Positions 1 through 55,393 of a stretch of DNA of 55,393 nucleotides are shown here, piece after piece (the stretch's first letter is position 1; each line of letters starts with the position of its first letter). A program made the translations under genes and the position numbers. The stretch spans positions 1 through 55,393 of the forward strand of contig RFNT01000117.1 in the NCBI GenBank assembly GCA_009927045.1. The letters are read 5' to 3'. Below the pieces are notes generated by a model. The model saw nothing but the letters and a program-made list of their open reading frames with translations. It searched no databases and had not been told where the DNA came from. The stretch comes from a bacterium (GTDB taxonomy: Bacteria > Bdellovibrionota > FAC87 > UBA2466).

Positions 1-2043
1 AGCCACTTCACGAGTGGCTTCCACTTCACTTTCCGCAGGCGCATCAAATCTCTGGGTGCGCTCTAAGTTCAAAGCCTTCTTAGCTGCGCTCAGTGAAAGC
101 TTGAGCTGTGCTAAATCAGTAAAATGGCTTTTAGGAATATTCTCCTCATCTAAAATAACCACTTCATCTGTTGCTGTGTTGTGTTCTCCCGCAATAAACA
201 CTGTATCCAATGGAATTGAAATTCCTTTCAGCGCTAGAGCATTCCTCACCCGCTGATCATTAAAGATTTCAACAGCCACTCGAGCGTTGGGAGCTCCTCG
301 GTGTCCTCCGCAAGCACCGCAATCTAAAGCTGATGCATACGCATTGTTGGTGGTACTACTGCCATGGCCACACAATAATACGAGTCTCCCAAAGTTTTTG
401 AGAAGCCCCATGATTCTCAGTGAGTTCTCCGCAATTGCGATCTGATCAGGCATCGGGATTCCCAGTTGGTAAGAGCCCACTGGTTGGGCCTCCCGAACTT
501 CAACCACAGGGACCGTTTGAGGTTTCTCACCCCACAACCGCTGAAAACTCTCCTTTACTTTCTTTAAGCCAGTAGGAGCCCAACTTTTTAAAAACATAGA
601 AAAGAAACCTAGGCCTCCAAACGTTTCCACCATTGCAAAAGGAGATACCGAAGTGTTCTTTACTTCGTGAAGAGCGTGTTCCAATGCAACTTCAGCCTCT
701 TTCTGACTCAAGTATTTGGCCGCTTGATAGCGGTTGGGATTTTTGAGTGACTCGCGTACCAAGTATTTGGGGCGAATCAAAACCGGGCACTGAGCAGCGA
801 TTTCGGTTTCAACAAACCCCTGGTGTGCAAGTGGCACTGCAAAGAAGCCCGCGAAGCCGTAAGTATCGAATCGTCCTTGATGCTCCAGATTTCTTCTGAA
901 CGCTTCAGAACGAACATCGATACAAAATACCGCCTGGGCCTGAGGTCTTAATTGGCTCGAGTTTTCCAGAGACAAGCTGAGTTCTTTTGCGTCTCCGAGC
1001 TTTTTCAACAAGCTCTCTCTATAGTTTCGCTCGTAAGCCTCAAGCCAAATGAAGCCAGCTCCAGACGTCCTTGGTCCAGCTGATTCTCGAAAAGTGAGTT
1101 GTTCCTGCGCTCTTTGAACCATCCCTTCCCAAGGATTTCTTTTGACCCACTCATCGGCAAATACCTGTTGGGCACCCACGACATCATAAGCAAGACGGAC
1201 AGCCAGAAAATCATAAAGTGGCTTCAGCTTTTCTTCATTGGAGAAAAAGTTCAGATCCCGACCTAAGTTGGCCATCAGACCCGCCCATCCAGGTGAAGCT
1301 GCAAAGTGCCGACTCAAATAGTCTCTCAGAAACTGGACTGGAATCCCCAAGTCGGCAATCATTCTTTTTATAGCCAAAAGGCTGTCCACGGGAAGGTTTT
1401 TCACGTAATCGCGAAAACCTTCCACTCCCGCTCGTTCAAAACTCTCATCATAAATAACCAGGCTCTTCCAAGCGTTATAAAACCCTTGCTGCTTTCCGGG
1501 CATTGCCCAAGCCGCTTCTCCCCTATCAAAGTAGGCTGCACACCACTTGCTGATTTCCGCCTGCATAGCGGGATAGAGCTTAGTCGCCGTCAATTGGTCC
1601 GCCCATTCACTGAGCATTAAAAACACTTCCTGCAGAGGCTGTTCTGAAGTGCTAGACTTTTCATTTTTAGCTTCTTCAATCAAGAGCTGAGATAGCTCCG
1701 CAGGAGACATGGAAGGATCGAGTTGCTCGACAGTATTCACTAAGTCCTTGGTGGTGATTCTACCCTTCTTGAACTGCTCATGGAAAAAGCTTAAGTCCGC
1801 AACACCACGAGCATGAAAAGTCTTCCGAGCTACTTCAACTGCTTCTGAAAAAGGAAGCTTTTCAAATCCCTGAAGGGGGTTCACAGCGATAAAGTTCGCT
1901 AATGGCCAAATGGGAGCTACTTGCTCACAGGCCTCTAAAATGGCTTGCTCTACACTGACAACTGAATCTTCTTGCTCTCTGCGGTCATTTAGAGTGAGCA
2001 CTCTCAGCGTATTTTTTGTAGCTGTTATGTTTTGAGTAAACAT
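1..2043 (-). CDS. dabA: DabA/MpsB (DUF2309) inorganic carbon transporter, beta-carbonic-anhydrase-like subunit; partial, 3' end beyond window
   Basis: Not in the ORF track because it runs off the edge. Segments translated by hand from ATG 2043 (SD GAGGGAG), all in one frame: APIWPLANFIAVNPLQGFE, IWLEAYERNY, AVFCIDVRSE, LCGHGS, LDCGACGG. These are the DUF2309 motifs including the Zn ligands. Confidence 0.93.
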   Translation of the reverse strand, partial: MFTQNITATKNTLRVLTLNDRREQEDSVVSVEQAILEACEQVAPIWPLANFIAVNPLQGFEKLPFSEAVEVARKTFHARGVADLSFFHEQFKKGRITTKDLVNTVEQLDPSMSPAELSQLLIEEAKNEKSSTSEQPLQEVFLMLSEWADQLTATKLYPAMQAEISKWCAAYFDRGEAAWAMPGKQQGFYNAWKSLVIYDESFERAGVEGFRDYVKNLPVDSLLAIKRMIADLGIPVQFLRDYLSRHFAASPGWAGLMANLGRDLNFFSNEEKLKPLYDFLAVRLAYDVVGAQQVFADEWVKRNPWEGMVQRAQEQLTFRESAGPRTSGAGFIWLEAYERNYRESLLKKLGDAKELSLSLENSSQLRPQAQAVFCIDVRSEAFRRNLEHQGRFDTYGFAGFFAVPLAHQGFVETEIAAQCPVLIRPKYLVRESLKNPNRYQAAKYLSQKEAEVALEHALHEVKNTSVSPFAMVETFGGLGFFSMFLKSWAPTGLKKVKESFQRLWGEKPQTVPVVEVREAQPVGSYQLGIPMPDQIAIAENSLRIMGLLKNFGRLVLLCGHGSSTTNNAYASALDCGACGGHRGAPNARVAVEIFNDQRVRNALALKGISIPLDTVFIAGEHNTATDEVVILDEENIPKSHFTDLAQLKLSLSAAKKALNLERTQRFDAPAESEVEATREVA

Positions 2044-2074
2044 TCTGTTTCTCCCTCAGTTTAAAGTTTTATTT

Positions 2075-3751
2075 TCAATGATAGGTCTGGATATCCTTCT
2101 CCAGAGCTAAGGTTTCGAAACTCGGCATCAACTTGGTTTTACCCAGGACTTTTAAAATGATTTTTCTCCAAGCTTGCTCCACATAAAAGTGATTGAGACA
2201 CAAAACGTAGAGCTTCTTAGACCACTCTTGCTCCTGGGAAAGCCGTGCCATTTCAACCATCACATAGACAGCAATGAATACGACAGCGGTTAAAGCGACC
2301 ACAGCAGGATTCAAGTCTCCCACTAAGCCCACTGTTTCATCAGCTCCCAAAACTGGCCCTAACCACTGAGTAATGGCTCCTAAAAGAGTCCAGTAAAGTA
2401 CCATCCCACCAAAAGAGATGACTGAAGTCGCCAAGAGCGATCGCACTCCGCCCGAGCTTCCCACTACTGGTGCTAGTGCCTGCAAAGCACTGATCCACAA
2501 GAAGAGACACAAGAAGAGTCCTCCAGGTTTCGCGTTTACATCGATACTCAACACCAAAATGCTGGTAACAAGAATTACAAAAGCAATCAGACCAGCGATT
2601 AAACGAGAAGCAAGTGAGGTTTCTGTCACGGGCTGCTGATTTCCGTACATAATGGGTTTGAGGTCCACTCGACCAGCAGCACTTAAAAATGCATGCGCCT
2701 TGTAGTACCCGTGCATGATCAAGTGCAAAACTGCGGCGGCAAAAGCGCCCAGCCCACATTGCATCATCATGTATCCCATCTGAGCAATGGTGGAGTATGC
2801 AAGTGACCGTTTTGCATCGGTTTGAACGAGATAAATCAAACCACCGAACAAAGCAGTCAACGCCCCCAGGATGAACAGCAAGTGAAGCGCAGTGCTGGCA
2901 TGTCCGACCAGGGGACTCAGTCTCACAATGAGAAACCCACCCGCATTAATAATCCCTGCGTGCATGAGCGCTGAGACAGGTGTGGGAGTTTCCATCGTAT
3001 CTGGCAGCCAAATGTGGAATGGAAATTGAGCAGATTTCGTCATCGCACCCAACACATAAAAGGAGCCGAGCACAGCAAATGGATTCAACGACATTCCCAA
3101 GAATTGAATCGGATCCCAGCTTCCATGATTCCGGGCGATTTCGAAAATATCTTTCAATTCGAATGTGCCGAAGACCGTATATGTGAGAACCAAAGCAGCA
3201 ACGAGAAATAAATCACCCAAACGACTGATTACGAATTTTCTCCAGGCCGCTTTCTGGGCAGATTCACGTTCGGAGAAATGGAGTAAGAGCTGATGCACCC
3301 CCGAACTCACTAAGAACCAAGAAAGAGTCAGCCCCAGAAGATTTCTACTGACCACAAAGAGGGTGACTGAAAACAAAACGAAAGACAGCCAGCTAAAGAA
3401 CCTTCCTTGGTTTGGGTCCCCATCTAAATATCTGACTGAATATCTCTGAACGATAAGACCAATACTAGTGATGAGCAACACAGAAAGAACTGAGAGCCGA
3501 TCAATCCAGACACCAATCGAGAAGTGAAACCCAGCAGGGTCCCCTAGAATTGCATAGATGCGATCAATCGATCCTTCGGTAATCACGCCGTAACCAAGCC
3601 CAATAGCCGCTAAGAAAGCAATGGCTGCTCCGCCAGCAGATATTTTTCGCATCAGGGGAGCATTTTCTTTGAGCTTTAAAAATCCCAATACCGAGACAAA
3701 AAGGGGCGTTCCAAGAACTGCTAACGCTGCGACCGAGAATAGTGAATCCAT
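2075..3751 (-). CDS. dabB: DabB/MpsA, NuoL/NdhF-like proton-conducting membrane subunit of the DAB carbon pump
   Basis: Motifs SRLGDLFL, KSAQFPFHIWLPDTMETPTPVSALMHAGIINAGG, YSTIAQMGYMMMQCG, HGYYKA. Directly upstream of the DUF2309 gene. Start placed at ATG 3751 behind SD GGAGG. Confidence 0.9.
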   Translation of the reverse strand: MDSLFSVAALAVLGTPLFVSVLGFLKLKENAPLMRKISAGGAAIAFLAAIGLGYGVITEGSIDRIYAILGDPAGFHFSIGVWIDRLSVLSVLLITSIGLIVQRYSVRYLDGDPNQGRFFSWLSFVLFSVTLFVVSRNLLGLTLSWFLVSSGVHQLLLHFSERESAQKAAWRKFVISRLGDLFLVAALVLTYTVFGTFELKDIFEIARNHGSWDPIQFLGMSLNPFAVLGSFYVLGAMTKSAQFPFHIWLPDTMETPTPVSALMHAGIINAGGFLIVRLSPLVGHASTALHLLFILGALTALFGGLIYLVQTDAKRSLAYSTIAQMGYMMMQCGLGAFAAAVLHLIMHGYYKAHAFLSAAGRVDLKPIMYGNQQPVTETSLASRLIAGLIAFVILVTSILVLSIDVNAKPGGLFLCLFLWISALQALAPVVGSSGGVRSLLATSVISFGGMVLYWTLLGAITQWLGPVLGADETVGLVGDLNPAVVALTAVVFIAVYVMVEMARLSQEQEWSKKLYVLCLNHFYVEQAWRKIILKVLGKTKLMPSFETLALEKDIQTYH

Positions 3752-3781
3752 GTAGGGCTCCTCCGTGTAACCTTGCAATCG

Positions 3782-3848
3782 ATAATACGGAAGAACCCTA
3801 GTTTAGTAAAAATAGATAAATATTATTGGTGTTATCGTATAAAACGAA
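3782..3848 (-). promoter_or_regulatory. dabBA promoter with four-box LysR operator
   Basis: Minus strand TTCG-N7-CGAT-N7-ATAA-N7-CTAT (3848-3812), then TTTACT-17 bp-TATTAT (-10 at 3787-3782). Same layout as the terC and hpf promoters. Confidence 0.65.
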
Positions 3849-5221
3849 TCAGCTTTCTCCGAGGACCGCTTTGAGTGTGGCAAGATTTTTTTGATACTCA
3901 GCCAAAGCCTCTACTTCCCGGACAGCTGCGTCGGCAGTAGCTTGTTCGCGAATGTTTACAAAGAGTTGGTTGCTGTCGCCTTGTCGGAACCGGATCCTTT
4001 CGCCCTGCTCCAACTTTCTGGCTAACTCCGTTTCGCGATGAGTGAGATCCGATCTTAAAGCAGCCGCATTTAAAGCCGAACGAGAATCCCAGAGTTCAGT
4101 TGCAATTTTATCTCGTAAAAAACGCTCTTGGAGCTCCAGTCGCATTCCAGTTGCGATGGCACTGTCTTCGCGACCTCCAGCGATATTGGCCTGCAGAGGA
4201 ATTTCTAGCACGATACCCGCATCGAGCCGGGGATCATTACGGGTGGGATCACCTTGTTGGATGCTTTTGGCTGCCTGTAGCTGAACGTCTATTCGAGGGG
4301 CAGCCTGATTCGAGGCTAGATCTCGCTCGATGGCATTCTGCGCTTTCAGCATTTCAAAACGCTTCAATTCGGGACGCTTCTGTAGAGCTTCTTCCACTCC
4401 TGCTTTAGGCTCTTCGTTCCTGTCGGGAACAGGAATCGTGCTTCCCATCTGCTCGTCGCCCGCAAGCAATGGGTTTCCTTGAGCATCTCGCCAAAATAAT
4501 GATAAATCAATCGTTGCTTGTTGAAGCGAGCGCTCAGCACTTACCAATTGGGACTTTCTCTGAAGAATAGCTCTTTCGTTATCCCGTCGCTCAAACTCAG
4601 GTAAGTCTCCCGCTTTGACTCGTTCTTTCAACCCTTTGTCGCGTTCCTCTGCAATCCGCAGCAGCTCCTGATAAATTTTTACTTTGAGACTTGCTGAAAC
4701 CCAGTCCCAATACCGATGTGTTGCAGTCCGTATGGACTCAATCCGCTGCTGCAGAACCTGAAGATCCGCCACAGTCAGTCCTAACGTTGCTTTTTGAATA
4801 TTGGCTCTTCGCCGATCCAATGGACCATCTCGCCAATAGGAATGGCGAGCCCCGCACGCAATTCACCTGCTGGGTTCGTCACCATTTTTCCATCATAAAT
4901 AGGAAAATCACCGATTCCTAAGCGATACCCCGCAAATAAAGAAGCCCCCCAGAGCGTGGTCGGTTGCTCCAAGACGGAATCTACCGTTTTATTTTCGTAA
5001 TACCCTAACAGAGTGCTTCCAGCTCGAGTCCGCCATTGAATATCAAAAGCACCTTCAGAGGCGCGAACTTCACCTTGTGCGGATTCAACATCTTTGCGGG
5101 CACCTTCTAATAAGGGATAGCGGTCGCGCACCGACTGGAGCACCTCAGAGAGTGACAAAGGCTTACAATGAGCCAGAGAACTGAGTCCAGCAAATAAAAT
5201 GATCGTTATCCGAAACATCAC
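3849..5221 (-). CDS. TolC-family outer membrane efflux protein (one frameshift near 4836)
   Basis: ORFs 4781-5221 (signal peptide, LSLSEVL, ASEGAFD) and 3849-4820 join as ...GLAIP(x)WRDGPLDRRRANI... if one base is restored. OEP helical repeats; ERIRFRQGDSNQLFVNIRE. Confidence 0.85.
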
Positions 5222-5224
5222 TTC

Positions 5225-6292
5225 TTAAGTTCCCTTTTCAGATTTACCCAACGGAACCACCATGTTTTTTCCAGGCTCTGGAAAACTGGGCGGAAATCCG
5301 TTGAACCGACGCCAGAGTTCGTAACCTAAAGTGACTCGATTGAGGAGCACCCAACCGATGGCTCTTACGCCTTGTCTTAGGTAAGTCCCGTCAGGCCAGG
5401 GTTCATTCTCCAGTGGAATGAGGACCACTCGAAATTTTCCGTTGCCGCTATCGCTCGGATCAATAAGTGTGATTTTTCCACCATAAGTGCCATAAGCAGC
5501 GCCCGGCCAACCACTGAATTGGATCGCAGGCCAGCCTTCAAATTGAAGCCGCACTTCGGCTCCATCTCTGAGCAGAGGAACGTCATTTCCATCGATCCAA
5601 AGTTCAACCGCTCTTGAATCCGTGTCTGGAACGATACTGGCTAGGAATTGTCCTGCTTTCACGATTTGAGCCCCCTGCCCGGAAATCACTCGCTGGATTG
5701 TTCCTGCGATGGGGGATTTTACAGATTGGGTCATTTGACGTGCCAAACGAACATCCATACGCGCCAGTTCAGCAGAAGCATTTGCTTCATCGACCAAAAA
5801 CTTGGTGTACTCTAAATTTGCCTGTTCCAGAGCTCGGCGTGCGCTCAATCCTTTTTCGACGAGCACCTTTTGCCGATCTAAATTGATTCGCGAGGTTTGA
5901 ACCGCTGCTTCTGCTGCCATCACTCGTTTGCCCAAAGCATCTCGCTCCTCTGCAAGGCGTTTCAGAATTTCGGGATCATTATCCGTAAGTTCCACAATGA
6001 GATCCCCTTCTTTTACTTTAGTTCCCTCCACTACATGCCATTTTTGAATGCGCCCATCCACAGGAGCGCTGATGTCTTGGATCCGATCGTTTGGGGAATA
6101 CCCAATCACTCTTCCAGAACCTCGTGCGGTCTGTTGCCAAGGCAAAACAATGAGAGCAATCCCCAAAAACACAAAAAGCCCAATGAAGGCGCCAAAAAAG
6201 CGTTGATAATTTCTGGAACTACTCACTAACTGGAGCGCCTTGGGAACCGGTTGGACTCCTTTAATTTGAAATTTTTCAATGGGTGCAGCCAT
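5225..6292 (-). CDS. HlyD-family membrane fusion protein
   Basis: One N-terminal TM, lipoyl half-motifs ISAPVDGRIQKWHVVEG and VKSPIAG, coiled coil, VRLQFEGWPAIQFSGWP. Confidence 0.9.
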   Translation of the reverse strand: MAAPIEKFQIKGVQPVPKALQLVSSSRNYQRFFGAFIGLFVFLGIALIVLPWQQTARGSGRVIGYSPNDRIQDISAPVDGRIQKWHVVEGTKVKEGDLIVELTDNDPEILKRLAEERDALGKRVMAAEAAVQTSRINLDRQKVLVEKGLSARRALEQANLEYTKFLVDEANASAELARMDVRLARQMTQSVKSPIAGTIQRVISGQGAQIVKAGQFLASIVPDTDSRAVELWIDGNDVPLLRDGAEVRLQFEGWPAIQFSGWPGAAYGTYGGKITLIDPSDSGNGKFRVVLIPLENEPWPDGTYLRQGVRAIGWVLLNRVTLGYELWRRFNGFPPSFPEPGKNMVVPLGKSEKGT

Positions 6293-7958
6293 TATGCTGA
6301 CCTCCGCTGAGTCAGTGAATCCAATGAAATAATCACTTCACACCGTTTAGCCAAATTCATATCGTGGGTTGCTAAGACCAAAGTCCAAGGGGCTTTGGGA
6401 TCGAGTAATAGCTTGAGGGCTATTTCTCGGGATTTCTCATCCAAATCATCCAGGGTTTCATCCACGAGGACTAAGCGAGGTTTGGTAACAATCGCACGAG
6501 CCAGAACAATGCGATGGACTTGCCCCACAGAGAGAGGACGCCCCTCTCCACTCAACTGGGTATGAATGCCTCGAGGTAGCTGAGTGATTTCATCTAGGAG
6601 CCCCAACTGGGCCAATGCTGCCCGCGCACTCTCTAGGGTGACTTCAGGGCGTCCCATACGAATATTATCCAAAATGGTGTCCGAAAGAACTTCCAGCCCC
6701 CTCACAAGCGCTATTTGATCTCGTAAACTTTCTTTGGAAACATCTCGGTAATCATTGCCGTCAATGAGAACTGCGCCGCTCTTGGCATCCGAATGCCAAA
6801 AAGCAAATCCACGAGGGTAGTTTTTCCTGAGGAGTTGGAACCTAAGAGAGCAACTCGAGAGCCTGGTTCAATTTTAAAAGACACTTGTTTGAAAATAGGA
6901 TCTTGAGAGTCATAGGAGTAAACCAAATCACGAGCTTCCAATCCAGCTGGGCCATGACCTCCCTTCAACTGGATTCCCGTTCCCTGTTCCAGCGGTAAAT
7001 TGAAAAGACCGTCCAACTTATCTAACGCGGCAATGAGATCATAAAAGGCTTCTAAATGTTTTTGAAATTTGGCTAAAGACCCCAGAGCAGTCGTTACGAC
7101 AATTTCTGCTGCTACTAATTGTCCAAGAGTCAGTTGGCTCTTGATCACCAAATAGGCACCCAGCCCCAGAAGTGCTGAGCTTGCGACTGCTTGCAGGGCC
7201 AATGACCCCAAGACCTGTCTCATCAGTATTTTGAAGTGATCACTCCTAGCTCCCAAATAACCTTGAACTACTTCATTTGCTTTTTCTAAAGCCAAACCGC
7301 GTGCTGCTTGGGACCTAAATAGAATCGGGCGTGCCGCCAGATCCTCTAGCCAAGCAGCAACGCGATATTTCTGCACTGATTCCTCAGAACTCGTGAGCAG
7401 AGCTCCACGACCCAATCCAAAAAGAATAATGCCTACAGTGGCGACTAAGACAATCGCAAAGGCCAGCAGGAACCAATGGTAAAAAGCGAGTAAAACGAGT
7501 CCCAGAACGATTTGCAGCAACAATGCAAAGCCATCGAGCAAAAGCGTTGCTCCACTTTTTTGAACTGTAAGAACATCGAAGAACCTATTGACCAATTCCG
7601 GAAATCTATTTTTGGAGGCGCCTTCTAAGTGCAGACGCGGAATCCGATAAGCAAGTTCCAGAGCCACTTGTGTAAAAAATCGTTTTTGAAATTGCTCTAC
7701 TATACGGATTTGAATCGCTCTCAAAAAAGCAGCTGCTGAGAGCCCCACAAAAACTGCCAAAACTAGAAAAAGAACGGGTTGGCTCAAAGAACCAAAGTTC
7801 ACTGTACTGACGAGAGTCTGAACGCCCACAGGGATGGCTAAGGACAAAACTCCAACACCCATGCCATACGTAAGAATGACCGCAATTTCAGACCGCTCCC
7901 CGCTCAACATGGAAACGAGTAATTTGGTCGGTGATATTTTGTGTCCAGGCTCTGCCAA
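6292..7958 (-). CDS. Type I secretion-like ABC transporter, permease + ATPase (one frameshift near 6782)
   Basis: ABC membrane domain (QLTLGQLVAAE) and Walker A GSNSSGKTT in 6711-7958. Signature LSVGQ, Walker B LVLVDE and H-loop ATHD in 6292-6705. Adding one A joins them (MPKSGAVLIDGNDYRDV). Confidence 0.85.
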
Positions 7959-8026
7959 AGCAACCTCTTTTACTTCTTAAGTATCGGTTTTTTTGAGTGA
8001 AATATTGACCTCGGTGAACTCCCGGT

Positions 8027-9010
8027 TTAGCGCTCCGCGCCACTTCGCGCTTTTACCCAAGAAACAGCGATGGAACCACCAATCAGACACACGATGATGC
8101 CCAGTGACCAAGTCACTGGAAACTTGCCATCAAAAGCTGGGTTGAGCCACGCCATTTTGAGTCCAACAAAAACTAAAACAGCTGCTAATCCATACTTAAT
8201 ATAACGAAACTTTTCGAGCGCTCCAGAAAGCATAAAGAACATCGACCGAAGGCCTAGAATCGCAAAAATATTCGAAGTAAAAACAATGAGTGGCTCACGG
8301 GTGAGAGCAAAAATGGCTGGCACTGAATCAATCGCAAACAGGATATCGCTCACTTCGATGAAAAGCAGAGCTAAAAATAAGGGGGTAGCGTAGCGAACGC
8401 CGTCTCTTTTGATGAAAAACCGACTGGGAGCAGCTGAAGGATCTATTCTAAAGAGCCTTCTCAAAAACTTCATAAACCATACGCGCTCCGGATCCATCAT
8501 TTGGGATTCCGAGAAAAACATTTTAATTCCAGTAACTATAAGAACCAGTCCAAAAAACACGACCACGGCATGGTAAGCCATGAGTTGAGAGCCCAATGCA
8601 ATGAAGAGAGCCCGGAACAAAAGTGCTCCTAATATTCCAAAAAAGAGTACTCGGTGTTGGTATAACCGAGGAATCCCAAAATAGGAGAAGACAATGGCAA
8701 AGACGAAAATGTTATCCACTGCCAACGATTTTTCGACGACAAATCCAGTTAAAAATTCGAGCGCCAGTTGCTTCGCTTTAACCAGCCCCTCTCCGGCATC
8801 CCCTAACTTAGAAATACAATAAAAGTAAAATCCGATATTGAAGACGCCTGCCAGCAGGAACCATGTCAGCGTCCAAAGCGAAGCTTCCCGGAAGGTAACC
8901 TCATGGGCTTTTCGATGAAAGACTCCAAGATCGAGGGCAAGCATCCCAAGAACAAAAATAGTAAAGCCTAAGTAAAACCACCAATATTCAGAAAAAGGAA
9001 AAATAAGCAC
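8027..9010 (-). CDS. terC: TerC/Alx-family integral membrane metal-homeostasis protein
   Basis: Motifs LALDLGVFHRK, EKSLAVDNIFVF, YQHRVLFFGILGALLFR, DILFAIDSVPAIFA, SNIFAILGLR. Confidence 0.92.
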   Translation of the reverse strand: MLIFPFSEYWWFYLGFTIFVLGMLALDLGVFHRKAHEVTFREASLWTLTWFLLAGVFNIGFYFYCISKLGDAGEGLVKAKQLALEFLTGFVVEKSLAVDNIFVFAIVFSYFGIPRLYQHRVLFFGILGALLFRALFIALGSQLMAYHAVVVFFGLVLIVTGIKMFFSESQMMDPERVWFMKFLRRLFRIDPSAAPSRFFIKRDGVRYATPLFLALLFIEVSDILFAIDSVPAIFALTREPLIVFTSNIFAILGLRSMFFMLSGALEKFRYIKYGLAAVLVFVGLKMAWLNPAFDGKFPVTWSLGIIVCLIGGSIAVSWVKARSGAER

Positions 9011-9033
9011 TTTCAGCCTTCTCTCAAATATTG

Positions 9034-9099
9034 AGTATCGGTTTTTTCCTTGAATATTTACAATAGATAAATTTCCTGTTATCTATCACAAAAAACAAT
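9034..9099 (-). promoter_or_regulatory. terC promoter with four-box LysR operator overlapping the regulator start codon
   Basis: Minus strand ATTG-N7-TGAT-N7-AGGA-N7-CTAT (9099-9063), -10-like GATACT at 9039-9034. Also contains the perfect inverted repeat ATAGATAA-N8-TTATCTAT (9063-9086). Confidence 0.6.
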
Positions 9100-9982
9100 G
9101 AATAATTGGCTCAATTATCACCATCTCTATTACTTTAAAACGATCGCTGAGGAGGGCAGTGTCTCCAAAGCCGCTGAAAAACTTCGTTTGGGACAACCCA
9201 CCCTCAGCGCCCAATTAAAACAGTTCGAGGACCATCTAGGAATCCAGCTCTTTGAGCGCCAACACAAGAAGCTCATCCTGACTGAGCAAGGCCAAGTTGC
9301 TTTGGACTATGCTCGGAATATTTTTAAGATGGGGTCCGAATTGATGGAAGTTTTGAATGACCGGTTAGTCCCTCACAAAACTTCTGTCCAAGTTGGGGCC
9401 TTAGATAGTGTTGCCAAACAAGTGATAGTTCAATTGGCCAAGCACGCCTATAAGACCAACGATTGTTTGATTTCGCTGGTGGAGGGCAAGTCCGATGAAT
9501 TGCTGAGAGAACTGGTCGCTCATCGCATTGATATCCTTGTTACGAATTTTCTACCTTCTGGTATTCATGCCAAAGGGTTATTTCACCGAAGTTTGATCAA
9601 AAAAAGCATTGGAATTTACGCGGCTCCCACATTCAAGCGACTCAGAAAAGATTTTCCAAAGTCCATTACGGGCCAACCGATGATTCTCCCAACCTACGAC
9701 AGCAAGCTCCGTTATGATTTAGAACACTGGAGTCAGACACAAAAGATCGCTCTCAACGTAGTCGCTGAGAGCCAAGATATTGCTGTTAAGAAATTGATGG
9801 CTGTCAGTGGCATCGGCCTCATCCCGGCCGCAGCTCATGCGGTGACCCGTCAAGTTCTAGCGGGTGAATTAGTCGAGCTCGGGGAACTTCCTGGGATTTT
9901 TGAAGAACTTTTCTTGGTAAGCGCTGGCCGAAAAATTGAAAATCCCATTGCTGCGCAATTGATGAAGACTTTTCAAATATAG
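9098..9982 (+). CDS. nhaR: LysR-family transcriptional regulator, NhaR-like
   Basis: N-terminus WLNYHHLYYF..EGSVSKAAEKLRLGQPTLSAQLKQFE is typical of the NhaR subfamily; LysR substrate-binding domain follows. Confidence 0.8.
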   Translation: MNNWLNYHHLYYFKTIAEEGSVSKAAEKLRLGQPTLSAQLKQFEDHLGIQLFERQHKKLILTEQGQVALDYARNIFKMGSELMEVLNDRLVPHKTSVQVGALDSVAKQVIVQLAKHAYKTNDCLISLVEGKSDELLRELVAHRIDILVTNFLPSGIHAKGLFHRSLIKKSIGIYAAPTFKRLRKDFPKSITGQPMILPTYDSKLRYDLEHWSQTQKIALNVVAESQDIAVKKLMAVSGIGLIPAAAHAVTRQVLAGELVELGELPGIFEELFLVSAGRKIENPIAAQLMKTFQI

Positions 9983-10045
9983 TTTTTTTCAATCCACTTA
10001 ATTGAGTTTTTCCATTTTATTGGCCTTGCCCGCTTTTTTTATACT
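9979..10045 (+). promoter_or_regulatory. hpf promoter with four-box LysR operator
   Basis: ATAG-N7-CAAT-N7-ATTG-N7-CCAT (9979-10015), 24 nt gap, -10 TATACT (10040-10045). Confidence 0.65.
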
Positions 10046-10051
10046 GTGGGT

Positions 10052-10402
10052 ATGATTCAAATTACTTTTAAAAACTTGGAACGGTCTGAACTTGCTCAAG
10101 AGGCAGTGCAGGATCGTCTGCATGAGGCTTTAGAGCGCTTTCCGGACTTATCTCAGGCTAAGCTGCTTGTCACTCTTGCAATGGAGAACTCCCCTCGTCA
10201 AACCGGACCTGATCTGTTTCGAGTTAAATTGCGAGTCTCCGGCGGCAAGTACCATGGGGTTATTCTTGAAAAAGAAGCCTCTAGTTTGTATGCAGCCTTG
10301 GCGGAAGTGAACGAACATCTCTTGGAACGACTGAATCGGTTTGGTGATAAATTCCGAGTCAAGGCCAGAACACGAGAACGAAAACTTCTGATTTCTCAAT
10401 AA
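10052..10402 (+). CDS. HPF/RaiA-family ribosome-associated protein
   Basis: MIQITFKNLERSELAQEAVQDRL...SSLYAALAEVNEHLLERL matches the S30AE/HPF pattern. ATG 10052 preferred over GTG 10046. Confidence 0.75.
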   Translation: MIQITFKNLERSELAQEAVQDRLHEALERFPDLSQAKLLVTLAMENSPRQTGPDLFRVKLRVSGGKYHGVILEKEASSLYAALAEVNEHLLERLNRFGDKFRVKARTRERKLLISQ

Positions 10403-10553
10403 TCAGGGCTGACGGACATGCTCAAACTGTATTCACCCAAATTATTCAATAGTTTCCCGTGTATTCTCCACCACATTGAGAATACGACCAAATTTTCAGC
10501 TCTTTTCCGCTGAGTTCTTGTGGCCATTCTCAGCTAGCGAGAAGTGGCCTGTA

Positions 10554-10937
10554 TTATGCACTTTCTTCTGATAATTCTTGAACCTTTTGAAGAAACTCAT
10601 CCAGATCGATGGGCTTCTTTAGGATCACCGTATTTCCTTGCGCAATCGGCATTCTCTTTTCGGAGGTTGCACTGATGATTAAGGTGGGTAAGTCTTTGAA
10701 TTGATCTGAGTTATTTTTTTTATCAAGGAATTGCCACCCGTCCATAATGGGCATCATCAGGTCGAGGACGAGAACTGAAGGGCGGCTTTTCATGTGTACC
10801 AATAACTCCCAAGCTTCTTTACCGTTGCAAGCGGTATCCACATCATACCCCTCCAAACTTAAAGCCACTTTGAGTAGTTCTCGGATATCGGTATCGTCCT
10901 CAATCACTAAGAGTTTTTTTGATTTCTCGCTTCGCAT
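10554..10937 (-). CDS. Single-domain response regulator (receiver)
   Basis: LLVIEDD, LVLDLMMPIMDG, IISA, LKKPID; no output domain. Confidence 0.92.
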   Translation of the reverse strand: MRSEKSKKLLVIEDDTDIRELLKVALSLEGYDVDTACNGKEAWELLVHMKSRPSVLVLDLMMPIMDGWQFLDKKNNSDQFKDLPTLIISATSEKRMPIAQGNTVILKKPIDLDEFLQKVQELSEESA

Positions 10938-11010
10938 CTGTGGGTCTCAAAATAGCTCGCGTCTTGTTTTAGTAAAGCGAATTCCAAATTCTTTTTTTAA
11001 AGTGCGCTGG

Positions 11011-11043
11011 TTGCAAAATGAAAGATGGCCTTTCAGTTTGCAA
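11011..11043. promoter_or_regulatory. Putative enhancer (UAS) for a sigma-54 activator
   Basis: Inverted repeat TTGCAAAATGAAA-N7-TTTCAGTTTGCAA (12/13 match); each arm is a near-palindrome TTGCA-N3-TGCAA. Confidence 0.55.
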
Positions 11044-11085
11044 GATCTCAAACAACGAAATGATCGGTTCTGCTGCTCTGAGGTT

Positions 11086-11101
11086 GGGCACGGCTTGTGC
11101 A
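11086..11101 (+). promoter_or_regulatory. Sigma-54 (-24/-12) promoter
   Basis: GGGCACGGCTTGTGCA: GG(11087-88)-N10-GC(11099-100), close to TGGCACG-N4-TTGC. Confidence 0.6.
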
Positions 11102-11151
11102 CATCTGACTCCAGAACAAAAAAAACAACACTGCAGGGGGATTCTTTCGAG

Positions 11152-11382
11152 ATGACATCACCACATAAAAAAGACAAGCCAGTATGCCTCAATATTCTTT
11201 CGCACACGCTTAAAACACCCCTCACCAGTCTGAAGCTTGAGCTTCAACTCGCGCTGAGAAGACTGAGTGGGCAGGAAAAGCTTTCAGAGTCAGAGCATCA
11301 GTTAAAGGACTCGTTAGAGTTCTCACTTGAAAGAACCAATATTATGATCCAAATGATTTGTCTCGTTTTAGGGGAGGCCTGA
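11152..11382 (+). CDS. Stand-alone HisKA/DHp-domain small protein (76 aa)
   Basis: ILSHTLKTPLTSLKLELQLALRRL is an H-box helix with no ATPase or sensor domain. ATG 11152 follows CAGGGGG; the stop is 1 nt before the next ATG. Confidence 0.7.
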   Translation: MTSPHKKDKPVCLNILSHTLKTPLTSLKLELQLALRRLSGQEKLSESEHQLKDSLEFSLERTNIMIQMICLVLGEA

Positions 11383-11383
11383 T

Positions 11384-12784
11384 ATGCAAGTATTCATTAT
11401 CGATGACGAACCGGAAATTTCCCGCTCTATGGCACATATTATTGCACCCTTCAAGCTCCAGACGAGCTGTTTCAATCATACAGCGACTGTTTTATCAGCA
11501 ATGAAAGAGACCCCCCCTGATTTGGTCTTCTTGGATTACCGCCTAGGAAGTGAAAGTGGCCTGGCACTCATTCCACTCATTCTCCAAGAAAATCCTTCTG
11601 CCTATATCGTCATGATGACTGCTTTTGCTAGTTTTGAAGTCGCTCTTGAGGCCATGAAGTTAGGAGCTAAAGATTTTCTTAAAAAGCCGTTTTCGCTGGA
11701 GGAAGTAGAAATCATTGTGAAACGCTTCACCGAGCTTTCAAATCTGAAAAATCGTCTCAAGAATTTAGAAGAGGAATACGGGACGGATCAAATTCTTCTG
11801 GAATCGAAAAACCCGAAAGTGAAGGAACTGTTGAGGTTGGCAAAAAAGGCGGCTCAAAGTCAATCGGTAGTGCTCATCACCGGGGAAAGTGGTTCTGGTA
11901 AGACAGAGCTGGCGAAGGCCATCCACAGTTGGTCTTGCCGCCAACAGTTTCCTTTTGCGACCGTAGCCTGCCCTACATTAAGTGCTGACTTACTTGAGAG
12001 TGAACTGTTTGGACACGTCAAAGGGGCCTTTACAGGTGCAGTAGCCCACCATCAAGGACGTATTGCCAAGTGTGAGGGCGGAACGCTTTTTTTAGATGAA
12101 ATTGGAACCTTGCCACTCAGCCTGCAACCCAAACTGCTTAGATTCTTACAGGATTTTTCTTACGAACGGGTAGGAGATACCACAACTCATAAAGCAGACG
12201 TGCGTATTATTGCAGCGACGAATGCGGATTTGGCAAGTTTAGTCAGACAGGGAGTTTTTCGAGAGGACTTATTCTATCGGTTGAATGTGATTGAGCTCCA
12301 TTTACCGCCCTTGAGGGAGCGACCGGAGGACATCGAAGCGCTTTCACAGATTATTTTGCTCAAATTGTGCAAGAAACATGGGCGAGCCCCGATTCGCCTT
12401 ACTCAAACTGAACTGAGATCGCTTTCACAGCACCCGTGGCGTGGAAATATTCGGGAGCTCCATAACACTCTGGAGCGGGCCTTGATTTTTTCAAATGAAG
12501 GCGAGCCACTGCAAATTCATTATCAACCTTCTCTTCTCCCCACACAAAGCGCTCCCACAATTCAGGTTGGAGGTCCTCATACACTAGAAGAAGTTGAAAA
12601 GGCTCACATTGAAGCAACTCTCGCAAGGTTGGATAGCATCGAGGAGGTTTCACAAGCGTTAGGGATCAATCCCTCAACCCTCTGGCGAAAAAGAAAGACC
12701 TATGAAGAGCAAGCTAGATCCGTATTTCCTGGTGATGACTCCAAGGTGGGCACTCCCTCATCAGATCCGGGGACCATGCATTAA
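11384..12784 (+). CDS. Sigma-54-dependent response regulator (NtrC/AlgB-like bEBP)
   Basis: REC domain (IIDDE, FLDYR, KKPF), AAA+ domain (GESGSGKT, ESELFGHVKGAFTGA, TLFLDEIG, FREDLFYRLNV), Fis-type HTH (LGINPSTLWRKRK). Confidence 0.95.
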   Translation: MQVFIIDDEPEISRSMAHIIAPFKLQTSCFNHTATVLSAMKETPPDLVFLDYRLGSESGLALIPLILQENPSAYIVMMTAFASFEVALEAMKLGAKDFLKKPFSLEEVEIIVKRFTELSNLKNRLKNLEEEYGTDQILLESKNPKVKELLRLAKKAAQSQSVVLITGESGSGKTELAKAIHSWSCRQQFPFATVACPTLSADLLESELFGHVKGAFTGAVAHHQGRIAKCEGGTLFLDEIGTLPLSLQPKLLRFLQDFSYERVGDTTTHKADVRIIAATNADLASLVRQGVFREDLFYRLNVIELHLPPLRERPEDIEALSQIILLKLCKKHGRAPIRLTQTELRSLSQHPWRGNIRELHNTLERALIFSNEGEPLQIHYQPSLLPTQSAPTIQVGGPHTLEEVEKAHIEATLARLDSIEEVSQALGINPSTLWRKRKTYEEQARSVFPGDDSKVGTPSSDPGTMH

Positions 12785-13898
12785 CTGCATGCCACCAATA
12801 TTTCAGTACTGTGGCAATTCCCTCGGCTGCGTGACCATCCCCAAATGGGCTATTTCCTGTCCAAAACGGTTTTGAAGTGAATTCTCCTCGAAGAACAGCA
12901 TTTTGAAATTGAGAAATAATAGAATCCGCTTGAGTTCCCACTCGAGAGGCAAAGGGTGTTTCGAGTGCCTCTGGTCGTTCCGTATCTTCTCTCAGAACAA
13001 ACGTCCGAATTCCCAGTGAGGGCGCTTCTTCTTGTAAGCCACCGGAATCTGTCATCACGCAAGAGGCGTTTCGGAGGAGATACACCAGTTCACTGTAATC
13101 CAGGGGCGGAATAAGACTCACCCCCGCTTCCCCTTCTAGATTCTGATGCGCACTTTGAGAGACTAAAGGATTCGGGTGCACTGGGATCACAAATCGATAG
13201 TCCTTAAAATTCCGGGCTAAATATCGAATCGCCTGAAAAACACGGTCATGCGCCTCGCCAAAATTTTCCCGACGATGGGCTGTGACTAACACCAGTTTTT
13301 TGCCATTGAATAAAGGATCCAAGTGGGGAAACGATCGGTTTTTGAACCATTCCAACCTTAGTGCATCGATACTGGTATTCCCCGTAATGAAAGTGAACTT
13401 CTCCTCCACGCCTTCTCGCATCAGGTTTTTTCTGGAGCGTTCTGTGGGACAAAAGTGGAGATCGGCAAGGCATGAAAGCATTTTCCGATTCATTTCTTCC
13501 GGAAAAGGTGAAAAGTTTTTTCTAGTTCGCAGCCCTGCTTCGATATGGCCAATCGGAACCTTATGAAAAAAGGAGACCCAGGCTGCAACTACGGCAGAGA
13601 CGGTATCTCCCTGGACTAAGAGCAAATCCGGATTAAAATCCTGAAAAACATACGGTAATGCTCGCATGCATTCAGCAGAAATTGCTGAAAGGCTCTGGTT
13701 GGGCTGCATCAGGCCCAAATCCCAATCGGACTCCATTTCCAGATTTCTCAAGAGCTGATCCAACAAATCTCGATGTTGACCCGTCACACACACTTTTAGC
13801 TCAATCGAGTCCTCCTTTTTAAGAACGCGATAAAGAGGCGCTAGTTTGATGGCCTCGGGACGGGTACCCATCACCATCAGTACTCGAGCAGTGCGCAT
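12714..13898 (-). CDS. wecB: UDP-N-acetylglucosamine 2-epimerase (non-hydrolysing)
   Basis: GTRPEAIKLAP, TGQHR, VQGDT, HIEAGLRT, PFPEEMNR, TAHRREN, TDSGGLQEEA, TERPE. Start ATG 13898 behind GGAG. Confidence 0.95.
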   Translation of the reverse strand: MRTARVLMVMGTRPEAIKLAPLYRVLKKEDSIELKVCVTGQHRDLLDQLLRNLEMESDWDLGLMQPNQSLSAISAECMRALPYVFQDFNPDLLLVQGDTVSAVVAAWVSFFHKVPIGHIEAGLRTRKNFSPFPEEMNRKMLSCLADLHFCPTERSRKNLMREGVEEKFTFITGNTSIDALRLEWFKNRSFPHLDPLFNGKKLVLVTAHRRENFGEAHDRVFQAIRYLARNFKDYRFVIPVHPNPLVSQSAHQNLEGEAGVSLIPPLDYSELVYLLRNASCVMTDSGGLQEEAPSLGIRTFVLREDTERPEALETPFASRVGTQADSIISQFQNAVLRGEFTSKPFWTGNSPFGDGHAAEGIATVLKYWWHAVNAWSPDLMRECPPWSHHQEIRI

Positions 13899-13900
13899 TT

Positions 13901-15184
13901 TTAATTCTCCTCGATAAAATAATGTTTCACGACTGCTTCGGTTTGAGGTTTTCCAATGAAGCTGAATCCGGTGTCCAGTGGTCCGTGCAAATGAGGATCT
14001 ATTGAAAGATCCCAAAATACCACCCCCCGAAACCATTCCCACTTGGGTTTCCAAAAGGATTGAAGAAGCGCTTCATAGGCAGCTGCTTGATCCGAGATAT
14101 TGATAGGTCCCCTGTCCTCCCCGACATACCGGAACGGATTCACATAGCCTTTCGTCACACTTCTGAAGCCGACTTCCTTCAAAATAGCAACTTGTGGCTC
14201 CCCCACGACTGCTTCTATCTCAAAGAGCGCATTATCCAACTGAGAAGCATACCGATCCGATGCCTGTTTGAGGTCTTCAATGAGGTCACTCAGCCGCTCG
14301 GGCTTTTTTTGGTCTTCGGTGGCAAGCGATCGATACATATCGATGCCAATAGCATCGAGCCCCTTCCAGAATTCGACCAAGTTTTTCCAAACTTCTTTTT
14401 CTTTAGGATCAGTCCGATTGGCTAAATCTACGATCCGGTAGCGCCATCGAGCGAGTTCACCTCCAAACTCATCGATTCCCGACTCAGCGGCGATGATCTT
14501 GTCATCAGTGAAGTTGATGTCATACATAATCCTTGTCGTCGGGGGAAGCTTCGTACGGGCATAGGCCAGGAGCTTAACCCACTGAGCGGGGAATCCATGG
14601 GGGTACTCTTTCCACTGATCTTCAATGCCTACGGTCATTGAGTATAATTCAGCTCCGAGCGTAAACTCTTCAACTTTTGTCTGAGCTGAAAGTAAAAGAT
14701 AGATATCCAAATAGGTTTTAAAAGACTCAAACCAGGCATTTGGATTCACTGGCTGAATATTTCCATGCCACCACTCCTTTTTAGTTCCATCCGGTAGCAC
14801 TTCCACAAAAGGTGTCCGTCCATTGGAATCGACCACAAAAAAGATAGGACGCATCCCGACTGTCATTTCCTTGCCATGAATATACTGTATCAGCCGGGTG
14901 AGTCGTTTTCGTTCGTCGGATCGATTTTCTGGAGGAGTCATCGGCTTTAATTCGGAGTTTTTTGGATGCGTCATGATCGCTCTAGGAGTCAACACCAGGT
15001 GCCTCACTCCAGCCTGAAAGGCCCTATCCACCATTTCTTGAGCTGCTGTTTTACTCCCACCGTCGGCAGAAGCATCGAAAATATACCCATCTGCCTCTGT
15101 GAGGGTGGCACCCTTCACGAGGGGTATGTCCAGTGCGAATCCGATTGCGTGCACACCCAGGATGAAAAATAACATTGCTTTCAT
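13901..15184 (-). CDS. Secreted TIM-barrel glycoside hydrolase, GH113-like
   Basis: Signal peptide; WFESFKTY, FTLGAEL (acid/base Glu), LDAIGIDMY, ILKEVGFRS (nucleophile Glu), GVVFWD, GKP. Pattern of GH113 / clan GH-A. Confidence 0.7.
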   Translation of the reverse strand: MKAMLFFILGVHAIGFALDIPLVKGATLTEADGYIFDASADGGSKTAAQEMVDRAFQAGVRHLVLTPRAIMTHPKNSELKPMTPPENRSDERKRLTRLIQYIHGKEMTVGMRPIFFVVDSNGRTPFVEVLPDGTKKEWWHGNIQPVNPNAWFESFKTYLDIYLLLSAQTKVEEFTLGAELYSMTVGIEDQWKEYPHGFPAQWVKLLAYARTKLPPTTRIMYDINFTDDKIIAAESGIDEFGGELARWRYRIVDLANRTDPKEKEVWKNLVEFWKGLDAIGIDMYRSLATEDQKKPERLSDLIEDLKQASDRYASQLDNALFEIEAVVGEPQVAILKEVGFRSVTKGYVNPFRYVGEDRGPINISDQAAAYEALLQSFWKPKWEWFRGVVFWDLSIDPHLHGPLDTGFSFIGKPQTEAVVKHYFIEEN

Positions 15185-15187
15185 AGT

Positions 15188-16942
15188 TTACCTCTCTTGT
15201 TCTGAAAAAAGATTGACTGCGTAGATTGCTCCATAAACACTTTGAATGTACTGACCCTCAAACCGCTTCCCGGAATCAAAGAATTCTCCGCGAACATGCA
15301 CCCAACGTTGGCTCTCAAACATCCCTGAACTTAAATAGGCAACATTTCTCTTGGGATCGTAATAGCCATATTCCAGGTCCACACTCACTGGAATACTTTC
15401 TTTATAGGTAACTAATAGAGTCCCCTGCAGTCGCTGAGCCGTTTGGTAAATGACCAACCGAAATTTTACGTCTCGGCTTTCGCCGAGATAAACTCCGCTG
15501 ATATCGGAAATGGATGTGCGGTTTTCATCTGTAAAGGCAAGATAGGAACGTGTTTTTTTTCCTTCAATTGGCGAAGTAAGCTTTGAAGTAAAGAAGGTTC
15601 CCTGAATCCGCTTTTCCCCCGCTTCTGTGGTAATTACAAATCTCATAAAGAATACTTCGTTCACGGGATTAGAAAAGTTCGGGTCGGTCACTTCATAATG
15701 GACGGCCTCCCATTTTTTTTGTTTGCTATTGTAGAGCACATGAAAAAAGCTGAAATCAGCGGACACTTCTCCCCCGTATCGCACTGAAAGGCCCATAAAG
15801 AACTTACCGTTCCCGATGTGCACTAGATTGATCAAACCGGGTTTATCTCGTACCGTCACCTCATAAGAGCCCTCAATTTCCTCAGTCAGGCCAGCAACCA
15901 GCAAAGAAATTCGGCTAACAAACTTCTTCATTTCCTCAGCTGGTTGATTGAGGCCTAGCTTTTGATACTCCTCCATTAATCGATCAGATATTTCCCCAAG
16001 TAACATCAACTGAGATTCTGGAATCGGCTTATCTCGATACAGGGTGATTATAAAACTTCCTAGTTCGGTTATTTGGCTGGATAAAAGCGCTGGGATCAGC
16101 TCTTTGGCCAACGCAATATCAAAAACGTTTTCCTGCGTGAGAATCTTAGAGACAATCGTGATGATCAAATAACCGGGTGCCGTCAGCACATTAAATGGGA
16201 TGGTTTGATTCAGCGTTTTTAGGTTAGTCGATAAAACAATTCCCCATTGGAGAAAGGTTTCAAGTTCAGTGTGTTGGGTCGCTCTCAACACTTCTTCACT
16301 GAGAAATCCCACAATGGCTTGAATCGCCGTCATTGAGCGAACGCTCTTCATGATTCCTAACATTTGATCGGAGCTGATTTCATTTTTTATTTTGATCAGA
16401 CGCTGTACACTGCTCGCCTGTAATTGCTCAAATGCCTCCACGACATAGGCCTCACTTTTGAGATCGATGATTGCCGCCAAGCTAAAGCATGCCCGCTCAT
16501 ACCAATGGAGCAATCCCTCTCGGTCGGTTACGAGGACCAGTAATTTCAAGTGTTGGCCCGCAATCTGATAGCGCGTTGAGTTTTCACTCCAACTAAAAAA
16601 GTGACTTATGAATTCTGTGGGTTCCTGATCCAATCGAAGCCACTTGATGCCTTGCCGTGTGAGGACCCAGCCCAGTTTTTTCACAACCTGATTGGATATT
16701 TCATCCACACCATGGCTGACAGCAATCTTTTCCAACTCATTCAAAATTTGGATATAGGGAAAAAGTTGCTCTTTCGCGGTGAATGTTGGGGCAAATCGTT
16801 CAATATCTTGCACCACGACCAAAAAATCAGGCCGCCCTATTTTTGCCTTTTCCAGAAGGGCTTGGGGTGATGCAAGTTCATCACTGAACAAAGGAAGTGA
16901 AAGAATGGCTGCCGCTAGTGTAAGGACTTTCAAACTCTTCAT
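15188..16942 (-). CDS. Secreted hypothetical protein (helical N-terminal part, beta-rich C-terminal part)
   Basis: 584-aa ORF; ATG 16942 overlaps the upstream stop (ATGA); signal peptide MKSLKVLTLAAAILSLPLFS; no family recognised. Confidence 0.8.
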   Translation of the reverse strand: MKSLKVLTLAAAILSLPLFSDELASPQALLEKAKIGRPDFLVVVQDIERFAPTFTAKEQLFPYIQILNELEKIAVSHGVDEISNQVVKKLGWVLTRQGIKWLRLDQEPTEFISHFFSWSENSTRYQIAGQHLKLLVLVTDREGLLHWYERACFSLAAIIDLKSEAYVVEAFEQLQASSVQRLIKIKNEISSDQMLGIMKSVRSMTAIQAIVGFLSEEVLRATQHTELETFLQWGIVLSTNLKTLNQTIPFNVLTAPGYLIITIVSKILTQENVFDIALAKELIPALLSSQITELGSFIITLYRDKPIPESQLMLLGEISDRLMEEYQKLGLNQPAEEMKKFVSRISLLVAGLTEEIEGSYEVTVRDKPGLINLVHIGNGKFFMGLSVRYGGEVSADFSFFHVLYNSKQKKWEAVHYEVTDPNFSNPVNEVFFMRFVITTEAGEKRIQGTFFTSKLTSPIEGKKTRSYLAFTDENRTSISDISGVYLGESRDVKFRLVIYQTAQRLQGTLLVTYKESIPVSVDLEYGYYDPKRNVAYLSSGMFESQRWVHVRGEFFDSGKRFEGQYIQSVYGAIYAVNLFSEQER

Positions 16943-18732
16943 GGCAGACTCCCTTCGATGGGCGGCAGGCGCAGAAGAGCCGGCGCTTGAGCAGTCCATT
17001 CTTCCATATTGATAAATCGATACCCCAATCGCTGAATTCCTTGAATGAGATCAACGATGTGTCTTCCATCTCCTGGATAGTCACCCAGCCCCTCCTCTTG
17101 GTTAGGCAAGACCAGAACTGGGTGGACAAACAACGAGGCCCAGTGATCCCTCAGAACACGATTCCTTCGAGCGGAATCCAACATTTGCGTTGGATTTTGT
17201 GTCATATAGACCTGTTCATTCAGAAACGGCTGAATATTTCCTAAGTTCTCTGGAAGGAGTCGTTGGCCATACACATCTCCCCAGATTTCGTATGGAAACA
17301 TCTGCCCACTGGGTAGGAGATTTTCAGGGTAGCTCACACGGAGATCATTCAAGTATCGCCACCGTTGAGCAGCACCCGCAGCACCCGCAGCACCCGCTTG
17401 ATTATATGTTAAGCTGAGCGGAAGGCGCTGTGCTTGCTCTGCTTGGAACGGGAAGTACGTTACCCGCCCGATTCCCCAAGCAAATAGTTGGCCGAAGAGA
17501 ATAAAGTCCAAGGGTGAAGCCTGGTAATGAGGGGTTAACCAAACAGAAGGCAGAACTCCCGCCTTTTCAAAGAGGGTTTGGCCATCTGTTAAACGATTTA
17601 CTACATAGGAAATGGAATCTTCCGGAATGGGCCGATTGTTGACACCATCCCAAAATTCAAAATCATCCCCTGACATGCCATTAAATGGATTTTTTTGCTT
17701 TCCATATTGGTGAGTGACCCCATGAAAAATAATACTGCCTCCCGACTTTTTTGAGTCATTCAGAAACTCAAGAAAGAATGGCCTTTGAAGTAGCGTTACC
17801 ATACTTTCTGCTGGATCATCGACTCTGGATAGAAGAGGGTCTGAAAAGATAGGGATCACCGAGATTCCGAATGGGATTCCACATTTTTCAAAGGTTGTTT
17901 TATAGGCGTTGAGTTGCCACAGCGGGAGATTTGGATGAATGTCTTCAAAGCGTACAATTGCGGGTCGTTCCTGGGGGTAGAGCGGAGGTTCCTGCAGCAA
18001 ATCAAAAAGCAGATCCGTAAGAATGAGATATCGGTCCTTTTCATGCATAAAAGAAAAGGGACTATCTGCAATGAAAAACCTGTTTTTATTTACAATCACA
18101 TATGGGGCTCTTTGCCCAGTGCTAGAATGTTCAGCCCAAGCAAGCACATGGCTTTCTGTTGAGTCCGCCTGTTCTACTTTCAACAAAACCATCTCAAAGG
18201 CGGCTTTGAATTGATCCGGATGTTTTCGATCAAATTCCCCATATTTTTCGAATCGTTCCCCTTTGTATTCAAAATTTTTGAAAAATCCGGGTTTGCCCTT
18301 CGGGTCTTTTTGATCCCAATCGAGTTTTGACAGTCCTTGATAGGATACATTCCACAATCCAAGCAAAACCTCGGGAGCTAGCTTCCAAATGTGATAGCCC
18401 ATCCAAAGCACTTGCTTTTGAGTGGCCACAAAGTCTGACAAGAATGCTGGGGGAATACTGGAATTGAAGTGCGTGCCCAAGTAGACCAGCGCTTCACACT
18501 TTTCAACTTGCCCTGCGCGGTACTTATGAATAGGAAACACAATCTGCTGCCAACGAGGGAAATGCCCGAGCAGGTTTTGAAGAAAGAGAGCATGGATTCT
18601 TCCAATCGGGACACCCCCGCTCTGACCATCCACTTCATCATAAACGATTTGAATGCAAGGGGTTGGATTGAGTCCGTAACTCACTTGAGAAGTCAGCATA
18701 ACCATCCCGAAAATGAACGCCACTTTCATCAT
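16939..18732 (-). CDS. DUF2334-family polysaccharide deacetylase-like secreted protein
   Basis: Signal peptide; NodB-like metal motifs IVRFEDIHP, HGVTHQ, WLTPHYQAS; LLPENLG; LFVHP. Confidence 0.8.
   Translation of the reverse strand: MMKVAFIFGMVMLTSQVSYGLNPTPCIQIVYDEVDGQSGGVPIGRIHALFLQNLLGHFPRWQQIVFPIHKYRAGQVEKCEALVYLGTHFNSSIPPAFLSDFVATQKQVLWMGYHIWKLAPEVLLGLWNVSYQGLSKLDWDQKDPKGKPGFFKNFEYKGERFEKYGEFDRKHPDQFKAAFEMVLLKVEQADSTESHVLAWAEHSSTGQRAPYVIVNKNRFFIADSPFSFMHEKDRYLILTDLLFDLLQEPPLYPQERPAIVRFEDIHPNLPLWQLNAYKTTFEKCGIPFGISVIPIFSDPLLSRVDDPAESMVTLLQRPFFLEFLNDSKKSGGSIIFHGVTHQYGKQKNPFNGMSGDDFEFWDGVNNRPIPEDSISYVVNRLTDGQTLFEKAGVLPSVWLTPHYQASPLDFILFGQLFAWGIGRVTYFPFQAEQAQRLPLSLTYNQAGAAGAAGAAQRWRYLNDLRVSYPENLLPSGQMFPYEIWGDVYGQRLLPENLGNIQPFLNEQVYMTQNPTQMLDSARRNRVLRDHWASLFVHPVLVLPNQEEGLGDYPGDGRHIVDLIQGIQRLGYRFINMEEWTAQAPALLRLPPIEGSLP
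17369..17397. repeat. In-frame 9-bp tandem repeat (GCAGCACCC x3)
   Basis: Three perfect copies encoding AGAAGAAGAA in the DUF2334 gene. Confidence 0.85.
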
Positions 18733-20090
18733 AGACTCACCCGAGATGGTGCCATTGCAGTCCCAAAGTTTTTAGGCAGTTCATGCTGGGTTTTTACCCA
18801 GAGGGAGGGCTTCTGCATCCACTGACTCATCCAGTAGTTTTTCAGTGCGCGAAAGCTTGCAAGACCATTCACCCAGACCGAAATGGGATACCTAAGAATC
18901 ACCCAAAGAGCCTGGCGACGTCCATATATCTTTGCTGCCGAAGTGGCACGGTGAAAGAGCCGATTGAGAATCACCAGGATATTACAAAAAAGTAGCGCCT
19001 TCAGAGCCCGTGGGTTGGGGGCCAAGTCAATGACCCCCAACAAAAGCGTCGGCAAGAGCAGGAATCCGCAAAATCCAGCACTGTTTCCCAGGAGAGCTTT
19101 TCTGTCTCTGAGCAGGAAGATTCGATTGGTCAAATTCCCAAACCAACCTAAGTGTGTTGGAGATTGGAGTGTAATCCCCTCAGTCCATCTCGCCTTTTGA
19201 CGAACAGCCATTCCTACCGAATTGGGAAAAAACTCACGGGTAGCTACCCAATTTTTTTCACCAGAACGTTCCTGGTAAAAATGGCACGCAAACACCTGGC
19301 GCAGGCCCAGACTAAAAGCTCTGATACCGAGTAAGTAATCCTCCGTTAAACACTGGGACTCGAGTAGCTTTCCTCCCGTGGCTTGAACCATTTTTTCCAA
19401 AGCAGCACGGGTGATTGCCATTCCGACCCCAGCAGATGGCACGGACGCACAAAGCCGATTCCGACACAAAAGTTCTCGGGTATGCGCTTCTGCAAATTCA
19501 TCCATATAAGACGCACCTACAGAAAATGAGCGAGGAACCTGCAGCGAAAAGACAGGAAGCTGAATGAAGTCGTAGTCATTAGAATATTTATTGATCAAAG
19601 CCAAAGAGCGGGGATGGATGATGTCTTCGGCATCCTGAAACACAAAAATATCAAAAAGAGACTTGGTTTCCTTTCGCAGTTGATCCACCATTTCATTGAG
19701 TAAATGGCCTTTGGAGGTCGGACCCGGAATAGAACTCAGCAGTATCCGGATTTGGGGGTTCTGCAGCTGTGCTTGGGTGACTGCTTGTAAAGTGGGCCAG
19801 TCATTCGGATAACATCCCACAAATATTTGATAGTTTTTGTAGTGAATGTGCTGGCTATTCCCCAACAGCATTTGGGTAATAACACTCTCCTCACGCCATG
19901 TTGGGATGAGAATAGCGATTTTCCGTTCTGGTTGCGCTTGTATTTCAAACCAGTCTTTTTGTGTGAGAGCCTGAGGGCGTATTTTGTGCCAGAAAATGAG
20001 ATAATCAATCCAGAGGCTGTCTAAATTCCAGACCAAGTAAACCAGTGACAAACTGATGAAGGCCCATTGAAATCCAGTAAGCTCAGTCAT
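18729..20090 (-). CDS. NfrB-like processive GT2 glycosyltransferase (short form)
   Basis: AILIPTWRE, FVGCYPND, GPTSKGHLLN, QDAED (DXD), FIQLPV, YMDEFAEAH, VPSAGVG, LTEDY, REFFP, VRQKARW (QxxRW), C-terminal TMs and WVKTQH. These follow the NfrB family pattern. Confidence 0.88.
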   Translation of the reverse strand: MTELTGFQWAFISLSLVYLVWNLDSLWIDYLIFWHKIRPQALTQKDWFEIQAQPERKIAILIPTWREESVITQMLLGNSQHIHYKNYQIFVGCYPNDWPTLQAVTQAQLQNPQIRILLSSIPGPTSKGHLLNEMVDQLRKETKSLFDIFVFQDAEDIIHPRSLALINKYSNDYDFIQLPVFSLQVPRSFSVGASYMDEFAEAHTRELLCRNRLCASVPSAGVGMAITRAALEKMVQATGGKLLESQCLTEDYLLGIRAFSLGLRQVFACHFYQERSGEKNWVATREFFPNSVGMAVRQKARWTEGITLQSPTHLGWFGNLTNRIFLLRDRKALLGNSAGFCGFLLLPTLLLGVIDLAPNPRALKALLFCNILVILNRLFHRATSAAKIYGRRQALWVILRYPISVWVNGLASFRALKNYWMSQWMQKPSLWVKTQHELPKNFGTAMAPSRVSL

Positions 20091-20782
20091 AGAAATCCCC
20101 CCACTGTTGCAAGCAGACGGAATCCTTCAAAACCCGAATCTTGGAACGAAATCACATGAGCAGCTGAGACAGCAGCACAAAAACTCTGTTCACACACCCT
20201 CAAGCGAACACTGGGGCGAATTCCCGATTGGATATTAGATGGGCCGCCTCCTTGCCAGAGCGACCAAAATGGCTCGAGATAGAGATCCGTAGACCCATTT
20301 GCAAGCATCTGAACTTGGATGCCCACACGAGAGAGCGCCTGAACACCCCAAAAGGCGTCTTCCTCTACCGCCATCAACACTTCGGAATAGGGCTCCAAAA
20401 AAACTGCCCAAAGGGATTGGGGTGCTAATTTCCAACTTAAAGTGTCGCCGAAGGCCGTTAAAAAGCGCCATTGGGATTTTGTCTTCATGCGATGTTCAGC
20501 AAAACACCTGAGATGTGGCACGCTCCAGGAAACTCCGGGTGCAAAGTAAGGCTCCCAATTTCCTGTGGGACCCACCGACATTTCTGCCCCCGCTTGAAGA
20601 AAGGGTTGAACACTTTGTTCGGGAAATAATGACATTCGTGCAAACGTACCGGAGTGAAATGGCTGAACTTGAGCCTCCAGAACACCTTCGCTATAAAACT
20701 CGGTTCTCACTGCAGCAGCGCTTCCCTCTATTTGATAGATCGCTAGAAACCCAAGGAGTATTTTTTTTACGTGGTTTGCCAT
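20087..20782 (-). CDS. Putative outer-membrane beta-barrel protein, first gene of the glycan operon
   Basis: Signal-like N-terminus, then alternating aromatic/hydrophobic strands (PYFAPGVSW, FLEPYSE, DLYLEPF). Stop overlaps the GT2 ATG. ATG 20782 chosen because TTG 20800 lies inside the sigma-54 promoter. Confidence 0.6.
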   Translation of the reverse strand: MANHVKKILLGFLAIYQIEGSAAAVRTEFYSEGVLEAQVQPFHSGTFARMSLFPEQSVQPFLQAGAEMSVGPTGNWEPYFAPGVSWSVPHLRCFAEHRMKTKSQWRFLTAFGDTLSWKLAPQSLWAVFLEPYSEVLMAVEEDAFWGVQALSRVGIQVQMLANGSTDLYLEPFWSLWQGGGPSNIQSGIRPSVRLRVCEQSFCAAVSAAHVISFQDSGFEGFRLLATVGGFL

Positions 20783-20795
20783 CAAAAGAAGAGAG

Positions 20796-20811
20796 TGCAA
20801 CCCCTATGCCT
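20796..20811 (-). promoter_or_regulatory. Sigma-54 promoter of the glycan operon
   Basis: Minus strand AGGCATAGGGGTTGCA (GG-N10-GC with TTGC). Confidence 0.65.
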
Positions 20812-20843
20812 GAGGGGATTGCGCCGCAAGTGCTGAGACAAAA

Positions 20844-20877
20844 CTGCTTTTTGCAACTTCTCCATTTCATGTCGCGA
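20844..20877. promoter_or_regulatory. Putative shared enhancer (two 13-bp sites)
   Basis: CTGCTTTTTGCAA (20844-56) and TTTCATGTCGCGA (20865-77) resemble the 11011-11043 arms and are centred between the divergent sigma-54 promoters. Confidence 0.45.
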
Positions 20878-20911
20878 TCCGGAACAGGATCAACTGAGCC
20901 CAGCACCCCTC

Positions 20912-20927
20912 TGGTATGTGGGTTGCA
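20912..20927 (+). promoter_or_regulatory. Sigma-54 promoter of the host-attachment/DUF2267/ftsH operon
   Basis: TGGTATGTGGGTTGCA (GG-N10-GC with TTGC). Confidence 0.65.
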
Positions 20928-20940
20928 CGTTGTCCCCCAC

Positions 20941-21483
20941 ATGGCTCGACGAAAAAAAACTCGAAGTGGGGCAGAAATTCGAAGCCTAGTAGGTGCCAAA
21001 AGATTTCAGGAACCCATCTGGTGGCTCGCTGTTCTACACAAAAATCAGGTCCAAATTTTTTCCTTCTCACCCATTGAGCATCAACTCTGCCCATTATGGA
21101 AACGAGAAGAAAAAGACTTTCACGACCTCATCGCTCGTCGGTTGCGAGGGTCTGCCGGACGAACTCAAGAGAGTTTTTCCTGGAGTGCAGGAGGTCATCA
21201 AACAGGACATCGCCGCCACAGTTATTCCTCGGCTACACCCCCCAAAAAAAGAGCCTCTCAAACTTTACTAGCGGCAGGAGCGCATTTTGTGAAACAGGAA
21301 TATAGAAAGCGAAAATTTGATCATCTCGCTCTCGTCGCTAACCCTGCTGTTTACGGAACCTTCAAAGAACTCTTAGGCGCCCGTTTAGCTAAAAAAGTCA
21401 CTTTACATGCTCCAGCACTTCCCAATTACTTAAGTTCCCGTCAGCAGGAAAAGCAGTTGCTTTCCTTGATGGCAACCGAATGA
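20941..21483 (+). CDS. Host attachment protein family (AtsE/baeRF-like)
   Basis: WWLAVLH..VQIF, SAGRTQES..RHSY, FDHLALVANPAVYGTFKELL..KKV. ATG 20941 lies just downstream of the sigma-54 promoter. Confidence 0.7.
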   Translation: MARRKKTRSGAEIRSLVGAKRFQEPIWWLAVLHKNQVQIFSFSPIEHQLCPLWKREEKDFHDLIARRLRGSAGRTQESFSWSAGGHQTGHRRHSYSSATPPKKRASQTLLAAGAHFVKQEYRKRKFDHLALVANPAVYGTFKELLGARLAKKVTLHAPALPNYLSSRQQEKQLLSLMATE

Positions 21484-21496
21484 GAAAGGACACTCC

Positions 21497-21934
21497 ATGA
21501 CGAGTCTCGAATCCAATCTAGAAAAATCCTATATCTGGCTCAATTTTCTCCAAGCCGAACTCAACATGCCCAAGAAAACTGATGCCTATAAGCTGCTTAA
21601 AGTAGTCTTGCACGAATTGAGAGATCGCCTTCCGGTGAACGAAGCCGCACAACTCGGAGCACAACTCCCCATGCTCATTCGTGGGCTCTATTATGAGGGG
21701 TTTCGACCCAAAGAGGTGAGCCGTAAAGACAAGAGCTTAGATCCTTTTCTTAAAGCCGTTGAAAAGAAAATGCCTCGTTTTTATCCGAAGCCCCCCAGCG
21801 AACTGCTTCGAGGGGTGTTTTCACTGCTCAATGAGTACGTAAGTCCTGGTGAAATTCAAGATGTGAAATCTTGCTTCAGCCAAGAAGTTCGGGATTTTTG
21901 GCCAGTGCCTTCAAAAAAGAAAAAAGCTGCTTAA
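21497..21934 (+). CDS. DUF2267-domain protein
   Basis: AYKLLKVVLHELRDRLPVNEAAQLGAQLPMLIRGLYYEGF and VSPGEIQDV; SD AAGGA. Confidence 0.9.
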   Translation: MTSLESNLEKSYIWLNFLQAELNMPKKTDAYKLLKVVLHELRDRLPVNEAAQLGAQLPMLIRGLYYEGFRPKEVSRKDKSLDPFLKAVEKKMPRFYPKPPSELLRGVFSLLNEYVSPGEIQDVKSCFSQEVRDFWPVPSKKKKAA

Positions 21935-23768
21935 ATGAAAAAACCCCAGCATCTCAAGAGTCCAATCCCCTTTTTTTTGGTGATTTTCGGCATCTTTCTT
22001 TTTTTAAATGTGTGGGTTAGCAAACAAGTCACTACTGCTATCCCCTACAGCGAGTTCCTCACACACGTTCAAACAGGAAAATTGAAGCAAGTGAGGATTT
22101 CCAAAGACACCCTGCTGGGAGAACGACTTGAGCCGGACTCTTCAGGCAAACGACTCTTCACCACCCAACGAGTTGACGATCCGAGTTTGATAGGCTTACT
22201 GCGAGAAAAAAATATCAGCTTCACTGCAGAGCCAGAAATGGGGGTCTGGATGAAAATCCTGCTTTGGTCGATCCCACTCGTTCTTTTGATTCGATTCGGT
22301 AGCCTCCTCTTCCGTCAAGGATTGGGAGATTCCCGCAGGGGCATTTTGGGCCTCACTCGGTCACGAGCAAAGCTTTTTGTAGAAAAAGGATATCACGACA
22401 ACATTTGAGGATGTAGCCGGCGTGACCGAAGCAAAAGAAGAGTTGAGAGAAATCGTACAGTTCTTGGCAGATCCTCGACAGTTCACTCGGTTGGGTGGCC
22501 GAGCGCCCAAAGGCGTTTTGTTAGTCGGTCCTCCTGGGACGGGAAAAACCCTTTTAGCCCGAGCGATTGCGGGAGAAGCTAAAGTCCCTTTTCTTTCTAT
22601 CAATGGCTCGGAATTTATTGAAATGTTTGTGGGCCTCGGAGCCGCCCGAGTTCGTGATTTATTCCAACAAGCTCGCGACCTGGCCCCTTGTATCTTATTT
22701 ATTGATGAAATTGATGCCGTAGGAAAAGTGCGCGCGGGAGCAATCCTGACTGGCGGCAATGAAGAAAAGGAACAAACCCTGGGACAACTCCTTGCAGAGA
22801 TGGATGGCTTTGATAGTTCTAAGGGCGTAATTATTTTGGCAGCTACCAACCGTCCTGAAATTTTAGACCCAGCCCTTTTAAGAGCTGGCCGTTTTGATCG
22901 CCAAGTACTTATTGATAATCCCGATCAGCGAGGCCGACTGCAGATCTTGCAAGTCCACTGCAAAAACATTAAAGCAGATCCCCAGCTTTCGCTTGAGCAT
23001 ATTGCTTCCCTCACTCCTGGATTTTCTGGTGCTGACTTGGCGAATTTGGTCAATGAAGCAGCTCTCTTTGCTGTTAGACGCAACGGGGATTTGGTCACGG
23101 AAAGTGATTTCGACCATGCCATTGAGCGGATAGTTGCTGGATTAGAGCAACGCTCAAAAATTATGCATCCGGAAGAAAAGCGACGGATTGCTTTCCACGA
23201 AATGGGACACGCAACCGTTTCCCTCACTCTCGGACCTTCTGAGAAAGTCCATAAAGTCAGTATTGTCCCTCGGGGACTCGGGGCCTTGGGCTATACTATC
23301 CGCCGCCCCACAGAAGACCGATACTTGATGGACGAGCATGAAATGCTCAAAAAAATTGCAGTTCTTTTAGGTGGACGTGCGGCCGAGGTTCTTTTTCTAA
23401 AATCAACGTCCACTGGCGCAGCAGATGACTTAGTCAAAGCAACCGATCTCGCTCGAGCGATGGTCACTCGATTTGGGATGAGTGAAGCCATCGGGCTCAG
23501 TGTTCTTGAAGAAAAAGAACTAACTTATTTAGCCTCCCCACAGCTTCCTCGAATTTCCCCCTACAGTGAAGAAACCGCAAAAAGTATCGATCACGAAGTC
23601 AAAAGTATTTTAGAAAAGGGATTACGTTTAGCTTTGAAAGAACTCAATACCTATAGAACCTTCATTGAACAGGGAGCTCTCGAGCTGATTCGAAAAGAAA
23701 CGTTAGAGGAAGAAGATGTAGTTCAGTTGTGGGATCAGCACGTTCAATCTGCAAAAGTCAGTGCATAA
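21935..23768 (+). CDS. ftsH: ATP-dependent zinc metalloprotease FtsH (frameshift in A-run 22383-22387)
   Basis: TM + IPYSEFL extracellular domain; removing one A gives [21 protein letters not shown]; [38 protein letters not shown]. Confidence 0.93.
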
Positions 23769-23776
23769 CCCTAGCT

Positions 23777-24850
23777 TCAGACTGGAAACGACATCGAAAA
23801 AGAAGTACCTTCTCCTTCCTTAGATAAGCACTCAATGGTTCCTCCATGAGCTTGAACCACTTGTTTAACGATAAAAAGCCCCAGGCCCAACCCAGAAACC
23901 GTTTTTTCGGTTTCAGAGCTTCGATGAAATGGAGCAAAGATGTTTTCTTGTTCGCTCTGTGACATTCCCGGTCCATTATCTGAAAACACTATTTTCAATA
24001 CTGAGTTTTCCTCTTTTAAAACAACACGGACTGTGGAACCTGGTGCATACTTCGTCACATTACTGATGAGGTTAATAAATACTTGCTCCATTCTAAAGGG
24101 ATCACATTTGAGCCATGGAGACCCCTCCTGTTCACACACTAGAGTACAACCTGCTGATTTTAATAGCGGTCTATATTCTTCAATCACTTGTTGAATCACC
24201 TCTTGAAGATCACAGTCTCTAAGTTGAAGTTGCAACGCTCCTCGAGCGCCTCGAGTGATATCTAATAATGACTCTACCAAGCGGGTAAGACGTAGGATCT
24301 GCGTGTCCATCGACTTCAGCGCTGTTTTTAAGGACACAGCTGACTTTGTGGAATCCTGCCTTTGAAGCAGTTGCAGCTGAAGTTTCAAAGCCGTGATAGG
24401 GGTTTTCAACTCGTGTGAAGCAATGGAAAAAAAATCATCTCGAGCCTGAATCGCAAGACCCAACGTTTTTTTACTTTCTAAGGCATCGTCATTTGCAATC
24501 TGGAGTGCTTTGAGCGCCCTGTTTTTTAGTCGTAGCGAATTTTTTTCACGCCCAATCAATATTCCAAAAAGAATCCCAAAAAACACAAAGAGGGGAACTT
24601 CCCAAACTTGGGTGGATGGAATTATTTGCCAATACAAAGTAAACCAACACCCTAACACCACACTTAAAATACCGGCTCCTATACCCCCAAACCAAACACT
24701 GAAAAATCCTGCAGGATAAAGAAAAAAGAAAGGGTGTTCATAGAAAGCTTGGTTTGCCGCGCTTCCTAAATACAGTGCTAAAGCCGTCAGTCCTACTGCG
24801 AGCGAGTAACTCTTAAATAGCTGAAAAATATAATAATTTTTTGTGGGCAC
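23777..24850 (-). CDS. Membrane sensor histidine kinase (DUF4118-like TM region, HisKA, HATPase)
   Basis: About four TMs; ASHELKTPITAL, NLISNVTKY, DNGPGM, FAPFHR, GLGLGLFI. Confidence 0.93.
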   Translation of the reverse strand: MPTKNYYIFQLFKSYSLAVGLTALALYLGSAANQAFYEHPFFFLYPAGFFSVWFGGIGAGILSVVLGCWFTLYWQIIPSTQVWEVPLFVFFGILFGILIGREKNSLRLKNRALKALQIANDDALESKKTLGLAIQARDDFFSIASHELKTPITALKLQLQLLQRQDSTKSAVSLKTALKSMDTQILRLTRLVESLLDITRGARGALQLQLRDCDLQEVIQQVIEEYRPLLKSAGCTLVCEQEGSPWLKCDPFRMEQVFINLISNVTKYAPGSTVRVVLKEENSVLKIVFSDNGPGMSQSEQENIFAPFHRSSETEKTVSGLGLGLFIVKQVVQAHGGTIECLSKEGEGTSFSMSFPV

Positions 24851-24902
24851 AGCAGGAACTTAGGCTTTTTACTGCTGTGTGTCAATGCCTATTTACGACT
24901 TT

Positions 24903-26135
24903 TTAGTTCGTGTACTGCCCTTCATCCAACTGGCGTTCTGCTTTTGCAACTACACAAGCCACCACCGCATCTCCGGTCACATTGACTGCAGTTCGAGACA
25001 TGTCCAAAAACCGGTCGACTGCCATAATGATCCCAATGCCTTCCACGGGCAGTCCCACTTGCTGAAACACCATTGCCAACATAATGAGTCCCACTCCAGG
25101 AACCCCAGCAGTCCCAATCGATGCCAAAGTGGCCGTAAAAATCACTACGATGTTTTGGTAGAATGTCAGTGGAACTCCGTACACTTGCGCAACAAAGACA
25201 GTGGCCACGCCTTGCATAATTGCAGTCCCGTCCATATTGATCGTAGCTCCCAATGGAATCACAAAAGAAGCAATGGAGTTGGGCACGCCCAATTTTTTTT
25301 CTACCGTCTCTAAACTCACGGGAATAGTGGCATTACTGCTAGAAGTACTGAATGCAAAAAACATGACCCGACTGAATTTTTTGATAAAACTCAGAGGGCT
25401 CAGCCCTCCAAAAAGCTTTAAAACGGCGGAATATACAAAAGCAAAATGAATGCAAAGTGCAAAAAGCACGGTAAAAAAGTATTTCCCCAGCGGAACAATG
25501 ACTTCAAAACCCTGCTGAGAAAATACTTTTGCAATTAAGCAAAAAACACCTATGGGTGAAAAACTAATCACAATATCCACAAGCTTCATAAGAATTTCAT
25601 TCAAGTCTGAAAACAGCGAAAGGATGCGCTCTCCAGACTTCCCTGAGAGACTGATTGCCGCCCCTAAAAACAGAGAAAAAAGAATGATTGGGAGCATATC
25701 GGCTTGCGCAAAGGCTTCTATTGGATTTCTAGGAAACATTTGAACGATGGTTTCAATTAAAGAGGGGGCCTGTTGTGGGGTAAAACTGGATTGGGTTTGG
25801 AGTTTGAATCCATCTCCTGGACGAATGAGCCAAGCCATGATCAAACCAATCGTCACAGCGACTAATGTGGTCCCTATGAATAGCCCAACCGCTCGTCCTC
25901 CCACGCGCCCCAATTTTTTGATATCGCCTAAACCAGCAACTCCACACACTAAAGACACAAAAACGACGGGAACCACCAACATTTGGAGGAGGCGGAGGAA
26001 AATCTCTCCTCCCACGGATAAAATCCCCTCCACCAGGAATCCTTGCACTGCAGGAAAAAGGTTCAAAAGCCACTGGTGAAGGATCAATCCTGTCAACGCT
26101 CCGAGCCCAAGCCCGATGAAGATTTTCTTCGTCAT
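24903..26135 (-). CDS. Dicarboxylate/amino acid:cation symporter (DAACS, GltP-like)
   Basis: AFSTSSSNATIP, PLGATINMDGTA, ASIGTAGVPG, DRFLDMSRTAVNVTGD. Start set to ATG 26135. Confidence 0.93.
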   Translation of the reverse strand: MTKKIFIGLGLGALTGLILHQWLLNLFPAVQGFLVEGILSVGGEIFLRLLQMLVVPVVFVSLVCGVAGLGDIKKLGRVGGRAVGLFIGTTLVAVTIGLIMAWLIRPGDGFKLQTQSSFTPQQAPSLIETIVQMFPRNPIEAFAQADMLPIILFSLFLGAAISLSGKSGERILSLFSDLNEILMKLVDIVISFSPIGVFCLIAKVFSQQGFEVIVPLGKYFFTVLFALCIHFAFVYSAVLKLFGGLSPLSFIKKFSRVMFFAFSTSSSNATIPVSLETVEKKLGVPNSIASFVIPLGATINMDGTAIMQGVATVFVAQVYGVPLTFYQNIVVIFTATLASIGTAGVPGVGLIMLAMVFQQVGLPVEGIGIIMAVDRFLDMSRTAVNVTGDAVVACVVAKAERQLDEGQYTN

Positions 26136-26167
26136 AGGGCGACAGAGTATACTAGAATCGTCATTCG

Positions 26168-27418
26168 ATGAACGCCTTTTATGCATTCTTAGCGGGGCTT
26201 TTGCTGGGGGTTCCCGCTCAAGCCATCCCCTCGGCCATTTCGCTCCAAAGTGCTTACTCAGAAGCTGTAAAAAAAACAGAAGTCGTCCCTCAACAAGAGG
26301 AGGCCATTAAGCAAGCTGAGGAGAAATACCGGCAGGCTTTTGGCTCTATCTTGCCTACCATCTCGGGGCTAGCCTCTTATCAGTGGCAGGCGGCTGCGGG
26401 AGGAGGGGCTTTTTCCCCGAATCGACAACCTTTGGTGCGGGTTTCCGCCCAGCAACCATTATTCAGAGGCTTGAGAGAGTTTGCGGCACTCAAACAAACT
26501 CGGTTTTTACAAGAAGCCGCTCAACAACAGAAAGAGTTTGCGCTGAGGCAGCTCTTCAATGATGTGACCCAACATTTTTATTTAGTGCTTTCTCTGGAAC
26601 AAGAAATTCTCAACATTCAAAGTCAAATCACAGCTTTGGAAAAACGAATTTCGGATCTCAAGCAACGCATTAAAATTGGACGCTCCCGATTGACGGAATC
26701 CCTCACCGTTCAAGCGTCCCTCAGTACTTTAAAAGCGCAACTCGTACAAACCGAGGGGCAATTGAAAGTGGCTCGAGAGACGTTCAGTTTCACTACAGGC
26801 CTGCCAGACTCTTCTAAACTCCAAGATGGTCTTTCCATAAAACTAAAAGTTGCACCTGTTGAAACTTATTTGGAGACTTTGAATAAACGTCCGGAACTCA
26901 AAATGCGGCAGCTGCAGTATGAAGCAGCTGATCAGGGAGTGAGCATTGCTAAAGGAGCTCATCTGCCGAATATTGATCTCAATGGAAACTATTACTTCAA
27001 ACGCTTTGGCTTTTTTGATCAAATCCCTTGGGACTTTGGAATTTCTCTTACGTTGCCGATTTTAAATGGCGGGATCTTGTCTTCCCGAGTCTCAGAAGCC
27101 AATTCTTTAAGAATGCAAGCGGAGCTTGAAGTGTTGAAGGCTAAACGTGCAGCCATTCAGGAAATCCAATCCCTTCATGCGACAGTTCAGGCAGATTTAG
27201 AACAACTCAGTGCCCTCACTGAAGCTAGAAACCTCAACGAGGCCAACTTCAAGCAACAGAATCGTGAGTATAGAAATGGGCTTGTAAACAATTTAGAGGT
27301 CTTGCAAGCACTCACAGCTTTTGAAGAATCCAAAAGAAATTTAGATCGAGCCCAATATCAAACAAAAATTGATTATTTGAAATTAGAAACTGCGACTGGA
27401 AACCTGCCGCAGCCCTAG
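26168..27418 (+). CDS. TolC-family outer membrane protein
   Basis: Signal peptide, two OEP repeats (SAQQPLFRG, HLPNIDL, LTLPILNGG, YRNGLVNNLEVL). Confidence 0.9.
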   Translation: MNAFYAFLAGLLLGVPAQAIPSAISLQSAYSEAVKKTEVVPQQEEAIKQAEEKYRQAFGSILPTISGLASYQWQAAAGGGAFSPNRQPLVRVSAQQPLFRGLREFAALKQTRFLQEAAQQQKEFALRQLFNDVTQHFYLVLSLEQEILNIQSQITALEKRISDLKQRIKIGRSRLTESLTVQASLSTLKAQLVQTEGQLKVARETFSFTTGLPDSSKLQDGLSIKLKVAPVETYLETLNKRPELKMRQLQYEAADQGVSIAKGAHLPNIDLNGNYYFKRFGFFDQIPWDFGISLTLPILNGGILSSRVSEANSLRMQAELEVLKAKRAAIQEIQSLHATVQADLEQLSALTEARNLNEANFKQQNREYRNGLVNNLEVLQALTAFEESKRNLDRAQYQTKIDYLKLETATGNLPQP

Positions 27419-27433
27419 GAAAGAGCGGTTCTT

Positions 27434-30400
27434 ATGTCACTCTCTGAAATTTCTATCAAAAGACCCGTTTTCGCATGGATGTTGATGGCTTCGCTCATTG
27501 TATTTGGAGGCATCTCATTCAATCGCATGGGGATGAGTTTACTGCCCGATGTCGACTTTCCCGTCATTTCTGTCGGACTCAGCCTTTTGGGGGCGGCTCC
27601 GGAAGTGATGGAAACGGATGTCGTGGATGTGGTCGAAAATTCCTTGAGCACCATTCAAGGGGTCCAGCTCATCTCTTCTACCTCACGCAAAGGCTCCGCC
27701 AATGTCACGATTCAATTGGATTTAGATAGAGACGTCGATTTAGCCATGCAAGATGTTCAGGCTAAAATTTCTGAATCCATGAGAAAGCTCCCCAAAGAGC
27801 TGGATGCACCTACCATCTCAAAAACAAACCCGGATGATGCTCCTATCATGTGGCTGACAGTTGAAAGCGAGAATCATCCGTTGCGAGAGCTCATGCAATA
27901 TACTCGCGACCACTTGCAACAACATTTTGCGACCACTCCGGATGTAGGAGATATCAATTTCGGGGGCTATGTCGATCCCAATTTGAGGGTCTGGGTATCC
28001 GCGCAAGAACTCGCACGATATCAACTCACTGTGATGGATGTGATCACGACCATTCAAAATGAACATAGCGAAGTCCCCGGAGGCTGGATTGAAGAAGGTG
28101 GTAAGGAATACACCATTCGCACGATGGGGGAAGCCACTTCGGTCAGTGAGTTTGAGAAGCTTCCCATCATCACTCGGGGTGGTGCACCTAACTTCATGCC
28201 TATCCCTTTGGGCAAAGTCGCCAAGATAGAACAAGGCCTGGCAGATATTCGCAGGATCAGTCGAGGACGCGGAAAACCTGCAGTTGGCCTCGGGATTCGC
28301 AAACAACGGGGTGCGAATGCTGTGAAAGTAGCTCAAGATGTTCGAAGAAAAATTGCTCAGTTAGAGAAAAAGCTTCCTGAGGGCATGAAGCTTTCTATCA
28401 ATTTTGATAGCACTCAATTCATTGAAGAAGCTGTTCACGAGCTGAACTTCACCTGGTTCTTTCAGCCTTACTGACTGCTTTAGTGTGCTGGGTGTTTTTA
28501 GGATCCTGGTCCTCAACTGTTAACGTTTTGCTCTCCATCCCCACTTCAGTCGTTGGAACATTCATTGTTCTCTACTTCTCTGGGTTTACACTCAATACAT
28601 TCACACTTTTGGGACTGAGTTTAGCGATAGGGATCGTAGTGGATGATGCCATCATGGTTCTTGAGAACATCATTCGCTATCGTGAAAAGGGTCTGGCCAA
28701 AGAAGAAGCAGCCCTAGTCGGTTCAAAAGAAATTACGTTTGCAGCATTAGCAGCAACGCTTTCGATTGTAGCTATTTTTCTCCCGGTAGCCTTCATGAAA
28801 GGCGTGATTGGTAAATTCTTTTTCCAGTTTGGCGTCACTATGACAGTTGCTGTACTTTTATCGCTCTTAGAGGCACTCACTCTCACCCCCATGCGATGTG
28901 CGCAGTTTTTGGAAGCAGGCGAGCGAAGCACTCGGCTCGGGAAGCTCTTTGAATCGTCCTTGGGTGCCCTGAGAGCTTTTTACGAGCGCACTCTCCAAAA
29001 AGTGATTCAGCAGCCCTGGACGACTTGTGGAGTTTCCATTCTGTTTTTCCTTCTCAGTTTAGTTTCTATTAAGTTTCTTAAGAAAGAATTTTCGCCTGCG
29101 CAAGACCAAGGGCGCTTCATGATTCGAGCACAAACTCCTATTGGATCCAATATCGCTTTTACTGATGCCAAATTTAAAGAGGTAGAAACTTACTTAGAAA
29201 AAAGAGCTGACATTGAACGCTACTATGTAGCAGTCGGTGGCTTCGGAGGAACCGACGTCAATGCGGGTATTATTTTTATTACCATGAAACCGCAGGGACA
29301 ACGGGGGATCGATCCTCAGCTCAAGCGAGAGCCAACTCAGCAGGATCTGATGAATCTGGTTCGAACGGATCTGAATCAAATCACAGACCTAAAAGTGACA
29401 GTCCAGGATCTTTCCATGCGCGGTTTTGGTTCCGGCAGAGGGTTTCCATTTGAAGTGAGTATTCAAGGGGCAGACTGGAAGCAACTTGGTGAGCTTTCTA
29501 AACGGCTTATCGATGAAATGAATCAGTCGGGGTTAGTGACGGATTTAGATTCCGATTATTTAGTTGGAATGCCCGAACTCCAAGTGATTCCTAACCGGGA
29601 AAAGGCCTCGCAACATGGTGTGAGTTTGGCAGCTATTGGGCAAACTGTAAGTGCGCTCATGGGTGGCATTATTGTAGGCCAATACAGTGAAGGTGGGCAT
29701 CGGGATGATATCCGACTAAAAATATTAGATGAGGGAGGAACACGCCTAGAACGATTGAATCGTTTGAAGATTCGAAATAACAGGGGAGAATTGATTCCGT
29801 TGTCCTTTGTAGTGAATATCGATGAGAGCCCCAGCCTTTTGAGTATTGCAAGACGTAACCGGCAGCGAGCCGTTTCTGTTTACGGAAATATCGCATCGGG
29901 AAAATCCCAACAGGAAGCGATTGAAGTAGCCGTTCAAAAAGCTAAAACTTTTTTTCCAGATGGATACATTTTAGAAGCTACTGGGAGCTCTGAAGATTTG
30001 AAGAAGACGTTTCAGGGACTTATTTTTGCTTTAGTACTTGGGCTTGTGGTGGCTTACATGATCTTAGCTTCTCAATTCAATAGTTATGTGGATCCCTTAA
30101 GTGTCTTGATTGCCCTCCCCTTCAGTATTTCTGGAGCTCTGTTAGCTCTGTTAATCACTGGGCAATCACTCAACATGTACAGCATGATTGGGATTGTGCT
30201 GCTCATGGGCATCGTCAAAAAGAATTCGATTCTCTTGGTAGACTTCACGAATCAAGTCCGCGCTGAGAAGAAAACCGATCTCCGCTCTGCACTGCTTGAA
30301 GCGTGTCCTATCCGGTTGCGGCCCATCCTGATGACTTCCATTGCTACGATTGCTGGAGCTATCCCCCCTGCCCTGGCCTTGGGCCCAGGAGCAGAGAGCC

Positions 30401-30501
30401 GGGTGCCGATGGCTATTACGGTGATTGGGGGCGTTTTAGTTTCTACCCTCCTGACTCTGTATGTGGTTCCCTGCGTAGTTCAGCTATTGAAGAGGAATTG
30501 A
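27434..30501 (+). CDS. RND (AcrB/MdtC-like) efflux permease (frameshift near 28452)
   Basis: SIKRPVFA, PDVDFPVI, GIVVDDAIMVLENI, GIVKKNSILLVDF, RLRPILMTS. Restoring one C gives ELNFTLVLSALLTALVCWVFLG. Confidence 0.92.
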
Positions 30502-30536
30502 AGTCCGCCTTCCCCAATGCTATACGAATTCTCAAT

Positions 30537-32174
30537 ATGCATTTATCTTTATCCGAACTTTCTAAAAAAGCTGGAATTCCTTTTGATCAATTAGAGCCCA
30601 GAGGGCATTTTTCTGCAAAGCTACCCTTGCAGCTTTCGCTGAGATCCAAACGCACTCAACCTGGAAAACTGATCTTAGTCACAGCGATGAGTCCGACCCC
30701 CGCAGGAGAAGGAAAAACTACTACGGCGATTGGTTTGAACGATGGTTTTTGGAAGCTGGGAGAAAATGCAATCGCGTGTCTGCGTCAGCCCTCGTTAGGG
30801 CCTGTATTTGGACAAAAGGGGGGAGCAACTGGGGGAGGAAAAGCGCAATTATTCCCTACTGAAGATATTAACCTTGGCTTCAATGGAGATTTTTCGGCCA
30901 TTGAAAGTGCCCACAATCTCCTCGCGGCTTTAATTGATAATCATATCTATCACGGAAATACGTTGCAGTTAGATCCGCATTCTGTCACTTGGCGACGTGT
31001 TTACGATATGAATGACCGAGCTTTACGTTCCATTGTTTCTGGACTTGGAAAGGGCAATGGCGGTGCTCGGGAAACGGGTTTTGATATCACTGCTGCCTCG
31101 GAAATCATGGCGATCTTATGCCTTTCTGTAGACTTTTCTGATTTGAAACATCGCTTAGGCCAAATAGTTATTGGTCAAACGTTTGCGGGAAAGCCAGTAC
31201 ATGCGAAAGATCTAAAAGCCGTCGGTGCAATGACTGCTTTACTGAGACATGCAGTGAAACCTAACTTAGTCCAGAGTTTGGAAGGTAACCCTGTATTAGT
31301 CCACGGCGGTCCTTTTGCAAACATCGCCCACGGGTGCAGTTCCGTTATCGCCACTCAACAGGCACTCCAACTAGCTGACTATGTCATTACGGAATGTGGT
31401 TTTGGGGCTGATCTCGGGGCCGAAAAATTTCTTCACATCAAGTGTCGCCAAGCGGGCCTTTGGCCACATGCTGCAGTGGTCGTAGCAACTGCTCGTGCCC
31501 TCAAATACCACGGAGGTGTGAAAGTAGCAGATTTAAACACTGAAAATTTGACTGCAGTCCAAGACGGCTTGGCAAATCTCAAGCGCCATGTTGAGAATTT
31601 GCGACAGTTTGGTCTCCCCGTGGTGATCTCCATCAATCGTTTCCCATCGGATACTTCGAATGAACTCGCACGGATTCAGGAAGAAGGAAAGCGATGGGGT
31701 GCCGAAGTCGTGGTTTCCGATCCTTTCGGAAATGGCGGTGCGGGTTGCGTTCCCTTAGCTGAAGCCGTTCGAGGAATACTAGCTAATCAGAACCAAGCTC
31801 CTGTCCCACAGCCGCTCTATGATTCTCAAATGCCGTTAGTTCAAAAAGCAGAGGCAGTTGCGACTCGCCTGTACGGAGCGAAAAAAATCAGTATCTCTCC
31901 AGCAACTAAGAAAACTTTAGAGAAATGGGAACAACAAGGGTACGGTCACTTGCCCATTTGTATGGCAAAAACCCAATACTCTTTTTCCTCCGACAGCAAA
32001 AAACTAGGGGCTCCTTCGGAACATGAACTTCAAATCCAAAGTGTGCGGCTTTCTGCAGGAGCTGGCTTTGTTGTGATGATCTGTGGCGATATTCTATTGA
32101 TGCCCGGGCTTCCCAAGGAGCCCGCTTCTGAGGAGATCGATTGCTCGCATGAAGGATTGATTACTGGCCTTTAA
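30537..32174 (+). CDS. fhs: Formate--tetrahydrofolate ligase
   Basis: VTAMSPTPAGEGKTT, KGGATGGG, VHGGPFANIAHG, GFGADLGAEKF, CMAKTQYS, MPGLP. Start set to ATG 30537. Confidence 0.96.
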   Translation: MHLSLSELSKKAGIPFDQLEPRGHFSAKLPLQLSLRSKRTQPGKLILVTAMSPTPAGEGKTTTAIGLNDGFWKLGENAIACLRQPSLGPVFGQKGGATGGGKAQLFPTEDINLGFNGDFSAIESAHNLLAALIDNHIYHGNTLQLDPHSVTWRRVYDMNDRALRSIVSGLGKGNGGARETGFDITAASEIMAILCLSVDFSDLKHRLGQIVIGQTFAGKPVHAKDLKAVGAMTALLRHAVKPNLVQSLEGNPVLVHGGPFANIAHGCSSVIATQQALQLADYVITECGFGADLGAEKFLHIKCRQAGLWPHAAVVVATARALKYHGGVKVADLNTENLTAVQDGLANLKRHVENLRQFGLPVVISINRFPSDTSNELARIQEEGKRWGAEVVVSDPFGNGGAGCVPLAEAVRGILANQNQAPVPQPLYDSQMPLVQKAEAVATRLYGAKKISISPATKKTLEKWEQQGYGHLPICMAKTQYSFSSDSKKLGAPSEHELQIQSVRLSAGAGFVVMICGDILLMPGLPKEPASEEIDCSHEGLITGL

Positions 32175-32179
32175 TCTCG

Positions 32180-32779
32180 TTAAAAGGCTTTCTTAATGAG
32201 CGTTTTGGCGTCCTTTAAAAGTGCGGACATTTGGCGACTGTCCTCGGCATCATAATAGCCTCTAATTCGTGCCATATGGTCGACCAAAACAAGCTTTGGA
32301 CTGTGCGTGAGATCCACACCCTCTACTTCAGAGGGAACTTTGAGACCTTCTTGAATCCATTTTTTTACATCGGCATAAGGCCCGGTTAAAAAATACCACT
32401 TAAAGGGATCTGCTTCCCACTTTTTAGCATACTCCGCTAGCCGCTCTGGAGTATCCGTCATCGGATCAATCGTTACTGAAACCATTTGAAAACGGTCTTT
32501 AAACAGAAGCGCCTTAGAAATTTTCTTCGCTTCCATCGTGATCAAAGGACACTGGCTGGTGCATGCCGTAAAAATGAAATTCCCCACCCAAACTTTACCT
32601 TTTAAGGAGTCGAGAGTGATTGATTTTCCAGAGCGATCGGTCAACTGGAACTCCGGAACTTCCCCGTAAATTTTGAGTTCATTTACTTTGAAGCTTCCAC
32701 GAGCAGTTAATACAATCACCGCCACAATCGGCATAGCCACTACCGAGAGCACCATAGCTGGAATTACTTTAATTTTCAT
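32180..32779 (-). CDS. SCO1/SenC-family copper chaperone
   Basis: FIFTACTSQCP (CxxxC), TIDP..DTPE, WYFLTG, THS, IRGYY; ATGA overlap with the upstream gene. Confidence 0.92.
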   Translation of the reverse strand: MKIKVIPAMVLSVVAMPIVAVIVLTARGSFKVNELKIYGEVPEFQLTDRSGKSITLDSLKGKVWVGNFIFTACTSQCPLITMEAKKISKALLFKDRFQMVSVTIDPMTDTPERLAEYAKKWEADPFKWYFLTGPYADVKKWIQEGLKVPSEVEGVDLTHSPKLVLVDHMARIRGYYDAEDSRQMSALLKDAKTLIKKAF

Positions 32780-33552
32780 CGAACTGCCTCTCGCTTCTGA
32801 TTCATATTGAGAACACAAGCGACTAAAAATACGATTCCAAAAGCAAAAAGAATGGTCAGTGGCAGAAGAACTTCAGGCTCTCCCGAAACCCCCGCCAGAG
32901 CAGATTTCAGGGCTGTCATGCCATATGTGAGAGGGTTTATCCACATCAAGGGTTTGATGAACCATGAAGCAGATTCCAGAGGAAAAAAGGCGCCTGACAG
33001 GAGCCACATCGGAAACAAAACTAAATTCATCACTGCATGAAAGCCCTGAACAGAGTCCAACTTCCAAGCGAAGAAAAAGCCCAGTCCCGTCATGGAAAAA
33101 GAGATCATAAAAATACTGAGCAAGACCCAAGCGAGTTGATTCCAGCTGAGATCAAAGCCCGCTAAAGGAGCCAAACTAAGAAATACGAGTCCCTGAAAGA
33201 AAGCAATGAGCGCTCCCCCGACCACCTTACCTAGAACAAGCCCCAGAGGAGAAAGTGGCGAAACAAGAACCGATTGAAGAAATCCTTCATTACGGTCTTC
33301 AATGACAGAAATAGTGGAGAAAATAGCAGTGAACAGTAACGTCAGAATGAGATTTCCCGGAAAAAAATATTTTAAAAATTCTCGTGTTTCCTGACCCATT
33401 CCAGAGGGGAAAGCAGCTTGTAATCCAGTGCCCAAAAGTCCCCATACAATCACTGGCATTGCAAGACTGCCAATAATACGACTCCTTTGGCGGTAAAATC
33501 GAATGAGCTCGCGTCGCAAGAGCGTGGTGGAACCTGTGAGAAGCAGCTTCAT
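32776..33552 (-). CDS. ABC-2 type transporter permease
   Basis: Six TMs; IEDRNEGFLQSVLVSP, LSGAFFP, INPLTYG. Confidence 0.9.
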   Translation of the reverse strand: MKLLLTGSTTLLRRELIRFYRQRSRIIGSLAMPVIVWGLLGTGLQAAFPSGMGQETREFLKYFFPGNLILTLLFTAIFSTISVIEDRNEGFLQSVLVSPLSPLGLVLGKVVGGALIAFFQGLVFLSLAPLAGFDLSWNQLAWVLLSIFMISFSMTGLGFFFAWKLDSVQGFHAVMNLVLFPMWLLSGAFFPLESASWFIKPLMWINPLTYGMTALKSALAGVSGEPEVLLPLTILFAFGIVFLVACVLNMNQKREAVR

Positions 33553-34490
33553 GCGGCCCCTCCCTGCTCAGCTCCAAACCTTCTTCCTGTTAAGTGGATA
33601 AAGAGATCTTCAAGCGTGGGCTTTCCCAAAGTGACTGATAAAATTTGATGGGGAAAAGCTTCTATGAGCGAGGGAATGAATTGAGCTCCTGCAGACTTTT
33701 CTATGCGCAACTCCTCATCTACTTGTTTCACCGGCACTGAAAATTTTTTCTCAATAGCTTCCTTCAGGGCTTGCGGCTTTTCTGATTTTAACGCAATCAC
33801 ATCTCCACCCAACTGCTGCTTCAGTTCAGCGGGTGTTCCCATCGTAACCACCCTGCCGTGATCCAAAAAGAGGGTCCGGCTGGAGGTCTCCGCTTCATCC
33901 ATGAGATGGGTGGTAAAAAGAATCGTTAATCCATCCTGTTTCCTCAGTTGATCCAAATAAGTCCACATTTCTCTACGAGAAACTGGATCTAATCCAGTTG
34001 TCGGTTCATCCAAAATGAGGAGCCGCGGTTCGGCTACTAAACTCTTGGCAATCTCCACGCGACGTTTCAGTCCGCCTGATAATTTTTCTGTTTTTTCTCC
34101 TGCACGATCCTGGAGATTGAAGCGTTGTAACAGATCTCTCACTTTGTTTTTTAATCGAGCGCCCGAAAGCCCATACAATTTTCCGTGGTAGAGAATGTTT
34201 TCTTCCACACTGAGTTTTTTATCTAAAGCCGGAGACTGAAAAACCACTCCGAGATGCGGTCGGATCTGGTCAGGATGAGTCACTCCGTCTTCCCCCCAAA
34301 ACAGCACTGTGCCACTCTGAGGTTTCAAGAGCGTCGAAAGGATTTTAAACGTAGTGCTTTTTCCCCCACCATTGGGACCCACTACACAGAAAAGTTCCCC
34401 TTGATTAATGTTAAAAGAAACCTTTTGAAGGGCCGCTCTCTCCCGATACGCATAGGAAATCTCTTCGATTTGTATCCATGACCGACTCAT
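33549..34490 (-). CDS. ABC transporter ATP-binding protein (DrrA/NodI-like)
   Basis: GPNGGGKST, LSGGLKRR, LILDEPTTGLD, TTHLMDE, KPTLEDLFIHLTG. Confidence 0.93.
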   Translation of the reverse strand: MSRSWIQIEEISYAYRERAALQKVSFNINQGELFCVVGPNGGGKSTTFKILSTLLKPQSGTVLFWGEDGVTHPDQIRPHLGVVFQSPALDKKLSVEENILYHGKLYGLSGARLKNKVRDLLQRFNLQDRAGEKTEKLSGGLKRRVEIAKSLVAEPRLLILDEPTTGLDPVSRREMWTYLDQLRKQDGLTILFTTHLMDEAETSSRTLFLDHGRVVTMGTPAELKQQLGGDVIALKSEKPQALKEAIEKKFSVPVKQVDEELRIEKSAGAQFIPSLIEAFPHQILSVTLGKPTLEDLFIHLTGRRFGAEQGGAA

Positions 34491-35359
34491 AGGAGGGTTC
34501 CTACCATGAGAAGCCCTAACGCGGGCAAATAGAGAATAGAAACAATAAATAACCAGCGAGCGCCGATTCTATTTTTCTTCCAACTCAGAAAAATCCCAGC
34601 GAACAAAAAGAGACATCCCAACCCCAACGCTCCCCACAAATAAGTTTCTGTAGTGAGCTTCCATACAGATGGAAGTAATGTGAGAGGCACTAGAGCCAAA
34701 AGATAAGTGATCACTTGTTTGGTGACTTCCTCGCCGCGTTGATCGGTGACCGATAAAATAGGTAAGCTCGCCCGAGCGTAATCATCTCGATAGAGCCAAC
34801 CAATGGCCAGAAAGTGGGGGATTTGCCACAAAAACAGGAGTGTAAAAATCCAAAGTCCAAGCACTCCAAATTGTCCCGTTGCCGCTGTATATCCCATTAA
34901 GGGAGGGAGAGCGCCCGGGACTGCTCCAATGAGAGTTGAAAAAGCAGTGGTTTGCTTTGAGGGCGTGTACATCCCTATATATGAAAGTACAGTGAATGCG
35001 GCCAAAACGGCTGTGAGTGGATTTACCCCAAACACCAAAAGGATCTCACCCAAAACGAGCAGAAAAAAACCTAGAACATGGGCATGGCGTTCCTCCACCC
35101 GGCCTGCGGGTAGTGGACGCTGATGCGTGCGATGCATTTTTGCATCGATTTCCTTTTCTACGATTTGATTAAAAACGCCGGAGGCGCCCCCCACTAAACC
35201 AAGCCCAAGCAGCAAGGATACAAAAGTAGGCATCGAAAAAGGGTGGCCGTTAGTGCCCAATAAAAACCCCCAAGCCGCCATCACTAAAGAAAGGAAACAA
35301 ATGCGCGGTTTGGTGAGATCCACCAAATCCAAAATCATTTTTTTGGATATAAGAGTCAT
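34487..35359 (-). CDS. cyoE: Protoheme IX farnesyltransferase (heme O synthase)
   Basis: LTKPRI, DAKMHRTHQRPLPAG, YTPSK, GAVPGALPPLMG, FLWQIPHF, DDYARA. Confidence 0.95.
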   Translation of the reverse strand: MTLISKKMILDLVDLTKPRICFLSLVMAAWGFLLGTNGHPFSMPTFVSLLLGLGLVGGASGVFNQIVEKEIDAKMHRTHQRPLPAGRVEERHAHVLGFFLLVLGEILLVFGVNPLTAVLAAFTVLSYIGMYTPSKQTTAFSTLIGAVPGALPPLMGYTAATGQFGVLGLWIFTLLFLWQIPHFLAIGWLYRDDYARASLPILSVTDQRGEEVTKQVITYLLALVPLTLLPSVWKLTTETYLWGALGLGCLFLFAGIFLSWKKNRIGARWLFIVSILYLPALGLLMVGTLL

Positions 35360-36333
35360 ACTACGGGTAATACCGGTGTTGCGACAGGCGCCACTTGCTC
35401 CGCTGCTCCATCACGCGCCTCTCGTGCTGCCCGAAAAAGCTGCACCGTCAAAGCTACCGAGCTAGCCAAACAGAAAGCTCCCACGACCAAGTGGATAGTT
35501 GTTAATGGCAAGGGACGTCTCAACCAGATCACCATGGCTCCTAACATGACTTGAACCCAAACAACTCCCATCAAGGCACCCGCGTAAAGCATCAGCGTAA
35601 ATTGCCGCCAGTAGAGTCGATACACTCGAGCCACCAAAGCCGCTACTAACCCCACCATCACAAAAGCTCCCATCCGATGGGCATAGTGAATAGCCACCGG
35701 AAAAGTCCAATCAGCAGGCATCCACCGTCCGAAAGAAAGTGGAAAATCTGGAATAGCAAGTCCTGCTCCGAAATGTCTCATCGTAGCGCCTAAAAGGAGT
35801 TGAATAAAAAATCCAGCAACGACTGATACCCCTAACCAACGCACTGGGAATTTGGAAACGTCTCGAGGAGCCGCCAGTGACACGGTCCAAAAATCCGAAG
35901 TCACTGTCATAAGAACGACTGCTGTACAAAAATAAGTTTGTGCAATCGATGCATGGGCAATGGAAACTGCCTTGGGCAATAAGAACAATACTGTCAGCCC
36001 TCCTAAAAGCGCTTGGAACAAAACTAAACACGCAGCAAATACGGCTAATTTTTTCACCCACGGACGCTGTTCCAGCTTCCAAACCACGATGCATTGGATG
36101 AGCGTTAGCAGAGCGACAAAACCCGCAATCAAACGATGCCCGTGTTCATAGAGCACTCCACCCACCATGGGAGGAAAGAACTGACCAAAAGAGAGCGGCC
36201 AATCGGGAACTGCAAGGCCTGATCCTGTGCCAGTGACCAAAGCACCCGCAGCCAACAAGATCACAGTACAAAATGCAGTCAGTGCTGTGATTCGAGAAAC
36301 CCAAGGATGCGTTGGAGCGTTAGGGCGACTCAT
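35356..36333 (-). CDS. ctaA: Heme A synthase (COX15/CtaA)
   Basis: GSGLAVPDWP, EHGHR, QALLGGLTV, HYAHR; conserved His ligands; adjacent to cyoE. Confidence 0.9.
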   Translation of the reverse strand: MSRPNAPTHPWVSRITALTAFCTVILLAAGALVTGTGSGLAVPDWPLSFGQFFPPMVGGVLYEHGHRLIAGFVALLTLIQCIVVWKLEQRPWVKKLAVFAACLVLFQALLGGLTVLFLLPKAVSIAHASIAQTYFCTAVVLMTVTSDFWTVSLAAPRDVSKFPVRWLGVSVVAGFFIQLLLGATMRHFGAGLAIPDFPLSFGRWMPADWTFPVAIHYAHRMGAFVMVGLVAALVARVYRLYWRQFTLMLYAGALMGVVWVQVMLGAMVIWLRRPLPLTTIHLVVGAFCLASSVALTVQLFRAAREARDGAAEQVAPVATPVLPVV

Positions 36334-36592
36334 AGCGTGTTACCTCTTTTTTAAACTCAATGGGTTCAGGGCTCGGGCTTTTGTAAGCTCGAGTCAAAAT
36401 TAAAAACACCAGTGCCGGAATGAGAGACCAAATCAAGAGAGATTGTTTATGCTGGGGATTTTTAATTTGGCGGATAAGCCAAACACTTTCAACGGCTACA
36501 AAAGCAAATACAGCAATAAACAGGACGAGCAGAAAAATAAAATCCCCCCTCTGAATTTGAAAACTTACAAAGTCAGATAGGGGGGACTTCAT
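36320..36592 (-). CDS. Small two-TM membrane protein resembling the cytochrome c oxidase subunit II TM hairpin
   Basis: Two hydrophobic helices; the second reads LIWSLIPALVFLIL (cf. CoxB IWTxIP). The stop overlaps the ctaA start. Confidence 0.5.
   Translation of the reverse strand: MKSPLSDFVSFQIQRGDFIFLLVLFIAVFAFVAVESVWLIRQIKNPQHKQSLLIWSLIPALVFLILTRAYKSPSPEPIEFKKEVTRYESP
36533..36586 (-). terminator. Intrinsic terminator-like hairpin downstream of the cupredoxin-like gene
   Basis: TCCCCCCT/AGGGGGGA outer stem plus CTGA/TCAG and TTTG/CAAA inner pairs, followed on the minus strand by TTTTATTTTT. Confidence 0.6.
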
Positions 36593-36618
36593 ACTACCAA
36601 TTATTATCCAGACGTTTT

Positions 36619-37269
36619 TTAAAGAATAAAGTCTGCAGTGCCTTTATCGGTCACTTTAACTTTCATTTCTTTTTCGCCCAATTTCTCATGCCATACAGCC
36701 ACTGTGTGTTCACCTGCGGGGACTCCCGTGATAGTGAACTTACCGTCTTTGTCAGTGACTGCGAAGAAAGCGTTGTCAAAAACGCCTACTACGGAATTCA
36801 TCCAACCGTGAACATCACATTTGAATTTGATGAATTCAGCTTTGGTGAATTTCTTTTCGATTGGGGCAGCACCAGCGACCATTCCAGCGTTGAATCCTTG
36901 GCTTTTTCCACTTTTTGCATTCACGTTGTGCATGGTGGGATCACTGTTCATGATTTTAAGTGGTTGTCCAACGAGTACGCCCACTGCATGAGGAGCATAA
37001 ACACAGCCTTTTTGATCAATTGTGGCTGCGGGACCCGGAGTACCCCCAGCAGGAGCTCCTTTTACGTATACAAAAGCATTTTGAAGCTTGGTCGCTTGAA
37101 CTTGGACCACTTCATTTGGAGCTTTGTTTTTGGGGCAATTAGGATCTGCTTTGTTCATTTGAGCACCAGCAGGCATCCCTTTGGCTTTCGGTGCGGTCAC
37201 CGAGCCGGTAATATCTGCTGCAAAACTCACCATGGTAAATACTGAGATTAAGCTAAGTAGGACTTTCAT
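36619..37269 (-). CDS. Secreted cupredoxin-like / carboxypeptidase-regulatory-like domain protein
   Basis: Signal peptide; IDQKGCVYAPH, NSDPTMHNV, KCDVHGWM (Cu ligands His, Cys, His, Met), VAVWHEKLG. ATG 37269 behind GAGGAG. Confidence 0.8.
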   Translation of the reverse strand: MKVLLSLISVFTMVSFAADITGSVTAPKAKGMPAGAQMNKADPNCPKNKAPNEVVQVQATKLQNAFVYVKGAPAGGTPGPAATIDQKGCVYAPHAVGVLVGQPLKIMNSDPTMHNVNAKSGKSQGFNAGMVAGAAPIEKKFTKAEFIKFKCDVHGWMNSVVGVFDNAFFAVTDKDGKFTITGVPAGEHTVAVWHEKLGEKEMKVKVTDKGTADFIL

Positions 37270-37302
37270 AGGTTCTCCTCTAGGTTGAATAAAGTACCCG
37301 AT

Positions 37303-37332
37303 ACTATAGGGGGTAACGCCTTGCTCCGGCAA
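37303..37332 (-). promoter_or_regulatory. Sigma-70-like promoter for the cupredoxin/heme A cluster
   Basis: Minus strand TTGCCG-18 bp-TATAGT. Confidence 0.45.
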
Positions 37333-37333
37333 G

Positions 37334-38963
37334 TCATTTGTCAGTGTAAGACCGGCAAGTAATGGGGATGCGGCGGCCGCTCCCAAAAGCTTTTGCGCTG
37401 ACTCGCAACACCGGGGGAAACTGGTGGCGTTTAAATTCGGAAACACGATGAAGTTGAGCAAAGGAACTGACCCACTTTTCCTCAAATCCAGCTGCCAGGA
37501 GTTCCTCGGGCCCCTTTTTATCCACTAGGCAGGCATCCACCAGAACATCCAAGACTGCATAGGGGGGCAAAGAGTCCTCATCTTTTTGATCCGGCCTGAG
37601 TTCGGCGCTGGGCGCCCTCTCAATGACCCGAAGCGGCAAAACCTCCGCAGAACGATTGCACCCTAGCGCTAAGGCCCTCACTTGCGTTTTGGTGAGATCT
37701 CCCAGCGGGGCCAAAGCCCCAGCGCTGTCTCCATAAAGCGTGGAATAGCCCGTAGCGATTTCACTCTTGTTGCTCGTATTTAAAAGCAACAACTGCTTTT
37801 CATTACAAAGAGCCATCAATACGGCCATTCGGATCCGTGGCTGAAGATTTTCAAGCGTGAGTCCAGAGGGACGAAGAGCTGCGAGAGTGGTCTCATAAGC
37901 TTGAAATACCGGCTCAATGGAGATTTCTTGAAAAGCAATTCCCAAACGTTGAGCTAAAGTTCTCGCATCTTCTCGACTGGCAGATGAAGTGAATCGGCTC
38001 GGTAAACTCACTCCCCAAACGTTTTCTTTTCCAAGAGCCGCCACTGCTAAGACAGCGGCCACGCTACTGTCGATGCCACCGCTCAAGCCAATGCAAGCTC
38101 GGCGCTGATGGGTTTTTTTTAAAGTAATCTTGCACGCCTAAAACTAAACTTTCCCATAACCAATCTTCAGAAGTAGCGGGGGGCGTGGAGATACCCGAAC
38201 TCACCCCAGACTCCCAAGTGATGGTGTGAGTTTTAAATGCGGGGGCTCGAGCCACTATTTCACCTTGAGCGTTTGCAATTAAACTCGAACCATCAAAAAT
38301 CAGCTCATCGTTTGCCCCCACTTGATTGCAGAAAAAAACAGGACAGTTCAACTCTTTAGCTACATCGCCCACTAATTTCTGGCGCACTTGAGGTTTTCCC
38401 AGTTCAAACGGAGATGCCGAAAGAACAAACAGCCCATTCAACCCCTGAGCTTTTAATTCTTTGAGCGGGTCTTCGAGATACTGAGTTTCGAGAAAACCGG
38501 ACTGATTCCAAATATCCTCACAAATGGCTAATCCAAACCGCTGGCCTTTCCACTCAAAACTTCCAGGCCGTGTTCCAGCCTCAAAGAATCTGTCCTCTTC
38601 GAAAATATCGTAACTGGGCAAAAGGCGTTTGTGATAAACGCAGATTTCTTTTTGGTCCCGATAGACGAATGCACTGTTATAAAATTTCTTACCGAATCCA
38701 GACTGATTCATCGCAAGCGCTCCAACAATCACAGTCAGCCCAGAAGAATTTTTCCGAATGGTTTCTAATGCGGTTTGATTTTCTCGATACAAGCGCGGGT
38801 AAGCCAGCAGATCCCGAGGGGGATAGCCAATCACAGCAAGTTCAGGAAATAAGATCCCGTCGCAGCCTGCGATCTTGGCCGCTTCGAGATGTCCCAAAAT
38901 CAACTGAAGATTTTGCTGAACATCGCCTACTCGGGGGTTGAATTGTGCAATTTGGAGTTTCAC
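37334..38963 (-). CDS. nadE: Glutamine-dependent NAD+ synthetase (frameshift in A8 run, 38113-38120)
   Basis: Nitrilase domain (FPELAVIGYPP, KRLLPSY, ICEDIW) plus synthetase domain (SGGIDSS, NLQPRIR, NKSE, GYSTLYGD, PSAELRPDQKD). Removing one A gives FKKTHQRRACIGLSGGIDS. Confidence 0.93.
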
Positions 38964-39013
38964 AAGCGCCAGCGGTTATAACCCAGTCCCCAGGAATTGC
39001 AACCGGGCGGCTT

Positions 39014-39042
39014 TTGACCTTGTGGGCTTTATCCAATAAAAT
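39014..39042 (+). promoter_or_regulatory. Sigma-70-like promoter for the CNNM gene pair
   Basis: TTGACC-17 bp-TAAAAT. Confidence 0.5.
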
Positions 39043-39069
39043 AGAACTCTTTAGCGGATAGGCACCGAT

Positions 39070-40087
39070 TTGGTCATACATATCTATATTGTTCTGATTC
39101 CCCTGGTTCTTCTCTTGGGAGCTCTGTTTGCAGCTGCGGAAGCAGCATTATTTTCTTTGAGTCAAACCCAATTGGAGTCCTTACGACGCTCACGCCCAAG
39201 CACTTACCGCGCCATCAATGCCCTGATTCGACGACCAGATGAGCTTTTGTCTACCATCGTAGTGGGTAATGAAGCATTGAGTATTTTAGTGGGGACTTTT
39301 GTAGTCTCCCTTTTGGAATTCTATTTTGGAAAATGGAATGAAACAGCAACCTCTTTGCTGGGATTCTCACGTCGACTTTCTTGCTGCTCCTTTTTCAGAA
39401 ATTTTACCCAAAGTGCTCGCATTTCGAATGCCAGTACTGACTGCATCTCTTTTGGTTCATCCAGCAACTTGGATCCATGCATTCCTCACCCCATTCAGAA
39501 AACTACTGCAGGGGATCGCTAAGAGAACCATTCAATTGTTTGGACTGAGTACAGCTCCTCCTGCTGCTCTTTCTGAAAAAGATTTTTTAACACTCGTTGA
39601 AGTGGGTGCTGAGACAGGAAGCTTAGAACGCGCTGAAACGGAAATGATTTACAATGTGTTTCACCTAGGCGACCAAACAGTTTCTCACGTTATGACTCCG
39701 TGGAAATCTGTTTTTCAACTCTCCGATCAACTCAATGTTCAGGAAGTGCTCGCCAAGGTGAGAACAAAAACATTTTCGCGCATTCCCGTAGTCGCCAAGA
39801 AAGATGGACACTTAGTAGGCGTCCTGTACACAAAAGAACTTCTCAACCTGCTTCTTACAACACCACAAAAAGCTCAGGAAGAATATCTCTCGAGTGCCAT
39901 TTTTCCACCGTACTATGTTTCAACGCACAAAAAAGTATCCCGTCTCTTCAGGGAATTTAGAACTAAAAAAGTACACATGGCGATTGTAGTTGATGAATAT
40001 GGGAGACACTTGGGTGTAGTCACTCTTGAAGACATACTGAATGCTATTTTTAAAACCCAGCTCAAGACCACGGAGAACATGCCATGA
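39070..40087 (+). CDS. CNNM/CorB (HlyC/TlyC) family protein, DUF21 + CBS pair (indels around 39345-39395)
   Basis: FAAAEAALFSL, LLSTIVVGN, SEILPK, FSRIPV, HMAIVVDEYG..GVVTLEDIL, split over two ORFs. Confidence 0.85.
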
Positions 40088-41322
40088 TGCCACTCCTCGG
40101 CTTAGGTTTTTTCGTGCTCGTAGCCCTGCTTCTCGAGGCTTTCTTTTCAGGATCTGAAATTGCTTTTATTTCTGCTAGCCGTCCTAAACTTTACAAAAAA
40201 GCCAAAGAAAATATCCCTAATGCTCTTCTCGCAAAATTCTTGATTGCCAAGCCCGAACGGCTTTTTTCAACCACGGTGGTGGGAACGAATCTCTGTATGA
40301 ATTTAGTCACCACACTGGTTACGCTTTATACCATTCAAAGATATGGAATTGATAATGGTTGGATCAGTGCAGTCCTTCTCACTCCTCTCATACTGATTTT
40401 CGGAGAGTTTATTCCAAAATACATTGCACGGTCGCGAGCAGATGATTTAGTGCTGCGCTTGGCACGCCCGTTAAGTTTTGCAAGCGTGGTACTTTCTCCG
40501 CTCACCAAAGTTTTTGGGTTCTATGCAAAACTTCTAAAAGCATTGTTGGGGGAAAATACAGACAAGAGCTTTTTCCTCTCTCGAGAGGAAATTCAGGCAG
40601 CGCTTCCGTCAAGCCGCGGCTCTGACGTTACTCAGGCAGAGCGAAAACTCATTGCTCGAATTCTCAATTTTAATCAAATGACTGTGAAAGAAATGTTCAG
40701 GCCTTTGATTGAGGTTATTGCTGTAGAACAAGATCAGCCACTTGCTGAAGCTGTAAGGCTTTTTACAGAATCAGGGCATTCTCGATTACCGGTTTACGAA
40801 GAACGTATTGATAACATTGTGGGCGTTATTCAAGGATTTGATTGTTTAAGAGCTGCTGATTTACAGCAACCAGTTAAAAGCGCGATGCAGCCAGCGCTGT
40901 TTGTTCCTGAAAGTAAGCCTGTAGATGAATTACTGAGTGAATTGAAGACTCGTCCCATGGCTATTGTAGTGAATGAATTTGGTGGAGCAGATGGAATCAT
41001 TACCATGGAAGATGTGATGGAAGAAGTCGTAGGGGAAATTGAAGATGAATACGACGAGCCCCCGCAACTTTACCGGAAGAGTAGCGAGAATACTTATATT
41101 GTTTCCGCTCGAATTGAAATGGACGACTTACGAGAACTGCTCAGGCTTCCTTTGCCAAGTGATGAAGATTACCAAACCCTAGGTGGATTCTTGCTGAAAC
41201 ACATGCAAAAGATTCCCAAGAAATGGGACTCCACCCTCATTGATGGGGTGGAGTACATCATTCAATCTGCAACCGATAGATCAATAGAAGAAGTTTACCT
41301 CATTGTTCACCAGCGCCCGTAG
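40084..41322 (+). CDS. CNNM/CorB hemolysin-family protein (DUF21-CBS-CorC)
   Basis: [59 protein letters not shown]. Confidence 0.93.
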
Positions 41323-41336
41323 GGATTATAACCAGA

Positions 41337-42872
41337 TCATTTTCGAAGATAGAGTGAATACACCTGGTTCCAATTATTTTCTATCTGTCCCTCTTGTGAG
41401 TACTGCTCTTGAAATTTTTTTCGTTCCTGATCGGAGGAGAACAGAACGCCCACATTAAATCCAACATTTTTTTCCACTTCTCCTCTACGAAGAACAATAT
41501 ATTGTGGTTGGAATTTTTCAACTGCACCAAAAAACCAACTCAACTTCCCCGACTTTCTCATTTCGAGGATTTCGGGCGATACTAAACCGGCTAAATCATA
41601 AACATGATTGCAGTCGGAAAAAAATCCAATGTACCCAATGGGTTCTAACATCACGGAACGACAGCCTGCCTTTTTTAAAAATAGTCCGAGATGAAGACCA
41701 GGGGAGTTCAGATCTCCTAAAACGAAAAACCCCGAATATCCAATAATGTGCATCAGTAGTATCCCGCCGTACACCCCTAAGACAATCGCGCTCGATATGG
41801 GTTTGCGAACCAGTTCAATCAGAATGGGTGTCATAACACCGAAAAAAATGAAGCACGGTATATGGCCGTACCATGGATACACTCCCGCTCCACCCAATGT
41901 TAGAAATAAAGAGTAGGTCAGTAAATACAGAAAGGCTCCCAGAAGCGCTGTTTTTTGATTGGTTCTCATAGCTCGCCACCGCAATACAGCAGTGAGAACC
42001 GCACCCAAAAAGCTCGCGTGATAGACCAGTTGAAATACCCACTTATATTTTTGAGGCCACGGGAAATTCAACCTCAGTAACTGATAAACTTTCTCTAGCC
42101 AGACCTTATAAAACATTGGACTGATAAAATTTATTTCACTTTGGAAACTTCCCTTAGCCAGCATCGAATGGGGGAAATAATAGCCGTATTTCTTTTTGCA
42201 AATCCAAAGGCACCCCAGAGTCAAAAAACTAACAACAACACCTGCAGTGAAAAGAGGCCTCCATTTTCTTTCCTGGTTAAGAAATAAGTAGGCTAATCCA
42301 AAGGAGCCGATAAAAAATACTGCGTCTAATCTTAATAACAGTATTGCTTGGGCTAATAACACAACCATTAACCACTTGTTTTTCGTTTGTTCATTGCTCA
42401 CAAGTGCAATCCAAAACAACGCACAGAAAAGGATGAGTGGGCCCGTCTCCATGCCCATCGTAAAAAAATCAGCGGTGCTTGGAGCTAGAATCAAAGCGAA
42501 AAAAAGAAGCACTGATAAAAATCGTGAACCCGGAAACCAGTATCGACTCCACCAATAAAGTCCTAGAAGTCCCATCATGCCCCCAAAAAGGGAGATCAGA
42601 TTACCTTGAGTTTCATCCGATATTGGGAGCAGAAATATCCAAGTCGTTAATAGGGCCCACAAAGGTGTTGTCGTACCCAAAACGTTTTGATCTTGGTTAA
42701 ATACAAGACCGATTCCTCGGACCAAATTCCGAGAATGTCTTGCAGTAATAAATGAATCATCTATTACGGTCTGCCTTTGAACTAAATAGGGAATGGCCAG
42801 TAAAAGAGTTGCCAAAACAGCCAGCAGTACCAGTGTTGTTCTTTTTAAATAATAGGTTTTAGAAAAAGGCAT
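41337..42872 (-). CDS. Polytopic membrane protein, probable GT-C-fold glycosyltransferase
   Basis: DDSFITARHSRNL..GLVFN..GTTTPLW, GMETG, RLDA, IGYIGF, DLAGLVSP; many TMs. Start set to ATG 42872. Confidence 0.65.
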   Translation of the reverse strand: MPFSKTYYLKRTTLVLLAVLATLLLAIPYLVQRQTVIDDSFITARHSRNLVRGIGLVFNQDQNVLGTTTPLWALLTTWIFLLPISDETQGNLISLFGGMMGLLGLYWWSRYWFPGSRFLSVLLFFALILAPSTADFFTMGMETGPLILFCALFWIALVSNEQTKNKWLMVVLLAQAILLLRLDAVFFIGSFGLAYLFLNQERKWRPLFTAGVVVSFLTLGCLWICKKKYGYYFPHSMLAKGSFQSEINFISPMFYKVWLEKVYQLLRLNFPWPQKYKWVFQLVYHASFLGAVLTAVLRWRAMRTNQKTALLGAFLYLLTYSLFLTLGGAGVYPWYGHIPCFIFFGVMTPILIELVRKPISSAIVLGVYGGILLMHIIGYSGFFVLGDLNSPGLHLGLFLKKAGCRSVMLEPIGYIGFFSDCNHVYDLAGLVSPEILEMRKSGKLSWFFGAVEKFQPQYIVLRRGEVEKNVGFNVGVLFSSDQERKKFQEQYSQEGQIENNWNQVYSLYLRK

Positions 42873-42938
42873 GATCTTGTGCCCATGTATTTTAACATGG
42901 GCACGGCAAATTATAAGATTGAATGAGGACTTGATTGA

Positions 42939-42959
42939 GTCGGCGCCTTTGGCGCCGAC
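42939..42959 (-). terminator. GC-rich hairpin just after the 42962 stop
   Basis: GTCGGCGCC-TTT-GGCGCCGAC perfect 9-bp stem; no clear U-tract. Confidence 0.45.
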
Positions 42960-42961
42960 CA

Positions 42962-43444
42962 TTACCAGTCGAAATTCAATTCTTCGTCAAAATCCTCAAC
43001 GCGATCCAAGCTCACTCCACCATCTTCCCGAAAAACTCCACTGCTAGAAGGCGAAGAAACACGAATCCCTGTATCGTACTCCAGGTTTTCATTCTCCGAT
43101 GGATAGGCGTAAGGATCATCTTGCTGTTCTTCGCTATAAGGTTGGTAGTCGACCATGTTTTTTGGTCTTCTCCCACGACGACCCCTGGGTTTAGAAAAAG
43201 CAGGGTTCTTTGCTTGCTCTGCTTTTCTTTTCTCAATAGTGGCCAGCAACTTTTCGGAGATTTTCTTCTTGCTCTCCTCAGCACTGGCTACCGGAGCCGC
43301 CATCACCTGAACAGGCTTGATGGTTTTTGTTTTAGCAATACGAACCGCTGGTTTTGTTTTTGGCGCCAGCTTGGTTCGTGGCTTTTTTGTTACTTTGGCT
43401 TTTTTAACGCCTCTGCCGACTTTTGACTTTACAGCTCTGGCCAT
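42962..43444 (-). CDS. Hypothetical protein with basic N-terminus, AT-hook-like motif and acidic tail
   Basis: K-rich N-terminus, PRGRRGRRPK, tail DRVEDFDEELNFDW. ATG 43444 behind GGAGG. Confidence 0.75.
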   Translation of the reverse strand: MARAVKSKVGRGVKKAKVTKKPRTKLAPKTKPAVRIAKTKTIKPVQVMAAPVASAEESKKKISEKLLATIEKRKAEQAKNPAFSKPRGRRGRRPKNMVDYQPYSEEQQDDPYAYPSENENLEYDTGIRVSSPSSSGVFREDGGVSLDRVEDFDEELNFDW

Positions 43445-43625
43445 AAGCCCCCCTCCCATGACCCAGTACTGCGATCAGATTTTTTTACTGTTATATGTCA
43501 GTCTTAAAAGACGATTACTTAAGATCCAGTGATAATGGGTTTTTTCTTTAAAATCAATATTAAAACTCGACAAGCCATTCGAGTTTAGGCATTTTTTTCC
43601 AATAAATTTTTTATTCGGAGGAACT

Positions 43626-43946
43626 ATGGCCAAGAAAAAAGCAGCGAAAAAGAAATCGCGCAAGGCAGCAAAAAAGAAAACAACTAAGAAAAAAGTCGCA
43701 AAAAAGAGACCTGTTAAGAAGAAGAAAGTTGCTAAAAAGAAAGCTGTGAAGAAAAAAGCAGCGAAACGATCTTCTCCAAAACGCGCTCCTAAAAAACGCC
43801 CCGCACCAAAAACTGCAGCTCGAAAACCTGCAGTGGAAGTGGTTGAAGAGGAAGAAGGCATGGTCACCACGGTGGCTGGCCTAGCTTCAGGATTTGGAGC
43901 TTCTTCGCTCTATCAATCCCATCAAGGGAACGGTTTCGAAGAATAA
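43626..43946 (+). CDS. Lysine/alanine-rich histone H1-like protein
   Basis: MAKKKAAKKKSRKAAKKKTTKKKVAKK...; SD GGAGG; followed by a terminator. Confidence 0.75.
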   Translation: MAKKKAAKKKSRKAAKKKTTKKKVAKKRPVKKKKVAKKKAVKKKAAKRSSPKRAPKKRPAPKTAARKPAVEVVEEEEGMVTTVAGLASGFGASSLYQSHQGNGFEE

Positions 43947-43964
43947 AACCTGTGGATTGTTTTT

Positions 43965-43995
43965 AAAAGGCACTCTGTAAAGAGTGCCTTTTTTT
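43965..43995. terminator. Bidirectional intrinsic terminator
   Basis: AAAAGGCACTCT-GTAA-AGAGTGCCTTTTTTT between convergent genes. Confidence 0.85.
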
Positions 43996-45244
43996 ATTTG
44001 AGAAACTTTCTAACGGCATTGAGAGCAAAAGAGGCCGCTCCCCACTGCAAAAGAGCTCGCGACCGTGGGGGAAGTCCAATGCGCTCTGTCAGCAGTTTTC
44101 CTTCCCTATTGGCCACCGCAATCCAGACAGTCCCGAGAGGCTCATCTGCTGTTCCTCCTGTGGGACCCATGTAACCGGTAATTCCAAGAGCAATGTCACA
44201 CCCACTTTTTGCCAAGGCCGCTTGGGCTAATTGAACAGAACACTGCTGAGAAACTGCGTCAGTGGATTGGTTTAGCCTGATGCCTAACATGTCTTGTTTA
44301 GCAGCGATTTGATAAGTCACAAATCCTCCCCACACCCAATCAGAAGCTCCAGAGATTTGAGTGAGTCTTTGGACGACAAGCCCGCCAGTGCACGATTCAG
44401 CACACACGATATTTTTCTTTTTTGATTTCAGCAAATCAAGAACCCAAGTTTCAAGATCTCTATCCTCTCGACCATAACAGAACGGCTCCAGCCGAGATTC
44501 GATTTCAGGTTTCCACTTCTCAATGAGGCTCTTTCTTTTCTGAGGATCCGGAGCATGACAATATAAATAGAGATAATTCTCCGGAAAGCGAGTCCGGTAT
44601 CCCAACCACATACCGTCAGGCAGCGAAGACTCTATCGGGTCCATCAATCGCTGAACCTCCGATTCTACAATTCCAATACAACGCCACACACAGCTTTCAA
44701 CTTCGCCTGAGACAGGAGAATTTCTTTTAATTACTGACATCACACTGTGATGAAACATGGGCTTCATTTCATCGGGAACTCCTGGAAGGAAAAAAAACTG
44801 GCACTGCCCCAATGAAATTCTGAACCCTGGCGCTGCTCCCACAAAGTTGGGAATCACTTCACTACCCTCGGGCACTCGCACTTGCTTCAAGGTCTGTTCA
44901 GTCAGCGATCTTTGGCGCGAATTGAGATAGGCAATGAGTCGTTCTCGAGAGGCAGGATCTTCTACCAATGGCTTTTGAATCAACTCGGCTACTACTGCCG
45001 CGGTAATGTCATCGGATGTGGGCCCTAAGCCACCAAAACAAACCACTACGTGGGCGCGAGCAGCCAACTCGCCAATGGCTGACTGGATGGCTTTTTTTTC
45101 ATCGGGAATCACATTCTGGCGGGAAAGACGGAACCCGTTTTCAAAAAGCGCCCCTCCAACAAAAGCAGAGTTCGAGTCCGCTATTTTTCCAGTGAGTAAC
45201 TCATCTCCGATGGCTAGAGTTTCAACAATGAGCAGACTATTCAA
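43994..45244 (-). CDS. cinA: CinA-family protein (molybdopterin-binding-like domain + NMN deamidase PncC)
   Basis: IGDELLTG..DSNS, GGLGPTSDDIT, LPGVPDEM, AESCTGG, GITGYMGP. Confidence 0.93.
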   Translation of the reverse strand: MNSLLIVETLAIGDELLTGKIADSNSAFVGGALFENGFRLSRQNVIPDEKKAIQSAIGELAARAHVVVCFGGLGPTSDDITAAVVAELIQKPLVEDPASRERLIAYLNSRQRSLTEQTLKQVRVPEGSEVIPNFVGAAPGFRISLGQCQFFFLPGVPDEMKPMFHHSVMSVIKRNSPVSGEVESCVWRCIGIVESEVQRLMDPIESSLPDGMWLGYRTRFPENYLYLYCHAPDPQKRKSLIEKWKPEIESRLEPFCYGREDRDLETWVLDLLKSKKKNIVCAESCTGGLVVQRLTQISGASDWVWGGFVTYQIAAKQDMLGIRLNQSTDAVSQQCSVQLAQAALAKSGCDIALGITGYMGPTGGTADEPLGTVWIAVANREGKLLTERIGLPPRSRALLQWGAASFALNAVRKFLK

Positions 45245-45263
45245 GAGAGGACTGTCCTTTCAG

Positions 45264-45650
45264 CTAGGATTTTTTTCGAACGATCACTTTCTTTTCAAGT
45301 TTCTTTCGTTCTTCCTCACGCACTTTTGCAGCTTCCAGCTTTCTTGTTTCCATTTCGGAGTGAAGTACTTTTAATTTTTCTAACCACTTGGGTAACTCTT
45401 CCACATCCGTTACTTGAAAGCGCACCATTTCTTTTAAACAACTCGATGCCACGAGCATTTTTTTTCCTGCTCGATTTTTAATGACAAATAAATCCATGGC
45501 ATGTGGCTCTCCACACAATTCACAGCCATGAGGTTCCTCGTAACAATGGCCGCTCACGCACGTCACCAAAGGTGTCCCTTCAATGAAAGCTTGCATGCGC
45601 ACTGCCATTTTTCTTCTCAAGCGCTCTTTTTCAAGTGGATCCAAAGCCAT
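45264..45650 (-). CDS. Hypothetical protein with CxxC motif and C-terminal coiled coil
   Basis: 128-aa ORF filling the gap, co-oriented with cinA; GCELCGEPH...SSCL. Confidence 0.65.
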   Translation of the reverse strand: MALDPLEKERLRRKMAVRMQAFIEGTPLVTCVSGHCYEEPHGCELCGEPHAMDLFVIKNRAGKKMLVASSCLKEMVRFQVTDVEELPKWLEKLKVLHSEMETRKLEAAKVREEERKKLEKKVIVRKKS

Positions 45651-45748
45651 AACGGGCTACAGGTGTACCAAAGGGTCTGTTCTGAATCAACTTGAAGGGT
45701 ATTTGCTCGCCTACTGGCGTTTAAAGGGGACTCGTGTTAGGAGCGGGT

Positions 45749-46546
45749 ATGGCTGATTCTCGCCCTATTGGTGTTTTTGATTCGGGCTTAGGCGGCCTCT
45801 CAGTTTTGAGAGAGTTGAGCTTAGCAATGCCCCAAGAGCGTTTCATTTATTTAGGTGACATCGCTCGACTGCCTTACGGTACCAAATCCCAAGCAGTTGT
45901 ATCTAAATATTCAATATCTTGTGGGAATTTCCTGGTTCAGCAAGGGATCAAAGCGCTCGTAGTGGCTTGCAATACGGCTTCAGCACTCGCTTTACCTCTC
46001 TTGCAACAAGAATTAGGGATTCCCGTAGTGGGTGTGATTGAACCCGGTGTTTCTGCGGCGTTATCGGTGCCCTCTGAGGAAACCATTTTAGTCTTGGCAA
46101 CGGAAGGAACGGTAAAAAGCGAAGCTTACTTGCAGGCGTTTGCTCGTAGAAATCCTTCCCGGCACGTGATTCAGCTGGCCTGTCCGCTGCTTGTACCTTT
46201 AGCTGAAGAAGGCTGGTTTGAGCATTCCATTACGGAGTCCGTGATCCGAACTTATTTATCTCAAGTCAAAGCACATTCCTATGGAGTCGTTTTATTAGGA
46301 TGTACTCATTATCCACTTTTAGAAAAAAGTTTCTCTCATGTTCTTGAATCTGGAAAACAAAGTGTTCATGGCGCTCATATTCTCGCCCAAGAACTGCATC
46401 AGTTACTTCGAGAAAAAAACTTACTGACCTCTCAACCCAATACCCAGGGAATTCAGTTTTTCTCTACCGATCGAATCAAAACATCACTCCCTATCCTTCG
46501 AGCACTTTTTCAGGAAGATATTCACTTTTCGCTCGTAGATCTTTAA
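45749..46546 (+). CDS. murI: Glutamate racemase
   Basis: IGVFDSGLGGLSV, PYGTK, VACNTAS, LGCTHYP. Confidence 0.96.
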   Translation: MADSRPIGVFDSGLGGLSVLRELSLAMPQERFIYLGDIARLPYGTKSQAVVSKYSISCGNFLVQQGIKALVVACNTASALALPLLQQELGIPVVGVIEPGVSAALSVPSEETILVLATEGTVKSEAYLQAFARRNPSRHVIQLACPLLVPLAEEGWFEHSITESVIRTYLSQVKAHSYGVVLLGCTHYPLLEKSFSHVLESGKQSVHGAHILAQELHQLLREKNLLTSQPNTQGIQFFSTDRIKTSLPILRALFQEDIHFSLVDL

Positions 46547-46547
46547 T

Positions 46548-48821
46548 ATGTGTCCCATGAAATCAATTTTGAATGGGCTTTTGAGTTTTTTTGTTTTTGC
46601 TTGCCCTCTTTGGGCTCAAGAATCCCTGCAAATGGGTACTTCGGTTTCGCATTTCTACGAAGCTCGCTCCACTTTTGTGAATCCCGCCGCCTTGGCGTAT
46701 CAAAGCCAACTCAACGGAACCGGTTTATTGTCCTCTTTCTCTTGGGCGTGGCAAAGCTCTCCGAATGAATTTGGTGTTGGTTTGTCCTGGGGAAACTGGG
46801 GACTTGGGCTTGAGAGAGAGCGTTATTCACTTGCTAGCAGTTTAGCTTTTGGACCTTACCTTTTTGGCGGGACTCGAATCGTTTGGAATGGGAATCGGTC
46901 ACCTCAGCTCGATCTCGGTTTGCAAATCCGTCCGAATACTTGGATTGCGGGAGGAATTCTGGCAAACCAAACTCAGACTGCAGTGGGACTCACTCTCCGT
47001 CCTCTTGAATCTCTGATGCTTCAAGCGGATTTTGAAACTCCCACTGAAAAACCTGGTTCTCGTTGGAACACTCAACTGCAAGCGCTTTGGGAATTACGAA
47101 CAGGTCTTTCTATTCTGGGGGGATATGCCAACGAAAAGAAGACCTATGTCGGCTTCCAGTTAGACTTGGGACGAACTTCACTGTTTACTGTAGGCCAATC
47201 CCAACCTGCCGAACGCGCAGTGGTCTCACACGCACAATTTGCTTTTTATCAAAAACCTTCTGCTTTCGAAGGTGCCCAAGCATTACACCTCAAGATCGAT
47301 GGTGATTTGGAAGAACGAGGAGAGGTTCGAAGCTTTTTCTCCTTGGGCACCGATTCTTTCTCAGAAGTTTTATGGAAGATCAAAAAGTGTCGTGAAAATA
47401 ATTCCGTAAAAACTATTTATTTAGAATTAGAATCTTTTCCACTAGGAATGGGCGCCGCTTCTGAGCTTTTTGAAGCTTTATGGAAAGCGCGACAATCTGG
47501 AAAAAAAATACATGTCAGCTTGGGAAATGCCCGGTTGAAAGAATACCTCATCGCCTCCGTTGCCCATCAGATTGCCTTGGCACCCTCGGGAAGCTTGGAA
47601 CTCTTAGGTCCCAAATCTGAACGATATTACCTCAAAGGAACGCTGGAGCGCGTGGGAATAGAAGCTGAAATGGTCGCAAAGGGGGCTTATAAAAGTGCTC
47701 CCGAAATGTTCACTCAGAAAAAAGCCAGCGAAAAAAGCCGAGAAAATATTTTTGCTACTTTGAAAGAGGCTGAAGCGGAACTCACTGAAATGATTCAACG
47801 GAGCGGCCGAATCTCTGCTCCGCAATGGAAAAAAGCCAGAGAACTGGGAGTGCTATCCAATTTAGAAGCGCTTGAACTCAAACTGATTGATCGAGTCGCT
47901 GACGCTCCGGAATCTTTTAGACAAATTGCTGATGAACATCACATGCGAAGCAGCCTTCAAGAGGGCTCATCGCGTTTGGCTTTGAAGCCCAAAATTGCTT
48001 TGGTGATAGCAGAAGGGGATATTATTCAAAAAAAGTTCAAGTGGTTGGGTTTAGTGGGCAGTTCCCAGATCACTCCGGAGCAGGTTCGGGAGCAATTGGA
48101 ACAGGTCGTGAATGACCCCTTAATCGAAGCAGTGGTTTTTCGTATTTCTTCCGGAGGAGGAGATGTTCTTGCGAGCCAATTGATTGCTAATCAGTTGAAA
48201 GTTCTCAACTCCAAAAAACCTGTCGTCATCAGCATGGGGGATGTGGCTGCTAGTGGCGGTTATTTTCTGTCTGTTCCGGCATCGAGTGTTTACGCCTCTC
48301 CGTTAACGCTCACCGGTTCGATAGGAGTCTTTGCCGGAAAGCCAAGTTTTGAGGCGCTCTATAAGAAAATTGATTTGCAGAAAGAGATTCTAACACTCGC
48401 TCCATTTCCGGGCCTCTATGATGAAGCCCGTCGTTGGTCTTTAACTGATCGAGCGGTGATCGAACGGCAGGTAAATCATTACTACAAAAATTTCGTAGAT
48501 TTTGTTGCAGTTCATCGTAAGTTAGCAACTACTGAAGTGGAGCGTTTCGCACAAGGTCGTGTTTGGTTAGGACGCAAAGCTCAGCAACTCAAGCTCGTCG
48601 ATGCTTTGGGCGGACCGATTGAAGCTTTTGAAAAAGCTCGAGATCTGGCGGGACTTAAAGACTTTGAAATCAAGATCATATATCCAAAGATTCCCTTTTT
48701 TGAATCTCTCAACCCATTGTCAGGGGTATCACAAAGCGTCACTCCTCTTTTGAAAGAACTCAAGCCGGCTCTGCTCTCTGACCAACCGCTTCTTTATTGG
48801 TCAAGTGAAACTCTGCGATAA
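46548..48821 (+). CDS. sppA: Signal peptide peptidase SppA (long form) with N-terminal beta-barrel-like region
   Basis: Two S49 domains (GAYKSAPE; FRISSGGG, SMGDVAASGGY, TGSIGVF, AQGRVWLG, LVDALGG); N-terminal signal peptide and beta-rich segment. Confidence 0.88.
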   Translation: MCPMKSILNGLLSFFVFACPLWAQESLQMGTSVSHFYEARSTFVNPAALAYQSQLNGTGLLSSFSWAWQSSPNEFGVGLSWGNWGLGLERERYSLASSLAFGPYLFGGTRIVWNGNRSPQLDLGLQIRPNTWIAGGILANQTQTAVGLTLRPLESLMLQADFETPTEKPGSRWNTQLQALWELRTGLSILGGYANEKKTYVGFQLDLGRTSLFTVGQSQPAERAVVSHAQFAFYQKPSAFEGAQALHLKIDGDLEERGEVRSFFSLGTDSFSEVLWKIKKCRENNSVKTIYLELESFPLGMGAASELFEALWKARQSGKKIHVSLGNARLKEYLIASVAHQIALAPSGSLELLGPKSERYYLKGTLERVGIEAEMVAKGAYKSAPEMFTQKKASEKSRENIFATLKEAEAELTEMIQRSGRISAPQWKKARELGVLSNLEALELKLIDRVADAPESFRQIADEHHMRSSLQEGSSRLALKPKIALVIAEGDIIQKKFKWLGLVGSSQITPEQVREQLEQVVNDPLIEAVVFRISSGGGDVLASQLIANQLKVLNSKKPVVISMGDVAASGGYFLSVPASSVYASPLTLTGSIGVFAGKPSFEALYKKIDLQKEILTLAPFPGLYDEARRWSLTDRAVIERQVNHYYKNFVDFVAVHRKLATTEVERFAQGRVWLGRKAQQLKLVDALGGPIEAFEKARDLAGLKDFEIKIIYPKIPFFESLNPLSGVSQSVTPLLKELKPALLSDQPLLYWSSETLR

Positions 48822-48888
48822 TCACCTGAGCCTGATATACTGAAGGTCTATTCTGTTTGGCTGAATCAGCTATCTTAATTGGAGACCC

Positions 48889-49512
48889 ATGGTGAGAAAA
48901 TTCTTGTCAACCGTTTCAAATTTTATTTGGAACATTTGCACCTTTGGTTTCCAAAAAAAGTATGAGGTGCCGCGCTACGGAATGTATCGAAAGCTTGAGA
49001 ATTTATTTTCTTCTGAAAATAATGAGGTTCTCTCCATCAGCCACTCCAATCATTTAGCTAAAATTATCGGCTTGAAAAACTTCAAAATCACAGAGGCTAA
49101 TTATCCCCAATCTAATATCTTAAATTTAAAATATCCCGATAACACTTTTGATTTCGTCATATCTGATCAGGTTTTTGAACACATTGATGGCGATCCTCAA
49201 AAAGCTTTTGATGAGTGCATGAGGGTTTTGAAAGTGGGCGGGATAGCCGTTCACACCACTTGTTTTATGACAGCCTATCATGGACCTGGCGATTATTGGC
49301 GTTGGTCATTCGAAGGCTTAAAAAAGTTGGCTAAAGACCATCTAGTGATACAAGCTGAGCAGGCCGGGAGCCCGGTAGTTCACTTGTTAAATTTTCTTGG
49401 GCTTATTTGGGCAAAGGTTCCTGACTGCAAGTGGCACCCCTTTAATTACCTTTGCAGAATCAATTGGCCCTCTTGGAGCAATACCGTTTGGGTAGTAGCT
49501 AAAAAAAGATAA
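48889..49512 (+). CDS. Class I SAM-dependent methyltransferase
   Basis: LKYPDNTFDFVISDQVFEHI, RVLKVGG, YHGPGDYWRWS. Confidence 0.85.
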   Translation: MVRKFLSTVSNFIWNICTFGFQKKYEVPRYGMYRKLENLFSSENNEVLSISHSNHLAKIIGLKNFKITEANYPQSNILNLKYPDNTFDFVISDQVFEHIDGDPQKAFDECMRVLKVGGIAVHTTCFMTAYHGPGDYWRWSFEGLKKLAKDHLVIQAEQAGSPVVHLLNFLGLIWAKVPDCKWHPFNYLCRINWPSWSNTVWVVAKKR

Positions 49513-50877
49513 GTGATCGGCGTTATGAACCCATTCTCCAAATTCAAACAATCCGTCATTTTTATGAGTCCTACCGATGAAATGCGTCACCCTTATGAAG
49601 CCCTGCTGGAAAAAATTTCAGTGCATACCGAATGGGTTTCCTCATTTAAAGAACTCACAACAATCACCGAAGTACAGCCTTTAGCGGTGATTATTGATAT
49701 TGATCCGCTGAGCCGCCCCCTCGAGCCACACTTAGAAAGTGTGCGATTTCAGTTTCCCAAATCAGAACTGATTGCGCTCTCAAGCACAGATTCTGCGACT
49801 ACTGCGCTTTTGGTGATTCGATCTGGATTTGCTGATTTCTTACTAAAACCCATCAGTCCGGAAGAGCTCCTGTGGTCAATCAAAAAATCGATACAAAGGC
49901 TGGAAGTTTTTCAGAAGTTTGAAGAGCCCGAAACTCACTTGGTCAGAGCCCTTTCCCAGATTTCGAGTTGCTCCACTCCCTCTCTCGTGCGTCTCACCAC
50001 TCTCGAATTTTTGAAAGGTTATTTTGATTCGAAGGGAGCTGCTTGGCTTTCCCTCAAGCCCACTCCGTCCATTTTGTGTTCGTTTCCTAAAGGCTTTGAT
50101 GAAAAAGCCATTCTCTCTTCTCTTTCCTCAAAAAACTTTAAGGTTTCAGCCCCTCCAGCTATGACTTGGTCATCTCAGCTCCTCAGAAATCAGGTGTTTT
50201 TATCCTGCTTTGAGGGCAACCAAGCTCTGTACCTCTGGAGTATTGAAAAAGCAGTTACGGAAGACCAACTGTTGATGGCTAAAACACTTCTTGAGCACGC
50301 AGAATTATCTTTGCTTAATCTTGAAAAGTTCGAGGAAATTAAACACCTCTCTTTTGTAGATGAATTAACAGGCCTCTACAACTCTCGTTACTTAAAGTAT
50401 GCTCTGACCAACGCGATCAATCGTTCCAGATCCAAAAACCGAAACTTTGGAGTGCTTTTCATCGATGTCGATCATTTCAAATCCATCAACAATAAGCACG
50501 GACATATCGTTGGCAGTGATTTTCTGATAGCCATTGGTAAGTCCGTTCGGAACAGCGTTCGAGAAAACGATCTGGTTTTCAGGTACGGGGGAGATGAATT
50601 CATCGTTATTTTAGGTGATACTGAACTCGAAGGTGCTAAAGTTATAGCCGAAAGAATTCGTTCGGGAATTGAAAAACGCCTTTTCTCTATCCAACAATTG
50701 AAGTTACAAACAACAGTCAGTATCGGAATTGCAATGTTCCCCGAACATGCACAAACCCAAGAAGCCTTGCTCCAACTGGCAGATACCGCGATGTACTCGG
50801 CCAAAGAACGCTCTAGGAATGTGGTAGAAATCTACCGTCCTGAAGAGATGAAGAAACCACAAAAAGTGGCCAGCTAA
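49513..50877 (+). CDS. Diguanylate cyclase with degenerate receiver domain
   Basis: DELTGLYNSR, FIDVDHFKSINNKHGH, RENDLVFRYGGDEF (RxxD I-site + GGDEF), TVSIG, ADTAMYSAK. Confidence 0.93.
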   Translation: MIGVMNPFSKFKQSVIFMSPTDEMRHPYEALLEKISVHTEWVSSFKELTTITEVQPLAVIIDIDPLSRPLEPHLESVRFQFPKSELIALSSTDSATTALLVIRSGFADFLLKPISPEELLWSIKKSIQRLEVFQKFEEPETHLVRALSQISSCSTPSLVRLTTLEFLKGYFDSKGAAWLSLKPTPSILCSFPKGFDEKAILSSLSSKNFKVSAPPAMTWSSQLLRNQVFLSCFEGNQALYLWSIEKAVTEDQLLMAKTLLEHAELSLLNLEKFEEIKHLSFVDELTGLYNSRYLKYALTNAINRSRSKNRNFGVLFIDVDHFKSINNKHGHIVGSDFLIAIGKSVRNSVRENDLVFRYGGDEFIVILGDTELEGAKVIAERIRSGIEKRLFSIQQLKLQTTVSIGIAMFPEHAQTQEALLQLADTAMYSAKERSRNVVEIYRPEEMKKPQKVAS

Positions 50878-50942
50878 CCCCCCTCAACCCTGTTTCTTGA
50901 TTCGTCCCTCAACCTCTGATAGAAGACTCTCTTCAATATTGT

Positions 50943-51018
50943 GGGCGGGTAGCTCAGCTGGGAGAGCATCAGGCTGGCAGTCTGAGGGTCGTGGGTTCGA
51001 TCCCCATCCCGTCCACCA
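50943..51018 (+). tRNA. tRNA-Ala (anticodon GGC)
   Basis: 76-nt cloverleaf: acceptor GGGCGGG/CCCGTCC with G3:U70, D-arm AGCTCAGCTGGGAGAGC, anticodon loop CT-GGC-AG, T-loop GTTCGAT, encoded CCA. Confidence 0.96.
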
Positions 51019-51077
51019 ATTCCACCTTTAGAATACACCCCTTTTAAGGCCCAGTACTTGCTCCGTAGGTTGCCAGG

Positions 51078-53573
51078 ATGTGGGTAACCATGCGAAGCCT
51101 CAAAACTCATCGGTTTAAACTGTACAGAATGCTGACAATCGCTGGGCTTTTTTTGCTGCCTGTGCGGCTCTTAGTAGGGCTTCCGGAAGTTGAGGTTGTC
51201 AAAGGAAATGCCGGTAGCGCGGATCAAGCCATAAAAACACTCTACGTAGCAGCACCTTCCAGCAATACCAGCCCCGAACTCAACAAGCTTATTTTTACTG
51301 AGAACCTCGTGGAAGTAGAGGCTCAAGCCATTGATAGACTCATCCGGGATCCATCAGTTCCCAATTCGGAAAAGGAAGTCACCCTAGTTCGCTATACGTT
51401 AGGCCACCCAAAAATCACAGAAGCTTTGATCCGGGCTAAAGAAAGTGGCGTTCGAGTAAAGTTGATCACAGATCTCAACCCGGTCATGGAGGGAGATTTT
51501 TCGAATATCCAGGGTAATATCACCTCAGCTTTCTCTAAAGCAAAACTGAAAGACCCTGAAAAAAGCCCCGGGGCAAAAGTGATCAGTGATCTCCTTGCAG
51601 CGGGATTCGAGCTTAAAAAGGATATTCTTTCCCAACCACTCTATAATCCAGAATTGGAGCGCAAACCCATCATGCATGAAAAGGCGCTACTCCTTCGTGC
51701 AGGTCCTAAAAAGAATCTGTTTTTCGGTACCGCCAATTTAGCTCCCAACCCTCGGTATAATCGTATTTTTGAGGTCGAAGATGCCGCTTTTTTTGATGCC
51801 TATCAAAAACATGTCGCTGATCTGGAAGATATTTACAAAAAGGGCAAGGAAACTAAGGAAATCGCAGACAATCCCAGAACCTTAATTCAGTTTCAAGATG
51901 GCTCCAGCATGGAACTAGCTTTTACCGATGGGAAACACAATCCCAATGAACGAATTTCCGAGATCTTAGAAAATAATCAGTTAGAGCACATAGTCCTTTC
52001 CCACTTCGTGATCACCCACCGAGATTTTTTAGAATCTCTCGGAGAAGCCATGCGAAAAAATCCAAAAGCGACTGGGTTTGCAGTGGCGGATGATCGCTTC
52101 GCCGCGCTGAGAGGTTGGGGCTTGGGAGCGGCGCTCACTGGCGTCGATGTTTTGGATCCGTTTCATCGAAAAACAACGGGCCTAACGCCCGAAGCATTTA
52201 ATCGCATTGAGAGCTACGTGTATCAACGCCCTGCAATTGATCCGGAAACCGGAAAGCTGCGGATAGAGCGCAGTGAAGAAGGTCCTCCAGCGGCTCGCCA
52301 TGTTTGGCACGACAAAACGACTCTGATTGATTTCATTGACTCCCAGGGCAAGCCCCAAACTGCAGTGTTCACTGGTAGCTTTAACTTAAGCAACAATGTC
52401 GCCAATTCTGAATTCCAGGTTCAACTGAATTTGCCTAGAGATTCCTGGCTAAGAAAAGCAGTCAATCACAGTGTCGTTCATGTAGCTCAGAGTGAGCCCC
52501 AATGGGCCGTTCCAAATTTAGAAGCCTCACTTCGAAATGCGATGGGGCTGGTATTTGGCCTCACTGACATAGAAATCTCAAGAGAACTGAGCCAAAAGCT
52601 TCTTAAATCAATAGACGAACGTAACTTTGAAGGTATGAGGCAGCACATTTCCCAAATTGGCTCCCTCTCCACACAGCTTTCTTGGAAGCTAGACCCAGAC
52701 TCCAAAACCGAACGCTTAAAACAATTCGTAGATTTTCTAACGTGGTATGAAAAACACATCCCCCCATCCAAAGCCGAGTTAGAAGTAAGGGCCCAAAGAA
52801 TCATTGGAACTGCGCTCGTTATTTCTCAACCCAAAATGGCTGATCATTTGAAAGCGATTATTTTGAGCAAAGTAATTGATCGGCCACAATTAACCATTCA
52901 ACAGCATCAATCTCTTCTCAATGGCGCTTTTAAACAGCTCGGCTTAGGAGAAATCAATCCTTGGTCGGGCATGAAGTCGACACTGCTTTCGATTGAGTCT
53001 ATTTTTTCTCCGGAATTTATGAAAGCATTTGAGACTGAGGGTCCCCATCAGGAAAAAGTACTACAAGCACTTCAAAAAGCTTTAGATTCTAATGATGCAA
53101 GCTGGAAAGGTCCTGCTTTTCCAACGCTCATCAAGGCTTTAAGCTCTGAAAAAGATGCTTCGGTGCTCACGGTTTTAACAAATGGAATGATTACCACCGA
53201 CGCCCTTGCACAGGTATTGGATTGGTTGGATTCAAATCGCTCTCGTTTGAATATTGAAAATCCGTTGGTGGAATTACCTAAGGGCCACATTATGGATACG
53301 AGCGATAAAGAAAAACTAGAAAATCGGCTCACTAAATTGTTTACTTCGCAGGCGAAGCGAGGAGTGGTTGCAAGCTTCGTCCAAAGCGAGGATCCCAATC
53401 TGATATCCATTTTAAATAAAATTAAAAGACAACAGAATAGTGAACTGGCCGAGTTTGAAATCAAAGTGCCCAGCAAAAGAACTCAGAAAAATCGACCGGA
53501 TGGTGAAGTTGAGTACGAACCCATCCAAACTCAAAATTGTACTTCTTTATTTGGGCTCCTCTCGAGCTTTTAG
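51078..53573 (+). CDS. Secreted phospholipase D/nuclease superfamily protein with long C-terminal extension
   Basis: ALIRAKESGVRVKLITD, IMHEKALLLR..GTANL, VWHDKTTLID..FTGSFNLS. Start uncertain (possibly ATG 51129, MLTIAGLFLL). Confidence 0.8.
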   Translation: MWVTMRSLKTHRFKLYRMLTIAGLFLLPVRLLVGLPEVEVVKGNAGSADQAIKTLYVAAPSSNTSPELNKLIFTENLVEVEAQAIDRLIRDPSVPNSEKEVTLVRYTLGHPKITEALIRAKESGVRVKLITDLNPVMEGDFSNIQGNITSAFSKAKLKDPEKSPGAKVISDLLAAGFELKKDILSQPLYNPELERKPIMHEKALLLRAGPKKNLFFGTANLAPNPRYNRIFEVEDAAFFDAYQKHVADLEDIYKKGKETKEIADNPRTLIQFQDGSSMELAFTDGKHNPNERISEILENNQLEHIVLSHFVITHRDFLESLGEAMRKNPKATGFAVADDRFAALRGWGLGAALTGVDVLDPFHRKTTGLTPEAFNRIESYVYQRPAIDPETGKLRIERSEEGPPAARHVWHDKTTLIDFIDSQGKPQTAVFTGSFNLSNNVANSEFQVQLNLPRDSWLRKAVNHSVVHVAQSEPQWAVPNLEASLRNAMGLVFGLTDIEISRELSQKLLKSIDERNFEGMRQHISQIGSLSTQLSWKLDPDSKTERLKQFVDFLTWYEKHIPPSKAELEVRAQRIIGTALVISQPKMADHLKAIILSKVIDRPQLTIQQHQSLLNGAFKQLGLGEINPWSGMKSTLLSIESIFSPEFMKAFETEGPHQEKVLQALQKALDSNDASWKGPAFPTLIKALSSEKDASVLTVLTNGMITTDALAQVLDWLDSNRSRLNIENPLVELPKGHIMDTSDKEKLENRLTKLFTSQAKRGVVASFVQSEDPNLISILNKIKRQQNSELAEFEIKVPSKRTQKNRPDGEVEYEPIQTQNCTSLFGLLSSF

Positions 53574-54365
53574 TCCAGCCATCCCAATAATCCACGGAAT
53601 CAATTGGGGCCAGTATTGGTTAATCCATAGGATGAGCTTCCCATGCATGGTGATCACTTGCTGAGCTTTTCTCTTTCTGATGGCCTTAAGAATTTCTTTC
53701 ACAGCTGCGGGAGTACTCATGCGAATCCAGCCCGGAATCGGGTCCGGATGCCCAGCTTTTAATATGCCCTGATTATCAACTCGCCGAATATCAGAATCAA
53801 CAAACCCAGGGGCGATATGCGTCACTGCTATTCCCCGGGATTTCCACTCGTATCGTAGCGCTGTTGCTAAAGCCCTGATACAGAATTTGCTCATGGTATA
53901 GGCGGAATTTCCAGGCAATGGAACAAACCCGGCTACACTACCAATCAGGACTAACTGTCCTTGTGTACTTTCAAGGGCTTTTTCGGCTGCATAGACCGTG
54001 TTCAAAACCCCAAAGACATTGGTTTCTAATTGTACGATAATCTTCGATACTGAGGTCACTGACATTTCCAGCCACCCCGAATCCCGCATTGGCTATGGCA
54101 ATATCTAGTTTTCCAAAAGACCGAAGACAGTGCTCAACAGCGGTTACAAGATCTTGAGGCTGAGTGACATCTCCCGCTAAAATTGAAATCTGTTGGCCCG
54201 AGGGATCGAGTTCCTCTGCCAATTCTTTGATTTTATCTTCACGCCGAGCCAACAAAAACAAGAAGGCCCCTTGTGAAAAAAGCTGTTAGCTAACTCATAA
54301 CCGATTCCTGAAGAAGCCCCCGTGATGAGAACAACTTTTTTTTCTAAGGTTCGATGAGCCATCAC
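53547..54365 (-). CDS. Short-chain dehydrogenase/reductase (two indels, near 54286 and 54033)
   Basis: VLITGASSGIG, ANAGFG, ETNVFG, GSVAG, YTMSK, IAPGFVDS, spread over three overlapping ORFs. Confidence 0.85.
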
Positions 54366-55393
54366 TCACCTCGTTTTTTCTGTAAACGAATTCGCCCTAA
54401 CCATTCTAACTGATCCGTCTGCGCAAACATATCAAAGGCCTGGAGTTCAAACAGTTCTAATCCATTAGACTTAAATTCAATGAGATCTCGAGCAAAACTT
54501 TCCAAGCTACAAGACATGTATACCAGTTCTGTTTTTTGAATGCGTTGGAGAGTGTTTATCAGAACAGAACGAGCCTCGCCATGAATTCCTCGACGACTTG
54601 GATTGGCAATGATCACATCAGGCTCAGAGAACCTCACTGGAACTTCTTGCAGACACTTCTCTACTAAACCACATTGAATAGATACTTTTTGATTCAATCC
54701 GTTTTTTTCTGCATTGAGTTTGCCCAATTGGATCGCCTCACTATTTTCCTCAACGCTCAGCACATTCTCAAAAACTCCCCCCAGAAGACATGAGATAGGT
54801 CCCAAACCGGAGAAAAGATCCCAAGCCACTTGCCTTTTACTTTGCTTTTCTCCAATGGCTCGAATTCTTCGATATATATTCTCCGCTTGCCAGGGATTGA
54901 CTTGAAAAAAACTAGTAGGCCCCAACTCTAGCGTAATATCGGAGATTTTTTCTGAAATACTCTGTTGCTGCGTCAGAAGGAGTGTCTTCTCACCCCAAAT
55001 GGCATTGCTTGTTCCCTGGTGAATATTCATAGCCACCACTTGAATGGGCAGCTCTTTCTCCAGCAAGCGCTGGGTGATTTCTGAAAGTTCCCTCTCCATG
55101 GGCTTAGCGACTACCCAAGTCATCATCAACTCCGTACCTTCCTGATTGCTTCGAGCAATGAGATATTTGAGATGACCCACTTGCTGAGTTTGATCATAGG
55201 GTTGTAATCCCGAACTTTCGAGAACGGGATGGAGCAGTTTCAGAAGCTTTCTCAAAGGTGCAGTGTGAAGAGGACAAGAAGTGAGATCAGGACCCAAATC
55301 ATGGGTGCCCGGAGTATACAGACTGAATCTGAACCGACTGGGTGCTTTTCCGTGTTGATTCGAAGCAGGGCCCACAACCAATTTAAAAACAGT
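54362..55393 (-). CDS. rlmD: 23S rRNA (uracil-1939-C5)-methyltransferase; partial, 5' end beyond window
   Basis: SFFQVNP, DLFSGLG, NPSRRG, YMSC, DMFAQT; frame open to the window edge. Confidence 0.85.
   Translation of the reverse strand, partial: TVFKLVVGPASNQHGKAPSRFRFSLYTPGTHDLGPDLTSCPLHTAPLRKLLKLLHPVLESSGLQPYDQTQQVGHLKYLIARSNQEGTELMMTWVVAKPMERELSEITQRLLEKELPIQVVAMNIHQGTSNAIWGEKTLLLTQQQSISEKISDITLELGPTSFFQVNPWQAENIYRRIRAIGEKQSKRQVAWDLFSGLGPISCLLGGVFENVLSVEENSEAIQLGKLNAEKNGLNQKVSIQCGLVEKCLQEVPVRFSEPDVIIANPSRRGIHGEARSVLINTLQRIQKTELVYMSCSLESFARDLIEFKSNGLELFELQAFDMFAQTDQLEWLGRIRLQKKRGE

Follow-up and report, generated by a model that had tools for sequence, protein, structure and literature searches.

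The 55,393-nt stretch of DNA analysed here (the window), from a heterotrophic Bdellovibrionota metagenome-assembled genome (MAG), contains three 37-bp sites with the same four-box layout, located before dabB of a CO2-hydrating pump, before terC and before an hpf-like gene. The question raised by this locus is whether the sites are copies of one operator recognized by the adjacent LysR-type regulator. The first-pass annotation had proposed such a regulon, and its coordinates for the sites, with gaps of 24, 23 and 24 nt to a -10 hexamer, match the sequence as read (Table 1). Two of the sites run into the lysR coding sequence through their box 1, which overlaps the start codon in site 2 and the stop codon in site 3. 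A perfect palindrome, ATAGATAA-N8-TTATCTAT, is present inside site 2 and has no second copy in the genome. Degeneracy is greatest in site 3, where TTTTCCAT replaces TTATCYAT.

Table 1. Operator sites, predicted promoter and genes at the dabBA-terC-lysR-hpf locus.
Feature	Position	Strand	Details
Operator site 1	3848-3812	(-)	TTCG-N7-CGAT-N7-ATAA-N7-CTAT, 24 nt, -10 TATTAT (3787-3782)
Operator site 2	9099-9063	(-)	ATTG-N7-TGAT-N7-AGGA-N7-CTAT, 23 nt, -10 GATACT (9039-9034)
Operator site 3	9979-10015	(+)	ATAG-N7-CAAT-N7-ATTG-N7-CCAT, 24 nt, -10 TATACT (10040-10045)
Site 1, 43-nt matrix extent	3808..3850	(-)	encloses 3848-3812; abuts OEP stop codon; faces dabB
Site 2, 43-nt matrix extent	9059..9101	(-)	encloses 9099-9063; divergent terC/lysR region; faces terC
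Site 3, 43-nt matrix extent	9977..10019	(+)	encloses 9979-10015; begins on lysR stop codon; faces hpf-like gene
Predicted dabB promoter	3782..3810	(-)	sigma-70 scan; -10 position conserved in orthologs
dabA	1..2043	(-)	Pfam DabA PF10070, 554.4 bits; extends beyond contig/window start
dabB (NuoL/Mrp-like subunit)	2075..3751	(-)	Pfam Proton_antipo_M 162.8 bits, Proton_antipo_N 46 bits
Outer-membrane efflux protein (OEP/TolC-like)	3849..5221	(-)	Pfam OEP 71.4 bits
HlyD-type membrane-fusion protein	5225..6292	(-)	Pfam HlyD_3 58.2 bits
ABC exporter (permease/ATPase)	6292..7958	(-)	Pfam ABC_tran on both pieces
terC/alx family membrane protein	8027..9010	(-)	Pfam TerC 165.5 bits; NCBIfam TIGR03718 367.4 vs cut-off 246.4
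LysR-type regulator, NhaR-like	9098..9982	(+)	Pfam HTH_1 74.4 bits, LysR_substrate 54.1 bits
HPF/YfiA-like (S30AE domain) gene	10052..10402	(+)	Pfam Ribosomal_S30AE 35.7 bits vs cut-off 23.7

The box consensus written in the first-pass annotation differs from sites 1, 2 and 3 at 1, 2 and 0 positions. Allowing up to 2 mismatches, it showed no enrichment across the window (18 matches versus 13.2 +/- 4.4 in shuffled sequence, with 18 or more reached in 19 of 100 shuffles), as would be expected if AT-rich promoter regions had produced the likeness by chance. A 43-nt position weight matrix (PWM) was derived exclusively from other genomes, using 29 sites adjacent to their LysR orthologs and zero from the present genome. 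It scored the three sites at 32.1, 23.3 and 26.5 bits, or ranks 1, 5 and 4 among the 4,748,668 positions of the genome. Five genomic positions exceeded 20 bits and none did so in any of three block-shuffled genomes; the whole-genome scan yielded two more candidate sites elsewhere. Conservation of the box spacing upstream of orthologous genes, a check named beforehand, was found for each gene. The site precedes dabB in all four genomes of the genus having dabB (32.1-41.3 bits; dabB orthologs from three genomes of the genus show 62-67% identity) and is present at 5 of 5 orthologous divergent-terC loci (31.9-42.2 bits) and, at an identical position, at 8 of 8 orthologous lysR-hpf loci (38.9-46.4 bits), with fixed spacing in all three cases. 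The genome-wide ranks and the conservation before orthologs refute chance resemblance, the probability of which is negligible. Linkage to the regulator bears on a different alternative, that another factor binds the element and that adjacency to a LysR gene is incidental. A pattern search blind to LysR found 23 loci with a PWM match above 18 bits. A LysR relative of at least 54% identity is present at 12 of these loci, and the lack of any LysR homolog at 7 of the 23, in the 3 kb retrieved, favors this alternative. However, LysR orthologs carry the element on their start side, stop side or both at essentially every orthologous locus examined, and the element contains T-N11-A dyads. Among genomes covered by both searches, the strict pattern was present in 14 of 17 relatives with a LysR relative at E <= 1e-88 and mostly absent from those without, where the matches in three genomes (G009, G032 and G035) fail the PWM. 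Binding by another factor is thus very unlikely. The shared 37-bp layout is confirmed as a real conserved element, which is specific, fixed in spacing, linked to the regulator and recurrent before the same gene families.

Column conservation was assessed in 33 sites that lie near LysR orthologs and were picked solely via an 8-nt anchor. Conservation fell on A-T-[C/A]-G in box 1, C-G-A-[T/A] in box 2 (C at -18 in 31/33, G at -17 in 25/33 and A at -16 in 30/33) and C-[T/C]-A-T in box 4, while in box 3 the first A alone was conserved (27/33). The four-box description therefore had the correct register for boxes 1, 2 and 4; its box 3 is weak, and its consensus is unenriched when used alone. The conserved core extends past the boxes as ATCG-nTTAAAa-CGAT-N14-TTATCYATTTt, and the full consensus reads A-T-[C/A]-G-n-T-T-A-A-A-[A/G]-C-G-A-[T/A]-N14-T-T-A-T-C-[T/C]-A-T-T-T-t, ~20 nt, -10 TAnnnT. 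A larger set of 79 non-redundant sites of at least 25 bits in other genomes, chosen with the same PWM, showed flank conservation outside the matrix at A+15 (68/79), A+32 (60/79) and T+36 (59/79). The -10 TAnnnT began at +31 in 36 of these sites and at +32 in 12. Each TTATC position was kept in at least 77 of the 79; site 3 deviates from this motif at A. The proximal dyad was weakly symmetric, with no more than two of four complementary positions in 65/79.

Two T-N11-A dyads, spaced 22 bp apart, make up the element, and the proximal dyad adjoins a weak -35. The element occupies both flanks of LysR orthologs in many genomes; the proposed LysR-type operator layout, with tandem T-N11-A sites abutting the -35, was borne out. 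Counted from the predicted -10, the dyad centres are near -65 and -43, positions that fit activating geometry by comparison with the BenM promoter. A sigma-70 consensus scan predicted the dabB promoter (TTTACT, 17 nt, TATTAT; 9/12 matches) and did not pass those of terC and hpf. The predicted -35 hexamers are poor at all three promoters (TTTACT, TTGTAA and TTATTG). With positions taken relative to the predicted -10, the arrangement is the canonical one for LysR promoters, as in the three-site, T-N11-A model outlined in PMC11495319.

By sequence, the regulator is a distant relative of NhaR. NhaR was the top NCBIfam model (134.9 bits, with the runner-up at 89.8), the protein shares 26% identity over its full length with E. 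coli NhaR (E 9e-32), and the distal dyad resembles the published NhaR motif, so that the label "NhaR-like" is a fair one. The CbbR model scored 57.7 bits. The nearest solved chains by sequence, CatM (E 2e-14) and BenM (E 3e-12), matched mostly in the DNA-binding domain. At E <= 1e-40 the genome has only one gene of this LysR kind. Relatives contain paralogous LysR genes, 47-53% identical and mostly adjoining carbonic anhydrase, with nearly the same operator; therefore the motif alone cannot assign the binder in genomes with two paralogs.

Comparison with E. coli NhaR, the LysR regulator that acts at the nhaA promoter in response to Na+ and alkaline pH, revealed likeness and difference. The distal dyad TCG-N7-CGA with its A-rich spacer (TCGnTTAAAAC-GA here) is like the NhaR motifs quoted in PMC6307784, TcgtaAaAAac and TCgaAAAAatCtA, and like the sequence upstream of E. 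coli nhaA: across the nhaA-nhaR stretch the PWM scored highest at CTCGTAAAAAACGAA, 106 nt before nhaA, with 9.5 bits, a score attained in 20 of 2000 shuffles. In one relative, nhaA has a site. In contrast, the regulator scores below the equivalog cut-off of 219, its gene does not adjoin nhaA in the present genome, and the DAB, TerC, HPF-like, baeRF and carbonic anhydrase targets are absent from the E. coli target set as given in PMC6307784 (nhaA, osmC and pgaA). The "sliding dimer" promoters of BenM, CatM and CbnR, with a regulatory site and two activation sites, share the T-N11-A dyads, the symmetric distal and weaker proximal site beside the -35, and a divergent regulator gene, as presented in PMC11495319. 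They differ in their half-sites (ATAC/GTAT there, ATCG/CGAT and TTATCYAT here), and the third site here is a putative one, suggested by A+15/T+16.

The window also allowed the surrounding genes to be defined. The dabB start was set at ATG 3751, preceded by GGAGGAG. The OEP gene is represented here by two ORFs that overlap (3849-4820 and 4781-5221), and its counterpart in the relative G157 is a single open frame of 469 codons stop to stop. A frame change near 6777-6783 interrupts the ABC exporter gene: the alignment to the intact 554-aa ortholog of G157, used as tblastn query, switches from frame -2 to -1. The G157 gene has its own operator site (38.2 bits). The ABC-HlyD-OEP exporter between terC and dabB, missed by the first-pass annotation, probably belongs to the terC unit. 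The start of the hpf-like gene, ATG 10052, is conserved in an alignment with 19 relatives and lies only 6 nt past the predicted -10. With so short a distance, the gene may have a leaderless mRNA or be transcribed by read-through from lysR. The AlphaFold model of its product (pLDDT 88.7) returned hibernation factors or hibernating ribosomes (HPF, pY, RaiA, YfiA) in the first 39 rows of a Foldseek PDB search, with a best TMq of 0.72-0.76. The gene is a divergent third S30AE paralog of the genome, a point that had gone unmentioned.

Genes downstream of the 79 sites were HPF-like (20), TerC (11), baeRF-like (9), a 50-aa lipoprotein (7), DabB (6) and beta-carbonic anhydrase (6), with one case each of SulP, NhaA, ABC exporter, CFA synthase and TerB; this tally is biased, as loci were mostly fetched around LysR genes or by a motif-derived pattern and many genomes are close kin. 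Related predatory bacteria also have the site in front of genes for beta-carbonic anhydrase, SulP, NhaA, a tripartite ABC exporter and baeRF/HPF. The lysR-[site]-baeRF-hpf units of relatives L120, L126 and L127 fit the baeRF-HPF association reported by Burroughs and Aravind (2019, PMC6514570), the considered part of which describes no LysR operator or link to ion or carbon genes. A baeRF family 3 gene was not found in the present genome, unlike in that neighborhood, and the SulP-carbonic anhydrase fusion gene of the genome has no site (best PWM score -12.3).

Two further alternatives accept the operator and dispute its function. The regulator could be a repressor that covers the -35 region and blocks the promoters until stress relieves the block. 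The proximal element does abut or overlap the predicted -35, and the site facing terC extends over the lysR start codon, but poor -35 hexamers, with two of three promoters failing the consensus scan, are typical of activator-dependent promoters, and the placement of the sites, near -65 and -43, is the one usual for LysR activation according to PMC11495319; repression is accordingly unlikely. The same operator and regulator might also form an inorganic-carbon sensor, in which low CO2/HCO3- or a metabolite reporting it induces DAB, carbonic anhydrase and SulP, with TerC and HPF as passengers. In cyanobacteria, the LysR regulators CmpR and CcmR (NdhR) control CO2/HCO3- uptake genes and induce carbon genes at low CO2/HCO3-. 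Three kinds of inorganic-carbon gene are found among the 79 sites (DabB, beta-carbonic anhydrase and SulP), and LysR mutants of H. neapolitanus are reported to require high CO2 (10.1101/476713). However, the commonest targets, HPF-like and TerC, are non-carbon genes, the nearest named family is NhaR rather than CbbR/CmpR, a site precedes nhaA in one relative, and the SulP-carbonic anhydrase gene of the present genome lacks one. A carbon sensor is rather less likely than not. In comparison with the cyanobacterial systems, the host here is a heterotroph and the regulon includes TerC and ribosome-associated genes.

Every computationally testable part of the first-pass interpretation was supported, and the three sites probably all represent a single directional operator, conserved across relatives, of the NhaR-like regulator. 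In the proposed mechanism, the distal dyad (boxes 1 and 2, ATCG-N7-CGAT, T-N11-A) near -65 would be the high-affinity regulatory site and the proximal element (A-N10-TTATCYAT, boxes 3 and 4) near -43, beside the weak -35, the activation site. T+3 to A+15 could form a further T-N11-A, centred near -34. A tetramer of the 9098-9982 protein would occupy these sites and, with inducer, aid RNA polymerase at the promoters of terC (probably with the downstream ABC-HlyD-OEP exporter), dabBA and the hpf-like gene. As the terC-facing site overlaps the lysR start, autoregulation is expected. We infer binding by this protein, activation over repression and the nature of the signal: Na+ or alkaline-pH stress is the leading candidate at a little under an even chance, inorganic-carbon limitation comes second as a somewhat less likely one, and some other signal is a lesser possibility.

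The window (contig C36 of a 2.39-Mb, 263-contig genome) carries three candidate operator sites, before dabB, terC and an hpf-like gene (Table). The first-pass annotation had described these as three 37-bp stretches sharing four 4-nt boxes with N7 spacers (ATNG-N7-CNAT-N7-ATNN-N7-CNAT, boxes 1-4). Their sequences were exactly as it gave them, and the gaps of 24, 23 and 24 nt to the -10 hexamers TATTAT, GATACT and TATACT were borne out. The loose consensus fitted the sites with 1, 2 and 0 mismatches but was not enriched: the window held 18 matches where shuffled sequence gave 13.2 ± 4.4, and 19 of 100 shuffles reached 18. The 10-mer TTTATCTATT occurred seven times in the genome, twice as parts of sites 1 and 2, and ATAGATAA-N8-TTATCTAT was unique to site 2. 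From the window alone the claim of three related sites is weak; because the loose IUPAC consensus was not enriched, a position weight matrix (PWM) from orthologous loci was used as the search pattern instead.

Genes and candidate operator sites of the window, with the two other leading PWM positions of the source genome
Feature	Position	Strand	Annotation or score
dabA	1-2043	-	Pfam DabA PF10070, 554.4 bits; cut by contig end
dabB	2075-3751	-	NuoL/Mrp-like domains; Proton_antipo_M, 162.8 bits
Site 1, before dabB	3808-3850	-	PWM rank 1, 32.1 bits
OEP/TolC-like, two overlapping ORFs	3849-5221	-	Pfam
HlyD-type	5225-6292	-	Pfam
ABC exporter, split	6292-7958	-	Pfam
terC/alx	8027-9010	-	NCBIfam TIGR03718, 367.4 bits (cut-off 246.4)
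Site 2, before terC	9059-9101	-	PWM rank 5, 23.3 bits
LysR-type regulator	9098-9982	+	Pfam HTH_1, 74.4 bits (cut-off 26.6); LysR_substrate, 54.1 bits (cut-off 28)
Site 3, before hpf-like gene	9977-10019	+	PWM rank 4, 26.5 bits
S30AE (HPF/YfiA-like) gene	10052-10402	+	Pfam
Contig C122 site	C122:7871-7913	-	PWM rank 2, 29.2 bits
Contig C55 site	C55:6531-6573	-	PWM rank 3, 28.3 bits

Relatives of the LysR regulator were present at E ≤ 1e-40 in 23 of the 41 related genomes searched, and a related-locus search added 22 further contigs. In these orthologous loci the same directional element recurred right after the LysR stop codon and, oppositely oriented, before the LysR start. Collection of sites relied only on an 8-nt anchor, TTATC[TC][AG]T, lying at most 160 nt from either end of LysR genes with an identity of 45% or more, and gave 33 distinct sites. 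Information peaked at -29 to -26 (A, T, C/A, G), at -24 to -20 (TTAAA) and at -18 to -15 (C in 31/33, G in 25/33, A in 30/33, then T/A); also conserved were -7 (A in 27/33), the anchor itself, the TTT after it, and TAnnnT from +31. Boxes 1, 2 and 4 match these columns and box 3 does so only at its first base, so the family does have the N7 register and this distance to the -10 hexamer as real features.

The 43-nt PWM was built from 29 of the 33 sites, none of them from the source genome; the four dropped were a palindrome read in reverse, a near-duplicate and two sites that lack the distal half. A search for dabB at E ≤ 1e-90 found it in 4 of 40 other genomes. The site stood at the same place before it in all four dabB-holding genomes of the genus, the source genome included (32.1-41.3 bits), each time followed by CCG-TAnnnT and a conserved leader; a distant dabB copy in genome G023 had a 17.5-bit site. 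All five orthologous loci with a divergent terC carried the site before that gene (31.9-42.2 bits), as did all eight loci in which an hpf-like gene follows lysR (38.9-46.4 bits). Since the PWM is ungapped, the box spacing was identical in every match, and the loss of spacing that the first-pass annotation had named as grounds for rejecting its proposal was not observed.

When the source genome was scanned at 4,748,668 positions with this matrix from other genomes, the three sites ranked within the top five (Table). Five positions exceeded 20 bits, against none in three block-shuffled genomes, and seven exceeded 15 bits, against 0, 1 and 1. The observation of three sites of shared layout is thus confirmed, and their proposed reading as a LysR operator is supported, as far as computation goes, by the orthologous-locus sites and the specificity of the PWM. 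An 18.9-bit match at C51:48(-) was discounted as a false positive, since it falls within a dnaN-like reading frame where the contig ends. No operator site accompanied the SulP-carbonic anhydrase fusion of this genome (contig C109).

Two further operator-like sites lie outside the window. The C55 site is upstream of genes for 182-aa and 167-aa proteins that belong to no Pfam family, and a split amino-acid permease gene comes next (locus L052). The one close ortholog of the 182-aa gene (46% identity, genome G003) has a 20.9-bit site, and four distant paralogs have none. The C122 site (locus L051) lies between a 199-aa gene, which isocitrate dehydrogenase follows, and a 211-aa gene, both without a Pfam family. 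In another locus (L042) a 36.0-bit site precedes a homolog of the 211-aa gene, and the 199-aa gene had no relative in the four other genomes of the genus.

A search blind to LysR genes was made with the strict pattern CGAW-N14-TTATCYATTT in 201 genomes of the phylum and returned 113 matches in 80 of them, against 25 for the reversed control. A PWM match above 18 bits was present in 4 of 30 automatically returned pattern loci and in 19 of 40 further hand-chosen loci (21 without); the pattern rows outside those 70 loci include already-known LysR-flanking sites. Among the 23 loci with such a match, a LysR relative of 54% identity or more was present in 12 and a more distant LysR in 4, and the other 7 had no LysR within 3 kb. 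The strict pattern alone is noisy in distant families, where many matches are not the operator. In genomes of family f8 a match recurred close to the beginning of contig 1; it was set aside as a different conserved sequence that matches the strict pattern and not the PWM. That element (CGATATTT.TGGCG.AA.TTATCCATTT; loci L080-L084, L088 and L090) lies about 650-900 nt from the contig start and may be an origin or dnaA-region element.

The anatomy of the operator was drawn from 79 non-redundant sites of at least 25 bits in other genomes, with the consensus gtAT[C/A]GnTTAAA[A/G]CGA[T/A]-N14-TTATC[T/C]ATTTt. As this set was chosen by the PWM, only its flanks are independent evidence; in operator-column numbering these were conserved at A+15 (68/79), T+16 (58/79), C+29, A+32 (60/79) and T+36 (59/79). 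Boxes 1 and 2 form an ATCG-N7-CGAT dyad, a T-N11-A site, complementary at three or four of four positions in 53 of the 79 sites. The proximal dyad of boxes 3 and 4 is much less symmetric, with at most two complementary positions of four in 65 of the 79. With a transcription start about 7 nt past the predicted -10, the dyads would be centred near -65 and -43, positions comparable to those at the BenM promoter, and a third possible T-N11-A (T+3 to A+15) would be centred near -34. The T-N11-A arrangement is the three-site LysR layout given in PMC11495319. With weak -35 hexamers, and a sigma-70 consensus scan passed only at dabB (TTTACT-17-TATTAT), the promoters fit dependence on an activator.

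The genes terC (-) and lysR (+) diverge across 87 bp, and site 2 lies in this shared region overlapping the lysR start, an arrangement also found in five orthologous loci. Its position over the start codon would be the usual setting for autoregulation of lysR. Site 3 begins on the lysR stop codon, so that coding places a further constraint on its box 1 (ATAG). The hpf-like gene has a conserved start, ATG at 10052, only 6 nt past the predicted -10, and the hpf-like mRNA would be either leaderless or read through from lysR. The domains of the regulator, the dyads and the divergent gene are those of a LysR-type system, for which DNA binding and inducer-dependent activation are predicted.

The NhaR model (NF008284) was the best of 49 NCBIfam models for the regulator, at 134.9 bits against 89.8 for the next, but this score is below the equivalog cut-off of 219 bits. 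Identity to E. coli NhaR was 26% over 291 residues (E 9e-32). The motifs reported for E. coli NhaR, the PRODORIC matrix TcgtaAaAAac and a rebuilt T-N11-A consensus TCgaAAAAatCtA, bear a tentative likeness to the distal dyad here, TCGnTTAAAAC-GA, as far as the available portion of PMC6307784 describes them. Given a top model scored under its cut-off, the low identity and the likeness of motifs, the label "NhaR-like" that the protein had received holds as a statement of resemblance and not of membership. Within a 3-kb stretch spanning E. coli nhaA-nhaR the top PWM match scored 9.5 bits, a value reached by 20 of 2000 shuffles; it lies 106 nt before nhaA (locus L138, 584-626) and contains CTCGTAAAAAACGAA, a putative NhaR-type motif. 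No nhaA was detected by Pfam in window positions 1-12784, and an nhaA-family gene was next downstream at none of the five sites above 20 bits in the genome; in one relative (G110, locus L120) a 25.4-bit site precedes a Na_H_antiport_1 gene. By sequence, CatM, BenM, an OxyR and a regulator of a Rubisco operon were the nearest solved chains, most of the similarity falling in the DNA-binding domain.

A clade of LysR paralogs with 47-53% identity (loci L014, L017, L024, L015 and L018) is mostly divergent from beta-carbonic anhydrase genes. Its operator is nearly identical and differs mainly at the outer dyad bases (TTCG...CGAA). Some genomes (G007, G010, G022 and G028) hold two such regulators, and cross-talk or split specificity is therefore possible.

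In the window itself, dabA and dabB are 31 bp apart on the same strand, a DabA-family protein adjoining a NuoL/Mrp-like DabB; by gene content they would constitute a DAB inorganic-carbon pump with predicted energy-coupled CO2 hydration. The terC product reaches the score of its TerC subfamily. An Rfam scan of positions 1-11000 matched no RNA family at E ≤ 1, so that terC shows no leader RNA switch of the yybP-ykoY or PRE type, which many alx/terC genes possess. Its predicted leader is only about 17 nt, and the LysR operator appears to take the place of a leader RNA switch in terC control.

An ABC-HlyD-OEP tripartite exporter lies between the regulator and dabBA in two genera (window 3849-7958; locus L107 of G157:C118, 1544-5678). 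Genome G157 carries, in order, lysR, a divergent site, ABC-HlyD-OEP, a second site and dabB, the exporter having its own 38.2-bit site; the window's exporter, placed between terC and dabB, is therefore part of the unit. The ABC exporter gene of the window shifts frame near 6777-6783 relative to the intact 554-aa G157 ortholog, and the OEP gene is in two overlapping ORFs; the permease gene on C55 (L052 1299-2869) is split as well. These splits are either assembly errors of the metagenome-assembled genome or real pseudogenes. Downstream of the hpf-like gene, at 10554-12784, are a response regulator (-), an ORF overlapping it that carries a HisKA fragment (+), and a sigma-54 activator that has a receiver domain (+).

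For the genes downstream of the 79 sites, BLAST gave the clusters, and Pfam searches of representatives gave the labels. HPF-like genes followed 20 sites, TerC 11, baeRF family 3-like genes 9 (three passing the Pfam cut-off, three scoring under it and three by clustering only), a 50-aa lipoprotein 7, DabB 6, beta-carbonic anhydrase 6 (each with Pfam confirmation), and a TonB-like protein and a 155-aa lipoprotein 2 each; CFA synthase, SulP, TerB, DUF1275, NhaA (25.4 bits) and an ABC exporter were single cases. The sites of this tally come from loci around LysR genes or from a motif-derived pattern, many of the genomes are close kin, and the carbonic anhydrase sites mostly adjoin the paralogous clade. 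The lipoprotein-like peptide of about 50 aa (MSNLLVL...SC...SPGYQ.GRQ; no Pfam family) stands behind the operator and upstream of the LysR gene in seven loci (L035-L038, L040, L042 and L044).

Three relatives (L120, L126 and L127, in G110, G047 and G068) share the order lysR, site (40-45 bits), baeRF family 3-like gene and hpf-like gene, which fits the baeRF-HPF neighbourhood in the accessible text of PMC6514570; Figure 3F and the supplementary data of that article may list such neighbourhoods with LysR genes. A baeRF family 3 gene was not found in the source genome. Three S30AE genes were, scoring 80.8 bits (C18:3141-3410), 47.7 bits (C83:244-534) and 35.3 bits, the last being the window copy and the most divergent. 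Its product passes the Pfam S30AE model (35.7 against 23.7 bits) but misses the NCBIfam TIGR00741 cut-off (26.5 against 40.9), and is thus a divergent S30AE member. A structure model from a 20-sequence alignment (pLDDT 88.7) has the elements E-H-H-E-E-E-H, and the best 39 Foldseek matches in the PDB were hibernation factors or hibernating-ribosome entries (pY, HPF, RaiA, YfiA; top TMq 0.72-0.76). The model thus has the beta-alpha-beta-beta-beta-alpha fold of HPF/YfiA, and 30S binding with ribosome inactivation is predicted.

It had been proposed that one regulator co-induces bicarbonate acquisition, metal homeostasis and a ribosome-associated factor, probably under low CO2 or high pH. This interpretation is supported as far as computation reaches, with binding, co-induction and the signal standing as predictions. 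Na+ or alkaline pH would be the foremost, if tentative, candidate for the inducing signal, as suggested by the likeness to NhaR, by TerC/Alx and by NhaA in one relative. Carbon limitation, to which DAB, carbonic anhydrase and SulP point, is a possible signal as well, and some other signal seems unlikely. The ionic and carbon readings overlap chemically, because high pH leaves little free CO2 and the hydration of CO2 yields protons in the cytoplasm. One rather doubtful extension is that, in this non-autotrophic predatory lineage, the main task of DAB and beta-carbonic anhydrase is to generate protons and bicarbonate in the cytoplasm, in the service of pH and ion balance and not of carbon supply. 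They would be switched on by an NhaR-type cation/alkaline sensor that also raises TerC, a tripartite exporter and a module that shuts ribosomes down (divergent HPF, alone or together with baeRF). If true, one operator would couple ion stress directly to translational hibernation.

Regulation of the carbonic anhydrase and MpsAB genes of B. subtilis is described as not understood in the accessible part of a 2026 preprint (PMC13622662), and LysR mutants of H. neapolitanus are reported to need high CO2, no operator being given in the portion available of the DAB preprint 10.1101/476713. No description of a DAB-gene operator, or of the present operator or regulon, was found in the literature searched. 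The data support the view that the three sites are a canonical LysR-type operator with an unreported and biologically suggestive regulon, as predicted from sequence. The regulator itself is an ordinary LysR-type system, and the value of the finding lies in the content of the regulon and in the largely uncultured Bdellovibrionota lineage that holds it. The placement of the operator ahead of divergent HPF and baeRF genes makes it a candidate stress input for the baeRF-HPF pair, and the genes found in the company of DAB (an NhaR-like regulator, TerC, NhaA, carbonic anhydrase and SulP) suggest that it acts in pH and ion homeostasis. A 43-nt operator and a named regulator gene offer a testable handle on the regulation of DAB/MpsAB and carbonic anhydrase in heterotrophs.

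Follow-up and report, generated by a model that had tools for sequence, protein, structure and literature searches.

The locus described here belongs to a freshwater Bdellovibrionota bacterium, related to predatory bacteria, whose metagenome-assembled genome comprises 263 contigs. In the stretch of DNA analysed (55,393 nt, hereafter the window), the ORF listing revealed six consecutive open reading frames on the minus strand at positions 12714–20782, here named P1 to P6, with two regulatory candidates at their borders:

20796..20811, minus strand: sigma-54-like -24/-12 motif AGGCAT-N5-GTTGCA, possible operon promoter (consensus match)
20087..20782, minus strand: P1, predicted outer-membrane beta-barrel, 231 aa from the ATG used in the initial annotation (AlphaFold)
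18729..20090, minus strand: P2, putative NfrB-type GT2 synthase, 453 aa (Pfam, NCBIfam, BLASTP)
16939..18732, minus strand: P3, two-domain protein with DUF2334, 597 aa (Pfam)
15188..16942, minus strand: P4, member of a small unnamed family, 584 aa (AlphaFold)
13901..15184, minus strand: P5, predicted distant GH113 relative, 427 aa (Pfam, profile search)
12714..13898, minus strand: P6, putative WecB, 394 aa (NCBIfam TIGR00236, Pfam Epimerase_2)
11384..12784, plus strand: NtrC-type sigma-54 activator (response regulator), convergent with the six genes, possible operon regulator (Pfam)

As the initial annotation had stated, the six genes are joined by ATGA overlaps or gaps of 2–3 nt. Junction sequences contain ATGA stop/start overlaps at P1/P2, P2/P3 and P3/P4, a 3-nt gap at P4/P5 (TAA-ACT-ATG) and a 2-nt gap at P5/P6 (TAA-AA-ATG), with RBS-like purine-rich runs ahead of P2–P6. 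N-terminal hydrophobic leaders were found on P1, P3, P4 and P5 and membrane segments in P2, while P6 has neither. All 8,069 bases of the operon are covered by a single contig (X5, 21,343 bases) from a freshwater run of another study, which differs by 83 letters and one in-frame 9-nt gap; the six-gene stretch is therefore not an assembly artefact. In a genome assembled from a metagenome into 263 contigs, genes may come to lie side by side by chance or by misassembly and share no function, but here the whole stretch was recovered independently, stop and start codons overlap at three of the five junctions, and the gene order is kept in many genomes, complete single-contig ones among them. Since the gene set recurs in register across these genomes it is more than chance, and we regard such an accidental origin as highly improbable.

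P2 matched Pfam Glyco_tranf_2_3 (E 9.7e-39), and the best six of its seven NCBIfam matches were to the PRK14716/PRK11234/PRK15489 'N4 adsorption protein B' group. Its scores lie under the curated cut-offs of every NfrB-group model in NCBIfam: 357.6 bits (cut-off 409) for the best sister model, NF011305, and 287 bits (cut-off 1170) for NfrB itself, NF008411, over model positions 6–474 of 723. Aligned with E. coli NfrB, P2 is 31% identical over 475 aa (NfrB residues 10–482, E 2e-69), and the DxD (DAED), TED and QxxRW (RQKARW) motifs, all of which had been noted initially, fall in register; with E. coli BcsA and PgaC the BLASTP E values exceed 1. Clustering with NfrB had been set in advance as a test of the initial reading, and P2 does cluster with it. 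The protein has hydrophobic segments at 10–28 and 332–380 and stops at the point equivalent to NfrB residue 482. Pfam detected an MshEN domain in E. coli NfrB and none in P2; within the source genome, where P2 is the sole NfrB-like GT2 found, MshEN-like matches occur only in two other ORFs of 576–588 aa. Taken together, the family matches assign P2 as an NfrB-type processive GT2 synthase, predicted to reside in the inner membrane and to be devoid of the C-terminal c-di-GMP-binding MshEN domain.

In place of c-di-GMP, sigma-54 and a neighbouring activator may regulate the operon. With its start 29 nt ahead of the P1 ATG, the sigma-54-like motif has 2 mismatches to TGGCAC-N5-TTGCW. The match alone means little, because 30.5 such matches would be expected in the window and 32 occur. 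In two loci of the same genus (L010, L011) the core AGGCAT..GGTTGC is kept at a conserved distance from the ATG while the flanks have diverged; a strict pattern had no match in the 13 other loci. We found rpoN in the source genome. The convergent ORF carries Pfam Response_reg, Sigma54_activat (E 3.6e-63) and HTH_8 domains, and its 3′ end shares 71 nt with the end of wecB. In L010 and L011, too, wecB is followed by a convergent ORF, of 461 aa, in this position. By its location the NtrC-type activator is a possible regulator of the operon.

The family calls made initially for P3, P5 and P6 were all borne out by Pfam or NCBIfam scores over the cut-offs. P6 matched NCBIfam TIGR00236 wecB with 376.4 bits (cut-off 210) and Pfam Epimerase_2 with E 1.8e-93, and is 42% identical to the WecB of a Ralstonia nfr cluster. 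It is thus best annotated, by homology, as WecB, the cytoplasmic non-hydrolysing UDP-GlcNAc 2-epimerase making UDP-ManNAc.

In P3, Pfam DUF2334 covers residues 258–540 (E 6.2e-37, 127.6 bits, cut-off 26), and the N-domain (about 20–257) belongs to no known family. Across 20 homologues R261, E263, D264, H337, H341, H402 and H537 are nearly invariant, with a conserved pattern of E263-D264 and H337-x3-H341, and C26 and C79 are invariant. CE4 enzymes possess an Asp-His-His metal site plus a catalytic base and acid, and DUF2334 is, as we assume, a member of a deacetylase-related Pfam clan; PssB and B. subtilis YdaL are presumably DUF2334 proteins too. P3 has no sequence relative in the PDB, either by single sequence or by profile, its hhalign probability with E. 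coli PgaB is 0.5%, and no characterised DUF2334 member was found in the literature searched. For these reasons it is the Pfam family, the clan and the motif pattern on which we propose that P3 is a periplasmic polysaccharide de-N-acetylase.

P5 matched Pfam GH113 with E 2.4e-16 (60.4 bits, cut-off 27). A single-sequence search against mannanases of the PDB gave E 2.2e-4, and a 17-sequence profile reached E 2.8e-14 to 2.6e-13 with the GH113 beta-mannanases 5ylh, 4cd6 and 3civ; with 7dv7 included, the profile matches to these beta-1,4-mannanases range to 1e-9 and cover both barrel halves. No variation was seen at E179 or E337 among 17 homologues, and these residues line up with the Glu of GCEM and of FVEAG in 5ylh; chain 5yli has Ala in place of the second. 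Both Glu positions are thus kept, and we take the corresponding pair to be the acid/base and nucleophile of GH113. Unlike the GH113 mannanases, with which it shares very low identity, P5 is about 100 residues longer, carries a signal-like hydrophobic leader (residues 1–25) and is encoded in a biosynthetic operon. P5 is probably a periplasmic glycoside hydrolase of the clan GH-A type and a distant GH113 relative; we propose that it trims the polymer.

No Pfam or NCBIfam family was found for P1, even at E<=10. Its AlphaFold model, obtained with a 15-row alignment (pLDDT 87.6, pTM 0.76), has a signal-like N-terminal leader followed by a barrel of about 12 strands, in line with the beta-barrel-like character noted initially. 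VIA-align returned 12-stranded barrels at Z 13.8–12.3 (AIDA-I, BrkA, FapF, KdgM 4pr7, VhGalP, NanC), and the top barrels, which include porins (KdgM 13.6, VhGalP 13.2, NanC 12.3), autotransporters and FapF, are tied within about 1 Z. FapF was the top Foldseek match (E 1.6e-6), and PgaA (4y25) gave Z 11.1. The KdgM/NanC porins are monomeric 12-stranded barrels of about 210–230 aa with a sequence signature of their family; the fold match of P1 to them is tied with those to the autotransporter and FapF barrels. We predict from the model that P1 is a 12-stranded outer-membrane barrel and propose that it serves as the export pore. The exporters PgaA, BcsC and AlgE are 16- to 18-stranded barrels, and the narrower barrel of P1 speaks against an exporter role.

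P4, initially described as a 584-aa unknown secreted protein, matched no Pfam or NCBIfam family; a search of 1.84 billion proteins returned 176 representatives of its relatives at E<=1e-3. Its AlphaFold model (pLDDT 86.4) consists of a signal-like leader, an alpha-solenoid (26–353) and two small up-and-down beta-barrels (358–466 and 483–580). In VIA-align comparisons the barrels gave Z 10–12 with avidin-like and other small barrels, and the helical part Z 9–11.7 with designed repeat proteins, a range common for repeats. A periplasmic scaffold role is proposed for P4.

Conservation of the cluster was compared in 22 Bdellovibrionota loci of 20 kb, chosen by a P4 match. All six genes occur together in 11 of them, and in 21 the region immediately upstream of P4 encodes P3 or its N-domain. 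A full-length GT2 and P5 are each present in 17 loci and P1 in 16 (iterated HMM), at 15 of which it abuts the GT2 start; in a further locus (L081) the P1 match is divergent. Among 401 genomes of the phylum, P3 was found in 72, P5 in 48, P4 in 34 and all three in 28; P3 accompanies P5 in 47 of 48 genomes and P4 in 31 of 34. The co-conservation for which a synteny check had been suggested is therefore evident. Neither P4 nor P5 was found in 22 of the 72 P3-bearing genomes, so both are dispensable in some relatives, and variant clusters carry other unknown proteins. The wecB gene lies inside the 20-kb locus in only 12 of 22 cases, and the source genome has three wecB-family genes, P6 included; the epimerase is thus not exclusive to the pathway.

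Some of these loci, namely second P3-P4-P5 copies with no adjacent GT2 (L056, L067) and loci with only the P3 N-domain and P4 (L069, L070), would also suit an explanation in which no free exopolysaccharide is made: the glycan would stay tethered in the periplasm or at the outer membrane, or P3 and P5 would act during predation on prey envelope glycans and P1 and P4 in another envelope function. The phylum is one of predators, whose known deacetylases reportedly act on prey peptidoglycan, and the narrow P1 barrel matches no polysaccharide exporter specifically. The NfrB-type synthase and WecB, on the other hand, are translationally coupled and conserved with the other genes, and non-predatory Ralstonia and Comamonadaceae keep the GT2-WecB-P3 triad together with the canonical NfrA exporter, which makes this explanation quite unlikely in our view.

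In the Ralstonia solanacearum megaplasmid an NfrB-like GT, NfrA, wecB and a P3 homologue are clustered, and in a Comamonadaceae plasmid wecB, an NfrB-like GT, a P3 homologue, a TPR protein and a YbcH-like DUF4434 protein. BLAST identities are 34% and 29% for the GT2 (E 7e-77 and 3e-61), about 30% for the full-length P3 homologues (E 1e-82 and 1e-77) and 39–42% for WecB. The Comamonadaceae GT2 (515 aa) is short like P2, about the GT and membrane part judged by length alone. Both clusters share the GT2, WecB and full-length P3 homologue with the operon; they differ in keeping NfrA or a TPR-barrel protein, with DUF4434 in Comamonadaceae, in having an additional ORF of 100–105 aa, and in lacking detectable relatives of P1, P4 and P5. 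No paper on these nfr-type clusters was found in the literature searched. The DUF2334 partner is accordingly not peculiar to the six-gene cluster and is a recurrent, undescribed companion of Betaproteobacteria Nfr-type clusters. Of the deacetylase, GH113 and novel proteins initially singled out as an unusual set, the deacetylase candidate has to be taken out; the unusual parts of the cluster are P1, P4 and P5.

Infection of E. coli by phage N4 requires NfrB, NfrA and, among the ECA genes, only WecB, from which the authors postulated a ManNAc-based polymer; the chemistry of the Nfr product is described there as still undefined (PMC8669472). NfrB homologues are reported as often linked to wecB (PMC8669469). 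The operon shares with E. coli Nfr a synthase whose homology spans the entire GT and membrane portion, with the same active-site motifs, the dependence on or linkage to WecB, and, as outlined in both papers (PMC8669469, PMC8669472), the logic of an inner-membrane synthase, periplasmic proteins and an outer-membrane barrel. In contrast to E. coli, P2 has no MshEN domain, wecB lies within the operon and P3 is extra. There is no NfrA (no Pfam TPR or NfrA_C match in any of the six proteins), its place being taken by the 231-aa P1 and the 584-aa P4, and no YbcH, a DUF4434 protein in E. coli (no Pfam DUF4434 match in the six), with P5 instead. BLASTP detected no similarity between P4 and NfrA, and nothing significant between P1 or P4 and the NfrA/TPR proteins of E. 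coli, Ralstonia and Comamonadaceae; for P5 against YbcH/DUF4434 the BLASTP E value was 0.9 and the hhalign probabilities 1.5% and 0.3%. Since GT2, WecB and P3 cluster elsewhere with NfrA and DUF4434, P1 and P4 appear to stand in for NfrA and P5 for YbcH, which supports the non-homologous replacements proposed initially.

Starting from the gene order and coupling, the families, the conserved catalytic motifs of P2 and P5, the folds predicted for P1 and P4, and the co-conservation obtained here, both inside the phylum and outside it, we consider it likely that the operon encodes a pathway of the Nfr (NfrB/WecB) lineage for synthase-dependent exopolysaccharide production, yielding a ManNAc-based and probably partly de-N-acetylated polymer. 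P6 would convert UDP-GlcNAc to UDP-ManNAc in the cytoplasm, and P2 would polymerise the sugar and translocate the chain across the inner membrane. In the periplasm P3 would take off some of the N-acetyl groups and P5, as a GH113-like retaining hydrolase, would trim or free chains; P4, with its alpha-solenoid and twin small barrels, may act as the scaffold, and the 12-stranded barrel of P1 as the outer-membrane exit. Of the complete pathway for a cationic ManNAc polymer claimed in the initial annotation, the synthase lineage and the gene set stand; that the sugar is ManNAc, that it is de-N-acetylated and that a cationic product is secreted we infer.

The same machinery could also serve another chemistry, with a GlcNAc-based polymer or heteropolymer in place of partly de-N-acetylated poly-ManNAc, P3 acting on O-acetyl groups or only binding glycan, and P5 cleaving non-mannosidic bonds. 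Such an outcome would agree with the undefined NfrB product in the E. coli account, with three wecB-family genes in the genome and the absence of wecB from the 20-kb locus in 10 of 22 cases, with the distance of P5 from GH113 (E 2.2e-4 against mannanases of the PDB by single sequence) and with the lack of a characterised or solved relative found for P3. Yet wecB is packed 2 nt from P5, and three lineages far apart (Bdellovibrionota, Burkholderiales and Streptomyces) have it beside a P3 homologue. On a Streptomyces plasmid, wecB and a different GT2 adjoin a P3 homologue that is full-length and about 30% identical. The characterised relatives found for the P5 family are, moreover, beta-1,4-mannanases, which fits a manno-configured backbone. 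We therefore judge the other chemistry to be the less probable outcome, though one of some weight.

In terms of predicted folds and families, the set of parts of synthase-dependent systems of the Pga, Pel, Bcs and Alg type appears complete in one operon: an inner-membrane processive synthase (P2), periplasmic enzymes for modification or trimming (P3, P5), a helical-repeat periplasmic protein (P4) and an outer-membrane barrel (P1). PgaABCD (PNAG) and Pel share this logic, with a synthase of GT2 (or GT4) type, deacetylase and hydrolase activities in the periplasm, a helical-repeat scaffold and an outer-membrane barrel, and their polymer is described as made cationic by deacetylation (PMC6307706; E. 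coli pga annotation). Unlike in Pga/Pel, two distinct proteins from other families, DUF2334 and GH113-like, would supply the deacetylase and hydrolase activities, and the barrel, which is smaller, and scaffold are separate as well; no sequence relation was detectable between P1, P3, P4 or P5 and PgaA, PgaB or BcsZ. The Pss exopolysaccharide of Listeria monocytogenes, as described in PMC6307706, has a beta-1,4-ManNAc backbone, needs the deacetylase PssB and has a dedicated hydrolase, PssZ, and can in these respects be likened to the proposed pathway. Its synthase PssC is described as IcaA/HmsR-like, unlike the NfrB-type P2. This Gram-positive system lacks an outer-membrane part and is under c-di-GMP control through PssE. 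Pss thus offers, on this account, a precedent for a deacetylase-dependent ManNAc polymer (PMC6307706).

No description of the six-gene combination was found in the literature searched, in agreement with the initial view that it is not part of a characterised system. In this Bdellovibrionota lineage a known type of synthase would be paired with parts for export and trimming that the studied systems do not show.

The operon lies in a 2.39-Mb genome (263 contigs, 95% complete) whose closest named relatives are genomes assembled from metagenomes under the names 'Bdellovibrio sp.', 'Bdellovibrionales bacterium' and 'Proteobacteria bacterium'. It comprises six consecutive ORFs, listed here with the neighboring features of the window:

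12714–20782 (−): operon, 5′–3′ P1 (231 aa, predicted outer-membrane barrel), P2 (453 aa, NfrB-type GT2), P3 (597 aa, DUF2334 protein), P4 (584 aa, predicted solenoid/twin-barrel protein), P5 (427 aa, GH113-like) and P6 (394 aa, WecB)
10747–11382 (+): 211-aa ORF with a weak HisKA match
11384–12784 (+): NtrC-type activator gene, convergent to wecB
20796–20811 (−): sigma-54-like motif
20515–21483 (+): divergent ORF with a Host_attach match
21935–22408 (+): 157-aa ORF, FtsH_ext
22422–23768 (+): 448-aa ORF, AAA, AAA_lid_3 and Peptidase_M41

The junction sequences revealed ATGA overlaps for P1/P2, P2/P3 and P3/P4 and gaps of 3 nt for P4/P5 and 2 nt for P5/P6. RBS-like purine runs precede P2–P6, and P1 is the sole gene of the six without one. 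The stretch 12714–20782 is also present in freshwater metagenome runs of several studies, and a 21,343-base contig of another study spans all its 8,069 bases, differing at 83 letters and by a single in-frame gap of 9 nt; the operon is therefore not an assembly artefact. At position 17369, within an Ala/Gly repeat near residue 455 of P3, contigs X5 and X6 of two other runs lack 9 nt. The length polymorphism amounts to 3 residues, keeps the frame and falls in the AGAAGAAGAA loop, a variable, gapped region of the P3 alignment.

P6 was identified as WecB (TIGR00236, 376 bits vs. a cut-off of 210). Since two further wecB-family genes are found in the genome (contigs C157 and C147; TIGR00236, 455 and 213 bits), the operon wecB is not the only possible source of UDP-ManNAc. 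P2 is a processive-type GT2 whose best six of seven NCBIfam matches are 'N4 adsorption protein B' models, the seventh being a marginal match to HpnI (E 8.7e-4). All of these fall under the cut-offs: the best reaches 357.6 vs. 409, and the NfrB model 287 vs. 1170, with model positions 6–474 of 723 covered. P2 shares 31% identity with E. coli K-12 NfrB over 475 residues (E 2e-69), with DAED, TED and RQKARW aligned, and in this alignment it ends where the NfrB linker to the MshEN domain starts. BLASTP of P2 against E. coli BcsA and PgaC gave only E > 1, and no sequence-related solved structure was found. In a variant cluster of another genome (L080, G298, 13101–15668) the NfrB-like GT2 is 855 aa long; its C-terminal extension of about 370 residues matches no Pfam domain and could be a different regulatory module.

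In P3, Pfam places DUF2334 at residues 258–540 (127.6 bits), and the N-domain of about 240 residues matched no Pfam family even at E ≤ 10. Across 20 homologues C26 and C79 never vary, and R261, E263, D264, H337, H341, H402 and H537 hardly do. The pattern of an acidic pair, H-x3-H and a further His resembles the CE4 metal site; PDB searches and hhalign vs. PgaB yielded no alignment to any CE4 enzyme. For the N-domain, clusters of DUF2194 in the Protein Atlas (0.90–0.91, 130–140 shared features) are a weak lead, and prediction of a complex between it (21–257) and P4 (21–584) gave no answer either way (score 0.00).

P5 scores 60.4 against the Pfam GH113 cut-off of 27, and its profile of 17 homologues matches solved GH113 beta-1,4-mannanases with E values from 2.8e-14 to 1e-9. 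Both E179 and E337 are invariant, and each aligns with a Glu of 5ylh; at the second position the 5yli chain has Ala. N-terminal hydrophobic leaders were detected on P4 and P5 and membrane segments on P2 by a simple hydropathy scan, which found neither on P6; the leaders of P1 and P3 are legible in their N-terminal sequences. In one locus of the same genus (L011 of G003, 9608–10902) the P5 homologue is interrupted and reads as two ORFs, of 83 aa and 345 aa, and single in-frame stops occur in the P5 or P3 matches of a few other genomes (G018, G261, G217). Both could reflect decay or sequencing errors.

Neither P1 nor P4 belongs to a family in Pfam (to E ≤ 10) or NCBIfam. The P1 model (pLDDT 87.6) begins with a signal-like helix and continues with about 12 antiparallel strands. 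In structure comparison it came closest to outer-membrane barrels of 12 strands, whose scores are tied to within about one Z unit; PgaA follows behind these at Z 11.1.

Table. Structural matches of the P1 model (Z)
AIDA-I: 13.8
BrkA: 13.7
FapF: 13.7
KdgM: 13.6
VhGalP: 13.2
NanC: 12.3

The P4 model (pLDDT 86.4) consists of a leader, an alpha-solenoid (26–353) and two small up-and-down barrels. In a wide structure search the barrels resembled avidin-like and other small barrels (Z 10–12), and the solenoid resembled designed repeat proteins (Z 9–11.7, a range common for repeats). Foldseek of the whole model vs. PDB returned lipid-transfer proteins, polysaccharide lyases, repeat proteins and large toxins at TM 0.08–0.24 only, which we took as chance or repeat matches. 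A polysaccharide lyase of (alpha/alpha) toroid and beta-sandwich type was considered for P4 and dropped, because in the wide VIA search the small barrels came out as separate units and the solenoid as a generic one. The best Protein Atlas score for P4 was 0.77, giving no lead, and a homologue search with the wide P4 alignment returned close relatives already known and nothing further. The family is small: 1.84 billion proteins yielded 176 representatives at E ≤ 1e-3, almost all of them 560–620 aa long.

We examined 22 loci of about 20 kb around P4 matches in 19 genomes, several of them in single-contig complete genomes of 3.3–4.2 Mb. P4 is present by selection (in L065 as a weak match only), and some of the loci come from the same genera and hence are not independent.

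Table. Operon genes in the 22 P4-selected loci
Full-length P3 directly upstream of P4: 19
Free-standing P3 N-domain (253–261 aa) directly upstream of P4: 2
Full-length P2 homologue: 17
P5: 17
P1 homologue (iterated HMM): 16, abutting the GT2 start in 15 (the L014 contig begins inside the GT2, so P1 is not visible there)
wecB inside the locus: 12 (outside in 10)
All six genes: 11

Profiles run on 401 sampled genomes of the phylum found P3 in 72, P5 in 48 (E ≤ 1e-10) and P4 in 34. P3 is present in 47 of the 48 P5-bearing and 31 of the 34 P4-bearing genomes, the three exceptions being weak or partial P4 matches; P3, P4 and P5 occur together in 28 genomes and P3 alone in 22. Five further loci (L079–L083) were picked for a P3 match without P4. 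In three of these (L079–L081) a GT2 is followed by one or two unknown ORFs of about 340 aa and an N-terminally extended P3 of 921–987 aa, after which come wecB and a P1-like match; P5 is present in two of them. The other two loci hold P1, GT2 and P3 with no P4 or P5 nearby. Apart from a weak TGase_elicitor match, the accessory ORFs of these variants match no Pfam family. On these variant loci and genome counts, P1, GT2 and P3 with wecB are the stable core, and P4 and P5 frequent accessories. A second P3-P4-P5 set without an adjacent GT2 was seen in two complete genomes (L056 of G165, L067 of G351). Reduced sets occur in L069 (G191) and L070 (G134), where the free-standing P3 N-domain is followed by full-length P4, with a 252-aa GT2 fragment once; the N-domain and P4 thus stay paired even where the DUF2334 domain is lost.

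The initial annotation had described a six-gene minus-strand operon, and all that sequence can show of this was confirmed. Co-conservation of its genes was likewise borne out by the 11 complete loci and the 28 genomes with P3, P4 and P5. That the six genes are chance neighbors is hardly credible on these counts; the operon is real, conserved and coherent.

Relatives outside the phylum were sought by tblastn of P3 against 72,556 plasmid-type records. Matches were found in 143 records (136 Ralstonia, 4 Bacillus and one each from Comamonadaceae, Burkholderia and Streptomyces), with ≥80% of P3 covered in 138. The Ralstonia solanacearum OE1-1 megaplasmid carries a 698-aa GT (annotated 'glycosyl transferase family protein'), 'bacteriophage N4 adsorption protein A', wecB, a 105-aa ORF, a 578-aa P3 homologue (annotated 'DUF2334 domain-containing protein') and a 295-aa ORF. 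The Comamonadaceae plasmid carries wecB, a 515-aa GT, a 100-aa ORF, a DUF2334 gene, a 1034-aa TPR protein and a DUF4434 protein. The GTs of both clusters, each about 40% identical to E. coli NfrB, aligned with P2 in BLASTP at 34% identity for Comamonadaceae (E 7e-77) and 29% for Ralstonia (E 3e-61). P3 shares 31% with the Ralstonia (E 1e-82) and 30% with the Comamonadaceae protein (E 1e-77), and P6 shares 42% and 39%, respectively, with their WecB. P1, P4 and P5 gave no BLASTP match to the proteins of either cluster. The 100–105-aa ORF lies just upstream of the DUF2334 gene in both (L086, Ralstonia, 9441–9758; L087, Comamonadaceae, 9662–9964), a conserved position with no counterpart in the window. 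On the Streptomyces plasmid, wecB and a GT2 that is not NfrB-like (E 0.008) are divergent to a full-length P3 homologue. The Bacillus matches were rejected as Nfr relatives: they cover the DUF2334 domain alone, and the one neighborhood inspected had no polysaccharide/EPS context.

The occurrence of P3 homologues with an NfrB-like GT and WecB in the Ralstonia and Comamonadaceae clusters indicates that the NfrB-WecB-P3 triad is older and wider than the cluster of the window. E. coli YbcH is itself a DUF4434 protein, related to that of the Comamonadaceae cluster (E 2e-17). Judged by gene content, P1 and P4 stand in the place of NfrA in Bdellovibrionota, and P5 in that of the DUF4434 protein. BLASTP and hhalign, the latter with shallow profiles, showed no kinship of P5 to YbcH/DUF4434 or to the Ralstonia 295-aa ORF. 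The proposal of non-homologous replacements for NfrA and YbcH is thus backed by the comparison with both clusters, and the overall interpretation in the initial annotation is supported as far as sequence goes. It needed correction on DUF2334, which had been regarded as an oddity of this cluster and is instead a regular companion of Nfr-type clusters in Ralstonia and Comamonadaceae.

The motif AGGCAT-N5-GTTGCA starts 29 nt upstream of the P1 ATG and agrees with the sigma-54 −24/−12 consensus, including its GG and GC; transcription from the predicted start site would give P1 a leader of only a few bases. Matches of this kind are not enriched in the window (32 vs. 30.5 in shuffles), nor is there an excess of sigma-70-like promoters (6 vs. 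10.9) or terminators (11 vs. 11.1). Both same-genus loci (L010, L011) have an identical motif core at an identical distance from the ATG, although their P1 is only 35% identical and the motif flanks have diverged; a strict pattern gave no match in 13 other loci. The genome has a gene for RpoN, and the same-genus loci carry an ORF that corresponds to the NtrC-type activator in size and position. P2 is without MshEN, and no c-di-GMP domain was found inside the operon. Control of the operon by sigma-54 is plausible, at somewhat less than an even chance.

The HisKA-like ORF (E 2.3e-5, below cut-off, no ATPase domain) ends 1 nt before the activator start and may be a truncated or unusual sensor partner. 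The match of the divergent neighbor to Host_attach (PF10116, E 9.3e-8; baeRF family 12) covers residues 207–296; the listed ORF overlaps the P1 5′ end, so its true start is probably further downstream. The FtsH-like gene looks split into two parts 13 nt apart in different frames; a frameshift, a misassembly or a genuine split could account for this.

The locus resembles synthase-dependent systems in its logic, with an NfrB homologue as synthase. Three defining features of E. coli Nfr (MshEN, NfrA and YbcH) are missing, and for this reason, together with scores below the curated NfrB cut-off, we set it apart from 'the Nfr system'. From the families, motifs, folds, operon structure and co-conservation we infer the following catalytic and transport steps. 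WecB would supply UDP-ManNAc by its established reaction, and P2 would polymerise and translocate the chain, processes that BcsA-type processive GT2 synthases couple. P3 would de-N-acetylate part of the chain in the periplasm. P5 may trim or release chains, a role modelled on those of BcsZ, the C-domain of PgaB and the PelA hydrolase. P4 would act as scaffold and P1 as exit, a pairing analogous to split AlgK/AlgE and to fused NfrA, PgaA and BcsC.

Two features point to a backbone of manno configuration: the beta-mannanase-type fold of P5 and the repeated linkage to wecB. A precedent for a deacetylase-requiring ManNAc polymer is described for the Listeria Pss polysaccharide (PMC6307706), whose synthase is described as IcaA-like (PMC4125290). 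Against the preferred reading, DUF2334 is uncharacterised, three wecB-family genes are present in the genome and wecB lies outside the locus in nearly half of the P4-selected set. The same machine working with another chemistry is rather unlikely. The small size of the barrel and the lack of P4 and P5 in many P3-bearing genomes also count against the preferred reading. A cell-bound glycan, or enzymes used on prey, would be a very improbable explanation.

A bolder reading would be of a poly-ManNAc exopolysaccharide system throughout Bdellovibrionota. The NfrB-type synthase would make poly-ManNAc, and the DUF2334 enzyme would convert it to a cationic ManNAc/ManN adhesin. The chain would leave through a new two-part export module, made up of a 12-stranded barrel and an alpha-solenoid/twin-barrel periplasmic protein, with no kinship to the TPR-barrel exporters that every synthase-dependent system studied to date employs. 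These predators would use the polymer for attachment to prey or surfaces, and a sigma-54 activator, rather than c-di-GMP, would turn the system on. We put forward this combination tentatively, as possible rather than probable.

The Nfr pathway was first recognised in 2021, and its polymer is still undefined according to the main texts (PMC8669469, PMC8669472). The main text of the genomic survey in PMC8669469 reports acetyltransferase and diguanylate-cyclase neighbors and does not use the word 'deacetylase'. In main texts we found no description of an NfrB-DUF2334 association, and just two papers mention DUF2334; nfr neighborhoods may figure in the supplements of these two papers. Literature since 2022 on NfrB or the N4 glycan receptor held nothing on such clusters, nor did searches for Bdellovibrio (exopolysaccharide, 'N4 adsorption protein', epimerase) or Ralstonia ('N4 adsorption'). 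According to the epsSMASH preprint, Bdellovibrio stands alone among the core activated-sludge genera in that no exopolysaccharide cluster was detected in most of its species (10.64898/2025.12.21.693542), a gap that the operon is a candidate to fill.

The NfrB-WecB core thus has a conserved two-domain companion, the DUF2334 protein, in at least two phyla. DUF2334 thereby gains a testable function, which predicts post-synthesis modification of Nfr-type polymers. The swap of a TPR-barrel exporter and a DUF4434 protein for unrelated parts informs which components of synthase-dependent secretion interchange. If true, the bolder reading would provide the first defined chemistry for DUF2334 and for the E. 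coli and Ralstonia Nfr polymers. The system could also bear on the adhesion of predatory bacteria to prey or surfaces.
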